DNA from: an uncultured virus (IMG/VR IMGVR_UViG_3300031994_000077) | Lineage: Duplodnaviria > Heunggongvirae > Uroviricota > Caudoviricetes | Strand: one strand, 5' to 3' | IMG/VR virus record: IMGVR_UViG_3300031994_000077 | DNA length: 64,000 bases | In this document: in pieces, positions 1 through 64,000 of the stretch | Position numbering within the stretch: the stretch's first letter is position 1 | Layout of the letters: each line of letters starts with the position of its first letter | Position numbers and translations under genes: made by a program | The notes under the pieces: generated by a model | What the model saw: only the letters and a program-made list of their open reading frames with translations | Database searches by the model: none | Told to the model about the DNA's origin: nothing

Positions 1-291
1 ATCAATTAGTATTCCATCTTCATCTCTTACTGGACTATTGTATATCTTTATATCCCATACATATTTTTTAGCCTATAAATTAACAGTATCCTGATGCACG
101 AAAGGTATTACCAGTTGCTCTTCCGTACCATCTAATGTAATTTCTTTTTCAAAAACAGTTGAATGTGTTAATGTATCATAAATTGAAAAAACAGCTACAT
201 CACCCGCGGCAACACCTGTAAGAAGCGGAATAGAGAAAGACCCAGTATCGCCTCGCGGTATGATTAGCCTACGTTGTACCATTCTAATCAT
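1..291 (-). CDS. Hypothetical virion/baseplate-type protein (BppU N-terminal-like), partial, TAG read-through
   Basis: Track ORF 73..291 stops only at TAG; the frame continues (AKKYVWDIKIY...) to the window edge. The RGDT...YVWDI pattern resembles BppU-like N-termini. Confidence 0.55.
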
Positions 292-292
292 A

Positions 293-850
293 TCATTTCA
301 TGCAGGCAATTTTATCTTTGTATTCTCTATACAATTCTACCTGCTCCTCCTAAATCATTACTATATCATAGTCAGTTAATTCTAACTATATTTTTTTATC
401 TTTTGCGTGTTGAAGTTCTTTACTGACATCTTTTATCAGTTTAGAAACTTCCAAAGCCGCAGCAATTTCATTTAAATCAACAAGCTATTTATATTTAGTT
501 TCTAGAAATAATTTAGTATCATCTTCCCATTTTACCCAGGCGCGCATAATCGTGCGCGCGCCCACTCTAATTGTATTTGTATCTAATTGTTCTCGTGTGT
601 ATTTATACAAACTAGAATCAATTAAATCACTATACCTTGGATAAGATAATCTTAATAATTTACAATAATTATTTATATAATAATTATACAATTTCCTATA
701 ATTCCTTATCTCTTCATAGTAATGATATTCCTAACATTTTTCATAGCCACGAAGAGTTAGAAAACTAAAATAATTAGTTGCTTGTTCGTGAAAATTTATT
801 CCCTACTATAAGTGTTCTAATAATTCAATAAATAATTCACTAACATCCAT
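293..850 (-). CDS. Hypothetical helical protein (possibly ferritin-like), 185 aa with TAG read-through
   Basis: ATG at 850 (MDVSELFIELLEH...) is open to TGA at 293 if TAG is sense; includes track ORF 485..691. Confidence 0.7.
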
Positions 851-1257
851 TAGCAAATTCTAGTCACGCAAACATTAATATGTAGCCCTTCAACCGCAAC
901 ATCACCAGTTACAACCTGTAATGTAGTTGGGCTAGTACAACAACAATTTGTATTATTATTAGGACACTGAATAAAAGTTTTAAAACCGAAAGTATCAGTG
1001 GTACCCACTGTGCCAGTAAAACTAGAAATAGCCTGTGGCTGTGCAATACCATTACGGGTAAGCTGGAATGTTACCAGTCCTTCCGCAGTTGGTGCGCAAT
1101 AACCATCACACTCAACAAGGTATATTCCTGCACGGTTGAGCTGTATTGTCGCCGCACCAGTTACCTTCTCTGAGCAACCTTTGTCTACAATTGTATTATT
1201 AAAAGGGCATGCCGCATTTGCAGCAACAGCAATATTTGTACTATAAGTCTGTAACAT
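850..1257 (-). CDS. Hypothetical beta-rich protein with a Cys cluster
   Basis: Intact ORF with GGAGG RBS. Confidence 0.75.
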   Translation of the reverse strand: MLQTYSTNIAVAANAACPFNNTIVDKGCSEKVTGAATIQLNRAGIYLVECDGYCAPTAEGLVTFQLTRNGIAQPQAISSFTGTVGTTDTFGFKTFIQCPNNNTNCCCTSPTTLQVVTGDVAVEGLHINVCVTRIC

Positions 1258-1272
1258 ATTAATGCCTCCTAA

Positions 1273-1584
1273 TTACATTTCTTTATATAAACTAAGCATT
1301 CCTTTCACCATCGCCGCATGTTCTATGTGATGACGATGAAGAATCTCATAAAGGGTTTTCATAGCTTCTGGTGGCTCACCATTAGTTTTCTTATATTCTT
1401 CTATAATGGCCACAACTTGGGTATGTAATAATGACATATGCCCTAACTTTTCCGTAGCAATCTTATAAAAAGTCTCTGCTAAGGCGGGCCGCGCTTCTTT
1501 ATAATTTAAAGCGCATTTTGCGTATTCTTCCGCACAATCAATTTCTTTTTGAATTTTATCAGATAGTTTTTCTATAATCTTCAT
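1273..1584 (-). CDS. Hypothetical helical protein (ferritin-like E/H pattern)
   Basis: Intact ORF with GAGGAG RBS. Confidence 0.75.
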   Translation of the reverse strand: MKIIEKLSDKIQKEIDCAEEYAKCALNYKEARPALAETFYKIATEKLGHMSLLHTQVVAIIEEYKKTNGEPPEAMKTLYEILHRHHIEHAAMVKGMLSLYKEM

Positions 1585-1599
1585 AATAAACTCCTCAAT

Positions 1600-1630
1600 A
1601 AAAAAAGAGGGGTGTATAAATACACCCCTT
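1600..1630 (-). terminator. Rho-independent terminator
   Basis: AGGGGTGTA...TACACCCCT inverted repeat followed by a T-run on the minus strand. Confidence 0.65.
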
Positions 1631-1662
1631 ATGTTATGGCGTACTTATTACGCTCTTTTATA

Positions 1663-2289
1663 TTACATCATATTACATCCACAGAATGGATTATTACCGG
1701 CATTATAAGTAAAGCCATTTGGATAACGAATTACACCAGCGAGCTGATTCTGTAATTCGAGATGATTGATACGATTCTGCATATCATCCATACGATTACC
1801 AGTAATTAGGTCAGCAAGCTTCTGTACCTGCGCGGTAGTGTTAGCGTTAATCTGCGCGGTCTGCATTGCGGTATTGTAATTTACACCGTCGATAGACCTC
1901 TGGATGCTGCAACAACATTGATTCTGGTTTGCTAAGGCATTTGCCTGTCCAACCGCTAGGGCCGCGATATCACGTTGAAGCTCCATATATTTGTCGCCAA
2001 CATAGCCAACAACATCATGGTAAACCTGATTAGAAGCGGCAACACTCTGCGCGGTTCCGCTGGTTACAGCAGCAAGAATGTCACGAGTCTAGGCTTGTAG
2101 ATTCTGATTATCAAAGCCGCGATTTACGTCAGCCTGGATAGCATTAGCATTGCCTGCGCCATTGCCCCAACCATTGCCAAAGCCGCCGCCCATAAGAGCT
2201 AAAATAGCAAATAACCAAATCATACTACCACACCCGTCTACGCCATCACGATTGAGTAGAGCCACATCGGAAGCTGTTAAATTATCCAT
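1663..2289 (-). CDS. Gly/Asn-rich hypothetical protein with QCCC motif, 208 aa, TAG read-through
   Basis: Track ORFs 2089..2289 and 1663..1986 are in one frame, separated by a single TAG (NLQA*TRDIL). Confidence 0.85.
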
Positions 2290-2339
2290 AAGAAAAACCT
2301 CCTTATATATAAAAAAACTCCCGTTTTAAAAAACGAGAG

Positions 2340-2555
2340 TTAACTTTGTAAATCTTGGAGTATCTAATTAGGGTCAACGCCATATTTATTAGCAAGTTGT
2401 AGGAATACTTGCTAATAGTTTAGACCATTATTAGAAATCATTTTAGCAATTTGCTATATCTAAGGATTCTATGAAAGTACTGTTTCTAGCATAGCAGATG
2501 GATTATTACTATTAGAAACTATTTTATATAACTTTTTTATAGTTTCCATAGACAT
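2340..2555 (-). CDS. Small hypothetical protein, 71 aa, 5 TAG codons
   Basis: MSMETIKKLYKIVSNSNNPSAMLETVLS*NP*I*QIAK...GVDPN*ILQDLQS then TAA; fills the gap between neighbours exactly. Confidence 0.75.
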
Positions 2556-2556
2556 A

Positions 2557-2964
2557 TTATTCTACGATTGCTGCTACTGCGGTCTCATCTGTGGCCTGAC
2601 GCTTTGCGGCCTTATTAGATCCTCTACTATTGGATTTGGCATTTATTTTCTCCTCTAACGCTGCGATGCGTTCTTCTAATGAATTTATATTAACTGGCGG
2701 CGCTACCTCACGCGGAGTAACATTATATGGTTTAACTGTTTTATACCCTGCGCCATCTGTTTGAACGAGCCACACGATAGGTTCATGTTCATCTAATAGT
2801 AAAATCTTGCTATTAGGCCCCATCTAAAAGGCATTTGCGCCATTCTCGCCATTTACTCTTACAATATCATACTACGGAAGTCTGTTATTACCCCAGTAAC
2901 CCATCTAAGGCATACCACCCCATCCATTGTTTGGGTTGTTTCCGTTATTATTATCGTACAACAT
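2557..2964 (-). CDS. Hypothetical protein, 135 aa, TAG read-through
   Basis: ATG at 2964 after GGAGG; YDIVRVNGENGANAF*MGPNS joins track ORF 2557..2823. Confidence 0.8.
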
Positions 2965-3159
2965 TTAGCCTCCATATTTTCTGCCGCACCAAGGGCAATA
3001 AATACTCATACGCAAGTTATTAGCTGGGTCAAAGAACATTAAAGGTTCTTTTTCCTTATTCTTCTTATCATCCCAACAAAACTTACATCCCATTGGTTCC
3101 AGAAAATCTTTCTGTTCATTAGTATTATTTACTTCTTCTTCTTCGTTATAGTACTTCAT
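2965..3159 (-). CDS. Small zinc-ribbon protein
   Basis: CKFC...CPWCG motifs; RBS AAGGAG. Confidence 0.65.
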   Translation of the reverse strand: MKYYNEEEEVNNTNEQKDFLEPMGCKFCWDDKKNKEKEPLMFFDPANNLRMSIYCPWCGRKYGG

Positions 3160-3409
3160 AAAGCTCCTTTAAAAAATTCTATAATTTTGTTTTTGAAATT
3201 TCAACATATTCTGGTTCTTGATACTATAAAAACTAATTTATAATATAACCACTATAACCGTTATAAAATACTTTACTCCAATTTTGTAACTATTCTTCTA
3301 TAATTACAAGACTGTCGCGCGGTATTGCGAACAATACCGCGCTAGTAACATTTGGTTCTTCATGCACTCTTACGGCATTTGAATCCGTCTTTATAACAGC
3401 AGTTATCAT
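3146..3409 (-). CDS. Bacterial SH3 (SH3b)-domain protein, 87 aa, TAG read-through
   Basis: VRVHEEPNVTSAVLFAIP...WSKVFYNGYSGYI is an SH3b-like pattern; open only if 4 TAGs are sense; missing from the track. Confidence 0.75.
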
Positions 3410-3588
3410 TCTTCAATTAGCTCTTCCATACCGCTGTCAATTAGGATTTCACGAACCTTATCTTTGAGTAGGCGTGGAACCTGTGCGAAGGTCTTTTTGC
3501 CTAGCATAATCTGCTGAGCCCATAGCATAGCCATCATGTCTTTCATCTCCTTATTCATAAACACCAGTAATAAATTGCATAACCACAA
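3406..3588 (-). CDS. CD1375-family-like small phage protein
   Basis: MAMLWAQQIMLGKKTFAQVPRLLKDKVREIL pattern. Confidence 0.7.
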   Translation of the reverse strand: MWLCNLLLVFMNKEMKDMMAMLWAQQIMLGKKTFAQVPRLLKDKVREILIDSGMEELIEE

Positions 3589-3602
3589 TTTACCTCACTC
3601 CA

Positions 3603-4580
3603 TTATAGATTTTCAATATGTTTCAACCAATCATCAATAGTTACGGCTTCCATGCGCATACCCTCTTGGATATGGCGCGACCGCACGCTATTGGAAATGG
3701 CCATTTTCTCAGTAAAAGGAATTTCTTCCCATGCTTTTTTATTTTTCTTAAAATAGCTACTAAATCGTTTTTCTGTACTGTTACGATATTCTTGATTCTC
3801 TTGGTCTAACCATTCTGGCATATTCATAAGATAGTATGAATCAAAAATAATCATAACGGTATATAATAAAGCTTTATCTTCTTTACCGCGTTGCCGCAGT
3901 TCAGTAACTAATGCTTCATTACTGTCTAGCATATTGTTATATGTTTTTAAAATATATTTCTTATCATGCCTACATACACTATTATCACGCCATCGCCATA
4001 AATAGAAAGGCGTCGGACAATATTTTACATTAGTAGACAATGATTGACAAAGTATATTGAAATAACTATCTTCATGGATAGTTAGATTATCGTTAAAACG
4101 TATATTAAATTTCTTTAAATATTCCAACTTATGTACTTTACCATGAACAAAAGTTGAATCCATATTATGTGCTACATATTCTACTTTCTTTGTATCGGGT
4201 CTGCGGGATTCCTCAATAAAAACAGATACTAAGCTATCAAAGCCACCATTTTCATCTATTTCTCTGAATAGAATCCAGAAAGCGCATACATTGTAAAACA
4301 TGTCATCAGCGTCACAGAATATTACATAATCTGCGACCGCCTTATCTAAACATGTATTTCGTGCTGCGCTAACACCCCGATGCGGCATTTTGTAATATTC
4401 TATTTTATATGGATAGTTATTTAAAAATGTATCTGATAGAATTATATCGCTACCATCATTACATATAATAACTCCTATTTCGTCCATAGAGACATTTTGT
4501 TGAATAGCAATACTATCAAGAAGAGGCTTAATTACTTCTTCTGTTTCGTCATATTGCGGAATAAGAATTTGTAATTTCAT
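3603..4580 (-). CDS. Glycosyltransferase family 2
   Basis: ILIPQY, NDGSD, GVSAARN, FCDADD and ED motifs. Confidence 0.9.
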   Translation of the reverse strand: MKLQILIPQYDETEEVIKPLLDSIAIQQNVSMDEIGVIICNDGSDIILSDTFLNNYPYKIEYYKMPHRGVSAARNTCLDKAVADYVIFCDADDMFYNVCAFWILFREIDENGGFDSLVSVFIEESRRPDTKKVEYVAHNMDSTFVHGKVHKLEYLKKFNIRFNDNLTIHEDSYFNILCQSLSTNVKYCPTPFYLWRWRDNSVCRHDKKYILKTYNNMLDSNEALVTELRQRGKEDKALLYTVMIIFDSYYLMNMPEWLDQENQEYRNSTEKRFSSYFKKNKKAWEEIPFTEKMAISNSVRSRHIQEGMRMEAVTIDDWLKHIENL

Positions 4581-4641
4581 TTTCTTGCTCCATTAGATAA
4601 GTATTTTCATTACGATAGATTTATTATAATTTTTTTCGGGG

Positions 4642-5694
4642 TCAAAAATTTTTTGTAGGGATAATTTTACTAAATAAAGGAGACCAATTTGTATCTGAAA
4701 TATAAGCATTATATAAGCTTTCGGGAACATAAATAGTTGTATTATCTGGAAAAGCGTTTATATTAACTAAATTTACCATACGTGATGTATTAAGATAGAC
4801 AGAAAGCTAATCTGTCTAACGTGATGGATAATCTGGATCATAGAAACCCCATTCATCTATTTCAGAACACTTTTCTAAATAAACTCCGTGTAAATTCATC
4901 ATATCAGCCAAGCCTTCTAATGGGACTTTTTCTAACATTGGTAAACTAATAAAAGATAAGTTATTACATAAATAAAATGTTGTCTCTGAAATTGTCTTGC
5001 AAACTGGCAAAGATATACTCTATAGATTACTACAATTCGCAAAAGTGTCACTATTTAAAGAAATACATTTTGGCAAAAAAATCTAACTTATTTTCCCGCA
5101 ATATGCCATTCCATACCAACCTATTTCTTCACATTCTGGCAATGAAATTGAAATTAAATTGCCAGCGCGTGTTATACCAGCTCTTTGTATTGTTTTTATT
5201 TTTGACAAATTAAGATATGAAGCTTTTATATTATAAAGTGCTTCTTCCCCTATCGTTTCACACACCGGCAAGGTTATCTCTTTAAGATTCTCTCCTATCC
5301 GAATATAACCATACTACTATGGAGAATATGTATAACCAACACTATAAATAGATTTTGCCGCGTTAAAAGTTATACCAGCTATCTAAGAAAACCTAGGAAT
5401 CATTTCCTCCTTATTAGCAAATGGAAAAGCATCCATCCCGCCGGCACTAGCATACGGGTCACTAATAAAAGTAATATAAGTACTTTCTGGTAAATTCTCC
5501 ATACCATTCCCAGCAGTTGGTATACTACTATTATATGTAAACCCAATTAAAGTATCATAACTATCTAAATCTAATGTCTAAATATTATCTATTGCTTCAA
5601 TAAAAGGATAATTAATTTTACCACTCTTACCAGTTACCTCTCTAATCCCATCAGCAATACTTGTTAATTCACTTTTAGTTGCTAAGTAATACAT
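4642..5694 (-). CDS. BspA-type leucine-rich-repeat protein, 350 aa, TAG read-through
   Basis: N-terminus LTSIADGIREVTG, LP.C..I repeats and C-terminus IYVPESLYNAYISDTNWS; track ORFs 4816 and 5083 share the frame and end in TAG. Confidence 0.8.
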
Positions 5695-5695
5695 A

Positions 5696-6394
5696 TTAAA
5701 AACCTGCCTCAGCACTTGCGAATTTTACAGAAGAGAGGGCGACATATCCTTTATTATTCACCATTAAAACTTTCCCTACGTCAGCGTCACTTACTTTAAA
5801 ATCATCTTTTAAAAATTTTATTTTTAATTTATTATCTATTGCGCTTAAATGATTTGTGTCTATATCTGCTATGATGCCCTAAGTTATTGTTGATGTTTGC
5901 GTACTCTAATTATCTATTTGATTTAATTTAGGTAAATAGTTAGCATTAATTTCTCCTTCTGTAATATTAGTCCCCTTTAAATTAGTAAGCTGCGCGCCAG
6001 AACCACTAAAACCTTCAGCTGTAATAATACCATCTGTTACACTTACTTTATCACTACTAACAGCAGTATATGTAGTGGTATTTTTTTCATCCTTCTATAA
6101 TAATATTTTATATTCAATATTCGTCCCAGCCGCATCAACTTTTACCCTATCGTTTGGTGTTTCAACCTTTTCCCAAGTGCCTCCCGCACTTAAAAATTTT
6201 CCCTCATCGTTGTCTCTCGTTGGTACAGGAACTAAACCTTCTTTCGGCGGGTTATTTTTGTCATCTAATCCAATAAAAGGTTCTTGAACTGCGTTTTCTA
6301 TGCCCTATACCATTTTATTAAGTCTGGTTGCAGTAATAACTTGGCCGCCTTTCCACTCATTCTCTTTATAAAAACTTGTATCCGTGTCTGCCAT
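5696..6394 (-). CDS. Tail-fibre-like protein, 232 aa, TAG read-through
   Basis: WKGGQVITATRLN and GLVP...KFLSAGGTW motifs, also present in the 7703..15739 protein; ATG 6394 to TAA 5696. Confidence 0.7.
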
Positions 6395-6437
6395 TTTATC
6401 GCCTCCTGATAAAATATACTCTATCAGAATTGTGATA

Positions 6438-7088
6438 TTACTGTACTAGTTCTTTTACAATTCGCACAAGCTCATTCAGTAGAAATTTAGGCACCTTTAC
6501 AGTATCTTCCTTCTCTTCCTCTTTACCATAATTTCCAACCAATGTTGTGCCTGGATAATAGAAATTTAGCATATCTTTATATTTTACTCCAAGCTTCGCC
6601 GCATTCTTTATTCCCCTTTGACTCATTCCTACACCATGGCCAGTTCTTTTAGTACTATCATCCCATTCGTCCTTCTGCGAGATTAAATAAGCATAATTAG
6701 TACCCCATCTTTCTTTCGATGAAACAGTTGTGCCGCCATTATTAGATGAAAAAACTGCGGTAATAGGTTTATTTTTAAATAGCAATACTTCACCAACAGT
6801 CATGCGCGTCCCTGCTACTGCGTTAGGATACTTACTGGTGTCATGTCTAATGGCGCGATAGGCTTGCGCGCTTTTAGAGGAATCAGAAATTACTCCATCA
6901 ATATAGCGCATAGCAAAAGTGCGCGAAGCTACTGCTTGTGCCTTACAAGCCTCTAAGTCACTATTTCCAATCTCGGAAGCAACAACAGTTGCTACATAAG
7001 TTTCAAAATCTAATTCTACAATATCACCAACGCTGACATTAAAAAAATCAGCATTTTCATCTCTTGTAATTTTTACTTTTATATTCAT
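6438..7088 (-). CDS. SpoIID/LytB-domain peptidoglycan lytic transglycosylase (candidate lysin)
   Basis: EACKAQAVASRT, QAY, GHGVGMSQ and LNFYYPG motifs. Confidence 0.85.
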   Translation of the reverse strand: MNIKVKITRDENADFFNVSVGDIVELDFETYVATVVASEIGNSDLEACKAQAVASRTFAMRYIDGVISDSSKSAQAYRAIRHDTSKYPNAVAGTRMTVGEVLLFKNKPITAVFSSNNGGTTVSSKERWGTNYAYLISQKDEWDDSTKRTGHGVGMSQRGIKNAAKLGVKYKDMLNFYYPGTTLVGNYGKEEEKEDTVKVPKFLLNELVRIVKELVQ

Positions 7089-7507
7089 TAGTCTAACTTC
7101 TCGTAAGCATAACCATCTGTTGTAGTATAATGAATTTTTTTAATACCTTTCTCCGCGAGTGCGCGCATACATGCAGGGCAGGGCCGCGCCATAGCTTTTC
7201 TTCCATCCTTAAATTCTCTATATACAAAAATATGAGCAGAAGAAAAATCAATATCTAAATATTTTACCTTACTAAGCGCGCACAGCTCTGCGTGGCGCTT
7301 CGGTGGCAAATATTTCTTGCCCTCTTTTTTAAATCTATACTTATTATACTGTTCCTGCATAGGATGAGTCTTATCAGAATTACAACCTTTTGCTAATATA
7401 GTACCTTTATATACAATTACACAACCCAATTTTACACTATTGCTTCCGGTATAATCTGCTTCTTGACTTGCATTTTTTGCTGCTTCAAACATATGCAAAT
7501 GGTTCAT
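7088..7507 (-). CDS. Cytidine/dCMP deaminase-family zinc protein
   Basis: HAE...PCPAC zinc motif. Confidence 0.85.
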   Translation of the reverse strand: MNHLHMFEAAKNASQEADYTGSNSVKLGCVIVYKGTILAKGCNSDKTHPMQEQYNKYRFKKEGKKYLPPKRHAELCALSKVKYLDIDFSSAHIFVYREFKDGRKAMARPCPACMRALAEKGIKKIHYTTTDGYAYEKLD

Positions 7508-7533
7508 GCTTTTTTCTCCTTTCTTGATATTTA

Positions 7534-7563
7534 TATTATATCAAAAAAATATAAGAAAGTCAA
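7534..7563 (-). promoter_or_regulatory. sigmaA-type promoter
   Basis: TTGACT...TATAAT on the minus strand upstream of 7507. Confidence 0.6.
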
Positions 7564-7702
7564 GTTTTTGGCAATGATGCGTAAAACACTGTAAGTTTTT
7601 ATTATATATACTACAAACCGATTGAGAAGATATTCTTCTCATTTTTATATTATAATATAAGAATACCACGTATTTGAGAAAAAATGCGTAAGGAGGTAAT
7701 AT

Positions 7703-10700
7703 ATGCACAAATGGCAAGATGGCGAACTAATAACTGCTTAGAAACTTAATGCACTAGAAGAAGCTGTTGCTGGCGCGGCAACGGCTGAGGCACTTAATAG
7801 TGCAATTCAAGAGGAGTTAAAGAACGTCGGTGCGACACAAGTTGGCGCTGTTAGCTATAAAGAATCGCAAACGACTTTAAGCGATGATGACAAAAGGAAA
7901 GCATTAGCCAATATTAATGCGGTTGGATACCTTTCTCAATAGTTAACCACAGGCCAGCAAGAACAAGCTCGTAGGAATATCGGAGCGATTTCTTCTGCTG
8001 AGCTTGGAAGTGATATAACTAGCGTTGGAACAAATACACAAGGCACAGGTACTTTTCCACTTATTGTAGCAAATACAGATAACATTACTGGCCCTATTAA
8101 TATTAAAACGCTAGTCGCTGATAATTCAAGTAATCGCCCAACAGTTAATTTATCTACTGGTATTATAAATGTAAAAGGAATAAGTGCAGCAGAAGGAATA
8201 TCCGGCACTTTTTCCGGAGATGGAAGTAATATTACAAATTTAGATTTACAACATGTTAAAGATAACAGTATTCTGCCAGTAAGTCATGGCGGAACTGGCG
8301 TTGATGACTTATCAAGATTAAAAGGATAGCTCGGTGGTGTGGACCCAGAAGTTATTGCCCCTGACTATGATAAGACAATCGCGGACGGTTTTGATGAAAA
8401 TAAATATTGTACCAGAAATGGAAAATTTTATAGAAGTAATAAAGCTATTGCACGAAATGCTACTTGGAATTTTGATGATTGGAATGAGATAACATTAGCT
8501 AATTTAATACAAAGTCTTGATTAGACAGTAGCTAATGTTTCTTATGGTGTATTCACATCAACAAGTGATGGTCTTGTTCCATCAAGCGGCGCAAACGCGG
8601 ATAAATTTCTAAAAGGAAATGGAACTTGGGGTACGCCTGAACAATATACCCTACCCACCGCCTCTTCTGATACTCTTGGTGGTGTAAAAGTTGGTGATGG
8701 TTTAACAATTGCTAATGATGGTACGCTTAGTGCTAATGTACAGTCTGTTCCTGGAATGACAGGCGCGACCACTAGTACTGATGGTGCTGCGGGATTGGTA
8801 CCAAAACCTCTAACCACGGACTTAGGAAAGTTCTTATCTGCTGATGGTAATTGGACAGAAGTTGTAACTGATTTAACTGATGTTAATAATAAAATAGCTG
8901 ATGCAATTAAGAATATTGCTGATGAGTATGATGCAAGCAAAACATACAATGCAAATGACTATTGTATTTATGGAAATAAACTATACGTTTGCACACAAGA
9001 GGCTACCGGAGAATTTGATTCTGAAAAATGGGAAGAGGTTAATGTAGTAGAAGCAATTTCTGAAATTAGCAGCAAACTAACCCCAGAAGCTATCGGTGCA
9101 GCGTCAGCCAGTGATTTAGCTAATGAATATAATAGCGCGACCGCCTATAAAAAAGGCGATTATTGTATTTATAATGCTCATCTATATAAATGTAAAGCAG
9201 ACGTTACGGGAACTGCTCCTACCAATAGCACTTACTGGGAGTCTACAACTGTTGATGCAGCGATGACACTTGCAGCATAGGCTGCGGCCGCATCCGCTAG
9301 TGGTGTTGTGAGATATGATACAGAGCAAAATTTAGGAGAAGCGAAGGCTGTTGCAAGAGCAAATATTGGCGCGGCAGATGCAAATATAGTTGCTGGATTA
9401 ACAACCAGTGTTAGTTCTTTAAATAGTGCGGTAAATAATTTAAGCTATGTAAAGACAGTTAGCCAAAATGAAGGGAAAATACGCGCAACGTATAATGATG
9501 ATTCTTATCAAGAATACGCTACCGGTATTGCTTTTAATGGTGGCTATGTAGATGACAATAATGACTTATATTTCACTTATAGAGTAGATCAATCTTCAGA
9601 AGCAGTTCCTGTTTCTGGTGTAGATCCAATTCATTTACCCGCTACGGGTGGCGGCGGAGCTGCAACCTCTACAATCAGTCTAACAAACCCAGTAAGAACA
9701 ACTACCGTAAGAAATGGTAAACCTTGCCCATTTAGTTTTACTATTACTTCATCTGATGATAGTGAAATTTCAGTCACTTGGTCAGTAAATGGAACTGTTA
9801 TTTCTACACAGAATGGTAATAGCGGCGATACTTATGTTTTTGATGCAAAGGGTTACTTAATTCAATCTCGCGCAGGACAGCCAGTAAAAATGGCAGTAAC
9901 TAGTGCTGGCGGCGGTTCTTTAACAAGAAGTTGGAATGTTGAGACAGTAGCTTTTGAGATTAGCTGGGGAGGCTCTATTGAGCCAATAATGCTATATACT
10001 ACGGATGCTAATGTGAATATTCCAATAATTGTATCCGCAGAAAATGGTGTTGAAACTACAGTTACAGTGAAAGTCGGTTCAACTACTGCTGTAACACGTA
10101 ATGTAGTAGGCGCGCGTACAATTAGTGTTGAGTTAAATAGTCAACTATTTACTACTGGCGTTAATACTATTACTGCGACAATGGCATCTGCATCTGACCC
10201 AACTGATAAAGCAGATGATATTAGCATTATGGCTATTTGGGGGTATGGTGCTACATCACCAATAGTTAGCTTTGCTAATAAGACTCAATCTTGCGCGCAG
10301 TACGATGTTATAAGAATTGGATATTTTGTATATGATCCAAATAACGAAATAGCAACTTGTACGATCAAAGTTGGAAGCCAAGATGCTCGTCAAGTTAGTG
10401 TCGGCCGTGAGTTAAATATTTATGAATATACTTCTTCTGATATAGGCAGCGTAAATATTGTATTAACTTGCGGAACTGTTTCTGATACTATGACATTAAC
10501 AATTACTCAAAGTGATTATAACTTAGATTATATCAGAGAAGGATTAAAATATAATGTGGATCCAGTTGGACATTCTAATGCCGATAGTGATAGAGCATCA
10601 TTTGGCAAATTTACTTTCTCTGAAAACTTTGACTGGGTTAATGGTGGCTTTAAACAAGATTCATCTGGGGCAAGCGCTTTTGTCATAAAGAAAGGTAGTT

Positions 10701-13700
10701 ATATCACTTTACCGAATTCTTTATTTATAGAGGATGATGCACCAGGAAAAACAATTGATCTATCTTTTAAGATAACCAACAGTGAATAGTATGATGCTGT
10801 TGCTATAAAAGATTTAAATAGTGATGATACAACTCAAGCAACTAAAGGTATCATTTTACACGCAAATAATGGAGAAATTCGTCTTAATAACGTTGTTAGT
10901 TAGGAATTCCGTTATTGTGAAGAAAGTAGAATTGATATGTCTATTCTTGTAGAGGCTGTTGGCGCGCAAAGATTGATGACAATTTGGCTTGATGGTATTC
11001 CTTCAAAAGTTAATGAATATGCATCTAATATGCTTGTTTATAATGAGCCAAATATAAGTGCTACAATAGGCTCTGAATATTGTGATATATGGATTTATAA
11101 TATTAGGACTTATAACTTAGCACTGTCTAAGCGTGATATGATTCAGAACTATATATCTAATGGTAATACTACTAATGAAAAGGTTAGTAGATATATTTAG
11201 AATAGTATATTAAATCAAAATGATTAGATAACTAAAGCAGCATTACACGCGGCGGCACCTAATTTAACTTTAATTGAAATTTAGATGCCAAAGATGACTT
11301 ACAGTAAAAAAGATGAAGTTCCTTCCACTGTAATTATCACAGATGGCGCAACAGAATTAGAGTTACCAGCACTTACTGGAACTGGAGATGACGCCACAGG
11401 TACTGTTGTAAAAGTACAGGGTACATCCTCTGCGGCTTATGGGCGCTCTTCTTATAATCTTGATATTGATTTTAAGAAAACTGATAAAAAATATAAGATT
11501 AGTGAAAATTCTATTCCAGTTAATTATTTAAATATAAAAGTAAATGTAGCATCTTCAGAAAATGCTAATAATATAAATGCGGTTGACTGGTATAATACTT
11601 ATCAACCATACTTACTACCATATAGAAATACTACTGGAATTCGTGATGTAGTCGAAGGCAAACCTTGTGCTGTCTTTGTAACTAACAATAGTAATAAAGA
11701 TAAGTGGTTTAGCTCTCAATACGTCAGAGCTGGTGAAACTATTCTATACGCAATGGGTGATCTATGTAATAGTAAAAAGAATACAAAAGTTTTCGCTCAA
11801 AGTGGAGCCGCGAATGCAGAAGACACAACTTATACAAAAGCTTGTATTGAGGTTTCTGGTAATGATACAGAACCACAAAGATTCAGAAGTATGACCGGAG
11901 TAAGTTATAATGCGGCTAAGGAAGAATGGCAGTCCACAGAAATTGAAGATGGACAACAAAAGACCATAAAACATTTTGAATGGCGTATGAAACCTTCTTC
12001 TAATGATTTAGACGAAGTTGTAACCGCGTGGAATAATACTGTTAATTGGGTTATCTCTACTATCGGTAATAGTGCAAAATTCAAGAATGAAGTTAGTAAT
12101 TATTTCTCAATCCAATCTCTATTATATCACTTCTTATTTATTGAATATTTTGCTGCATATGATAACGTAAGTAAAAATACATTCTATTCCTATGATTATG
12201 ATCCTACTGCGGGTAAATATTTATGGAATATTAATAAAGCATATGATATGGATACCATCCTGGCCGCGGATAATGATGGTAAGCCATTAGGAGATTATGG
12301 TAAAGATTATGGAGACACAGAAAATGGTCGAAGCTTATTTAACGCTGTTGATAATCCAATCTGGGTCAATATAAAAGAAGCTTTTGGCACAGAGCTATCT
12401 AATCTATATACCACGCTTCGCTCTAATGGCGCTTGGAATTCTGCTAATATTATTGCAAAATGGGATAATTATTAGAGTAAGCGGCCTCATGCTGCAATGG
12501 TTGTAGACGCATATAATAAATATATATTGCCTTATAAAACAGAAGAGGTTGACCTAGAAGATAATGAGGGCGTACGTGGGTATGATAATTCTTATTTACC
12601 ACGACTCCAAGGCTCTAAGACCTATTGGCGCAGACAATTCTTAACCTATTAGACCTCTTATATGGACGGTAAATATCTCGTTGGCACCGGCGCGAAAGGT
12701 AGTGCGATTAACTTCCGTACTAACTGTGAAAGCAGCACTCATAATTTTGAAGTAAAAGCATATGCAAAAACATATATTACCGCAATTGTTGATGATAACA
12801 AAGTCGGCAGTATAAAAGTAAATGCAGGAGATACAATTACTTTCAATAATGTAAGTGTTGGCGCAAATACCACCTTGTATTTTGCTCCTGAAAGATTAAT
12901 TCAATACGTTAAGCCTCTAAATACTACTTTAAACAGTACCTTTGGTGCCGCGGGCGCGGTTAAATTAATGGAAGCTAATTTAGGCGGCGAAAGCATAAAT
13001 AATATCTGGCCTTCTGGAACAGGTGTAAGTATTCCGTCTGTGTTATTAAAAGATCTATCTATCAGAAATATGACGAACTTTACTGATTCACTTAATTTAA
13101 GTGTTAATGTAGAATTAAAAACATTGGATACTCGTGGAACAAAAGCTAGTATTATTACATTGCCCGATTCTGCTCCACTTACTTCTGTTCAATTAAATGC
13201 TTGCACTGGCATTTATGCACACAATCTAAATAATGTACAGACATTTACAATGGAGCGCGGCGATAACTTAATTTCTGTACAATATCAGAATTGTAATAAA
13301 GTTACGTCTGATGCTATTGCTACTTATCTAGCACAAGCAGTAAATGCACAATCAAGTGTTACAAGACGTATTCGTGCAATAGATGTTGATTGGGACTTTG
13401 AAAACATTGATACTGTTTATAGAATTGCTACCAAATGGCGTGGTTATAATGCCCTTGGCAATGAACAGGCCATGCCAGTAATAACTGGTAATATTAATGT
13501 TTATACCATGTCATTGAAGAAACTTGAAGCAATTCATGCAATTTGGGGTCAAGGTAATTTTGAAGACAGCCTAGATACTCAAAATAAAGTATGGACATCT
13601 GATAATCTTACGATTCATTATGAAATCACTGTACCATATTATGCTATTATATTTAAGAATTACGATGGTAGTATTTTAAAAGGTAAGAATGGTGCAGATT

Positions 13701-15739
13701 ATATTCAATATGTAGATGCCGGCGATAAGCCATATGATCCAATAGAAGCTGGCGAAATGAATCAACCGACATACGCAGATGATAAGTATGATTATACATT
13801 CACTGGATGGGATACTTTACAAACAGTAGTTACTGCCGCGAGAGATGTTTCTGCTGTTTATACTAGCCAAATTCATACTTATACCGTTACTTGGTTTGAA
13901 AGAGAGGGTGGCGCGCAAGCCTTAGCTTCAATCAGTAATATTGAATATGGTACTGGTGTAGATTATCCTGGACAGCAAATTATAGACGCGCAAAGTGGAG
14001 AAGTTGTTGGAACTAGAATGATTCCTGTTCGCGGGGATGCGGATAATCAACAATTCTATGTGTTCCTTGGATGGGATAAGAGCACTAGTTATATTACAAG
14101 TGATCTTAATGTTTATGCGAACTGGGACTATACCAACGGATTACCATCTACTTCAACTGAATTGAAGGATATGAAATTAAGTGAAATTTATGGCGTGACT
14201 TATACTTATAAAAATGATCCAACATCATTACATAATTATATTACTGATGGCTCATATTATGATATTCAAGTTGGATTTGATCCGGCCTATTCAAATGTAA
14301 CTTCATAGACTTTAATCAGTACTCCTACATATTTTGATGGAACTGATAATTCTATAATGGTTTTTGACGGTAGAAATTCCTTACCAGAAATAAAATTATT
14401 TGATGAAAATGCACCATCCTTTACATTAGCTATTGATTATGAATTTGTCGGCAATAATAATGAAGGATGCTTGATTTCTAATAATAATATAGATGGAGAC
14501 GCGGCGTATGGGTTTAGATTAAGACAAGAAAATGGTAATCCAAATGTTATGTGGGGTACTACTTCTCGTCAGGTAGGCACTGGTAATTATAGAAATATGT
14601 TAGTTATTAGACATAACAAAGGTGAATCAACCACTTATCAGTTATTACTAAATTATCATAACCTTACTGATTCATATGCTGATACTGACCTCTCAGATAC
14701 AATAGCCCGTTCTACTTCTTCAACCGCAAATGGATACCTAACTTTTGGTGGTTCTATTAGATATAATACATCAAATAATACTTGGGTATCGAGTAACCTT
14801 GGAATGGGATGGATATATTGGAGCAAAATCTGGTATTAGGATTTAGGAGAAAACGACTCAGCCTCAATAGCTAGATGGCCGCACGAAACTTGGAGAATGG
14901 AATACGCGGGCTTAGGCAAACAGACTGATGAATATACTCGCAATGCCGCAGAATTTTTCTTAAATGCACCTCTTCCATTAAAGCACGGTATTAGTAATCT
15001 TACTTCATCAAGTATGAAGAGCTTTATGAATAAAATTTACAGTGCATTACCAATTGGGTGGCAAGCAATTATTAAAGATGTTGCGGTAAAATAGATAACT
15101 AGTTATAATGGCTCATCGCCTGTGGTAACTACTAGCTCCAATAAGATATATATTCCTGCTTTAATTGAAGCTAATTATAGTAGTGGAGTAAAATCAGAAT
15201 TAAGTTATCATAGTACAAATAATCCTACATATATTCATTAGCTACAAGATAATCAAGATAGAATTAGATTCCCTGGAATTATAAATGATAGATTCAATTA
15301 TATTACAAGAAGTTATATAGATAATGGAGAAGAAAAAGATCCTACTAATTATGCTAATGCATCCAATCCAATTATTAGTGGAAAAACTGTATGGATTAGA
15401 ACAGATACTATTTCTGACCCAGATTCATACTATTCTGATAGTACCATTAATAATATAGGATATATTTTCTTTGATAGTGATTATTGTAATAAGCATACTA
15501 TTATCTGTGGAAGAAATAAAAACGACAGTTCAAATATAGACGCCACTGGCGTTAACTTTACTGGTGGTAAGTGGATACTTGCTTCTTCTTGGTAGTTAAG
15601 AACCTTAATGAGAGGTAGCAACGATGACAGCAGTACTTATTATAATAGAGTTAAGATTAATGGTTCCACAGATATGAATTGGTATGACCAGTATTCTTCT
15701 AGTAATAATTATAATATTAACTTCTGCTTTACCGTATAA
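7703..15739 (+). CDS. Giant multidomain tail-fibre/adhesin-like protein (2678 aa) with a CotH-kinase-like domain, TAG read-through
   Basis: AAGGAGG RBS then ATG 7703; eight track ORFs (8339 to 14897) share one frame and end in TAG; TAA at 15737-15739. Motifs YDNVSKNTF...WNINKAYDMDT (CotH-like), repeated Y..GDYCIY...LY.C modules, YTFTGWD repeats. Confidence 0.85.
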
Positions 15740-15756
15740 TAAAGGAGGGATAAAGA

Positions 15757-16203
15757 ATGCTATATTATAAAATTATCTCTCAAAATGAAGTTATCGGAGT
15801 TGGTGTAGGTTTTCTTAAATGGAATTCTAAAATGCATCGCTTCTATTATTCAGAAATAGACTTCGCGCACTGTGTGCAAGATTCTATTACTTTAAAAAAA
15901 TATACAACAGAATGGTTAAAGCCATTACCTGCTGATGCGCCGCAAATAGAAGAGGCTAAGGTCGTTGTCATTGATTAGGCTGAATATGATGAATTACAGG
16001 AGTAGTTAAAGGAAAAGGAAGTAATTCCTTATACTCCTCCTACTCCTTCGCAAGAAGAAAAAACAGAACCTCAAAATGACGTTATGCCAGAACAACCTCT
16101 AACTATTCAGCAAATGAGAGAAAAATTAAAGAAACAAGACGAAACTATAAATATGTTAGTAGATTGCTTACTAGAAGTTAGTGAGGTAGTCTATAACGAA
16201 TAA
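15757..16203 (+). CDS. Tail-associated small protein, 148 aa, TAG read-through
   Basis: Frame continues past TAG 15976 to LVDCLLEVSEVVYNE TAA, directly before the terminator. Confidence 0.8.
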
Positions 16204-16242
16204 AAAATAAAGGGAGAGCGTAATGCTCTCCCTTTTATTTTT
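16204..16242. terminator. Bidirectional terminator between convergent genes
   Basis: AGGGAGAGC-GTAAT-GCTCTCCCT flanked by A-runs and T-runs. Confidence 0.85.
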
Positions 16243-16653
16243 TTACATATTTTTAATCTTTTCTTCAAGAATACTCAAATGCTTATTCCAACCTTCACCC
16301 ATGCGGTCGCAGGTATTTGCGGCAGTCTCTAACATTTTGTCAATCGCAGAGAAATAATAATTAACCCGCTTGAAGAAAGACGAACAAAACTTCTCCTTCA
16401 TCTTAGTAAAAGCAATAAGCTTGCCCTTCTCTTCATTCCATTCATCTTCAGGCGCGCACGTAGCTACACCGGTATAGTATCGCCGCATTTTTTGCGTTGC
16501 ATCAATAGCAAAAAGACAAGCAGTATTGCTCCTGAGTAAGTCAGATAAATAATTCTGTACGCAATATGGGTTGCAATAATAGATACAAATAATCTTCCTA
16601 TCCTCTGGTTTTACAATAAACTTACACTGTTCCATTTCTACGTTAATCTTCAT
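16243..16653 (-). CDS. Hypothetical protein
   Basis: Intact ORF; G.A.C.PED.W..E.GK.IA motif; overlaps upstream gene. Confidence 0.75.
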   Translation of the reverse strand: MKINVEMEQCKFIVKPEDRKIICIYYCNPYCVQNYLSDLLRSNTACLFAIDATQKMRRYYTGVATCAPEDEWNEEKGKLIAFTKMKEKFCSSFFKRVNYYFSAIDKMLETAANTCDRMGEGWNKHLSILEEKIKNM

Positions 16654-17017
16654 TTTCTTTATCCTTTCCTTGAATCTCTTCTAATACTTGTTCTACGCAT
16701 TCTGGCAGCAGGTCTAAACGAATTAGACAATCAATAAATCTAAAAATTTTATTTGAATTATATCTTAATAGATATTCTATATCATACTCAAAGTCATGTA
16801 ACGCTCTCAGCGCAAGCATAAAGTTATCACATACATATTTTTGTACAACTTCTTCGTAGTCATAACCATATGGACCATTGCCAACAACCATATCTTCGGC
16901 AAATAGTTCATCCACAATGTCGTCGGCGCGCATATCCATTAGTTCTTCCGTTGAATAGGAATCTTCAAGGTAATCGCGCACATCTCTACAAATTTCTTCA
17001 ACATAATTATAACTCAT
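16643..17017 (-). CDS. Acidic hypothetical protein
   Basis: Intact ORF with GGAGG RBS in a tightly packed operon. Confidence 0.75.
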   Translation of the reverse strand: MSYNYVEEICRDVRDYLEDSYSTEELMDMRADDIVDELFAEDMVVGNGPYGYDYEEVVQKYVCDNFMLALRALHDFEYDIEYLLRYNSNKIFRFIDCLIRLDLLPECVEQVLEEIQGKDKENED

Positions 17018-17210
17018 CTACTACCTCCATAGTATTCCAATCCTCAATTGCGGCCTTCCTGGATTCTGGGTCACGCTGTTCGTACCAATCACTAATCTGC
17101 GCGCCCATAAGCCCGCACTTTTTACATTCTACCCATGTATAAGGCATCTTATATCTTACTTTTGCGGTTCCGCCGCAAGCGGGGCAATGCCTAATTTCTT
17201 CTTTTCCCAT
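17007..17210 (-). CDS. Lar-family-like (restriction alleviation) zinc-ribbon protein
   Basis: CPACGG...VECKKCG...AIEDWN pattern. Confidence 0.7.
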   Translation of the reverse strand: MGKEEIRHCPACGGTAKVRYKMPYTWVECKKCGLMGAQISDWYEQRDPESRKAAIEDWNTMEVVDEL

Positions 17211-17219
17211 TTTCCTTTA

Positions 17220-17582
17220 TCATCCTTTAATATTGTTAATAGAAGTAATAATATAATCAATAATTTCTTTCACCGCAGAAATACCATTATTAGCGTTATC
17301 CACTGTGACATAATTAGCAACAATCATCCGCAGACAAGTGTCCTCTGACGGAATGAAGAGACTAATTAGCATTATAATAAGGCCATATTCTATCAGTTTA
17401 ACGCAACTTCTTTTAAGTTTTTCTGCGGTTTCGCGCTCTTCTTCCAAAAACGTTACAAGAAAAAAGATACCGAAAACACAACTTCCGGCCAAACAAGCTG
17501 AGCCGCAGACGGCAAAAAATATTTTTATAGAATTTAGTAAAGAAACAATATAAAAAATCTTAGGGTCAATAATATAATTCAT
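17220..17582 (-). CDS. Membrane protein
   Basis: Two hydrophobic segments followed by IPS.DT. Confidence 0.7.
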   Translation of the reverse strand: MNYIIDPKIFYIVSLLNSIKIFFAVCGSACLAGSCVFGIFFLVTFLEEERETAEKLKRSCVKLIEYGLIIMLISLFIPSEDTCLRMIVANYVTVDNANNGISAVKEIIDYIITSINNIKG

Positions 17583-17854
17583 TCCTCTTCACGCGCCTCC
17601 GTTTCTGTTACCAGATGAATTCCTGTATATCCTGCATCTCTGAGACTCATACCCAGACGAATGGCGTCAATGAAATTATAAGCATCAAACAAATCTCTGC
17701 CAATAATTGCATCTTCGGGGCATTCACACATATCGGATACATGAAAACTATTCTTAAAAACGCCATCATCCCAACTTAACTTCTGACTTTCAACGCCCCA
17801 GCCATCATAGCGCTCGCGCTCTACAAGTTTCATTTCTAACAATTTTTCACTCAT
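17579..17854 (-). CDS. Hypothetical protein
   Basis: Intact ORF overlapping its neighbours. Confidence 0.7.
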   Translation of the reverse strand: MSEKLLEMKLVERERYDGWGVESQKLSWDDGVFKNSFHVSDMCECPEDAIIGRDLFDAYNFIDAIRLGMSLRDAGYTGIHLVTETEAREEE

Positions 17855-18167
17855 TAGAATCTCCTTTATTTCCTACAAGTAATTCTGCTCGCCATATTAC
17901 ATACATATTATCTATATGTTTATATGTAAATTTTACCAAATTATTATCTAATAGCTGTTTTACCAAGTCAAGGGCCATTTTTTCTTTAATATAGGTCGCT
18001 GGTATGACCTCTTGTATAGGCTCTTTATAATATGTAGAAACTCTTTCTATCGGCATAATAGTTGCTGTAACAGCAAGTTGTTGAGAAGATATAGGTACAG
18101 GCGCGGGCCGCCTATAAAAAATTTTCTTAATCTTTTCTACTAATCCCACAGTTAGGACACACTCCAT
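17847..18167 (-). CDS. Hypothetical protein
   Basis: Intact ORF in the operon. Confidence 0.6.
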   Translation of the reverse strand: MECVLTVGLVEKIKKIFYRRPAPVPISSQQLAVTATIMPIERVSTYYKEPIQEVIPATYIKEKMALDLVKQLLDNNLVKFTYKHIDNMYVIWRAELLVGNKGDSNE

Positions 18168-18414
18168 CTTCCTTATAATCTATATAGTCACAGCGACATT
18201 CTTCACATCTAAAAGCTGGGATATTGCCTACTGTTGGCGCGGCATTGATTATATCCTGATAAGCTCTGATAATATCCAGCGCGAATAGGCGGGCGCGCTC
18301 TTCATCCCATTGATAGTGATACTTTACAATCATATCACTAATTATATCATCAGCTTCATTAGATGGCGCAAAAAAGTCGCAATCGTCTCTGTATACCATT
18401 TCACGAATTGTCAT
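18127..18414 (-). CDS. Hypothetical protein with C-terminal zinc ribbon
   Basis: CEEC...CPNCG. Confidence 0.65.
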   Translation of the reverse strand: MTIREMVYRDDCDFFAPSNEADDIISDMIVKYHYQWDEERARLFALDIIRAYQDIINAAPTVGNIPAFRCEECRCDYIDYKEDGVCPNCGISRKD

Positions 18415-18619
18415 GCGTATTCATCTCCTCTATGCGTAATTCCACGGATTCCCCTGCTTTATATATGAATAATTCAAATGAAGCCAAAGCGAATAGAAAC
18501 CGATAGGCATTTATGCCCATATCAAAAAAGTTAAAAAAGGCAATAATAGCAAGAGCTAAATGACTTGCGGCAAGAAAGTCCGCTATTCGTCTCTGATATT
18601 TACTATACATGCGCACCAC
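18401..18619 (-). CDS. Small membrane protein
   Basis: Hydrophobic ORF in the operon. Confidence 0.55.
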   Translation of the reverse strand: MVRMYSKYQRRIADFLAASHLALAIIAFFNFFDMGINAYRFLFALASFELFIYKAGESVELRIEEMNTHDNS

Positions 18620-18622
18620 CTA

Positions 18623-18790
18623 TTACAGATAGAACTTGGTAAGAATCATAAACATTACCAGCATAATATAGACATAACAAACTACGCGGAAGAACCACAT
18701 ACGAAAGTGGAAGGGATTGAATAGGCATAGAATAGCCAAGAATACGCTATAAATCAGAAAAATTAGTTCTACGTTAATTTCTACTGTCAT
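18623..18790 (-). CDS. Small membrane protein, 55 aa
   Basis: GAGG RBS, MTVEINVELIFLIYSVFLAIL...; fills the gap; below the track cutoff. Confidence 0.55.
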   Translation of the reverse strand: MTVEINVELIFLIYSVFLAILCLFNPFHFRMWFFRVVCYVYIMLVMFMILTKFYL

Positions 18791-18800
18791 ATTTTATACC

Positions 18801-19601
18801 TCAAAAAGTTCGTACAATTTCAATTTTAGAATGAGTTTCATGGAAAATTGAATTAGTTGTATAAAGTTTCGTAATCAGATTGGGAATATCCAACAACGAT
18901 TCGCCTTGGATGTGCGGACCGAGTACCGATTTTTCGCAATGACTTACAAAAATATAAATATCTTTCGCGCCCATATTTTTAAGTTCGCGCGCGGCCTTAT
19001 ACAAAGTATGGCCGGTGCCGCATATGTCGTCTACAATCAGAATATCCCGTCCCGTAATAGAATCGCCAGTACCGACCAATTGAAACGATTCAATTCGGTG
19101 CGTTTCAAAGTTTCTTACCTTAATGCCACGCAAGTAGGGTACTTTGAACATAGGGCCGTACTTCTTTGTACTACCTGAGTCGGGGTATACTACGAGGATA
19201 CCAGGATGGGCCGTGAGCAGATTATCAACTTCTACCTTTGGCGTTGTAATTACACAGCGGTCAATTAGCGCGGCGGTAACATCTGAATGAGGGTCATAGA
19301 TGCGGACTTCCGAAAAATTCAATGAGTTAATAAAGTTTGCGAAGTATTTTAGCGTAAAGATGTCATAGGGACTCATTACGCGGTCCTGCCTACTATTAGG
19401 GCAGAACGGCATATTTAGCGCTATGTTACTATGCTTCTCGTGAAGATGCTTGGTAATGAAGTATAGTGCCATAGCTTCTTCATTATCTTCAAATAGCCAC
19501 GTAATTGTAACGTCCTGCGCGCCCTCGTTATTTAATAGAATGTAGTAAGTTTGGTCGTTAAAATGATTTAAACTAATTTTCTTACCATCTACAAAAATCA
19601 T
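18801..19601 (-). CDS. Ribose-phosphate pyrophosphokinase (PRPP synthetase)-like protein
   Basis: SRQDR, DPHS, YPDSG and IVDDICGTGHT motifs; own promoter near 19625-19655. Confidence 0.85.
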   Translation of the reverse strand: MIFVDGKKISLNHFNDQTYYILLNNEGAQDVTITWLFEDNEEAMALYFITKHLHEKHSNIALNMPFCPNSRQDRVMSPYDIFTLKYFANFINSLNFSEVRIYDPHSDVTAALIDRCVITTPKVEVDNLLTAHPGILVVYPDSGSTKKYGPMFKVPYLRGIKVRNFETHRIESFQLVGTGDSITGRDILIVDDICGTGHTLYKAARELKNMGAKDIYIFVSHCEKSVLGPHIQGESLLDIPNLITKLYTTNSIFHETHSKIEIVRTF

Positions 19602-19684
19602 ATTCTTCTCCTTTCCTTATATTATAATTATATTATAAAATTTAAAAAATGTCAAATCTTTCTTCCTCCCTCCGAAGGAGAAAA

Positions 19685-19935
19685 TCCGCGGAACCCGTCG
19701 CGCCAGCGACGGGTAGGCTCCGCGGCGATCATATTTTTATTTTATTATTATATTATTATTATTATATATATTTATATATATTTATATTACTGTATGAAAA
19801 AATCGGGTATTATGTATGATTTTTTCGTACATTCAAAAATGAATGTATGATTTTTCCGTACAGGTATGTATGATTTTTTCATACACGTATGTATGAAAAA
19901 ATCGGGCAATCGAATGTATGATTTTTTCATACATT
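19685..19935. repeat. Iteron-like repeats with AT-rich tract and GC hairpin (candidate replication origin)
   Basis: Six TGTATGA(A/T-run) repeats at 19791-19935, an AT-only tract near 19730-19790 and a hairpin ACCCGTCGC-GCCA-GCGACGGGT. Confidence 0.6.
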
Positions 19936-20310
19936 CGCGCCGGAACGTTTTGCTTTCTCAATATTCCATAAATCAATAGCCTTTTGCGGTAATGGATTAA
20001 AGGAATAATGGTTTTGCCGCGTTAGAGTTAAAAATCCATATTCTTCTAATTTCTTTTTACTTTTTCTGGCTGTATCTTCTTTAAAACCTAATTCAATTTG
20101 TAGATTAGCGGGTGAAAATTCATAAGTACCCTTTCCAGCCCACTTTAATATATACATGTAAAGTTTATATTCATTTCCTGTTAATAATCCTAATGGTATA
20201 CATAATTTATCCCAAGATAGAGGTTGTAACCATTGTTCTTGTACTCCTTCATTATGTCGAATATTATTTAATGTTATATTTTCTATAACTGTTTGATTTC
20301 TATAATTCAT
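19927..20310 (-). CDS. Winged-helix replication-initiator-like protein
   Basis: LTGNEYKLYMYI...ELGFKEDTARKSKKKLEEYGFL pattern; adjacent to the iterons. Confidence 0.6.
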   Translation of the reverse strand: MNYRNQTVIENITLNNIRHNEGVQEQWLQPLSWDKLCIPLGLLTGNEYKLYMYILKWAGKGTYEFSPANLQIELGFKEDTARKSKKKLEEYGFLTLTRQNHYSFNPLPQKAIDLWNIEKAKRSGANV

Positions 20311-20342
20311 AATCTCAACTCCTGCTTACATGCTTAAAACAC

Positions 20343-20537
20343 TCATCCTTTCTTGGTGAGTTCTTGAATTGCTTGCCGCAACGCAGGAGTATCTTCAAAT
20401 AAAATTACCTCATGCGTTGGGTCTTTTGTATTTAATTCCTTTCCGAGTGGCTTAAATCCTCGTGCATATAATTTATTTGCTAATGTCCAAGTATAAACGA
20501 TATAAGGCTTCTTTTGCTTCATAGCTTTATTCACCAT
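20343..20537 (-). CDS. Small protein (DUF5659-like), paralog of 20568..20750
   Basis: Y.VY...A..L...GF...N.K.P...V..FEDTP.LR.AI shared with the next gene. Confidence 0.65.
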   Translation of the reverse strand: MVNKAMKQKKPYIVYTWTLANKLYARGFKPLGKELNTKDPTHEVILFEDTPALRQAIQELTKKG

Positions 20538-20567
20538 CTTCTATTTTATTATATTTCTCTAATGATA

Positions 20568-20750
20568 TTATTTACTGCGATTTATTAACGGATAAATCGC
20601 TCTCCTCAATTCTGGTGTATCTTCAAAAAAGTAAACTGCGCGATTAGGGTACTTAATATTAGGTTCTACTTTCTGAACTACAAATCCTGCTCGTTCAAGC
20701 TCGCGCGCAACTTTCTTAGAATAAACAATATAATATAACATATTATTCAC
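20568..20750 (-). CDS. Small protein (DUF5659-like), paralog of 20343..20537
   Basis: Shared FEDTP.LR.AI motif. Confidence 0.65.
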   Translation of the reverse strand: MNNMLYYIVYSKKVARELERAGFVVQKVEPNIKYPNRAVYFFEDTPELRRAIYPLINRSK

Positions 20751-20752
20751 CC

Positions 20753-20959
20753 TTACATAAAAATTTTTTGTATATTTTTATATAATTCTTGTAATCCTTC
20801 TTCATATCTTACAATAACTTCATCTTTCGGTATTGCGCCATTAAGATAATATGTAATAGTAGAAGGATGACAGTTCAAATATCTACTAATAACCGCCATA
20901 GGTATTCCGATACCATTTTTCTTATCAGTTAAAGCACGAATTTTATCTAATGTATCCAT
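20753..20959 (-). CDS. Cro/XRE-like helix-turn-helix protein
   Basis: GIPMAVISRYLNCHPSTITYYLNG HTH pattern; GGAGG RBS. Confidence 0.65.
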   Translation of the reverse strand: MDTLDKIRALTDKKNGIGIPMAVISRYLNCHPSTITYYLNGAIPKDEVIVRYEEGLQELYKNIQKIFM

Positions 20960-21108
20960 ATTATCACCTCCATTATAATTGTATGAATACTACATAAAAA
21001 CTATTGCGCTTTCCGCGGATTTTTTCAATTCGTGGAAAACGTGCTACACAAAGTAGGAGTGCTACATTCAGGATTCTATATAGGTCGGCGCGCACTCCTA
21101 CTATTCTA

Positions 21109-21303
21109 TTACTTCAAAAATGAAATTCCCTTCTCTTCTATTTCTCTCTCTTTCTCTTCTATCTTTCTCGCTATCACTACTTCTTCATAGTTACTAAACC
21201 ACGCATAACAAAACTCGCATCTTTCTACCAGATGCGACTATCCCATCCTACACTTACTACAATACCAATCCCCATTACTTTTCTACTTTATTTCCGCAAC
21301 CAT
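21109..21303 (-). CDS. Small zinc-finger protein, 64 aa, TAG read-through
   Basis: MVAEIK*KSNGDWYCSKCRMG*SHLVERCEFC...; a TAG lies between the two CxxC pairs. Confidence 0.6.
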
Positions 21304-21305
21304 AC

Positions 21306-21506
21306 TCATACCACCAATAGCGCATCCAAGTAATCAGGTTCCAATCCCAGCCAGTAGGCAATAGAATCTTCCATCTCTTGTAAACTACCACCATTCATAA
21401 CCAACCAATCAATTTCCTTCTTACACTCTTCTACCGTATCCCATGCTTCTCTCTTACTTACACCATCACGCCGCACCAATATATCTACAATATCCCTTAA
21501 TTCCAT
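21306..21506 (-). CDS. Hypothetical protein
   Basis: Intact ORF ending LGLEPDYL. Confidence 0.7.
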   Translation of the reverse strand: MELRDIVDILVRRDGVSKREAWDTVEECKKEIDWLVMNGGSLQEMEDSIAYWLGLEPDYLDALLVV

Positions 21507-21901
21507 AACTTATAAAACACCTCCCCTAATTTCTTAAATACATCCTTAACTTCCTTATTCTGTTCTTCCGCAAGTTCTACCATTCTACTACGCCATCTCT
21601 CATACGCTACACCCTTATCCTTACTCTTCTTCTCCAACGCTTCCATATAGTCCTTCGTCCACTCATTCTTATCCCAAACCCAATCTCTACCTAACTCTTC
21701 TATTCTCGTCGCCAACTCATATATCTCTCGCTGCCACTTCTCCAAACTCCCATACTCTTCCGGATACCCATTACTATAATAAGCCAACTCCCTAAGTATT
21801 TTAGGAGCTATGCGGCAAAACCATGAATCGAAACCCCAAGTATCCGAATCATCATAACCTTTTCGCGCACGTTGTATAGCATACTTCAATTTCCTCCACA
21901 T
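21497..21901 (-). CDS. Hypothetical protein
   Basis: Intact ORF with GGAGG RBS and promoter near 21925-21955. Confidence 0.7.
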   Translation of the reverse strand: MWRKLKYAIQRARKGYDDSDTWGFDSWFCRIAPKILRELAYYSNGYPEEYGSLEKWQREIYELATRIEELGRDWVWDKNEWTKDYMEALEKKSKDKGVAYERWRSRMVELAEEQNKEVKDVFKKLGEVFYKLWN

Positions 21902-22297
21902 ATCTATTCCTCCCTTTATATATTAATTATATAATAAAAATTAAAAAAAGTCAAGAATTCGGGAATATTTTTACCCGTAAAGAGGTATAATAACAAGACA
22001 TCTTAATAAAATGAAATGCGAAAACTTAATATAAAATTATTTACTCTATTATAAAGGGGGTAGGGTAAAGGGGTAGGTATATAGGGTCGGGAGAATAGGC
22101 GGAGCCCCATCCTATGGGGTGGAGTAATGATTTGGGAGTAGTGCGTCGAATTTTTGCTTTTTGTCAAATATTTGATTGTAATGATTTTTTATTAAAAAAA
22201 TAGGATTTTTAATAAAATGGGGGGCCAACTTAGAGCAAAATTGTATATAAGAATGTTGCTCCAAGTTAGCCCCCCACGACCAATGTCGCATGGGCTA

Positions 22298-24004
22298 TCA
22301 CTACGGTTTTTGCTCTAAGTTAGCGATAACCCTATATTCTTCTTTTATCTTACTTAAATATTGCGGCCATTTGTTTAAGTCTTCCCGCGTAGCTTTATGA
22401 GTTTCTAATGTAATATTATAGTTTGATAGAATAGTACAACAAGTTCTGAATGAAGAAACTAATTTTCTTTTCTTATCTGATATACCCGCTTCTTTGAAAT
22501 CCTCCAGCAGCTCATCTTGCGCGGTACCCTTTAGGGGAATCCCTTCCCACTTCTTTGCTATCTCTTTTACTGCTTCTTTCAAATTGAAATTCCGAATATC
22601 TTCATTATAATTTAGAATTTTCGGCGCGCCGCTAAGGAGGGGGTAGGTGTAGGTTTGCCGCACAGTAGCCTCCGTATCCTCCATGAGGCGGGTATATAAA
22701 TGAAATTCCGCTTCTGTATTTAGGCGGGCGGGTGTATTGGGGATATAAAATGAAATTCCAGTTTCTGGGTCTTGCTTTTTAAGTAAAAATGAAATTGTGG
22801 ATTTTGATGCTTTCTATTCTCCATAGAACTCTGCCAGCGCGGTCTGATTACCATTGTCATACAGCTGCTGGAGGTACTCAAATATTCGTTTCTTGTCAAG
22901 TGTTTGGCGGCGCGCGGATACTGGATTGAAGATAATGTATAGAGAGGATAGGTCGCCACGGAATCGCCCCAGCTTTTGCCGCACCTCCACTTCCGTAAAT
23001 CCTTCTATAATAATATAGTTGATTGGCGTCTTTATAGATATGCCTTCCTATATAGTATCGGTGGCTAATAAAATATCTATGTCGTCTGGCAGTCTTTCAT
23101 AGTTCAGCGCAGCTCGTATGCGCTCTTTGCCTTGCCTTGCGCGCATAGTATCATACAGCTCGCATAGGTCTGCCATAGTAAGTCCCGCGCGACCACCGCT
23201 TAGGTTGATTGCGGCATCCTATGCTTGCTTCTGTTGCGCGACTGTTAGCGCGGCGGTAGTTTCATTTGCCTACGATACTATCATGCCTACGTGCGCGCCC
23301 ATAGCTAACAGCTGGAAGAACCAATCTTTTACATCGCTGGCCCGCTTCAAGAATATAATTCCTTTCTGACCTTGGAGCTTAGCAAGTAAGGTAGATATAA
23401 CATTTGCTACCTTATTGGTTTTTATAAATTGTATCTCCTTTACGAATGTTTGGCTTACATAGTGCGTGAAGTCTGGGAAGAGATATATAAAGTTATAGTC
23501 TCCTGGAAAGTACTGCCGTGACAGCTCGGAGAAGTATTCATCGTTAGCTGTTATGAATATGATGTGCTGGAGGGTGCGCGCCGTCTTAATCCATTCTGCT
23601 ATATACGCGGCATCCTCTGCGAAGCTGGCCTCGCTAAACAGGCCATGACACTCATCTATTACTATCCAGTCATAGGTCGCGCGATTATTACGTAGCATAT
23701 GCATAAAGCCCATTCTCTGGCATACGTCAATGCCATTGATGCGCTCTATATAATCGGTGTAGTTGGTATTCAATTGATTCACCGTAGCGGTGCGGCTCTC
23801 TACTACTAACATAGATTGCGCGTTGCCTAGCTTGCGGCCCAGCTCTTCCTACACAGCTTTCATAATAGAAGAGGTCTTACCTACTCCGGTGCCTCCATTT
23901 AGTACTAAGAAAGTATTATAGTCGGATAGGTCATTATCTTGTATTAGCTTAATTATATCCTCGCTGGCAAATGTATTGCGGCGGGAGAGTGTACGTGTTT
24001 CCAT
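22298..24004 (-). CDS. Superfamily 2 (DExH) helicase-like protein, 568 aa, TAG read-through
   Basis: Walker A GGTGVGKT, DECH, ATDTI*EGISI (motif V) and QKLGRFR (motif VI) in one frame broken only by TAG; ends TAG-TGA. Confidence 0.85.
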
Positions 24005-24234
24005 ATTACTCCTGCGCGCCCACATAAAATGTGCGGGTGGTTGTTTCTTTTTTTGTGTCTGTTCGCGCGTTTCATTTATTGCGCGCGTGTCATATTATTA
24101 TATTCAATAGCAACTTATATATTTTATATCTATATCTATTATTCTAATAAGTTTAGATATTTATTTATCTATTTATCTATCTACTTGTTTGTAGATATAC
24201 ATATACATGTATGCGTACACATATGCATACATTC

Positions 24235-24266
<32 letters not shown>

Positions 24267-24339
24267 CCTATCTCATTTTTATTATACTACAATTTTTAGA
24301 AAAAGTCAAATATATATAAGTGTAGCTGTGGTGTCTGCT

Positions 24340-25030
<691 letters not shown>

Positions 25031-25398
25031 AAAATTCGCCCGCGAATTTTTGGATTCGGAAAATCTTTTTCGTTGTCAAATTCATAGTGTTTTGACTACC
25101 TGTACGATTACAAACTTCCAGCTTGCGAATGGTTGTTCGGAAAAAATTTTTTCGTAGCGAGAATGACTGCCAGAAACGATTTTGTAGTGAGTCAAATATT
25201 TGACAGCTTGCCGCAGCTTCTATATTATCCAGCTTCCAGCTTCCAGCTTGTATATATATTATAATATAACATTTGAGATAAGTCAAGGATATAACAGATG
25301 TTATATAACAGATGTTATATAATGGGCGTCATAATTTAGAGTGTGTTAAATACTTGACAAAAGTGAAAAGTTAGATGTTAAACATCTAACTTTTTGTA

Positions 25399-25426
25399 TT
25401 GACATTTTTTATTTATATAGTATAAT
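25399..25426 (+). promoter_or_regulatory. sigmaA-type promoter of the inverted unit
   Basis: TTGACA-16 bp-TATAAT, 9 bp after the palindrome at 25371. Confidence 0.8.
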
Positions 25427-25449
25427 ACTATTGAAAGTGAGGGATAGAA

Positions 25450-25680
25450 ATGATTAAATTTGAGAATGGCCGCGCATATAAGTATGAACACATGGACTTG
25501 GTTGCGCTCTTTGGGTGCTTGAATACATTAGCTATTATTGCTTGGAATAAGGGCGCTTATGTAGGGTTGCCTGTGAATGTAATCGGATTGATTTATGATT
25601 TGAAAAAAGGTTGCCATATAAATAATGTAGTTATGAGATTGTCATTGATTATTATGAATATTTATTTTCTCACGCTGTGA
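25450..25680 (+). CDS. Small membrane protein (only plus-strand gene in the array)
   Basis: GAGGG RBS, hydrophobic ORF, flanked by two palindromes. Confidence 0.7.
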   Translation: MIKFENGRAYKYEHMDLVALFGCLNTLAIIAWNKGAYVGLPVNVIGLIYDLKKGCHINNVVMRLSLIIMNIYFLTL

Positions 25681-25733
25681 GAGATAAGGGTTAGATGTTA
25701 AACATCTAAAAGAAAATAAGGCGCTTGCGCGCT

Positions 25734-26213
25734 TTATTCATTTGTCAACTCCTTTGCTTCATTTAGTACGAAAGAAATTTCTGTCCATCCTTCTGAGCAA
25801 TTGCCAAGTTCTTTTTTGAATCCTTCAAGTTCAAACTTATTCATCAATAGAGTGCGCATTTCTCCACCCCACCAAGTGCAATGGACTTTCCAGAAATGGC
25901 GGTCTTTCCTTTTGAGATGACGCTTTGCAAGGCTATAATTCCAACCCATACCATTGTCAAAGAAGTAAAGACATTGGTTCTTTTCATCCCATTTAGACAT
26001 ACGTGGGATGTAATAGTTCAGAATCTCGATGGCGCGCTCTTCGCTCCATACTTCTTTGCTGTTGCGCCATTCACGATATTTATTAATTAGAATATCGCCA
26101 ATCCATAAGGGGAACAGAATCACGCGCATAATCTTGTAACCATTCTTGCGCCACCACTTGCGCGCCTTGTGCTCCTTCTTGCCTTGCATTGCCTTGATAA
26201 CTTCATTAGTCAT
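25734..26213 (-). CDS. Hypothetical protein
   Basis: Start reassigned to MTNEVIK after AAGGA RBS; own promoter and terminator. Confidence 0.75.
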   Translation of the reverse strand: MTNEVIKAMQGKKEHKARKWWRKNGYKIMRVILFPLWIGDILINKYREWRNSKEVWSEERAIEILNYYIPRMSKWDEKNQCLYFFDNGMGWNYSLAKRHLKRKDRHFWKVHCTWWGGEMRTLLMNKFELEGFKKELGNCSEGWTEISFVLNEAKELTNE

Positions 26214-26466
26214 TGTTTTTATTTCCTTTCTTTGATGGCATAAGTATATCATATCTTTTAAAGGAAGTCAATAACTAAATTAGATGTTAAACATCTAAGT
26301 ATATATAGAAAATTAAAGGAAGATTAAATATCTTCCTCTTTATTTTTATGCTTAGGCTTTTTCTTGCGCTTATCTGGTATAACCTTTGTTATAGGAGAAA
26401 TAGCACCCCAGTCGCGCCGAATAACTTTATAAGCATCGTAATTTGTTTTCTCCTTTTTCTTCTTCA

Positions 26467-26769
26467 TCATAACTCCTCCCATTCTTCCCAGTTCTCACAA
26501 CCGCAAGCACTACACCAATCATCACAATCTGCGAAGGGATCATCAATATGGCAGACGCCGTTTTTATAATAGGGGCAATCTAAACCATTCACAGGACAAT
26601 AGGTTGTTTGTCCTTTATAAGTCCCTGCTTCGGCATCTCGAATCTGTTTGAATTTTTCTTCTTGAATCTGCTTGCTGAGGGCGTTCATGTTAGCGCAAAG
26701 TCTTTCAAATAACGTCATATACTCGTTATACTGTTTTTCTAACCGTTCAAGTGTTGTCATTTTATCCAA
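26467..26769 (-). CDS. Hypothetical protein with Cys-rich C-terminus
   Basis: Intact ORF with own promoter near 26790-26820. Confidence 0.7.
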   Translation of the reverse strand: MDKMTTLERLEKQYNEYMTLFERLCANMNALSKQIQEEKFKQIRDAEAGTYKGQTTYCPVNGLDCPYYKNGVCHIDDPFADCDDWCSACGCENWEEWEEL

Positions 26770-26799
26770 CCCCTTCTCTTTTATACCTATATTATATCA

Positions 26800-26940
26800 T
26801 TAATGATGCAACTTGTCAAGTACAAATTTAATTTTTCTCACTTTCTCATTTGCTTCATACCATTCGCCTTCCGTGCGCGCAAGGCTCCGCGCGCGAATAG
26901 CCTTGACATAAGCAAGAAAGAATCTCTGATAAGCTGTCAT
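26800..26940 (-). CDS. Small hypothetical protein
   Basis: Start reassigned to MTAYQ after AGGAG RBS. Confidence 0.6.
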   Translation of the reverse strand: MTAYQRFFLAYVKAIRARSLARTEGEWYEANEKVRKIKFVLDKLHH

Positions 26941-27046
26941 GTTTATCACTCCTTTTACTATGGCAAGTATATCATAGTATAGGGAAAAAGTCAATCAGGC
27001 GTATTAGATGTTTAACATCTAATATCTTGAAATGAAAAAAAAGGGC

Positions 27047-27376
27047 TTACGCCCTCTTGTAAGTATTCGGCTTGCCCTCAATCTTTACGACCTCGGACGC
27101 CCACAACTTAGTCACGCCATACTGTACGCGACCGCGCCCGAATCCGTCAGGCAGTTCATCCTTTACCGCGTCATACAGTTCCGCGATAGTCACGGGGGTA
27201 TCAGACAGCGCACCAATGATGATGTCGTGAACAGCGGTGTACTCTGCATCCTTCGCGGCTTTCTGCTCAGCACCGCGATTGATGTCAGCATCCAGTTCCG
27301 CAAGAATAGCGTCCTTGTTCTCAAAGTCGATGTTAGACAGGGCGGCGGCGATAGCGATCATGGTGTTCTTCTTCAT
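27047..27376 (-). CDS. Array family A protein (coiled coil plus winged-helix-like C-terminus)
   Basis: T..ELY..VKD.LP..F...VQ...K.N.Y motif shared by four genes; leader hairpin upstream. Confidence 0.8.
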   Translation of the reverse strand: MKKNTMIAIAAALSNIDFENKDAILAELDADINRGAEQKAAKDAEYTAVHDIIIGALSDTPVTIAELYDAVKDELPDGFGRGRVQYGVTKLWASEVVKIEGKPNTYKRA

Positions 27377-27625
27377 ACTAATAACCTTTCTGGTTTTTAG
27401 GTCTTTTCCTTGACCTCTTTTGTGCCTTTATTATATCATAGGTTCAGCGGTCTGTCAAGTGGTTTTTGAAAAAACTTTTTAAGTTTTTTTCAAATTTTCC
27501 GTTCTTGGCATCTCGTCCTTGCCCCTCGTGACAATTATTATTATACTCAGATTTTAGGAAAAATCAAGTCTTAGTATTAGATGTTAAACATCTAAGTGTT
27601 TGAAAAAGAAAATGCCCCGAAGGGC

Positions 27626-27898
27626 TTATTCAAGATGAACAGTTACTGGAGAAATGTAACAAAAATTTTTAATACACCATTTAACCCAAGTTTCATAATG
27701 AGCTTTTGTCCAACCAGATTCTTTTTCATAAACTTCCATATTGTCACTATTTACATATTCACTATAATAATCATTTTTATGCGCTATGGCATACTCATAA
27801 ATAGTTTTTTCTGCAAGTTCTTTGTTCTTAAAAACTTCTCCATCAAAGCAAGAGAAACGAGAGTCCTCAGAATCCCATTTAACAATTACATATTCCAT
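27626..27898 (-). CDS. Hypothetical protein
   Basis: Start at MEYVIV after AAGGA. Confidence 0.65.
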   Translation of the reverse strand: MEYVIVKWDSEDSRFSCFDGEVFKNKELAEKTIYEYAIAHKNDYYSEYVNSDNMEVYEKESGWTKAHYETWVKWCIKNFCYISPVTVHLE

Positions 27899-28027
27899 TT
27901 TTATTTCATCCTTTCTTTTTTCTTTTTGTATATGTAGTATATTAGATTTTAGGATAAAAGTCAAGATAATCTATTAGATGTTTAACATCTAATATTGGTA
28001 AGAAAAATCGCCCCGAAGGGCGATGGA

Positions 28028-28432
28028 TTAGGCAAGGCGGTAGTGGTTCGGGCAATTCTTCTTTTCCGTGATAATCACGTTCGGCTTCATCTCGCGCAGA
28101 AGAACGGCCTGCACCTTGTTCGCGGTAAAGTTATCGGGAAGATTATCCTTTGCGCGCTCGTAAATCTCAACGGCGGTATAATCATCGTTGACGCTCATGG
28201 CATCGGTAAGAATCGGGATAACAGTCTCCATCAGCAGAGCGCGGGCTTTCTGATTCTTCTCACGGCGCACCGCGTTCTCCTTGTCCTTCTGGGCCTGCGA
28301 CTTCTCCCAACGAGGGGCTTCCGCGCGCTTCTTCAAAGTATCACGCAGAGCAGTAAGGCGCTCGATAGTCTCGGCGGTCAGGTTGTTGTTGATAGCGTTC
28401 TCGATAGCGGTAACATAGGTCATCTTCTTCAT
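28028..28432 (-). CDS. Array family A protein
   Basis: TAVEIYERAKDNLPDNFTANKVQ...PNHYRL. Confidence 0.8.
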   Translation of the reverse strand: MKKMTYVTAIENAINNNLTAETIERLTALRDTLKKRAEAPRWEKSQAQKDKENAVRREKNQKARALLMETVIPILTDAMSVNDDYTAVEIYERAKDNLPDNFTANKVQAVLLREMKPNVIITEKKNCPNHYRLA

Positions 28433-28690
28433 AACTTTTATCCTTTCTGGTTTGTGGAGTGTCCTTCTCCTTTGATGGTCTTATTGTATCATAGTTTCGG
28501 GAAATTGTCAAGGGTTTTTCAAAAGTTTTTTTATGTTTTTTCGGGGACTTGCAAGTGAGGTTTTCGTATTGCGCCTATCCTATCGCATTACTGCGTGTCT
28601 GTGCATGGCACTTTATTTTCCTCTCCCCGTGAAACATCTTGATTATATCATAGTTTTAGGAAAGTGTCAAGTGATTTTTTTATTAAGTTT

Positions 28691-28777
28691 TTGTTACAAG
28701 GGAGAGCAGTCGTTACTTTTTTTACTGACCTCACGGGAGCGCCTTTATAGAGGACTCTTCGCTCTCCCTTGGAACAA
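28691..28777 (-). ncRNA. Candidate small structured RNA
   Basis: Directly downstream of a palindrome-linked promoter, no ORF; closed by CAAGGGAGAGC/GCTCTCCCTTG. Confidence 0.4.
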
Positions 28778-29032
28778 TTATAGTATAGCATAAGAGGATG
28801 GAAAAGTCAACCATTTGATATTAGATGTTTAACATCTAATATATAAAAGAAGGAAGAATATTATTCTTCCTTCTTATTCAATTTTTCAAGTTCTCTAATT
28901 TTTCTAAAACACTCATATACACCATAGACATCATTTTCTGCGAGGCACTTTTTCAATTTCTTCTCATAGTAACGGATTGAACGCACTTCACCCTTTTTCA
29001 TTTCTTTTTATCTCCTCTCTAAGTAAGCTAAG

Positions 29033-29215
29033 TTATTTATATTTATTTCTATTTAGGTCAACATCGCACCAGAGGATGAGGTCTCCGTATGGGCTTATAT
29101 AAAATTCATCTTCTGGCGTTTCATTCAAATAATTATATTCACTTTCAGAATATATGGCGACTTTTGCATCCTGTGGGTACTCTTTAAGTTTTTCTCTTAA
29201 TTCTTTTACTGTCAT
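29033..29215 (-). CDS. Small hypothetical protein (MTVKEL family)
   Basis: Similar N-terminus to 29249..29389. Confidence 0.65.
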   Translation of the reverse strand: MTVKELREKLKEYPQDAKVAIYSESEYNYLNETPEDEFYISPYGDLILWCDVDLNRNKYK

Positions 29216-29248
29216 TTTATTTGGCTCCTCTTTTATTATATACTTTTT

Positions 29249-29389
29249 TTAACTGATAGAAACAATATTATTATTAGAATTGATTGTAACTTCTTCAACA
29301 TCAATCAGCGGGCCGCCATCGCCTTGAATCATTACCGTAGCGTTAGAGGGAAACTGTTCAAGATACTGAACTAATTCTGTAACTGTCAT
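29249..29389 (-). CDS. Small hypothetical protein (MTVTEL family)
   Basis: MTVTELVQYLEQFPSNATV with GAGGAG RBS; below the track cutoff. Confidence 0.6.
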   Translation of the reverse strand: MTVTELVQYLEQFPSNATVMIQGDGGPLIDVEEVTINSNNNIVSIS

Positions 29390-29714
29390 TTTCTTATCTC
29401 CTCTCTTGTTGTGGCTTTATTATATCATTTATTGTAATCATTGTCAACTATTCTTTTATAAAAATTTTTTTCATCTTCTGACATTTCATCATATCGTTTA
29501 CGAGCATCTGGATCGGCGTAAGGATAGTAAATATAACCAACGGCAATCAAAGCGGCTTCAAAATCAATCTCATTTTTAATTTGATATTTGTCCTTTTCCA
29601 TATTTATTTCTCTCCTTTCTTGTTGTGACTGTATTATAGCATTTTATGGGAAGAAAGTCAAGAGCGAATAATTAGATGTTAAACATCTAATTTGTTTTTA
29701 AAATTAAAGAGGGA

Positions 29715-30467
29715 TTAAAATCCCTCAGTAAAGTTGTACGTGTCATTTCTTACATACTTTTTACAATACATCCCTTGATGAATAACTTGCCCGTTGATTT
29801 TAATGGTATACGGTTTCATCTGCGGTCGTGTAAGAATTTTTACAACCTTATAATCTGTTCCTTCTTCCGCTCCGCACATAGCAAAGCAATACTGCAAAAT
29901 TTTTGTTTCAATATCTACATCATACGCGCCCATGTGTTCTTCATTAAAATCGGTATCATTCATCAAGAATCTGTAAACATTTTCCGCGCTTCCTGAATAG
30001 TTGCCCGAATCAGTAAACAATTCATTATCTTCACAAAATTGCTTATACTCAGGGGCGCAAGTGATAAACTCACTGGCATAGCCCCAAATATCGTGAATTG
30101 GAATATTTTCAAGGGGGTTATTGCACTTGAACCAATCACAATTAAAGGTAAAAACTTTATCATCAAATGCGCTATTATAGGCATAAGCGTCTGTCACTTC
30201 ATACTGCTTAATATCCCGATACATTGCGCGCATAATGTATCCCCATTTGTCCATAACGGCTTTCTTGCTTCTCATAAGCTGGATATATAGAGGGCGCTTT
30301 TCCTTATAATAGGCACTCTCAAACAGAGGGAGATTATGCCAAACTTGCTCGACAACAAAGTGCTTGCGCGTTACTTCTTCGCCGTCTTTGATAATCTTAT
30401 AGCCGAGGTCATAGCAGAACGGGCGGTCAAGAGAGGTAGTTTCAGTATCAAATACAAGGTAGGACAT
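29715..30467 (-). CDS. DEDD (DnaQ-like) 3'-5' exonuclease
   Basis: FDTETT, AYNSAFD and EEHMGAYDV motifs. Confidence 0.85.
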   Translation of the reverse strand: MSYLVFDTETTSLDRPFCYDLGYKIIKDGEEVTRKHFVVEQVWHNLPLFESAYYKEKRPLYIQLMRSKKAVMDKWGYIMRAMYRDIKQYEVTDAYAYNSAFDDKVFTFNCDWFKCNNPLENIPIHDIWGYASEFITCAPEYKQFCEDNELFTDSGNYSGSAENVYRFLMNDTDFNEEHMGAYDVDIETKILQYCFAMCGAEEGTDYKVVKILTRPQMKPYTIKINGQVIHQGMYCKKYVRNDTYNFTEGF

Positions 30468-30587
30468 TTTAAAAATTCCTTTCTGGTTTTTTAGTGTTTT
30501 CCTTCACTTCATGGCTATATTATACTATGAATTAGAAAAAAGTCAATAAGAATATTTAGATGTTAAACATCTAATATAGTTAATAGG

Positions 30588-30941
30588 TTAGTTTGCGCTA
30601 ACCCATTCATCACTATCATAATCATACTTATATAAACCAACTTTATTTGGCGGGAAAATCAGACCCAAATTATCACGAATAAAAGTAATGAAATCATCAG
30701 ACAATTCGGCATTGATATTTATATATAAACTTTGCTTATAAGCTAAATTAAACCATGCCATTGTCCCTTCAATGTTAAGGCCATCAGGGCAAAACATTGG
30801 ACGTTTCATCATATCCAATAAAAGTACATGATTCTTGAATTCATCCATTAAGGATACAGCGCGGCTCTCATACTCTTTACACTCTTTGAGAGAATCAAAT
30901 CTTTCGCCATCATAAGCAATATAAATTACTTCAACCTTCAT
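30588..30941 (-). CDS. Hypothetical protein
   Basis: YIAYDGERFDSLKECKEYE N-terminus; GAGGAG RBS. Confidence 0.7.
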   Translation of the reverse strand: MKVEVIYIAYDGERFDSLKECKEYESRAVSLMDEFKNHVLLLDMMKRPMFCPDGLNIEGTMAWFNLAYKQSLYININAELSDDFITFIRDNLGLIFPPNKVGLYKYDYDSDEWVSAN

Positions 30942-30995
30942 AATAATTAGCTCCTCTGATTTTATATAAGACGTACAACGCCTTATTCTTTCATG

Positions 30996-31304
30996 TTAAT
31001 TAAGTAAGATAATGCCAGATTTATAGCCTAGACCATAAAGATTGTTAAGTGCTTCAAGGCAGTCGCGTTTGTAAGTGAAATAATAGAAGCGGACATTATG
31101 CTCAGTAATGTATCCAAGAAAGTTACAATCATAATCTAATATAGAAGAATCTTCTGTTCTGCCCGCGAAGGCAATCCTTTTCCCGCGCTTACCGTTTTCA
31201 ATTCTAATCATGTAATTACGCTTGCCATTAACAATCTTGCTCCCTAACTGCTCAGTAACTATCACATCATTAAGCGCGCGGCCCATTTCTTTTAAAGTCA
31301 TCAT
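30996..31304 (-). CDS. Array family C protein
   Basis: SKIVNGKRNYMIRI...YFTYKRD shared with 38058..38336. Confidence 0.7.
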   Translation of the reverse strand: MMTLKEMGRALNDVIVTEQLGSKIVNGKRNYMIRIENGKRGKRIAFAGRTEDSSILDYDCNFLGYITEHNVRFYYFTYKRDCLEALNNLYGLGYKSGIILLN

Positions 31305-31432
31305 TTTTTTATCCCTCTTTCTTTTGTTATTGGTTTCTTTTGATGGTGTTATTATATTACAGATTAGGGGAAAATGCAAGAGTTAGAGTTAGATGTTTAA
31401 CATCTAATATTTGCTAAAAGAAAAGAGAGGGC

Positions 31433-31723
31433 TTACGCCTTCTCCTTCGCCCTCTCTTTCTCGGCTTTCTTCTCTGCCTTGATGCGCTTATCTTCCTGCC
31501 ACGCTGCCGCGGCTTCGTAGGGGTCAAACGCGGGAGAAATCTTTGTTGCCTTGTTTGCCTTAGTCTTTACGGAAATCTCCGTCCAAAACTCTTCGCCCTC
31601 TACATTCTGCAAGATGGCGAAAGAGTTATCAGCAAACTGAACGGCTTCGTTCTCTTCGAGGATGGACATAATCAGGTTCAGGGTGTTCGCGCGGGCAACG
31701 TTCTTTCTTTCGGTAGTAGTCAT
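31433..31723 (-). CDS. Array family B protein (Lys/Ala-rich C-terminus)
   Basis: Start reassigned to MTTTERK after the CCAGAAAGG leader; similar to 34709..35116. Confidence 0.75.
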   Translation of the reverse strand: MTTTERKNVARANTLNLIMSILEENEAVQFADNSFAILQNVEGEEFWTEISVKTKANKATKISPAFDPYEAAAAWQEDKRIKAEKKAEKERAKEKA

Positions 31724-32045
31724 ATTATTTTGTCCTTTCTGGTTTAATGGGTTTTCCTTCCCTTTGATGATGTTATTATAGCATGGTTTCGGGAGATTGT
31801 CAAGCACTTTTTTGAGAAATTTGCAACTTTTTTCGTAGCAGGAAAAGTTGCGGAAACCTGTCCGCTTCATGCCCTGAGACGACAGGCAATTCACGGCAAC
31901 CCTTCTACTTATCATCTCCTTCGGTTCGTCCCTTCATCTGACATACATAGTATACTATAATTTTTGAAGAAAGTCAATTATTGAAATTAGATGTTAAACA
32001 TCTAATTTATTTTATGCAAAAAAGAAAACCACCCGAAGGCGGTAA

Positions 32046-32163
32046 TGGTGGAGAGTGGGAGAATTGAACTCCATCCCTCATGGGACGACCCCCTTTTGCA
32101 TGGGTCTACGCAATCATCTTTCGATTTACCGCGGTGGCTCCCCTGATGCCACGTTCACTCCCC
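32046..32163 (-). ncRNA. Non-canonical tRNA-like RNA, 118 nt, CCA end, G3-U70 and A73
   Basis: 5' GGGGAGTG pairs with CACTCTCC-ACCA 3'; T-arm GGAG-TTCAATT-CTCC; four internal hairpins; followed by a terminator near 32018-32044. Confidence 0.7.
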
Positions 32164-32178
32164 ATAAAAGGGAAGGGC

Positions 32179-32574
32179 TTACGCCCCTTCCTTCAAGCGG
32201 TAGGTATTCGCCTTGCCCTTAGTCTCGATAATGTCCAGTTCGTCACGCATCTCACGCAGGAGAACGTTCTGAACCTTCGCAACCGAGAAGTCCTCGGGCA
32301 GTTCATTCTGAACCATTCCAAACAGTTCCTTCACGGTTACACCCTGCAACGTGTGGGACAGACCCTCGCGCAGGATGGGCGCAACCTTAGCAACGAGTTC
32401 GGCACGAGCGGCGGCAGTCTTAGCCTTGCGCGCAGAGTTCGCGGCTTCCTTCTGCTCAGGCGTGCGCGTGCGCTTCTGGTCAAGCTGGGCAATCATGGCT
32501 TTAATCACGGTCTTAGCATCGGTATCATCAGCCATGGTAGAGAGGGCGAGGGTGAGAGCATCTTTCTTAGTCAT
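32179..32574 (-). CDS. Array family A protein
   Basis: TVKELFGMVQNELPEDFSVAKVQ...ANTYRL. Confidence 0.8.
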   Translation of the reverse strand: MTKKDALTLALSTMADDTDAKTVIKAMIAQLDQKRTRTPEQKEAANSARKAKTAAARAELVAKVAPILREGLSHTLQGVTVKELFGMVQNELPEDFSVAKVQNVLLREMRDELDIIETKGKANTYRLKEGA

Positions 32575-32832
32575 ATCATTTACCTTTCTGGTTTGTTGAG
32601 GTTTTCCTTCCTCTGTTGTGTCCTTATTTTATCATGGACTTTGAATTTTGTCAAGAGGTTTTTCAAACTTTTTTTTGATTTTTTTCAATCATGGCGTTTC
32701 CTCTTGCTTGTGTCATGCCGGTGTGCTGTTCGCTCCTGACATTGTTTATTATACTCATTTTAGAGAAAAGTGCAAGAGGAGGGATTAGATGTTTAACATC
32801 TAACTATATAACAGGCACGAAGCCTGTCAGTC

Positions 32833-33018
32833 TTAATAATATTTTGTAGTATGGATATATTTCCCGTCTTGTGTAAAGATTAGTTTACGGGACGCTAATT
32901 CTAATGCGGGATAAATTGGAGCAGGCGTGTCGTGTTCTTCATCATCAATATATTGATCTTCGTATTCAGTTTCTTTTGCATCCCATAAAATACTTTTAAG
33001 AATTTCATAATCAGTCAT
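32833..33018 (-). CDS. Hypothetical protein
   Basis: Intact ORF with RBS. Confidence 0.6.
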   Translation of the reverse strand: MTDYEILKSILWDAKETEYEDQYIDDEEHDTPAPIYPALELASRKLIFTQDGKYIHTTKYY

Positions 33019-33023
33019 GATTT

Positions 33024-33179
33024 TTATTTCCTTTCATTATTAAGAACTTTTAATTCTTCATAGGAAGTCTTTTTTATAACTCGTCTAATGGTCGAAGTAT
33101 AAAGACCGCAATGATTAAGCAAAAAACAGATAAGACAATTGATAATACGATCTCGAATATCAAGATAAATACTATACAT
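33024..33179 (-). CDS. Hypothetical protein
   Basis: Start at MYSIY after AGGAG. Confidence 0.55.
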   Translation of the reverse strand: MYSIYLDIRDRIINCLICFLLNHCGLYTSTIRRVIKKTSYEELKVLNNERK

Positions 33180-33198
33180 ATTTTTCTCTCCTTTGCTT

Positions 33199-33453
33199 TT
33201 ACCATCCAGCACAGCCACAACAAATATCGCAAGTCTCTATAATAATACGAGGATCCTTATATAATTCTTTTAATATTTTATCCTTAGTATAACATTGAAG
33301 CTCTTTAAAAGGCTCTCCGTAGTCAAAGAAATTACTATGATTCTCATCATCAAAGGCACAAGCTTTAAGATACAAATATTGTCCATTTTCTGATTCCCAA
33401 TAAGAAATATTTTCTTTCTGCAAATAATTTTTAATTTCTTTAAATTTCATCAT
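33199..33453 (-). CDS. Hypothetical protein
   Basis: Intact ORF with AGGAG RBS; ends CDICCGCAGW. Confidence 0.65.
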   Translation of the reverse strand: MMKFKEIKNYLQKENISYWESENGQYLYLKACAFDDENHSNFFDYGEPFKELQCYTKDKILKELYKDPRIIIETCDICCGCAGW

Positions 33454-33550
33454 TTTTTTTATCTCCTTTGCTTTTGTGATGTAAGTATATCATAATTGTT
33501 TTAGGATTGCAATATCAGATATTAGATGTTTAACATCTAATAAAAAATGC

Positions 33551-33775
33551 TCACTCCTCAACGGGTGAGCCAATGATTTCATAATAGCAGTTATCATCAG
33601 ACGTATACAATTCAACGCCAGCAGGAGTTTTATTTGTTTCAGCAACGAAAGTCCAATTGTTATAAATCGCATTTTCTGCTGCTTTGATGCCTTGTTTCTT
33701 TGAAGCATAGACACCAACGAGATAGGTATCAACCGCGTCATGTTCAAGGACTACCCACACTTTTTTATTCTTCAT
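33551..33775 (-). CDS. Hypothetical protein
   Basis: Single-gene unit between two palindromes. Confidence 0.7.
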   Translation of the reverse strand: MKNKKVWVVLEHDAVDTYLVGVYASKKQGIKAAENAIYNNWTFVAETNKTPAGVELYTSDDNCYYEIIGSPVEE

Positions 33776-33891
33776 AATCTTATTCTCCTTTTCAATTTGT
33801 AATTGTATTATAGCATACTTTTAAGAAAAGTCAAGCCACAGATATTAGATGTTTAACATCTAATTTCTAAAATAAGAAAACAAGAGGTATA

Positions 33892-34575
33892 TTACCTCTT
33901 GTTATATAATACTCGTTCCATCTTCTTATGTGTGCGGTATGCCTTGGCGACAATTTCTTTCTCAATCATAACGTCTTCAAGCGCTGTATGACTTTCTTCA
34001 AAAGTCAAATCATTGATAATGAATCTATACAGAACTTCGGCAGTCATGCGCGGGCGCGGCGTCTTGTGCGCGGTCATAAATCCATTTTTATTACAGAACT
34101 TAATATATGATGGAGTTTTTGCAAAAGTTTTCGCCATCTTCATACTATCCCAGACTTCGATATTGGGGAGGGCGCGCACGTAATCAAGGCCAGTCAAATA
34201 ACGGACTGTTGTATTTAATGCATCAATATCAAATGCTGCATTGTGCGCGCAGATAGCAATGATATTATATTTGCGGCAGAGTTTCGCAATCTCATTCATA
34301 ATCTCAAAGAAACTGCGCGCGGTGCGGCGATTGTTTGCTAAATCATCATAATATTGCGGCAACTTATTAGCATAATAGGCGCTCTGCATCTTTTCGCGCT
34401 CACCGAAAAAGATTTCACTAACTACGTTAGAAGATGAATAAATCACTTCGCCAGTAGAGGGATAGACAACTGCATAGCCAATATCATAGGTCAGATTATT
34501 ACCACGGGTAACTGCATCGCAGGGCGTAATGTTACAAGTCTCAGTATCCAGTACCATAATTGCGTGCTTCTTCAT
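33892..34575 (-). CDS. DEDD (DnaQ-like) 3'-5' exonuclease, paralog of 29715..30467
   Basis: LDTET, AHNAAFD and ESHTALED motifs. Confidence 0.85.
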   Translation of the reverse strand: MKKHAIMVLDTETCNITPCDAVTRGNNLTYDIGYAVVYPSTGEVIYSSSNVVSEIFFGEREKMQSAYYANKLPQYYDDLANNRRTARSFFEIMNEIAKLCRKYNIIAICAHNAAFDIDALNTTVRYLTGLDYVRALPNIEVWDSMKMAKTFAKTPSYIKFCNKNGFMTAHKTPRPRMTAEVLYRFIINDLTFEESHTALEDVMIEKEIVAKAYRTHKKMERVLYNKR

Positions 34576-34708
34576 TCCTTTATTGCCTTTCTGGTTTGTA
34601 GTGTTGTTCCTTCACTTCATGGGTAGAGTATATCATAAAGTTATGGGAAAAGCAAGTCTTGATGTTAGATGTTAAACATCTAATCTTATGAAAATGAAAT
34701 AACGGTTG

Positions 34709-35116
34709 TTACACCGTTACTTCTCTGTCAAGGTACTGGTTACTGTCATCGGCTTCGGCCGCGGCCTTCTTAGTCGCGCGCAGGGCGCGCTTCTGTTCGC
34801 GCAACCTTGCGGCGGCTTCCTTCTTCTCTGCGCTTGCGGCCTTCTTCGCGGCCTTTTCCTTGCATTCTGCTTCGTAGTCCTCTGCGGCCTTGTAACCATC
34901 GTAGGGAGTATAACCGCCGTTACCTGTCCGAGTGCCACGAGGGATAGCAATCTTTACGGTTACATAACGCTCATTACCTTCTGCATCGAGGAGGGGAAGC
35001 GCGAACTCACCCGCGCCAGTCTGCGGAATAGCAACGTCATACTTCTGGCCGAGAAAATCACGAACGGCTTCATAGATTTCAGAACGGAGAGCATTTTCAA
35101 GAGCGGCTTTAGTCAT
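34709..35116 (-). CDS. Array family B protein
   Basis: FALPLLDAEGNERYVTVK...YDGYKAAEDY then Lys/Ala-rich tail. Confidence 0.75.
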   Translation of the reverse strand: MTKAALENALRSEIYEAVRDFLGQKYDVAIPQTGAGEFALPLLDAEGNERYVTVKIAIPRGTRTGNGGYTPYDGYKAAEDYEAECKEKAAKKAASAEKKEAAARLREQKRALRATKKAAAEADDSNQYLDREVTV

Positions 35117-35533
35117 AATTTTTGCCTTTCTGGTTTTTTAATGTTTTCCTTCATTTGTTGATGTAATTATAGCATACAGTTTCGGGATTGTCAAGAGGTT
35201 ATTTTGATTTTTTTTATTTTTTTTATTTCTTAACCTTTTGAACAATTATATTATAACATAATTTCAGAAAAAAGTCAATAGTTTTTTCTTACAAAAATCG
35301 CGTGTTATTTTTGTGCTATTTTTATGCCGGTGCCTCACCCTCTAAATGAGAGAAAAATGCCGTAAAGGATGAACGCGATTACAAAAGAAAGGATTCCTTG
35401 CCCGATGGTAGCCATATTATATTCCTCTTTTCTTTTTTCTTTTTGTAATTGTATTATACACTATACAAGAATAAAAGTCAATATGAAGTATTAGATGTTT
35501 AACATCTAATCTTTCTTACTAAAAAGAAGAGGA

Positions 35534-35869
35534 TTAGCTCCTCTTCTTGTATACATAAACCTTGTCATTAGACTTGCGGTCGATTACATCGCTCCAATAA
35601 TGGTTAAGGCCATAACTCAGTTTGGAACGGCTGAAATTTTCGGGGAGAGCATCCTTCACGCTTTCATAAAGCTCTGCCGCGGTGACTTCTTCATCGGTCA
35701 TATTTGCGAGAACAACGGCCTTCGCGCGCTCGTAAAGCGCCTTATTCACGGCGGCCTTTTCCGCACCCTTGTTAAGTTCTGCTTCAAGTTCGGCCTTGAT
35801 TTCATCAAGATTCGTCAGAGTAGCGCCATTCAGATAGTTGACGAGAGACTGCATAGTGGACTTCTTCAT
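35534..35869 (-). CDS. Array family A protein
   Basis: TAAELYESVKDALPENFSRSKLSYGL. Confidence 0.8.
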   Translation of the reverse strand: MKKSTMQSLVNYLNGATLTNLDEIKAELEAELNKGAEKAAVNKALYERAKAVVLANMTDEEVTAAELYESVKDALPENFSRSKLSYGLNHYWSDVIDRKSNDKVYVYKKRS

Positions 35870-35946
35870 AATAAAACCCTTTCTGGTTTGTAAGAGTTTT
35901 CCTTCTCTTGTTTACATTATTATTATATCACAGGATTTTGTTTTTG

Positions 35947-36138
35947 TCAAGTATGATCTCGTAAAAAATTGTGAAGTTCATACAGGATTCGTGTTAAGTC
36001 TGCATACAATTGATTTTCTTCTTCTGCGTCTGCATCTTCAATATCTTTAACCCATTCATTGACTAAGTTATAAAAGTCAATAATCTTCTGACGGTCTTGC
36101 CCTTCCATAGTTACTGTGATAGTCTTTTCAATCTTCAT
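35947..36138 (-). CDS. Hypothetical protein
   Basis: Intact ORF with AGGAG RBS. Confidence 0.65.
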   Translation of the reverse strand: MKIEKTITVTMEGQDRQKIIDFYNLVNEWVKDIEDADAEEENQLYADLTRILYELHNFLRDHT

Positions 36139-36248
36139 ATCTTTTAGCTCCTTTCTTTTATGGCTATATTATAATACAAGAAAAGAGAAAAGTCAACTTT
36201 TAGAATTAGATGTTAAACATCTAATCCTTAAAAATAAAAAAACGGCAT

Positions 36249-36755
36249 TCAGGAAGAATGCCGCATAAATTCATTACAAGCGTAATCAATAACGATGCCA
36301 ATGTTATTTTTATAACCAATATTCCACTCGTGTAAATCTTCCACATTATTATATACATATTCTTCTTCATCAATGCTCCAATTGGTCATTCTATCTGAAC
36401 CGATTCCGCCAATTCTGGGCATAATGTAGAACGCGCGCCCATGGCATACAAACTTTGTGATTTTAGCAAAGAGATATTCATATCCATCATCTTCCGCGCG
36501 CTGATAAAATTCGCATTCATCTTCACATCCGCCAAAATATTGAATTTTTGTGGGATTATAGTCAATTTTGACTACATAGTCAGACGTAATCAGAACAACA
36601 CGGCAAGCGCCAGATTCTACACGTACATGACGTTTTTTTGCTTCATTATAACGCTTAATTGCTTTTTCAAAATCATCGGGCATATAACAATTTTTAAGAT
36701 ACTCTGCAATCTGCTGAATAAACTTCTTTGCGCGGACTTCATAACTTGTTTTCAT
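36249..36755 (-). CDS. Small protein-kinase-like (PKL-fold) protein
   Basis: SGACRVV (Gly loop), VVK, DLHEWNIG (catalytic loop) and IDYA. Confidence 0.65.
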   Translation of the reverse strand: MKTSYEVRAKKFIQQIAEYLKNCYMPDDFEKAIKRYNEAKKRHVRVESGACRVVLITSDYVVKIDYNPTKIQYFGGCEDECEFYQRAEDDGYEYLFAKITKFVCHGRAFYIMPRIGGIGSDRMTNWSIDEEEYVYNNVEDLHEWNIGYKNNIGIVIDYACNEFMRHSS

Positions 36756-36870
36756 ATTAGCGCCCTTCTTTCTTTTAGTTGCCTACATTATAACACGTTT
36801 CGGGAAAAAGTCAACAGAGAGACTTAGATGTTAAACATCTAAGTTTTTAAAAATGAAATAAAGGGTGTTA

Positions 36871-37308
36871 TTAACCCTTTATTAAATTTTGTAATACTTC
36901 CATAATATCGCAAGGTTCATAACTTTCGCCGCCCCAATTTGTGCGGTTTTGCGCTTCATCATCAAAGAGGATGCCATCACCGCAAGTTTCCCATTTATTG
37001 ATGCCGTATTTTGTAATTTTTATATAATTCCACTCAACACTCGGCAGATGCTTTTCCAACCAGCTTCTTTTTGTTTCAGCAACTATTTCATTGTAGCTTT
37101 CCGTCCCGCTCTTGCTTAGCCAGCTAATAATCCCAATCTCATAGCCAGCTCGTTGAAGCGTGTTCAGCTTGCGGGCAAGCTGTGACAGATTGACCAGCGG
37201 GCGCGCGACTGCGTAGGGCGTGGGGTCTGATGCGATAAGCATATCAAGCCAGTTATTCACGCCGTAGAGGTCTGCGATAGTGCCGTCCATATCAAACCAT
37301 ATCTTCAT
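36871..37308 (-). CDS. HAD-family phosphatase (5'(3')-nucleotidase-like)
   Basis: FDMDGTIADL, K..WL.KHLP and LFDD motifs. Confidence 0.8.
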   Translation of the reverse strand: MKIWFDMDGTIADLYGVNNWLDMLIASDPTPYAVARPLVNLSQLARKLNTLQRAGYEIGIISWLSKSGTESYNEIVAETKRSWLEKHLPSVEWNYIKITKYGINKWETCGDGILFDDEAQNRTNWGGESYEPCDIMEVLQNLIKG

Positions 37309-37587
37309 TTTCTTTTTATTTCCTTTCCCTTTGATGGTGATAGTATAGCATAGTAAAAGGGAAAAGTCAACGGAAGGGATTAGATGTTAAACATCTAATA
37401 TTATTAGGGAGTGGAATTACTCCCACCCTGTTTCATACTCATTATTATGTTCTTCAAGGTATTTATAGAAGTTTTCCCAATCTTCTTCCAATTCCTTTAA
37501 TTCTTCCTGCGAATAACCTTCCCAAATATCATCTGACATATTATATATCTCCTTTTTTGTTGTTTGGTTCTTTAATTTTAAAAATTG

Positions 37588-37935
37588 TCAATTATTATTA
37601 GAAAAGAACTCACGAATGTTAAACCATTTATCTTCTATTAGATTACCAATTTCATCAATGGTTCCGCCCCATTCGTTTGTCTTGCATCGTACATACTTGC
37701 CTTTCAAATCTTCCCAATATTCTACGCCAACTGTATTCATAATTTTCATTATAGCTACAAGTCCATTACCAGAATTAGCTTTAAATTCTTTAGCGCCTAA
37801 ATATCCATGACCGATACAATATCCGCCATAACAACAACCCCAGCCATCACCTTCAAGTGTTAAATCAAAAGTTAAGCAACCATGATCGGCCATAGAAATA
37901 CGCGTATCTATAATTTTTGCGTTCTCAATATTCAT
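37588..37935 (-). CDS. Hypothetical protein
   Basis: Intact ORF with AGGAG RBS. Confidence 0.75.
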   Translation of the reverse strand: MNIENAKIIDTRISMADHGCLTFDLTLEGDGWGCCYGGYCIGHGYLGAKEFKANSGNGLVAIMKIMNTVGVEYWEDLKGKYVRCKTNEWGGTIDEIGNLIEDKWFNIREFFSNNN

Positions 37936-38057
37936 ATTTATCGCTCCTTTTTTCGGTAGTTTCTTTCTTTATCGTGATTAGAGTATACACTATAATAAGG
38001 AAAAAGTCAACAAGAGAAATTAGATGTTTAACATCTAAGACAAAAACGGCTTAGGGA

Positions 38058-38336
38058 TTATTCAATCCCTAAGTTATTCAAAATTTGAAGCGCTTCTTTA
38101 TAATCTTTCTTGTACGTGTAGTAAAACCAACGTGTATGATTTTTACAGATAATAGAAAGATATTCACCATTGAAAATTTTTCCGCGTCCGAAGCCGCCTG
38201 CGTAGGTGATTTTATAATGTCCGTTTCTCATGTCAATTCTAATCATGTAATTATTACGCCCGTCAACTTTTGATACTAATTCACTGAGACTAGTTTCTTC
38301 AATCAATTCCGCGCACATTTCAAGAATTTTATTCAT
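38058..38336 (-). CDS. Array family C protein
   Basis: SKVDGRNNYMIRID...YYTYKKD. Confidence 0.7.
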   Translation of the reverse strand: MNKILEMCAELIEETSLSELVSKVDGRNNYMIRIDMRNGHYKITYAGGFGRGKIFNGEYLSIICKNHTRWFYYTYKKDYKEALQILNNLGIE

Positions 38337-38708
38337 GGTTTTTATTTCCTTTCTTTTGATGGCGTAAGTATAACATAATGGGAAAAAGAAGTCAAGAGAA
38401 AAAGTTAGATGTTAAACATCTAATTTAAAATGAAATTCGGGATAAATTAAAATTATATATGTTATAGAATAGTAAAAATGAAATAAAATGAAATTACAGG
38501 ATTATAATGAAATAATAGTTATATATAAGAAAAGATATGAAACAAAATGAAATTCTGCATTTTTCTTTTACTTTTTCTTTACTTATATTATATAATATAA
38601 AATAAAAATTGTCAATATTTATCATTAGATGTTTAACATCTAATGTTATTTATTAAGTTTGTTATAAAAATAACAATACCGTTTAATAAAAAAGAAATAG
38701 GCTTTCGC

Positions 38709-39044
38709 CTATTTCCAAATGGTTTTTCCGTTCTGAGTGAAGAACGTTTGATTCCTGTCAACCTTTTTCCTGAGATAGGAAGGAATTTTCTTCGGCCCGC
38801 CGTATATCGCAACCAATTCCCTATAAGTTGTTACATACATTGTAATAATTGTATCTTTTCTTTCATTCTTTACAATCGTGATTCCTGTATCTGTTACGCA
38901 AGTATAAGTGCCTTGTTTGCCCTCTCTAATCTGCGCGGGACTGCGGAAATATTTCTCAATAATTATTTGACCGATTCCAATTTCATTAACGATATGGGAA
39001 ACTCTGTTTGCTCTTTGTACTTCGCAATGATAACTCATTTTCAT
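38709..39044 (-). CDS. Hypothetical protein apparently ending in a true TAG stop
   Basis: The TAG lies in terminator hairpin ATAGGC-GAAA-GCCTAT followed by a T-run. Confidence 0.7.
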   Translation of the reverse strand: MKMSYHCEVQRANRVSHIVNEIGIGQIIIEKYFRSPAQIREGKQGTYTCVTDTGITIVKNERKDTIITMYVTTYRELVAIYGGPKKIPSYLRKKVDRNQTFFTQNGKTIWK

Positions 39045-39178
39045 TTTGTAATACCAACCTTTCTTTTGTTGTTTGGTTCTTTCTTTTTACGATTGTATTA
39101 TATAATGAAATGGGAATTTTGTCAACGGATAGAATTAGATGTTAAACATCTAATTTGGGAATGAAATGAAATGCGGTT

Positions 39179-39427
39179 TCACCGCATTTCAGTAATTGCC
39201 ATTTTTTCATTTTCCATTTTGATTTCATCGGAAATGTATACACGGTCTTTGAAAAAGAATGCGATAACTTCGCCTGTTTCACTATTCATAACGTCTGTTT
39301 CAATACCGCGATTTTCAAACATAGAACGTGCGGTATAGATTGCGCCGAAAGCCGTTTCAAAAGTAAAACCGTAATCATAAACCTTGTGATTGAGATAGCA
39401 AGTGATTTCGTACTTCATGTTTTTCAT
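39179..39427 (-). CDS. Hypothetical protein
   Basis: Single-gene unit. Confidence 0.7.
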   Translation of the reverse strand: MKNMKYEITCYLNHKVYDYGFTFETAFGAIYTARSMFENRGIETDVMNSETGEVIAFFFKDRVYISDEIKMENEKMAITEMR

Positions 39428-39792
39428 TTCCTTTCTTTTTCTTTTGTGATTGTATTATATTCTATTATGGGATAAAAGTCAAGTATTTTTTTTAGATGTT
39501 AAACATCTAATTTGAAAATGAAATGAGAGAATTAGTATTCTCTCATTTCAACGCTATATTTTAGTCCCCATTCTTGTGCAAGTTTACTAGATTCTGCGAA
39601 CTTTCGGGATTTTTCTGCCTCTTCAAAAGTTGCGAACGGCCCATCAAAAACAAAATCAAATTCGTCAATTACATACCATACGGACATTTTTATTTCTCCT
39701 TTATTTGATAAGTTAATTATATTATACTTTTAGGATTTTGTCAATAGGCATTTTTATATATTTAATATTTAAAATATAATATGAAATTCCAA

Positions 39793-39996
39793 TTATTTAG
39801 TGTTATAACTAAATAAGTAACGTACTCCTACACATATTATAAAGAAAGTCCAATAATTGAAATGCGCGGCATTGAAAGTATCTGCAAGAACGCGATTCCA
39901 TACAATAGTAAAAAGTGCGGCAGGAAAGGCTACATGTGCGAGAAAATTACCAATAATATGAGCGATAATTTTGCAACATTTTTCTTTATTTTCCAT
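39793..39996 (-). CDS. Small membrane protein
   Basis: Start at MENKEK after AGGAG. Confidence 0.6.
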   Translation of the reverse strand: MENKEKCCKIIAHIIGNFLAHVAFPAALFTIVWNRVLADTFNAAHFNYWTFFIICVGVRYLFSYNTK

Positions 39997-40124
39997 AACT
40001 AATTCTCCTTTTGGTTTTAGGACTTTTTTCTTATTCTTTATTGTGATTATATTATAATAGTTTAGAAATGAAATGTCAAGTTTTATTTTAGATGTTAAAC
40101 ATCTAAAATAAAATAAAAGAGGGA

Positions 40125-40319
40125 TTACTCCCTCGTATCTCTCCACTCCCAAGGAAAAAGAAGTTGCGTATGAAATGGCCTACCATAGTCAATCATGTTA
40201 AAAAACTCTGCGATTTTGCTGGTGATAAATACGTGCCACGGAACGGCGGAAATATACGTTTCTCCATCATCATATACTTCAATGATTGCCTTACGATACG
40301 CCATAATTTTCCGCAACAT
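40125..40319 (-). CDS. Hypothetical protein
   Basis: Single-gene unit with leader hairpin. Confidence 0.65.
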   Translation of the reverse strand: MLRKIMAYRKAIIEVYDDGETYISAVPWHVFITSKIAEFFNMIDYGRPFHTQLLFPWEWRDTRE

Positions 40320-40595
40320 TCTTAATCTCCTTTTGGTTTTTAAAAGTTATCCTTCTTTTATTTTGTAACTATATTATATAAGAGTAATTGAAAGAAGTCA
40401 ATAGATAAGAATAGATGTTAAACATCTAATATTATACAAGTCTTTTATATCTTTAATTAAATAATAATAATCGCCTTGTCTTGTCGTGCGCTTATACCTT
40501 ATTGCTATCTATTTAACCTTCTTATCCTATCAAAGGTTTTATCTATTACTTAACAATTAAGTTACGTCATAGCATTGTATGCTATGACGTATTAC

Positions 40596-40835
40596 TTACC
40601 TATACTTCTCCATGCTCCGAACCATTCCATAGATAAAGTCATTCAATTCTTCTTCTGTATACACTATCATATCATTGATTGATTCATTGTGTATAACAAT
40701 CTCATAGACACGACTGTAAGTGTACTTTCTCCAATGGCGCGCCCGCATCTCTCGTGCGATAGCATCTTCAATGAACTCCCACATCGGTGTACCATAGTAG
40801 ATAGCGGTGTAAACATTTGATAGCTTAATCTTCAT
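40596..40835 (-). CDS. Hypothetical protein
   Basis: AGGAG RBS; terminator TACGTCATAGCA...TGCTATGACGTA. Confidence 0.65.
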   Translation of the reverse strand: MKIKLSNVYTAIYYGTPMWEFIEDAIAREMRARHWRKYTYSRVYEIVIHNESINDMIVYTEEELNDFIYGMVRSMEKYR

Positions 40836-41231
40836 GGCGTTTAGCTCCTTTGCTTTTTCTTCTTCGCTTAGATTATATCACATTTTGTAGCTTGTGTCAA
40901 TACTTTTTCTCGCTTGCCAGCTTGCTTTTTAGTTGTAGCTTGCCAGCTTGCTTCCAGCTCGCCTGCGCAATAGGCGGCCCTGTGGTGCGCTGTTTGGCCT
41001 TCGCTTGCCCGCGCCTGCCCTGCGCTGTTCGGTGGCGCGCCCATGGGCTTCCACACAATTTGTATGTGATGCTATTTGTGTGTATCATCTTCATCTTTTT
41101 GCCCTCTTTTCGTCTCTTTTCATAGTCTATTATACACTTTTTTACGCAAAAGTCAACGAGGGAAGTTAGATGTTAAACATCTAATATATACATTTTGTGT
41201 GTGTTAGTTAGATAAAACTAACATATGTGTG

Positions 41232-41333
41232 TTATATAACTTAAGTTATATATTCTTGTATGTATAACTTAAGTTATATATTATGTATCATATAACTTAA
41301 GTTATTTATCGTGTTATATAACTTAAGTTATTT
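41232..41333. repeat. Four copies of palindrome TATAACTTAAGTTAT(A)
   Basis: Near 41232, 41263, 41291 and 41316; a fifth copy is at 24661. Confidence 0.8.
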
Positions 41334-41391
41334 ATCCGTAACATGTTAGATGTACCTAACAGATACGCATAGAAAAAGGGTCTATTGCTTT

Positions 41392-41700
41392 TCAGCAATA
41401 GACCAGAGACATGTCAGACCATTTAAGAATGCTGATTTGATTGCATTTTCTTCCAATATCGAGCGCTTCCTTTTTAGTGCTAACACGCTTACTTTTATCA
41501 ATATAATAAATACCGTCACTGTACCAGACGCCACAAGTGCCATTATATTGCTTTATGGCTTTCATAGCTTCCAGCGGCGTTTTGCACTCTTTGCCCTCCG
41601 TAGCGACTTGATAACCGCTCTTATACGTTATAGCTTTCCCATTTTTCAAGGTCAATCCGTCATTATTTTCCAGCTTGCGAATCGTGCGAATATTAATCAT
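41392..41700 (-). CDS. Hypothetical protein
   Basis: GGAGG RBS, intact ORF. Confidence 0.75.
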   Translation of the reverse strand: MINIRTIRKLENNDGLTLKNGKAITYKSGYQVATEGKECKTPLEAMKAIKQYNGTCGVWYSDGIYYIDKSKRVSTKKEALDIGRKCNQISILKWSDMSLVYC

Positions 41701-41737
41701 GGTTTAATCCTCCATTCTTTGAGTGGATATAGAGGCT

Positions 41738-41953
41738 TTACGCCTCTATATCCTCGTTCTCTGCCAGCTCTCTAAATTGTACTGTTTTGAAGTTTGGAAG
41801 CGTCAATCCAATGGCCCAATAATAAATAGCCGGATCATCTTCATATAAAATTCGCGCGCCCTGTGCTTTTAATTCTTCGATCTGCTTTAAAACTTCTTTG
41901 TGGGTCAATAGTGTAGCTTTAGTCCCATCAATACGGATGTACCTAGTTTTCAT
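41738..41953 (-). CDS. Hypothetical protein
   Basis: GGAGG RBS, intact ORF. Confidence 0.65.
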   Translation of the reverse strand: MKTRYIRIDGTKATLLTHKEVLKQIEELKAQGARILYEDDPAIYYWAIGLTLPNFKTVQFRELAENEDIEA

Positions 41954-42012
41954 AGCTTGTATCCTCCTCTTATTCGTCGGTTAGTTGGATGGGAAGGGAA
42001 GAGCCCGAAGGC

Positions 42013-42582
42013 TCATTCCCGTTCCTCTTTGAAGGTTCTCAGCGTCGGAAGCTGTCCTGCTAAGAGTAGAAAGAATAGTGCGTTCCTCAGCTTGCGAAGC
42101 GGTGTAGGTTGGAAAGCTAGCACTCCGCGGCTTGTCATGTGGAACACCCCCGCAAGTCCTTTGCGCGAACACGTTCCGGCAATTTCGATGAATGCCGAAC
42201 GTTCCATAACGACTGTATTGTCCGGAATATCCTCAGCCGTTTCAATCCTATCCATAAGCGGAAAGACAATGTAAGCAGCGTTTGGCATAACGTCCGTTTC
42301 ATCCCATTCATAGCTTGAAGGAATGCCTACAGTTCCGCCGGTCTTAATTTCCGCCACTTTTCCGAATAGCTTCATATCCGCTTTCCCTGCCGAACGTGCG
42401 CGGAAATCGCTTTCATTACGTAATCCGCCATTGTACCAAAAATCACGGACATACGCTTCTACAGCCTTTTGAGATATTGCGAAGGTTTCCGCCGTGCTGC
42501 CTTTTTGACGTTCATTAATCGAACGTTCAGTCATTGCATGAATGGCACTTTCGCGTCTGTTTTCGCTCATCCGCATTTTCAT
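42013..42582 (-). CDS. Hypothetical protein, possible PD-(D/E)xK nuclease fold
   Basis: KADMKLFGKVAEIK motif; promoter near 42628-42657. Confidence 0.55.
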   Translation of the reverse strand: MKMRMSENRRESAIHAMTERSINERQKGSTAETFAISQKAVEAYVRDFWYNGGLRNESDFRARSAGKADMKLFGKVAEIKTGGTVGIPSSYEWDETDVMPNAAYIVFPLMDRIETAEDIPDNTVVMERSAFIEIAGTCSRKGLAGVFHMTSRGVLAFQPTPLRKLRNALFFLLLAGQLPTLRTFKEERE

Positions 42583-42967
42583 TTTTGTTTACCTCTTTTC
42601 TTTTGTTTTTTTCCCTTGCGGTGATTGTATCTTACACCCTACAGAATTAAAAGTCAATACCTTTTTTTCGCTTTTTTTATCTTTTTTTCGCGTTTTCTTT
42701 CGATTCGTCAAAATGCACAAAAACGGGGCGGTCTTTTTTACGCGGTCAGATGCGAATTTCTGCCCTATACGTAACACATGTTATTTTATTTTTGAAATAC
42801 TGACAGGGTGTCAATTATAATTGTTATTTAATTTTTGCCGTCTGTCAAGTTTTTAACAATCTGCGCGACGCAGGAGCAGGAGATTGACAGAATTTTCACA
42901 AGGCGGGGCGGTACAATCGGGAATGTTAGGGTCGTCTAACACGCCCGCTTCGCGGGCCTGGACAAAT

Positions 42968-43078
42968 TCCACCAACTTTTTTAAAACCAACTTTTTTAAA
43001 ATTGACTTTCACCAACTTTCCACCAACTTTTTTCAAAATTATTCTACCAACTACCCACCAATTATTACAAACCAATAC
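42968..43078 (+). repeat. Short direct repeats ACCAA(C/T)
   Basis: About seven ACCAAC/ACCAAT units, several followed by T-runs, upstream of the morphogenesis operon. Confidence 0.7.
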
Positions 43079-43107
43079 TTGACTTTTCTAATAAAATATG
43101 ATAAAAT
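43079..43107 (+). promoter_or_regulatory. sigmaA-type promoter of the morphogenesis operon
   Basis: TTGACT-17 bp-TAAAAT with an extended -10 TG. Confidence 0.7.
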
Positions 43108-43129
43108 ATCCATAACGGAGGTGACTGCT

Positions 43130-44452
43130 TTGAAAAAGGCATACAGCTTAGACTACTCCATAGAACGTGATAATGATAGGGTCGCCGCAATATATGATAT
43201 ATTAGATTAGTTACCAAGCGACCCCACCTCCACAGATTTGGAATAGATGGCAAATTATATATTATATGGGAAAGATGAGAATGGGCAAAATGCCATACAA
43301 AGGGGCGAAGCCACCAATGGCAACACCCGTTACAATTCGTTTAAAACCAAAGAAGATACCAACCTATCGTTAGAGGCCATATTAGATAATCCGATGGCCG
43401 ACCAGCAAGACTTAGCACCATAGTTAAAACATGAAGTATATATAAAGAAAACTCGTACTATTGCGCGCCCGAAATATAATAAGAAGACCGGCGAGCTAAT
43501 TGAAGTGGGGGATAGTGATATTCCAGGTATGCAAGAACTATGGGAGCGCATAGACCACCTGGAACATTGGATAGCGGCAATAGAGGGCCGCGTAGTACCC
43601 AATGAGTAGGATGAAATATTTGATAATTCCTATCGTCTATATTAGTTGAAACATATATTGATAGATTTGCGGCGCCACCAATACTATTTAAAAGATTACT
43701 ATAAACCCGTAATTAAATTTTAGGCAATAGACCATCCGCACGCCCAATTCTATGATTGGACTGCTGATTCCTTCTATTGGATGCCCTACGAGCAATGGCG
43801 GGCCCGCGTAGATAATGCCCTACTACATACTATATCCAAAGACCTTCAAGATTATGAAGTAGATGGCATTGCGCCCGACTGCAAGGTTAAATGGGTAGTG
43901 CGGCGCCACATATTCAATTGGGAAGACCCTCTCCACGTAAGGGCGCTAATAAATAATTATGAGTTGCTATATTAGTATATGCATGATAAGTTGAATACCT
44001 ATGGGTATACTTTATTACTGGACTTTGAACGGTATAGAAAAATGGCGGCCTTATCCCCTGTGCGCGAGTACCTATTAGAATAGAAGATATTACATACGCC
44101 CTATGATAAAATTATAGAGGGGCTACAAGTCAATTTTGATTTGCGCTATAATGAGAATCACCTAAGTACCATATTGGCGCAGGAAATACCTCAAAAGATT
44201 GCTATGGCCGCGACTAAGCATCGTCTAATATTAGATACGCCGCTGGAAAATATGAAGACTTGTTCTCATTGTGGCGCGGTTCTACCAAGAACTAACTTAT
44301 TCTTTGCCTATAATCGTAGTCGTAGAGATGGTTATTCTTCCAGTTGTAAGGAATGTGAGAGATTGATGAGAATATAGAGAGGAGGGCAGACTGCACATGA
44401 CAAGCGAAGCAAAGAGTCGTAGATGTCTAAAATGTAGGCAAGAAAAGCCTGA
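43130..44452 (+). CDS. Hypothetical DNA-binding-type protein with C-terminal zinc finger, 440 aa, TAG read-through
   Basis: GGAGGTG RBS and TTG start; track ORFs 43781 and 44141 share the frame; CSHC...CKEC. Confidence 0.75.
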
Positions 44453-45347
44453 GTATGCTTTTGCCCATACGCCCAGTAAATTCTTCCCTGGTCATCGCTC
44501 TCTAATATGCACAAATTGTTTAGAGACTATGATAGATTAGAGTAACTTAGGGGAAGTAGACAGGTTATGTAGGTACTTAGATGTGCCATTTGACTTAAAT
44601 AGATGGACGCAATTGTATTCTACACACAAGGACAAAACATTATCAGCATATTTTAATACCTTGTTAGACGATCACTATTCTGCTTTATAGTGGGCAGATG
44701 AAAACGAACGATGGCGTTTGGCACGCGAAGAAGAAACTATAAATGAAGAAATGGAAGTTCTAAGCGCGGCGAAGCTACGTCGTCTCCGAAAGGAATGGTC
44801 GTCTACCTATACAGAAGAAGAGCTATTATGGCTGGATGAATACTATAATTAGATATTAGCCACACAAAATGTATCGACGCCAATATTGAAGTCGCGCGCT
44901 CGCGACCTATGCGAGCTTACCTTACGTTCTAAGAAAGGCATACGCGAGGGGGCGGATGTAAAAAAGGATATGGACGCCATAGAGAATATTATAAAGAACT
45001 GCCATTTTGAAGCCTCTAATGCAAAATCTGCGGCAGACTTTGAATCCGTAGGTGAGCTAATGGTTTACTATGGCAAGAAAGGATGGCACCCAAATTGGCA
45101 TACGGAGCCACAGGACTCTATAGACTTTATGATGGAAAATATTCAAAATTATTTGAAACGTTTAGTTATGAATGAAGGCAATTTTGCTGAACAGGTCGAA
45201 GAGAAGCGCGCACGCTATAATATGACTGAGCGCCTTGAAGAAATTGAGAATGAAGCGGTTGAATTTGATGAAAATGCGGACATAGAATATGAAGGAGACG
45301 ATGAACTCGCGGCAGACCTTCAAAGTGAAGGTGAGATGAATGAATAA
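44397..45347 (+). CDS. Zinc-finger protein upstream of terminase (small-subunit position), 316 aa, TAG read-through
   Basis: CLKC...CTNC N-terminus in frame with track ORF 44886..45347. Confidence 0.7.
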
Positions 45348-47121
45348 AGATGCGGTTCTTCGTGATGGTACGCCAATTGAAAAAGGAATCGTATTAACAA
45401 AAGAGTTTCTTGACTCAAATCAAGCTTTATTCACTCGCTATTTAGATTTATGGATTCGTTATCCAGACTTATTGCTTGATATGATTCAAGACTATGAAGA
45501 TTCAAAAAATTTTCATATAATGCCTTTTTAGCGTATTGAATTGCGCGCATCTATGCGATATAGGTACACATTTTGGACTGCCACACGCGCGACCTCTAAA
45601 TCATTTACGGCTTATTTAAGTGCCTTTATGCGAGCAATGTTATTGCCTCGTTCAACGATAATGATTGCTTCTGATACGAAAGGTACAGTTATTAAAATTG
45701 CCGAAGCAAAGTTTGAAGAAATTTTTAGGCACTGGCCTCTATTAAGAAAAGAACTCGCTACGAGAGTAGATGATGGAAAAACTGGCGTTAAATCAAGTAA
45801 CAATTATTACGAGATTTATCTAAAAAATGGCAGTTTAATTTCTGTTGTATCTAAGGATACTTCTCGTGGCTTGCGCGCGACCGCTGCAATTTTGGAAGAA
45901 GCTGCATTAATTGAAGAAATACCTTTTAATGAAGTCCTCTGGCCGCAAATGAACATTGCACGACGTGAAGTAGATGGAACCATAAATCCCAATGAGCCAA
46001 GTGCTTCGTAGATTTTCATAACTACTGCCGCGGAACGTACTGTATTCATGTATTAGAAATTGATAGAAATTACCGTTAATGCAGTATTGCGCCCAAAGGA
46101 ATACTTTTCTTGGGGGCTAAGTTATGAAGTACCTCTTCATTATGGATTAATAGATAAAGCAACTCTTATGGACTAGCGATATTCTAACACTGTTAGTGAG
46201 GATTCATTCGCGCGCGAAAGTTTATCAATTTGGTCTGGCAACAGTAAGGAAGCCTGGTTAGATTCTAAAAAATTAGTAAAAAGAAGAACTTTATTAAAAT
46301 GTGAGCGAAAAGCACAAGAAAATCCAACTAATCCTGACACTTTTTATTTGATAGGTGCTGATATAGCTCGTTATTCAGCGAATACCGCAATTATGGTAAT
46401 AAAGGTAACTCCTAATGATAATGGCTTTAAAAAGAACGTCGTTTATACAGAAGTTATACATGGCGCTAATTATATCACTGAACAAGCGCCTAGATTGAAA
46501 AAGTTAATATAGTTATATAATCCACGAGAGATAGTCATTGATGGAAACGGCCCAGGAATTGGTCTATTAGATGCTATGGCAGTTCCATCAATAGATGCTA
46601 GAACTGGTGAACAATTTAAACCCTATTATGCTTTTAATAATGAGCATCATTTACCTGAATAGATGAAAAATGAAAGTGAATACCCTAGACCAGAATATGA
46701 TGCTATTATATATGATATAAAAGCTGGTGCTGGAAATGATGATGCTATACATTCTAATTTTTTTGCACAGATTAATAATGGCACCGTTTCTTTTTTGGCA
46801 CATGAACGTATTGTAAAGGATAAATTAATGTAGACCAAAAAAGGAAGGAAGATGACTCCTTATGATAGAAGGGTTTATCTTATGCCTTATGAAATGACTT
46901 CTAGATTAATAGATGAATTAAATAATTTAAAATTAAAGCCTACTGGCGTATAGAATCAATTCAAAGTAGAGCGAATCTCTCGTTCTATTGAGAAAGACCG
47001 GTTTAGTGCATTAGAGTATGGGCTTTATAGAGTAAAATATTATGAAGATAAGAGTTTAAAGAAAAAGAAGAAACGCGATTTTGGTTCATATATCTTTTTA
47101 AATCATAAGAGTAGGAGGTGA
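45340..47121 (+). CDS. terL: Terminase large subunit, 593 aa, TAG read-through
   Basis: ATRATSKS (Walker A variant), ILEEAA (Walker B), nuclease motifs GADIAR, VIDGNG and KDRFSALEY. Confidence 0.9.
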
Positions 47122-47128
47122 GATAAAG

Positions 47129-48685
47129 TTGGCTGAACAGAAAAAATATACTTTTACGGATTTTAAAAATAAAGTTCGTAAAAGTAACTTACGAGTTAAT
47201 AGAATGCCTGTTAATGAGCGCGCGTATCGCTCTTCTTGGGGATACCGACAGAATGTGCCAGTAGCGGATGATTTTACTTTAGATGAAATTTTAGACATAA
47301 TTAGATCTGGAGATTTTGAATCATTACGAGAGTTGTCAAGATATTATTATAGAACAAATAGCAATTATAGAAATAATATTGACTTCCTTGCTCATCTCCC
47401 ACTGTATGATAATCTAGTTATTCCTATCTATGAAGAAGGGAAGGGATCACAAGCTTAGATTACAAAGGCGTTTTATAATGCTTGTGATTTCATAGAAAAA
47501 TTGGATATACCTAATACTTTTGCTAGAATAACAGTAGAATGGTTACTAAATGGAGTATATTATGGTATCTTGCGTGAAGATGGCGAGCAAGCTGTAATAT
47601 AGGATTTAGCGATCTCATACTGTCGTAATAGATTTAAAGATTTTAATAATTTAGATATATTAGAATTTAACTTACAGTATTTTGATAATATTCCTGATGC
47701 AGAGATGCGCGCCGAGGCATTAAAAACTTTCCCTAAAATGATTCAACAAGAATATATTCGTTGGAAGAGTGGAAAATATAAAATGTCTCAGTGGGTGCCT
47801 ATCCCAGCCGCAATGGGAGGGATATGTTTTAGTTTCTCTAACGATCCAATTCCTCTTCTAATCGCCAGTATTCCAGAATTAAAGAAATTAGATGATGCTA
47901 TTAATAGAGAAGAAAAGCGTGATGAAAATGAATTATATAAGTTATTAATTCAACGTATGCCAATTAGTAATAATGGCGAATTAGTCTTTTAGCTTGAAGA
48001 AGTTGCGGATATTCATGAGTCAGTTGCCAGTATGTTAGCTGATGTAGATACAGTAGACGTTTTAACGACTTTTGGAGAAACAGATTTAGAGAGCTTATAG
48101 GATTCTTCCGCGGCAACCCAAGCATCAGATAGAATTGCAAAATATAGAAAAGATACTTGGGCCGCGCTTGGTAGAGGAGAAATTCTATTTAATCCAGAAA
48201 ACAGTTCGACTTTAGCATATCAATTAAAGAAAGATGAAGCTTTAATGATCGGGTATTTAAATACCTATGAAACGTGGCTTAAATATAATTTAAATGATAA
48301 GTTCGCGCGAAAAGATGTTGAGTTTGATTTTAAAATACTCCCAACCACTGTGTTTAATCGCAGCGATTTATAGCAATCATATTTCCGAGGCGCGCAATAT
48401 GGATATTCTAAAATGATTGCGGGCGTAGCTATGGGTGTAAAATAGAGGGATCAATTAAGTTTAATGAATTTTGAAAATGAATTCTTAAAGATGTCAGAAA
48501 AAATGGTTCCATTACAATCTTCATATACAACTTCTGGAACTGCTGTTGCAAATGAAGAAAAAACTGCGAAAAATACAACAGAAACGGTCAAGGTTCAAGA
48601 CATAACAAATACTGGGGGAAGACCAGAATTACCCGATGAATAGAAGTCTGAGAAAACTCAGGCAAATATCGCGGCAATGGGATAA
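47129..48685 (+). CDS. Portal protein, 518 aa, TAG read-through
   Basis: Directly follows terL; C-terminal PLQSSYT...GGRP; single frame broken only by TAG. Confidence 0.8.
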
Positions 48686-48700
48686 TAGGAGAGAATTATT

Positions 48701-49954
48701 ATGGATAGATAGATACCACTTAATTTTGAGTCAATGATAATTGATTCTCCCGTCCAAGAAATTTCAACTGCCAATCCTAATATATATCGTTTAAAAGTGC
48801 GCGTATTTACTAAATATGCTAATAGAAACGGTTCATATATTACTGAGGAAGTGGCAAATCAATTAATAGAAAGCGCAACAAATGGCTTAACTCCTGTTGT
48901 TGGATTTTTTGATCCTGAGACGAAGACTTGGGCTTCTCATACAGGCCCTACATTAGCTAATGCGTATGGTTATGTAGAAGATTTCTTGGGATGGGAACCA
49001 TTTCTTGATACAGATGGGGTTACTAGAGAATATGCAGTATTTTCTGTAATGCTATTTACTGAATATTATGAAGAAGCGAAAAACATTATTAATTAGAATC
49101 AAAGCATGGAATTAAATCCAAAATCTATTACGGGAGATTGGGCAGAAATTCAAGGCGAATATTATTATGTCTATACTACCGCAAAGATGATGGGATTCTG
49201 TGTAATTGGTTCTCATGAGCCTTGTTTTTCAGTTTCGGCATTCTTTTCAAAGGATGAATAGACTCGTAATGAATAGCTTTCATAGATTTCTTCACTTTTA
49301 TTTGATTTAAAAAAGCAAGTAGAAGGAATGGATAAGAAAGAACAAGGAGGAATACAACCGATGGATGAGTTTGAAAACAATCAGCCCGCTCCAGAGGAAG
49401 AAGTCAAAGAACCAAAAGAAGAGGAAAAGCCTGCTGAGTTTGAGGAGCAGGTAGAAGAAACTCCTTCTGAAGAAGAGGGGAAGCAAGAAGAAAAAGTAGC
49501 CTCTGATTTTGAAGTACTTCAGAACAGCTTTAATGAATTAACCGAAGCGTTTAATGATTTAAAGACTAAATATGAAGAAGCGATGACAACTATCTCTCAA
49601 TATAAAGAAGCTTCTGAAAAGGCTGAAAAAGATTTTAATGAAAAATATTCCGCTCTTGAAGCTAAGAATGTGGAATTACAAGAAATTTCTAACAAATATA
49701 ATGCAATGATTGAGCAGAAAGCGTTAGATGAAAAGAATTTATTAATACAAAAATATGAAAAACTTATTGATGAAGAAGAAATTGGTGTAATTCGTGAGTA
49801 GATTAATGACTTTTCTTATGATGAATTGGAAAGCAAGTTAGCGATTTGTTTTGCTAATAAGCAGATGGCCGGCGGTGAAGAGAAGAAAGTGCCACTACCA
49901 GAGCCTCAAGAATCTCAATTCGCTTTACTTATGAAGAAATATCGTAAAAATTAA
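48701..49954 (+). CDS. Prohead protease/scaffold fusion, 417 aa, TAG read-through
   Basis: NRNGSYI, NQSMEL and HEPCF motifs, then an acidic coiled coil; lies between portal and capsid genes. Confidence 0.75.
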
Positions 49955-49968
49955 GGAGGAATAAAGCT

Positions 49969-50550
49969 ATGAAAAGATTTCCACTAGAGCAGTATGCTTC
50001 TCTAGAATTAAATCAAGTTGCTTTCTCCAAGACTGGCATGGTAGTTTCTCAGACTCCTCTTGGCTCTGAGTTTACCGCTGCGAATCCTTGTGAGAATGGT
50101 ATGTGGGTACTTGCTGATAAAGCTGTTGGCACAATTGGTTCCGCCGCGGCTGTTACTGATACCCCAATCGGTATTGTTTATACCGCTGAAAAAGAATATG
50201 ATGACGCACATTATGGACTAAAGACCTTTGGTCGCAAGATTGCGGGTGACTATCCTCGCGTTGGCATTCTTGGTCTTGGTGACACTGTAACCACGAACTG
50301 CTTACAGTATGACGAGACTGAATTTGCCGCCGTAACTACTAGTGGTAGTGAAAAAACTTCTGATGAAGTTCTATTTGATGCTTTAAAAGCATGTGATACC
50401 ACTCCTGTCTATGTTTGCCTAGTTGCCGGTTCTCCAGTTCCAAAGCTAACTGGTACTAAGCCAAATGCTGGTATCTATGGTAAGGTTACTAAATTCTACA
50501 CTGTACCTAACGGCGAGAAAGGCGTTAAGTATCAGATTGTAAGTCTATAA
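49969..50550 (+). CDS. Head decoration/minor capsid protein
   Basis: Position before the capsid gene; strong RBS; no TAG. Confidence 0.65.
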   Translation: MKRFPLEQYASLELNQVAFSKTGMVVSQTPLGSEFTAANPCENGMWVLADKAVGTIGSAAAVTDTPIGIVYTAEKEYDDAHYGLKTFGRKIAGDYPRVGILGLGDTVTTNCLQYDETEFAAVTTSGSEKTSDEVLFDALKACDTTPVYVCLVAGSPVPKLTGTKPNAGIYGKVTKFYTVPNGEKGVKYQIVSL

Positions 50551-50564
50551 TGGAGGTGCGAACT

Positions 50565-51641
50565 ATGAATAATCTACAAGTTCTTATGAACGGCGTATTC
50601 GGTCGTAAAGTACCTGCTGAGTTCGCCGCCGAAAATTATGATTATGAAGCTGCGCTCAGAGATGAGCTAACTAAGCTTCTTTGCGATAGTAACGGTAAAA
50701 TTAATCGTTATAAATTCGAGCGCAATAAGTATGACCTATTTGAACTACTTTCTCAGAATCTTGATGAAGTACTTCCTCGTAGTGTTAGTGCTGCGCTTGA
50801 CATGTTTACCGAGGTAATTCAGGTTCCCCAGGGCTCTCGTCTTGAGTTCCGTGTTACTCGCGGCAAGCAGCGCGGCAAGCAGTTTGTAACCCGTGCTACT
50901 GAATCTGGTAACTATGAAGCCTTCCGTCTTGATCGGGATAAGTTTGATGTATATCCAGTTGCTATTGGTGGTTCTGGTATTATCGACTTTGAGCGTTATC
51001 TTGATGGTGTTGAGGATCTAACTGATATTTATCAGGTTATTAATGAAGGTATTGTTGATCGTATCTTTGAGATGGTTCAGGAGACCCTACTCCAGTCTTG
51101 GAATCTCGCGGGCCGTCCTGCGGCGAATAAGGTCAACGTTAATGGTTTTGACCCAGTTGCTATGACGAAGCTCTGCAATACTGTTGCTGCTTATGGCGCG
51201 CCAGTAATTTATTGCTCTCCTGAGTTTGCTTCTGATATGGTTAATGCTATTATTTATAACAACACCACGAAGATTTCTGATCAGGACATGATTGATGTTC
51301 GTGAGCGTGGCTATATCGGCAAGTTCCATGGCGTTCCTGTTGTAATTCTACCTCAGTCTTTTGTTGATGATACAAATACTAAGACTGTTATGAATCCTTG
51401 CTTTGCGTATGTTATTCCCGCCGGTCGTGAAAAACTCGTTAAGCTTGGCTTCGAGGGCAATTCTTACTTCCGTGAGTGGGAGCATGAGGGCGACAACGGC
51501 ATCCAGTTACAGGCTTATGTAAAGGTTGGTTGCGGTATCTATTCTACTCCTAACTATTGGGGTATTTATTATAATAGCGCTCTTAACGCGAATGGCCGCG
51601 ATGGTGGCTGGGCTGCGTACAATAGCGCACTAGTAAAGTAA
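50565..51641 (+). CDS. Major capsid protein
   Basis: 358 aa after GGAGG RBS; position in the head module; biased codon use; followed by a hairpin; no TAG. Confidence 0.8.
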   Translation: MNNLQVLMNGVFGRKVPAEFAAENYDYEAALRDELTKLLCDSNGKINRYKFERNKYDLFELLSQNLDEVLPRSVSAALDMFTEVIQVPQGSRLEFRVTRGKQRGKQFVTRATESGNYEAFRLDRDKFDVYPVAIGGSGIIDFERYLDGVEDLTDIYQVINEGIVDRIFEMVQETLLQSWNLAGRPAANKVNVNGFDPVAMTKLCNTVAAYGAPVIYCSPEFASDMVNAIIYNNTTKISDQDMIDVRERGYIGKFHGVPVVILPQSFVDDTNTKTVMNPCFAYVIPAGREKLVKLGFEGNSYFREWEHEGDNGIQLQAYVKVGCGIYSTPNYWGIYYNSALNANGRDGGWAAYNSALVK

Positions 51642-51653
51642 TTTATGATATAA

Positions 51654-51688
51654 AGGGGTGAGTGAAAAAATCTCACTCACCCCATTTA
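51654..51688 (+). terminator. Hairpin/terminator after the capsid gene
   Basis: GGGTGAGTGA...TCACTCACCC. Confidence 0.6.
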
Positions 51689-51708
51689 AGAGGTAAAAGG
51701 AGGATTTT

Positions 51709-52149
51709 ATGATTACAGTTAAAAATATTAGTTCTGCATTAGTAGTATTAATGCTTCCAGATTTACATTTCCGCAGAGAGCTAATGCCTGGGCGCGAAAT
51801 TCCAATTAAGCAAGAGGAATATGAGGCTATGACTTTTGATCCTGGTATTATGAATATGCTACAAGATCATTATATAAGATTTAATGGTATAACAGAGGAA
51901 GAGCAACCTGTTACCATTAATAATGATGAAGTATATGAAGCTGCGAATATAAAAAAGATGCTTGAAGAACAAGATATTACTAATTTTGCTAAATTCATTC
52001 CAACCGCCGCTCCCGCAGAAAAGGATGCCGTTGTTAAATATGCAACTGATCTTGGAATTACTAATGGCGGCTTTGTTACTTTAATTAAAAAATATTGTGA
52101 TGTTGATATTATAAATGCTATTAATACTCAGCATCAGCTTAATTCCTAA
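51709..52149 (+). CDS. Hypothetical head-module protein
   Basis: Intact ORF with AGGAGG RBS. Confidence 0.75.
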   Translation: MITVKNISSALVVLMLPDLHFRRELMPGREIPIKQEEYEAMTFDPGIMNMLQDHYIRFNGITEEEQPVTINNDEVYEAANIKKMLEEQDITNFAKFIPTAAPAEKDAVVKYATDLGITNGGFVTLIKKYCDVDIINAINTQHQLNS

Positions 52150-52637
52150 TGGCAACTCCCTTTTTAAAGGTATATGATGCGTTTCTTGCGCGCATAACCG
52201 CAGACGAATGGACTCTTGAAGAAGAGCTTGCCATAGTAGAGCGGGATTGGCAGGAACTTCTTAAAATGGCCATTTTTAGATTTAAATATCCTAGGGTAAG
52301 CTTAGATATAGAAGAAGTTGATTCCGAAGTTACTGACGATCACCATTTACATTCTTATCAGTTTGTAGAAAATTTGTCTAATGATGAAATTCAATTACTA
52401 GCTTTATATATGAAGCATGAATGGGTAAAACGATGTATAGCTAGTTGGGAGAATATTAGACAACTATATGCAGATAAGGATTTTAGTCAAGCAAATCACC
52501 TTGATAAGTTAAATAAACTAGAAGCCGCTGTAAGAGAAGAAGTTGATAAAGCTGTGGGAATTTATGACCGTTCAAGAAATAAGCGTCCCGCCGCATTATT
52601 TAAAAAATTGGCAGGAAAGAAAAATAATGCAAACTGA
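52149..52637 (+). CDS. Head-tail adaptor-like protein
   Basis: TPF..VYD.FL..IT N-terminus and DFSQANHL motif; position. Confidence 0.65.
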   Translation: MATPFLKVYDAFLARITADEWTLEEELAIVERDWQELLKMAIFRFKYPRVSLDIEEVDSEVTDDHHLHSYQFVENLSNDEIQLLALYMKHEWVKRCIASWENIRQLYADKDFSQANHLDKLNKLEAAVREEVDKAVGIYDRSRNKRPAALFKKLAGKKNNAN

Positions 52638-52908
52638 ATCATCTATAACCTTTGACGGGTATAAAAATAAATTAAAAGGGCGGCTTTATGGTTTATTATG
52701 TGAAAGAGAAAAAAATGGCGAGTGGGAAAAATTTTTAGATTCTATTATTATAGAGATTCAAGGATTGGGCGCGCAGAGCATAAATTGGTGGCCCTTAATC
52801 GGAAAACTAAATATGTTAAGAATGCTATCTTACGATTATTTCCGTAAGACAATCTTTGAATGCATGAATCTAATTGGAGGGCTAGAAGAGCCTAATGAAC
52901 TATCTTGA
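52627..52908 (+). CDS. Small hypothetical neck-module protein
   Basis: Start reassigned to MQTESS. Confidence 0.65.
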   Translation: MQTESSITFDGYKNKLKGRLYGLLCEREKNGEWEKFLDSIIIEIQGLGAQSINWWPLIGKLNMLRMLSYDYFRKTIFECMNLIGGLEEPNELS

Positions 52909-54091
52909 TGTTTATTTCTCTAGACTTAATCATTTAGGTGAGACTACTGCTGAACGTGTACGAAATGGTGGAATTAGATCGTTTGAAAAGTGGAAAGAAG
53001 AATCTCCACACACTATAAGAAATTTATCTGTTGAACGAGGAATTTATTTTGATGGTATTATATTAACTAATAAAGATAAAGAATATTCAAAAATAATGTT
53101 TTTGAATGTTGCGAATGACATTCCTTTACTTATTGGGGATATAATGAATTGGACGACAGATGATGGAAAAGAAGAAAAATGGATACTTTTTTAGGAAGAG
53201 AAAAAAGTTAATGGAACTTATAGAACTTTTTGGATTATTAGATGTAATTATTTGCTAAAGTGGATTGATAATTTAGGACATTTACAATAGTCTTGGGGTT
53301 ATATTGTTAGTTCCGTGGATAGTAAGATTAAAGGCAATTTTAGGACGTGGAATTCACTAATTACACCACAACCTAATAAATATGCTGAAATCCTTATGCC
53401 ACGCTATCCAATTAATAGAGCTACCAATTTTATTGTAGAAGAAGAATCTTGGACTGTGGTTGAATATGACCACACGAGCGTGCCAGGAGTTATTTATCTT
53501 TCACTAACTGAGGGCAAGATAAATAGCATTTATGATGACTTAAAGAACAATATTGCTGATACAGATAAATTAGCTAATTATAAAATTATAGTTCCAGCGG
53601 AAAAATAGAATTTTGCAATAGGGCAGACTATTATTCCTTCTTTTACATTAACTAAAAATGGAATTCCAATAGATGCTGAAATAGAACTACTACCAACGGA
53701 TAAGAAGGTTGCACGCATTATAGACGGCGCGCTTACCGCGGTAGGTAATGGAGAAACAAAGATAATGGTAAGATTAAAAGATTATCCATCTATCTTTGAT
53801 TACATAGATGTTGTTATTGATACAGAACCCGAAGTCTTTTCTGCGTATATTGAAGGAAAAGATAGTATACGATTAGACCGCGAATCAGCGTATAAATTAA
53901 TAGGTACTAATGATTTAGATGATGAAGTAGAATTTTCAATTGATACTACATTAGCTACAATTAAGAAAATAGACTCTACATCATGTTTAATTCATACGAA
54001 TAATAAGAACTTATTAGGAAGTTTTACATTAACAGCGACTTATAAAGGAACTTCATATACAAAAGAAATAAATGTAATACCATTATGGTGA
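52895..54091 (+). CDS. Head-closure-like protein with Ig-like C-terminus, 398 aa, TAG read-through
   Basis: Three track ORFs in one frame, broken only by TAG. Confidence 0.75.
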
Positions 54092-54101
54092 GGTGGGAAA
54101 A

Positions 54102-54605
54102 ATGGATTTAGAAATGACACAGCGACGCTTCTCTGTAATGGGAATGAATACTTTTAGAATTGCGAATAAGTTAATGTAGAATTAGAGAATTTGCAGGCTA
54201 TTAAAGTATCAGGTGCGCGACCCCTTTAACAAAGAGAAATATCCTGATGTTGATGGGGCAGAATTAATTAATAAGTAGATATTAATTATTCCTAAAATTT
54301 ATGATGACAGTACAGAAAAGATGTCATATATAACAGCTATTTTTGATGACTTTGTGGTAAATCAATTAAATCCAGAATTTAAAACATCAACAGTACGATT
54401 TGATATAGCATGTCCTTATGATGAATGGCTATTAGATGATCGTTCTTTACGGCCTTATTTAATAATGTAGGAAATAGATACAATGTTTAATGAGGGTAAA
54501 TTAGCAGGAATAGGTACATTACAATTTCATAGAGCAGATAATCTGACATTATCCCCTTGGATTGGTGGATATTCTATGAGGTATAAAATTAATGAATTTA
54601 ACTGA
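54102..54605 (+). CDS. Tail terminator/neck-like protein, TAG read-through
   Basis: ATG 54102 after GAGGTGG is open to TGA 54605 if TAG is sense; missing from the track. Confidence 0.7.
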
Positions 54606-55365
54606 TGATGAGGTTCTGAAATTTTAGAAAGGAACTCCCATATTATTAGGAGATATATGTGCTATATATTCTGCTACTATTGGTGAAATAGTTGAAATAG
54701 GATATTCTAAGTTTCAAGCGTATCTTGGAATTTTAACAGCTATGAAGCCTGATCCAAAAGATTGTAAGGACGCATAGCTGAAATAGGTTCTTGAAGAAAT
54801 AACAGATTTTTAGTATATGTTAATGATGACCGGTATTGATGATTCTGTTAATAAAATGACAAGAGAAGCTTTTAATTTTTTCATTCATGATGATGTGATT
54901 TTTTCATTAGACCCTGCGTAGATTGTAGTTGGTCGGATAGAAGAAAAACACATAATGGATGAAGAGAAATTTTATGAATTTCAGAGAATTCTTCGTAGAA
55001 TGTATTTCTTAGAGCAAGAAGGCGAAGAGATCGTAATTCATGAAAATGACCCTCCTGCTACTAAACGGTTGAAAATGCAAATGCGGCGAAACCGTGAAAG
55101 AGTGAGGAAAGCGAAAGCTAAGCAGGCCGCGCGAGAAAAAACTGATTTAAATTTTTCTGATTTGATCGGTAGCATTTGTATTAATAATTGCGGCCTAAAT
55201 ATGGAAAATATTTGGAATATTACTTATTATGCTTTACAAGACTAGTTAAAACGCATGGGATGGAGAGATTAGTTTGATATAAACAACCGTGCGGCTTTGG
55301 CTGGTGCTAAACTAAATAAAAAACAGTTGAAACATTGGATGCGTTCAATTGGCAATTTTGAATAA
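54592..55365 (+). CDS. Tail-module protein (possible assembly chaperone), TAG read-through
   Basis: Contains track ORF 54955..55245; open from 54592 to TAA 55365. Confidence 0.7.
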
Positions 55366-55391
55366 TCATGATTTTATAGGAGGTAACTCAT

Positions 55392-56420
55392 ATGGGTGTT
55401 AATATTTTTGACAAATATGGCATTAAAGAGGTTGCTAACGTATATTTTGAGGCCCTAGATGATGATCCAGCGGCTGGTGTATACAAGGGCGACATCGTGC
55501 TATTCCTAGATTCTTTAAAGACTTCTACCATTGAAACAACTGCTGAGAATACTGCTGCGCAGGGCGGCTGGGGCAATCCTAAGCTAGTTCAGTGGGACTA
55601 TGGTAAGGAGATTAACATTACTCTAACAGATGCTCTAATGTCCTTAGAGTCTCTACGTTTCATGCTTGGTGGCGCTATTAAGAAGTCCACTGATGCCGGC
55701 AAGACTGTTTATGTCCATCATACCGAAGAGGTTGTTGTTGACAGTGATGGTGACGTTCCAGCGCCTAAAGACCATTTAACTGGTGTGACTCTTTATCCCA
55801 AGGCTATTAAAGACCATCCAATTAAGCTAATTAATCTTGGCGGTGGCGTTGATGCACAAGGTAATGCTAGTTCAACTGCTGGTACTCGCACGCAGATTGT
55901 TGTAACTGATGAAGCGAATGCTATGGTAGCTAAGAATACGATTAAGTTTAAGAATCCTAAAGCTGGTGTTACAACTCCAACCGCGCCTCTCCCTGGCGAT
56001 CATATTCGTATTTTCTGGGACGAAGCTGTTAATGCGGAACATGCTACGGAATCCGCTGTTGAAGTAACTATTTCTCCTGATACCTTCCCTGGCACTTATA
56101 AGGTTGTTGGCGATACCTTTATGCGGTCTGAGAAGACTGGTAAGGATGAGCCATTCCAGTTTGTTATTAATAAAGCTAAAGTTCAGAGCAATGTTACAAT
56201 CACTCTAGAGGCCGAAGGTGATCCTTCTACTTTTGAGATGACTCTAAACGTTCTCCGTTCTACTAATGATGAAGGTCAGAATGAAATGATGAAGCTAGTT
56301 CGTTATAATATCGCTGATTCCAGTTCTGCGGATGCTGGTAACGATCATGGCTCTTTAGCGGCCAGTTCTACCACCACCGTCGTAACTGAACAAGGCGAAG
56401 ATACCGGCACTGGTAACTAA
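55392..56420 (+). CDS. Major tail (tube) protein
   Basis: Position, strong RBS, biased codon use, following terminator; no TAG. Confidence 0.8.
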   Translation: MGVNIFDKYGIKEVANVYFEALDDDPAAGVYKGDIVLFLDSLKTSTIETTAENTAAQGGWGNPKLVQWDYGKEINITLTDALMSLESLRFMLGGAIKKSTDAGKTVYVHHTEEVVVDSDGDVPAPKDHLTGVTLYPKAIKDHPIKLINLGGGVDAQGNASSTAGTRTQIVVTDEANAMVAKNTIKFKNPKAGVTTPTAPLPGDHIRIFWDEAVNAEHATESAVEVTISPDTFPGTYKVVGDTFMRSEKTGKDEPFQFVINKAKVQSNVTITLEAEGDPSTFEMTLNVLRSTNDEGQNEMMKLVRYNIADSSSADAGNDHGSLAASSTTTVVTEQGEDTGTGN

Positions 56421-56433
56421 TTTAATATAAATA

Positions 56434-56466
56434 ACAGGCTAGGATTTATTCCTAGCCTGTTTTTAT
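56434..56466 (+). terminator. Rho-independent terminator
   Basis: ACAGGCTAGGA...TCCTAGCCTGT followed by a T-run. Confidence 0.85.
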
Positions 56467-56482
56467 TATTGAGGAATAACAT

Positions 56483-57361
56483 ATGATAGATCAATATTTT
56501 GGAGTGAAAGAACTCTATGAAGTTATTCTGCGCGCAAAGGTTCCAATGCGATTTGGGAGCCGTATGTTAGAAGCTGATGAACCTGTTCTGTATTTTGAAC
56601 ACGTAATGATGTCTTTGCTGAAAGAATCTAGTCAGCCAGTTATGGCGCGCGGCGGTTGGTCTAATCTTCCTAGGGTTATTTGGGAAGATCGTTCTGAAGT
56701 TGCTTTCTCTTTATCAGAAGGTGTTTTATCTTCTATTAGTTTAGGAATATTATTAAGTGCTAGTATGAGTACACCAGAAAAAGGTGAAAAATTATTAGTA
56801 CCAAAAAGGGAAGGCCCTTTTGAATTAAATGATTAGCATAGGTTATACTTAGAGCATTGGCCTGTGTCACATGAAAAAAAGAAAACTTTTATTTTTGAAT
56901 ATGATAGAGATGTGGCTCAAAAGAAAATATATGGAAAAAGAATATTAGGGTAGAAAGACCCGTTTGAGCCAGATAAAGATAGACCTTGTTTGGAATTGTA
57001 TAAAGACAAGGCATTGAGTGAATACGCGGATATTGATAAGAAATATATAGTAGATTATTACTATGAGTATGGAGAAGACGCGCTAATATATACTATATAG
57101 AAAGAGCGTTTTAATGGATTATTCACCCTTGAAGGTAAGTTTTACTCCAAGGATGAAAACGAAGGCTTTAATTATACTAATTTAATTTATATGCCAAAAG
57201 TTAGAGTTGTGAGTAATATAAACTTACGCTTGGGAGAAAGGGCTGATCCAACAATGTCCGTTTTTAATATAATTGGACTACCAGAGAATATGGGAGATAA
57301 TCGTAAGGGTATGATTTTAGAAATGACCCGCTTAAGTAGCGATATAGATGAAGAAATATAA
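56483..57361 (+). CDS. Major-tail-protein paralog, 292 aa, TAG read-through
   Basis: FGVKELYEV, ARGGWSN and VSNINLRLGERADPT match YGIKEVANV, AQGGWGN and QSNVTITLEAEGDPS. Confidence 0.75.
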
Positions 57362-57398
57362 GCCACTTCCTAAGTGTTAGGAAGTGGCGTCTTTTTTT
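57362..57398 (+). terminator. Rho-independent terminator
   Basis: GCCACTTCCTAA-GTG-TTAGGAAGTGGC followed by a T-run. Confidence 0.8.
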
Positions 57399-57427
57399 GT
57401 TTATGGAGAAAAGGAGTGTGAAAATAA

Positions 57428-60400
57428 GTGGCAAGTGAGATTGGTAGTTTTGTTGTAAGCTTAAAAGCTAAAATTGAAGGGTATCAGACAGAGCTAAAAA
57501 AAATGTAGGACGTAATGAATTAGATTGGCGCTGATACCAAAATAGGCAAGAATCTTGCTAAGCAATTTAAAAGTGTTAGTAGCGACGTTGAAAAGCTAGA
57601 ACAAAAAATCAATTAGAGGATTTCTTCTGAAAGTTAGATTGTTAGATTAAAAGACTAGTTAGACGGCGTAGATAATAAAATTAAGGATATTGGCGGAACA
57701 TTATAGCAAGTACAATTTAAAGATTTGGATACTACAAAATTTACCGCCAGCATCCAAGAAATGAGCACCAAATTGAAGGAATTAGAAGCTTAGCTTTCTA
57801 ATAACATGGGAGGCAGTTTTAATAAAATTATTCAAGGGTGGCTCGGAAAAAGTGATAATAAATTTGGTAATTTATTAGATAGATTAAAAATTGATCCAAA
57901 AGAATTAAATTATGAGAATTTTTCTCAAGTATTTACAAAAGCTATGGAAGATGCTCGCGCGCGAGCATAGGATTTAAAAAAAGAGATTGAAGGTCTAACA
58001 AAACAAAAAGAACAATATGATAGATTAGCTTCAGAAGCAGAAAATCGTGCGAATTTTAATCCAACAGATGCGGTAAATCAATCTTTAGGTAAATTTGCTA
58101 ATGTAAATGTAAAAGAATTATCTTAGGATAAAATCAAAGATTTTTAGGATAATTTAACAAAATTCTTTCAGGATATAAATTTAGAGCCAGATATTTTAGA
58201 AAAGAAAGTTTAGCCGTTAATTGATAATTTAGTTAATTCTACAAGTAGCGGAGAATTTCAAAGAAAACTAGCACAATTTGAAGGAAATCTAGCAAAAAGT
58301 CTCGGTATGAATAAAACTAATATTGATTAGCTTTTATAGAATACCTTAAATATAGATCCAAAATAGTTCTTTAATTTTGATAATTTTTTAGATACTAGTA
58401 AAATAAATGATTTTTCAACGGAAGTGTCTAATTTACTTAATAATTTAATGCCAGACAAAAGTTCTGATGAAATTAGTGCAACATATGAAACTGTTTTTAA
58501 AGCTTTTACTAATGGGAGTCCAGCAGAAGCTATTAAAGCAGTAACTACAGCATTATAGGAATATTAGAAGGAGCAACAAGCAGTAGCAACTTCAAATAGA
58601 AGTTCAAGCGAAGCAATTGGACAAACTATAAAGGATTTAACTTCAGAATAGAAACAAATTCCTAAAGATATTCAAAGCGGGAACGGCTATTTATCTGTTT
58701 TACAATCAAATTATAATTCATTGTTACAAAAATATGATGAATTAAAACAATAGGTTGAGGAACTACGTTCTTAGCTGAGAGATGCTGGAAAAAATGCAGA
58801 AGGTAATATTCATACCGCAGGAACAAATATTTAGCAAAGTGGATAGAGTGGCCTTGCTGAAAATATTCGTTTAGCAAAGCAATATTCTCAAGAACTTGAA
58901 TCTGTCAAAAATGCTGAATAGATGGTTGGAAAAATTGAGGGCATTACTCAGCGCTGGTTTAGTGTATATGCAGCAGTAAGGATGGTTACTAATGCAATTA
59001 ATTCAATGAAACAAACTATTGCTGAATTAGATAAAACCATTACTGAAATTGCTATTGTTACTGATATGTCTCAATCTGACTTGTGGGGTTAGATGGATAC
59101 TTACACAAGTATGGCAAGAGAATATGCAGCATCTATTTCTGGCGTTTATAAAGTTTCACAATTATACTATCAGCAAGGTTTACAGACTGCCGATGTAATG
59201 GCATTAACTGAATCAACCTTAAAGATGGCGCGCATTTCTGGTTTGGATTATGCAGATGCGACTAACTATATGACAAACGCTGTCCGCTCTTTCAAGATGG
59301 AAATGTCGGAAGCAGATAAGGTTGTAGATGTATATTCCGCTATCGCGGCAAAGTCTGCTACTGATGTTAGCGAATTAGCAGTAGCTATGAGTAAGACAGC
59401 ATCTTCTGCAGAAGCTGTTGGTTCTAGTTTCGAGAATACAACAGCTATGATGGCTGTTATGATTGAAGCTACTCGTGAATCTTCTCAGAATATTGGTAGT
59501 GCAATGAAATCCATAATTTCACGTTATGGTGAATTGAAAGAAAATCCCAGTAAGCTGGTAGATTCAGAAGGCGAGGAACTTAGTTTAAACAAAGTTGATA
59601 CTGCCTTACAAAGCGTTGGTATTAGTATCCATAATGCACAAGGTCAATTCCGTGAATTTGATGATGTTATTATGGAGTTAGCAGAAGCATGGGATACTAT
59701 TGATGTCAATACGTAGAGATATATTGCAACTGTAATGGCTGGTAATAGACAGCAATCTCGATTCTTAGCACTAGTTGGTAGTGGAGAAAGATTAAAACAA
59801 TTGGCGACTGAGGCTGCGGATGCGGAGAATGCTTCTCAATTACAGTTCTTAAAAACATTAGATAGTATTGGAGCTAAGTAGCAACAACTAGAAACAAGTT
59901 TATAGAGTTTATATACGAGTAGCGGATTAGAGCAGTTTTATAAGTGGATATTGGATGTTGGTAATGCAATAGTTACGCAGTTTAACAACATACCAAGATT
60001 ATTTAATTTGCCGATTCCTGCTATATTAAGTTTTGCGACTACTTTCTATTCATTAGCTGACGTTGTGACTAATGTATTCGGTATTATAATGAATAGAATG
60101 GCAGTACATAGATAGCAACTTGAAGCAAGTTTGTCTAATAGTGCGAATACTTAGGTATAGATTGAAGTAGATAAAAATAATTAGGTATTACGTGCTCAAG
60201 AAAACGCTCATGCAAAAGAAGAGCAAGAGCAAGAACGCCATGAAGAAACTATGGCAAAGATACGTGCTACCGGCGGGCGTATAAATGCATATGCCAATGG
60301 AAGACCTGCTGATTTTGTTCCAGGTGGAGAGAACAAATAGTATGGTAATGTAAAAACAGTTAATACTGCTTCATTAGGATTGAACTTGGCTAGTTTGGGG

Positions 60401-63400
60401 CTTGGAGCTATAGCGACTGGTTTAAAGGGTTCTAGTAATGAAGGAATGTAGAAGGTTGGTGGTATTACTGGAGCGTTTTCTCGTGCGGCGAGTGGCGCAG
60501 CATTAGGTTTTACTTTAGGCGGGGGCCCTCATGGAGCTGTTGTCGGCGCGGCAATTGGCGGTATAGTAGGCGCGTTTGAAAATCTTAATGCTATATTACC
60601 TTCTACTAAAGTTTAGATTGAGAATTTAACTAAAGCGGCAACTGACGCTAATAATAAAGCATTACAAGAATAGGCAGAATCTAAGTCATTATAGTCTTCT
60701 ATTGATAAAATAAAAGAATTAGAAAAAGCTAGATATAGTAGCGTTGAAGCAGAAGAGAAATATTTAGAGGCTAATGACGCGCTTGCAGCATCACATTCTG
60801 AATTAATTGCTCGTTATGATGAAACAGGTAGAGCAATTATTGATTTATCTTCAGCTAATAATTTACTGCAAGAATCTTTATAGAATACCGCAGATGCTAC
60901 TAGAGATGCAGCAATTGCTAATTATCGAAAAACAGAAAAAGAAAAAGAAAGTAATACGGGTCCAGTTTTTACTTCTACGGCGGGAAAAACTTCAAATTTA
61001 TTTACTGCTTTATAGGCACAAAGTAATCAAAAAGTACGCACAAAAGCCGCGACAATTGACTAGGACTCTGATAGTCTTTTATAGACTATTAAAAATGATA
61101 CTATAAAAAATATTGCAAGAACTTTCTTAAAGGAAGACATTTCGACTAAAGAAGTTTGGGAAGGATTAAATAGCGCGCGAACATCAGCAAAAGAGATTGA
61201 AGGATTAACTGAATTTGATCAAGCTGTTTTAGATTATATTAATAATACTATGGATGCTTATGAAGTTCAAGTTACGAAATTTATTGCAAGTGATAATAAA
61301 TTATCTAAAACGGGAAAAGCTGGTGCTCAAAATTATATTAATTCTCTTCTTAAAATAGAAACGTATTAGGATAAATTTTTTGAGGATGTTACAGACAGTA
61401 ATGATATAATTGCAGCGATGTTACTAAATCTTTTTAATGATTATAATGGTGATTATACTAAGTATATGAATGATATGCCAAGTAATTTAGAAAAGGTTTA
61501 GGAATAGTTAAAAAATGCAATTAATACGATTGGTATAGATGAGTTTAATAAATTAATAGATTTAAGAAAAACTACAAGTGCGGAAGGCATAACTAGTTAT
61601 ATTAATGAAAAATTTTCTGGATTTGATGAAGCAGTTCGATAGGCTCTTTTAGATTATTTTACCAGCGTTTATAATATTAGTGATTTTACGAATAATATTG
61701 CTAGCTTTAATTCTAAAGGCATTCAAGATATTTTAAATGCGTTCTCAAAGTCTTTTTCTGATTTATCTGATACAGAATTATTAGCAATAAATGCTTAGGC
61801 GGAGTAGATTGACAAAAAGATTGCTACATCCGGATTAACAGAAAAATAGGGACAGGCCGCTTTAAATACTTATTTGAGTCTTTGGGCAAGTTTAGAGTCA
61901 AAGACAAATGGACTAGATTAGTCATAGAGAGATGCCGCAGAAGGACTATTATAGGCTTGGGATGGAACTGCGCAAGGGTTAGAAGCTATAATAGATACAA
62001 TTCCAGAAACTGAAAAGACAAGGGTGTTGTTAAACCAATTTAGAATATTAATTAATTAGCTTTCTAACAATTTAAATACAACCTTTAGTACCCTAGCTTC
62101 TTCTATCGCAGAAGGAATTAAAGATTTTGATACGGCTATTGCTGATATGGCAAAAGGCGTATCTATGGATAAGGCAGTTGAGTATGCAGATAAATTTGGA
62201 GCAGATATAAGTAAATTTGAATTAGATTACTCAACTGGGTTGTTTAAATATGATGATTTAAATGTTTTACAATAGAAATATTTTGATAATTTAAATGAAC
62301 AAATTACTAATGCGAATAGTTATTTAGAAAAATATACTGATTCAAAAAATGCGGATGCTATAAATGACGCTTTAACAGCTTTAAAAAATTCTAAGGATGG
62401 CAAAATTGATAACTCTTTATTTGATGCGATTAAAGGATTAAATAAGGAGGAGATTGAACCAGAATTAAAAGCTTATATAGAATACACCAAGACAGCAGGC
62501 GATAACGCATTAGAATTTTTTGATTGGATTACTAATAAATATAAAGGTATTGCAGAAATATCTGGGCAAGCATTATAGAATGCTCAAGCACGCGGCGCCT
62601 TATAGTTGGGGGATTTAAATGGATTCCTAAAATAGATGAACGTCGATGAGAGTAAATATAATGAAGTAATTTAGTCATTATTGTCTAATAATGGATTCAA
62701 TTATGAAGATATTAAGAAGATCGCGGGTCAAACCGCCGCGGATGAGATGCAAAAATATGCTACTGCAATTAGTGAAGCTTTAGGAGATATTACTAAAAAT
62801 TCAGTAGACGCTGCAATTTCGTCAATAACAAATGGTAAGGTTGAAAATATTCAAGTTAATCAAGCTAATGAGGATATATTAAGGAAACTCGGCGCGACCG
62901 GCGTAGACAGCGGGTCCGCTACTCTAGATTGGTCTGATACTGATATTAATAGTTATCAGGCTAGAGTTAACTAGATTCTCACTACTGGCTTATCTCCAAA
63001 AGATATGGATTCTGCGCTCAGTAGTCTTGAATCAGCAGTATATAATATAGATGTATCTGAAGCAATTAATTCTGTTATTAGCTCTTATGAAGGATTTGGT
63101 ATTGAAGTCGCAAATACTTTTGCATAGGCAACTGGCAAGTCATTATCCATGTTATAGTCGGCAGGAATTTTATCATTTAATAAATTAACTGGAAAATATA
63201 GTGCTAATATTGAAAAATTACGCATATTTATTGCTAGGCAAGAGAATTTATCAAATAAAGATTAGAATGCAATGTTGGCTAATATAGATAAGCAAATACG
63301 TGAAACTAGCGGAATTTCTGTCTTTAATAATATAGCAAAAGATTATAATAATTTAACAGAAGAATCTATTCAATAGTTAGCAGATAAATTAGAACTTAGT

Positions 63401-64000
63401 TATGATACAATAAAAGATTCTCTAACACCAAATAATGATGGAACTTATAAAGTTGATTTAGCCAGATTACAACAATTATAGCAAAATTTAGGCGCGGCCG
63501 CGGATAATAATGCGAAAGAAACCATTGCTTCTATAATAGATGACTATATTGCATAGCTTTCTAATATTAGTTCAATTTAGAATTCTGGATATACTAATTT
63601 AGGCGATATGCAAAAAATTGCTAATGAAATTAATAATGGTAATTTAGACATTTTTGAATGGGATAATCAGTTAAAATCATATGTTTTAAATAGGCAAGGT
63701 ATAATTTAGCAAGTTTTACATGCCACCAGTGAATTAAATTCATTGGATTCGGGAAGTCAAGAATATCAAAAAGCTGCACAGCTAATTAAAGTTAATGGGC
63801 AGTTATTAGCTGAAAATATTAATTTTACTGATTTATTAAATAGTGTAGGTACTAGTGAATATGTAAAGAACGCTTTACAATTTATTGATGCAGTAGAAGA
63901 TTATAACGCTTATCTTTTAGCTACTGGTGAAACCACTTTATTAGATGCTGAAAATTTATTAAAGGCTGTTTCGGAAGGTGGAAAATCCGCCGTAGCAGCG
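57428..64000 (+). CDS. Tape measure protein, partial, very TAG-rich
   Basis: GTG start after AAGGAG; TP901-type tape-measure core near 59000-59800; track ORFs 59093 and 62681 share the frame. Confidence 0.85.

Follow-up and report, generated by a model that had tools for sequence, protein, structure and literature searches.

A putative mini-pseudoknot beside the Shine-Dalgarno sequence of nine phage genes, and what might read it

What is the small hairpin that precedes nine genes of an uncultured rumen phage, and what reads it? The window, meaning the whole stretch of 64,000 nucleotides that was analysed, holds nine such leaders, all on the minus strand, spanning 27385-40360. A sequence-only reading had listed their stems, loops and tails and had suggested a translational regulon read by host CsrA or by a phage RNA-binding protein. 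Its description is borne out copy by copy: all nine leaders lie where they had been placed, and the assignment of the genes behind them (four of family A, two of family B, two exonucleases and 40125..40319) holds.

Nine leaders and the genes behind them

In each leader a promoter is followed by a covarying hairpin of 3-6 bp with an AAGG-A-rich loop, then by AAACCAGAAAGG, and by an ATG 8-10 nt further on. The exact AAACCAGAAAGG occurs eight times (starting at 27385, 28442, 30478, 31734, 32583, 34586, 35125 and 35878), where 0.30 occurrences are expected by chance and 100 shuffles gave at most 2; the last copy carries AAACCAAAAGG (40329-40339), again as described earlier. A one-mismatch match at 59233 is no copy of the motif. 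Six of the nine loops are AAGGAAAA, the others being AAGGACA, AAGGAACAA and AAGGATAA. A covariance model (CM) built from 48 in-register copies recovered the same nine leaders from the window, all at E <= 1.6e-7, with a runner-up at 40007-40042 (E 0.079) and the remaining matches at E >= 0.69. The consensus promoter ahead of every copy had been overlooked.

Four leaders precede family A genes, which are mutually homologous (E 4e-25 to 6e-5). Leader 1 (27385..27458; CM E 5.7e-16) has a -35 box TTGACA (27458-27453), a TG-extended -10 box TATAAT (27435-27430), a stem AGGTC/GACCT (27416-27412 and 27403-27399) closing the loop AAGGAAAA with its GG at 27409/27408, and a tail AAACC with its CC at 27393/27392 that leads into the Shine-Dalgarno (SD) sequence AGAAAGG (27391-27385). 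The ATG of 27047..27376 (109 aa) follows 8 nt past this SD; the protein has 91 homologues, all unnamed, and a weak match to PF22278 (DUF6958) at E 6e-4, below the cut-off. Leader 2 (28442..28511; E 1.6e-7), before 28028..28432 (134 aa), combines the promoter TTGACA-17-TG-TACAAT (28511-28483) with the stem GGAG/CTCC and the loop AAGGACA (GG 28464/28463, CC 28450/28449). Leader 5 (32583..32654; E 1.3e-14), with TTGACA-17-TG-TAAAAT (32654-32626) and GAGG/CCTC (GG 32607/32606, CC 32591/32590), precedes 32179..32574 (131 aa), and leader 8 (35878..35950; E 6.7e-16), with TTGACA-17-TG-TATAAT (35950-35922) and AAGAG/CTCTT (GG 35902/35901, CC 35886/35885), precedes 35534..35869 (111 aa).

The two family B genes match each other weakly when compared directly (E 0.097) and are connected via a relative. 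Leader 4 (31734..31803; E 2.8e-9) has TTGACA-17-TG-TATAAT (31803-31775) and GGG/CCC with the loop AAGGAAAA (GG 31757/31756, CC 31742/31741); it sets the start codon of 31433..31723 (96 aa from the ATG at 31723), which is 62% identical to a leader-bearing gene in the complete relative G002. Leader 7 (35125..35194; E 2.5e-15), with TTGACA-17-TG-TATAAT (35194-35166) and AATG/CATT (GG 35149/35148, CC 35133/35132), precedes 34709..35116 (135 aa; 58 unnamed homologues). The AlphaFold model of the latter protein (pLDDT 90) shows a helix, a three-stranded sheet and a long charged helix, and no fold match was found in the PDB at E <= 0.001.

Both exonuclease paralogues (homologous at E 1e-17) lie behind an AGTG/CACT stem. 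Leader 3 (30478..30546; E 1.6e-15) has TTGACT-16-TATAAT (30546-30519), a palindrome TAGATGTTAAACATCTA directly upstream (30557-30573) and the loop AAGGAAAA (GG 30502/30501, CC 30486/30485), before a DEDD-type 3'-5' exonuclease (29715..30467, 250 aa; phrog_20187, E 1.5e-31). Leader 6 (34586..34655; E 3.2e-8) has a weaker promoter, TTGCTT-17-TG-TATACT (8/12), a palindrome at 34666-34682 and the loop AAGGAACAA (GG 34610/34609, CC 34594/34593), before a DEDDh exonuclease (33892..34575, 227 aa; phrog_20187, E 3.6e-29; PADLOC DEDDh, E 5e-8). Leader 9 (40329..40401; E 4.4e-8), the copy with the variant tail, has TTGACT-17-TATAAT (40401-40373), a palindrome at 40412-40428 and TAAAAG/CTTTTA with the loop AAGGATAA (GG 40352/40351, CC 40336/40335); the ATG of a small ORF (40125..40319, 64 aa) follows 9 nt past the tail, and profile searches gave no family hit for its product. 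A tenth AAACCAAAAGG, at 40007-40017, had gone unnoticed; it belongs to a partial minus-strand copy (40007..40079) with the promoter TTGACA-17-TATAAT (40079-40051), in which a stem was looked for and none found.

Covariation and spread of the cassette

Do the stems covary beyond the window? Such a check had been proposed with the first description, and its outcome is clear: related viral contigs contain at least 190 distinct copies of the cassette, and 182 of 190 have a stem of at least 3 bp, with 32 different stem sequences. Over the 190 copies the stem averages 4.27 bp; swapping the 3' arms lowers this to 1.3-1.5. Among the 48 in-register copies, each of the four core pairs of stem 1 is unpaired in 0-3 rows, and the covariation score (0.788 vs 0.213) was reached in 0 of 500 shuffles and collapses when the partners are slid. 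It is this covariation that supports the hairpins and not their folding energy, which in the window gives an MFE of -0.2 to -6.6 kcal/mol and z of -2.7 to +0.5. The hairpin alone is thus weak and must be helped by a tertiary fold or a partner.

Genomes of about 185 kb carry the motif on 7-10 clustered genes, not on all early genes. The genes behind it have no function in common: they encode DNA-binding-like proteins, exonucleases, a nucleotidase and membrane peptides and, in an integrative element described below, paralogues. The distance from the -10 box to the stem floats between 8 and 15 nt, while the spacing of the element from the SD and the start codon is fixed, the GG of the SD and the ATG being 7-11 nt apart in most copies. 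The cassettes are also the points at which related contigs from metagenomes break off and rejoin (at 27.4, 30.5, 31.7, 32.6 and 35.9 kb), as is expected of recombining regulatory cassettes. In an integrative element of Clostridia, located beside host gapA in two MAGs, the copies are intercistronic and have no promoter. The cassette is linked to the SD, not to the promoter; these copies tie the motif to the ribosome site and make a host reader plausible.

An Rfam search, also proposed earlier, gave no matching family for the leader. Clostridium-PBP RNA (RF03091) shares a -10 box, a short hairpin, an A-rich ...ACAGACAGGAGG and the ATG in the Rfam alignment, and was rejected as an identity for the leader at 17.6 bits against a gathering score of 94.4, its loop and tail being different.

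Is the SD itself unusual? AGAAAGG would pair with the final seven bases of a 16S tail ending in ...CCUCCUUUCU; the tail GGATCACCTCCTTTCT is found in two genomes from the family of one motif-bearing MAG and may not be the mature end in the host. Nor is this register against the terminal anti-SD peculiar to the motif, since among motif-free genes 7 of 15 in the window and 22 of 29 in G002 have the same AGAAAGG as their SD. Copy 9 (AAACCAAAAGGAG) departs from it.

Pairing between loop and tail

The GG of the loop can pair with the CC of AAACC, an observation that the first description had missed. Stem 2 was scanned with both positions left free and with one forced to be non-canonical, and copies were kept if they had a stem of at least 4 bp and an ATG at 6-13 nt. 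Five distinct non-canonical copies passed (loop/tail AG/CT twice, CG/CG twice and CA/CG once), and in 5 of 5 loop position 3 is complementary to tail position 5'. When 7-nt loops were scanned, 11 copies passed and nine were both promoter-bearing and complementary (AG/CT once, CG/CG eight times); these nine come from several contigs and have six distinct sequences in stem 1. Thus, when the first loop G is altered, the second C of AAACC is altered to match, from G:C to A:U or C:G. Over 53 distinct rows, pair 13:30 is GC in 48, CG in three, AU in two and unpaired in none, and pair 14:29 is GC in 52 and unpaired in one. Stem 2 consists of two pairs, a single covarying one and one that is invariant apart from one A.C mismatch.

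No promoter-bearing copy that breaks the match was found among those scanned. Phages G036 and G037 carry canonical and variant alleles side by side, each internally matched; one CM match in G036 differs in its loop, which lacks GG. Two filter-passing copies, L581 and L557, are not complementary and are both without a promoter; they are probably chance matches. The variant alleles may go back to a small number of events, with a minimum of one G:C to A:U and one G:C to C:G change. The matched changes of loop and tail point to an H-type mini-pseudoknot, and it is very probable from these comparisons that the leader folds in this way, with its 3' strand adjoining the SD AGAAAGG.

What reads the leader?

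One alternative is that a trans-acting protein uses the pseudoknot as its operator; this would be a translational repressor or activator from the host or a mobile element, timing expression of the gene set. T4 gp32 and E. coli S15 both recognise pseudoknot folds, and a protein partner would suit the weakness of the hairpin, the near invariance of the A-rich positions (AA, AAA) and of AAACC, and the restriction to a gene cluster in each genome. The closest precedent, the gene 32 leader of T4, T2 and RB69, is described as an H-type pseudoknot with coaxial stems in a phage mRNA 5' leader, followed by a ribosome site that is A-rich and unstructured (PMC3014915). That knot, however, is 67 nt away from the start codon of a single autoregulated gene, with gp32 as its reader (PMC3014915), whereas the present one adjoins the SD, has a second stem of 2 bp and stands before 7-10 genes in each genome that are unrelated to one another, and no protein partner was found for it. 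Searches for csrA (PF02599) and RegA gave 0 of 5 phage records, and S1, KH, Hfq and CSD families were absent from the 150 ORFs scanned of 204 eligible (>=70 aa) in G002; these records and ORFs gave no candidate for the phage RNA-binding protein that had been suggested. The integrative element and the window have no protein in common, and the sole gene that the element shares with G002, an SF2 helicase, is absent from the window. The family B model has no OB fold and matches nothing. An operator is therefore somewhat unlikely.

Could the leader be a very small riboswitch of the preQ1-I type, with a short second helix by the SD stabilised by a ligand? The Tte preQ1-I translational riboswitch, as described in PMC4735710, matches in topology and size (RF00522: about 30-35 nt, a hairpin, an A-rich 3' tail and a short second helix at or over the SD); its P2 takes in the first two bases of the SD and, without ligand, closes only transiently (PMC4735710). 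Stem 2 is likewise marginal by itself. By contrast, the present fold leaves the SD free, outside the second helix. Rfam riboswitch models gave no match to a single leader even at E <= 10, almost every conserved unpaired base is an adenine and none is of pocket type, the second loop is constant neither in length nor in sequence, and the unrelated genes show no link to queuosine. A riboswitch is improbable.

It is also quite doubtful that the hairpin acts alone, as a plain 5'-terminal stabiliser and insulator of the ribosome-binding site on a mobile promoter cassette, with the loop-tail pairing incidental. The stem does start about 2-8 nt past the predicted transcription start in phage copies, and the joints between contigs fit such a cassette. 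Against this stand the copies in which loop position 3 and tail position 5' have changed together and still match, the near invariance of loop and tail, and the intercistronic copies away from any 5' end.

The CsrA reading resembles known sites in its canonical allele, with GGA in 9 of 9 window copies in an AAGGA loop about 23 nt before the SD. CsrA/RsmA proteins bind ANGGA in hairpin loops near the ribosome-binding site, and CsrA needs the GGA. True copies have AAAGA or AACGA loops with the tail changed to match, some beside canonical copies in the same phage, which refutes a GGA-reading CsrA; the leader has no second GGA, its SD is no GGA site (A is not conserved after the GG), and csrA and fliW were each found in 0 of 5 motif-bearing Clostridia MAGs, with positive controls here and in the phage search for csrA, so that this reader can be set aside almost entirely. 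The tolerated loops also make any sequence-specific reader of the loop unlikely. What stands of the proposed regulon is a cis element of translation starts common to a gene set; its readers do not.

The best explanation overall, to which we give a probability of roughly 45%, is a pseudoknot leader acting as a ribosome-read element of translation and 5' protection. Each leader would be an H-type pseudoknot of about 30 nt, in which the covarying hairpin of 3-6 bp forms stem 1 and stem 2 pairs loop positions 3-4 (GG) with the CC of AAACC; its loops would be A-rich (AA, A(A/C)AA and NNN-AAA), and the 3' strand of stem 2 would run into AGAAAGG without a spacer. Loop position 6 is almost never G in the 190 copies, so the loop does not make the most of its possible pairing with the anti-SD. 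As to function, we tentatively propose the ribosome as reader, with enhancement or protection as the effect. An open SD beside a compact fold may let the SD:anti-SD helix stack on that fold, and the 5' side of the ribosome site may be closed against 5'-exonucleolytic decay. In Bacilli without RNase E, 5' structure and a bound ribosome are described as common mRNA-stabilising determinants (PMC3997798). The examples given there (the aprE 5' stem-loop, cryIIIA STAB-SD and the SP82 polypurine run) resemble the leader in their 5'-proximal structure or SD-like purine run and in protecting the message together with the bound ribosome; they differ in being described as single leaders, without a conserved pseudoknot in that account (PMC3997798), whereas the present leader can dispense with an SD-like loop (AACGA alleles) and is in some copies intercistronic.

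The loop-tail pairing is new, in a motif without an Rfam match. The element may be a module of the translation start region that is read by its structure and depends on the host ribosome, and as such it would give mobile elements immediate expression of chosen genes in gut Clostridia.

Leader cassettes and their first stem

Nine copies of one leader cassette lie on the minus strand between 27385 and 40401, in line with the sequence-only reading. Upstream of each is a near-consensus promoter of the TTGACA-17-TATAAT type; six of these promoters have a TG-extended -10 box and an A-rich stretch upstream, and three use TTGACT or TTGCTT as the -35 box with a 17-bp palindrome immediately 5'. From the -10 box, 10-13 bases lead to a stem of 3-6 bp (stem 1) that encloses a 7-9 nt loop starting AAGGA; 3' of the stem come 1-3 bases, a 12-mer, 8-10 bases and the ATG. 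The tail sequence AAACCAGAAAGG has eight exact matches in the window, against a chance expectation of 0.30, and the ninth copy has AAACCAAAAGG as its tail. The gene list given earlier also holds: the cassettes head four paralogues of family A, two distant members of family B, two DEDD exonuclease paralogues (29715..30467 and 33892..34575) and a 64-aa ORF. A covariance model built from an alignment of 48 in-register copies recovered all nine at E <= 1.6e-7. Its next-best match in the window (E 0.079) is a partial tenth copy at 40007-40079, also on the minus strand, with a consensus promoter, AAACCAAAAGG and an ATG without the hairpin; it has either decayed from a full copy or represents a variant with the tail alone. 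Only nine of the approximately 35 strong minus-strand promoters between 25 and 43 kb are followed by the leader, and genes of the window that do not have it show short leaders and Shine-Dalgarno (SD) sequences of the AAAGGAG type.

The palindrome, TAGATGTT(A/T)AACATCTA, has a wider distribution of its own, with 27 sites between 25372 and 41183 (for example 30557-30573, 34666-34682 and 40412-40428) against a chance expectation of 0. It typically sits about 10 nt 5' of the -35 box of TTGACT-type minus-strand promoters, and looks like the operator of a dimeric regulator serving a second promoter class. Three of the nine leaders have it, and the other 24 sites are not accompanied by the leader motif.

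Do the stems pair outside the window as well? The pattern AAGGA-N8-13-AAACCAGAAAGG matched at least 192 stretches of IMG/VR contigs, giving at least 207 instances, of which at least 190 are distinct. The earlier observation that the stems differ and yet pair extends to this set: 182 of the 190 distinct copies listed have a stem of at least 3 bp, with at least 32 distinct stem 1 sequences among the matches listed, and the mean stem length of these 190 is 4.27 bp, compared with 1.3-1.5 bp when 3' arms are swapped between copies. Each of the four core pairs is unpaired in 0-3 rows of the 48-row alignment. The covariation on which the hairpin claim had been made to depend is significant in this wider alignment (score 0.788 versus 0.213 shuffled, equalled in 0 of 500 shuffles), and the score collapses when the stem partners are slid against each other. 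Folding energies gave the hairpins no support (MFE -0.2 to -6.6 kcal/mol, z -2.7 to +0.5). In nearly all copies stem 1 has a purine-rich 5' arm (AGTG, GAGG, AGAG, GGGG; 27416-27412 and 32613-32610 are examples in the window) and a pyrimidine-rich 3' arm; the reverse arrangement is essentially absent, promoter-less copies included.

A promoter of at least 9/12 precedes 170 of the 190 listed copies with enough flank, 154 of these 170 with the TG. The distance from the -10 box to the stem varies between 8 and 15 nt across the listed copies, and the spacing from SD to ATG is tight. Complete relatives of 184-189 kb have 7-10 copies each, clustered within about 9-10 kb and heading families A and B, exonucleases, a nucleotidase and small membrane proteins.

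The runs containing the window stretch are ruminant-gut metagenomes, from sheep, cattle and goat. In two RNA libraries from one sample, contigs span the region and its promoters without giving starts or strand, and coverage in DNA runs peaks at the conserved cassettes that the RNA-library contigs also cover. In many metagenome contigs of related phages (runs X4 and X9, window 27000-36500), breaks and new joints coincide exactly with the promoter-leader cassettes (27465>30552, 28799>31737, 31762>32647 and 32681>35204 among others), as if the cassettes mediated modular shuffling of array genes. The pattern recalls the promoter-stem-loop cassettes of T4-type phages.

Pairing between loop and tail

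In the canonical allele, the GG at loop positions 3-4 and the CC of the AAACC tail are both invariant. As such an allele offers no test of pairing between them (stem 2), the scan of IMG/VR left both dinucleotides free and required a non-canonical base at one position. Five distinct non-canonical copies passed a filter for a stem of at least 4 bp and an ATG at 6-13 nt, and in all five loop position 3 is complementary to the second C position. Two combine the loop AAAGAAAA with an AAACTAG tail, two combine AACGAAAA with AAACGAG, and one has AACAAAAA with AAACGAG, leaving A.C as the second pair. Among these five there is no copy in which the tail has changed and the loop has not, or the converse. 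At least 11 matches of a 7-nt-loop class passed the filter, nine of them promoter-bearing and complementary; written as loop positions 3-4/tail dinucleotide, the nine comprise one AG/CT and eight CG/CG, with six first stems on several contigs. The other two matches of this class (L581 and L557), promoter-less and not complementary, are probably due to chance.

Different alleles are found within single related phage records. One (G036) has a canonical leader together with four AG/CT leaders, a second (G037) has one canonical, two CG/CG and one CA/CG, and a third (G038) has two CG/CG. Over 53 distinct rows, pair 13:30 is GC in 48, CG in 3 and AU in 2 with none unpaired, and pair 14:29 is GC in 52 with one unpaired. 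Where a copy came from the covariance model and not from the pattern, AAGG and CC are invariant and single changes fall at other positions.

The first of these records also contains a model match (L415 7560-7598) that keeps stem 1 and AAACCAG, but its 10-nt loop, ACGTGTACAA, is unrelated and lacks GG. Of the promoter-linked copies seen, this one alone is incapable of forming stem 2.

Because stem 1 covaries and the changes in loop and tail are matched, the element is read from comparative sequence as an H-type pseudoknot, with a probability of roughly 0.85. The predicted layout is a stem 1 of 3-6 bp, loop 1 AA, a stem 2 of 2 bp, loop 2 A(A/C)A(A), and a loop 3 of 1-3 variable bases plus AAA. 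The tail NNN-AAA-CC runs directly into the SD, AGAAAGG.

Candidate readers and known classes

Which molecule might read the pseudoknot? The sequence-only reading had suggested host CsrA. GGA is indeed present in nine of nine window loops, though true family copies carry AAAGA or AACGA. As these alleles occur beside canonical ones, a reader that depends on GGA cannot serve them, and this holds for CsrA as well as for pairing between the loop and the anti-SD. A second GGA over the SD is not conserved, since AAAGG is followed by t, a, a, a, t, c, c and g in the eight canonical window copies, and loop position 6 is almost never G, which argues against selection of the loop for a longer SD match. 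With positive controls detected, csrA (PF02599) was found in none of five virus records and none of five motif-bearing metagenome-assembled genomes (MAGs), and fliW in none of the same five MAGs, which may be incomplete.

The strongest rival, itself doubtful, holds that the knot is a protein operator, as in T4 gene 32 (PMC3014915). In an autogenous operator of that type the regulated gene encodes the ssDNA/RNA-binding protein that reads the knot; the present knot heads at least five unrelated gene families. No candidate came up for the phage RNA-binding protein proposed earlier: RegA is in none of five records, and in one complete related phage (G002; 257 ORFs called, 204 eligible at >=70 aa) the 150 ORFs scanned with Pfam include RNA ligases, a Thg1-like enzyme, a kinase/HD protein, RNase H, PhoH and gyrase and no classical RNA-binding regulator. 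Families A and B and the paralogues of the integrative element described below received no functional assignment from Pfam, PHROGs, NCBIfam, PADLOC, PDB sequence and profile searches or the ESM Atlas. A model of one family B protein (window 34709-35116; pLDDT 90) consists of a helix at the N terminus, a sheet of three strands and a charged helix of 60 residues, with no OB fold and no Foldseek match in the PDB at E <= 0.001. The Tn916 integrase DNA-binding domain is among its best-ranked, though weak, matches.

The complete relative G002 (L342-L346) carries an RNA-repair set of T4 Rnl1-like and Rnl2-like ligases, an AAA_33/HD kinase-phosphatase-like protein, a Thg1-like enzyme and cREC_REC, together with PhoH, ClpP, gyrase A/B and a xanthine/uracil permease.

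It is improbable that the knot is a mini-riboswitch built like preQ1-I (PMC4735710). The knot shares the H-type fold, the A-rich tail and a short P2 at the SD, with covariation supporting both stems. However, the Rfam model RF00522 has no match at gathering score, at E <= 5 over 14 kb or at E <= 10 for one leader, and the genes downstream are unrelated to queuosine. It is equally improbable that the element is a plain hairpin riding in a mobile promoter cassette, given the matched loop and tail changes. A lambda nut (boxA/boxB) antitermination site does not fit, as the spacing of the knot is fixed to the SD and ATG and not to the promoter, with one copy per gene; the hairpin read by N-type proteins is placed by transcription unit, whereas the knot is placed by ribosome-binding site.

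The Rfam search that had been proposed returned no family at gathering score for the window, at E <= 5 for the leaders or at E <= 10 for one leader. A resemblance of CCAGAAAGG to a PyrR site is not borne out, as the Rfam results include no PyrR match. Megablast of 14 kb against cultured phages gave no match, one 37-nt blastn query gave only chance-level partial matches in cultured phage and plasmid records, and literature searches by sequence string returned unrelated papers only. Leader pseudoknots at ribosome sites are already known; the novelty here lies in size, copy number and the set of genes headed by the knot.

Carriers and a possible role at the ribosome

In 596 Gb of prokaryote genomes at least 126 stretches match the pattern, mostly by chance. 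At least 26 instances passed the stem and ATG filter, some repeated across overlapping loci, and those with a title are, among the matches listed, almost all Clostridia MAGs (including Clostridiales RUG095, Acutalibacteraceae, Ruminococcus and Christensenellales). Model matches in five MAGs are confined to 1-7 contigs each, with no chromosome-wide spread. Two MAGs carry an integrative element inserted right after the host type I GAPDH gene (L331 8250-18701 in G006; L332 867-3836 in G007). In it a XerC/D-like tyrosine recombinase is followed by 2-3 paralogues of an uncharacterised family of 125-145 aa, each with an intercistronic knot and no promoter ahead of it; in G006 there follow an ArdC-like anti-restriction gene and a RadC-like gene, and the element there also has an SF2 helicase. 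The proteins of the element have no homologue in the window. These promoter-less knots indicate that the motif tracks the ribosome site and not the transcript 5' end. As two kinds of mobile element carry it, a host reader would be the simplest candidate. For a 5'-terminal stabiliser, the predicted start in phage copies lies 2-8 nt 5' of stem 1.

An SF2 (ResIII/DEAD-like) helicase gene adjoins the knot-leader arrays of both G002 (40443-41693; L342 443-1693) and the integrative element (L331 12637-13935), and the two proteins share 22% identity over 396 aa (E 3e-15). As a partner common to all carriers it was rejected, since the window lacks a homologue.

The sequence comparisons show the fold, the direct junction of stem 2 with the SD, the fixed spacing to the ATG and the A-rich unpaired start region. 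As the knot leaves the SD exposed, an off-switch by occlusion is not expected, and the knot, too weak to stand alone, would depend on tertiary contacts or on a partner. Just one partner, the ribosome, is known to be shared by all carriers, which favours a module that raises and secures initiation. In genomes from the family of one MAG the 16S gene ends in GGATCACCTCCTTTCT, so that AGAAAGG matches its last seven bases; we take the mature end to be ...CUUUCU-3', as in Bacillus. Pairing of AAACCAG with internal 16S was dropped, CTGGTTT being present in only one of two relatives. The SD:anti-SD helix would stack on stem 2, and the knot would sterically close the 5' side against a 5'-exonuclease. 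Such a module agrees with mRNA stabilisation in Firmicutes that lack RNase E (PMC3997798). Against it, AGAAAGG is also used by knot-less genes, and the SD of copy 9 is shifted.

A further, tentative proposal is that the ribosome itself completes the pseudoknot, as a new class of Shine-Dalgarno enhancer used by phages and integrative elements of gut Clostridia. With the SD starting exactly at the end of stem 2 and pairing with the very last seven 16S bases, the 3'-terminal rRNA nucleotide would stack on stem 2 without a gap, and a single uninterrupted helix would run through stem 1, stem 2 and the SD:anti-SD duplex. The 30S subunit would thereby lock the 2-bp stem 2, unstable alone, and the locked knot would raise 30S affinity and shield the 5' side. 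The mobile elements would gain immediate expression on entry.

At about 30 nt, with a second stem of 2 bp, the knot is among the smallest RNA folds backed by compensatory change. It is abundant, with at least 190 distinct IMG/VR copies and 7-10 in each complete phage of about 185 kb, and is absent from Rfam 15. For Clostridia, whose engineering is difficult, it could also serve as a small translation element that is easily moved. If the ribosome does complete the fold, this would be a new principle of bacterial translation initiation. The knot marks strongly promoted, fast-shuffling paralogue arrays of uncultured ruminant-gut phages, and may thus account for the expression of these genes in a naive host.
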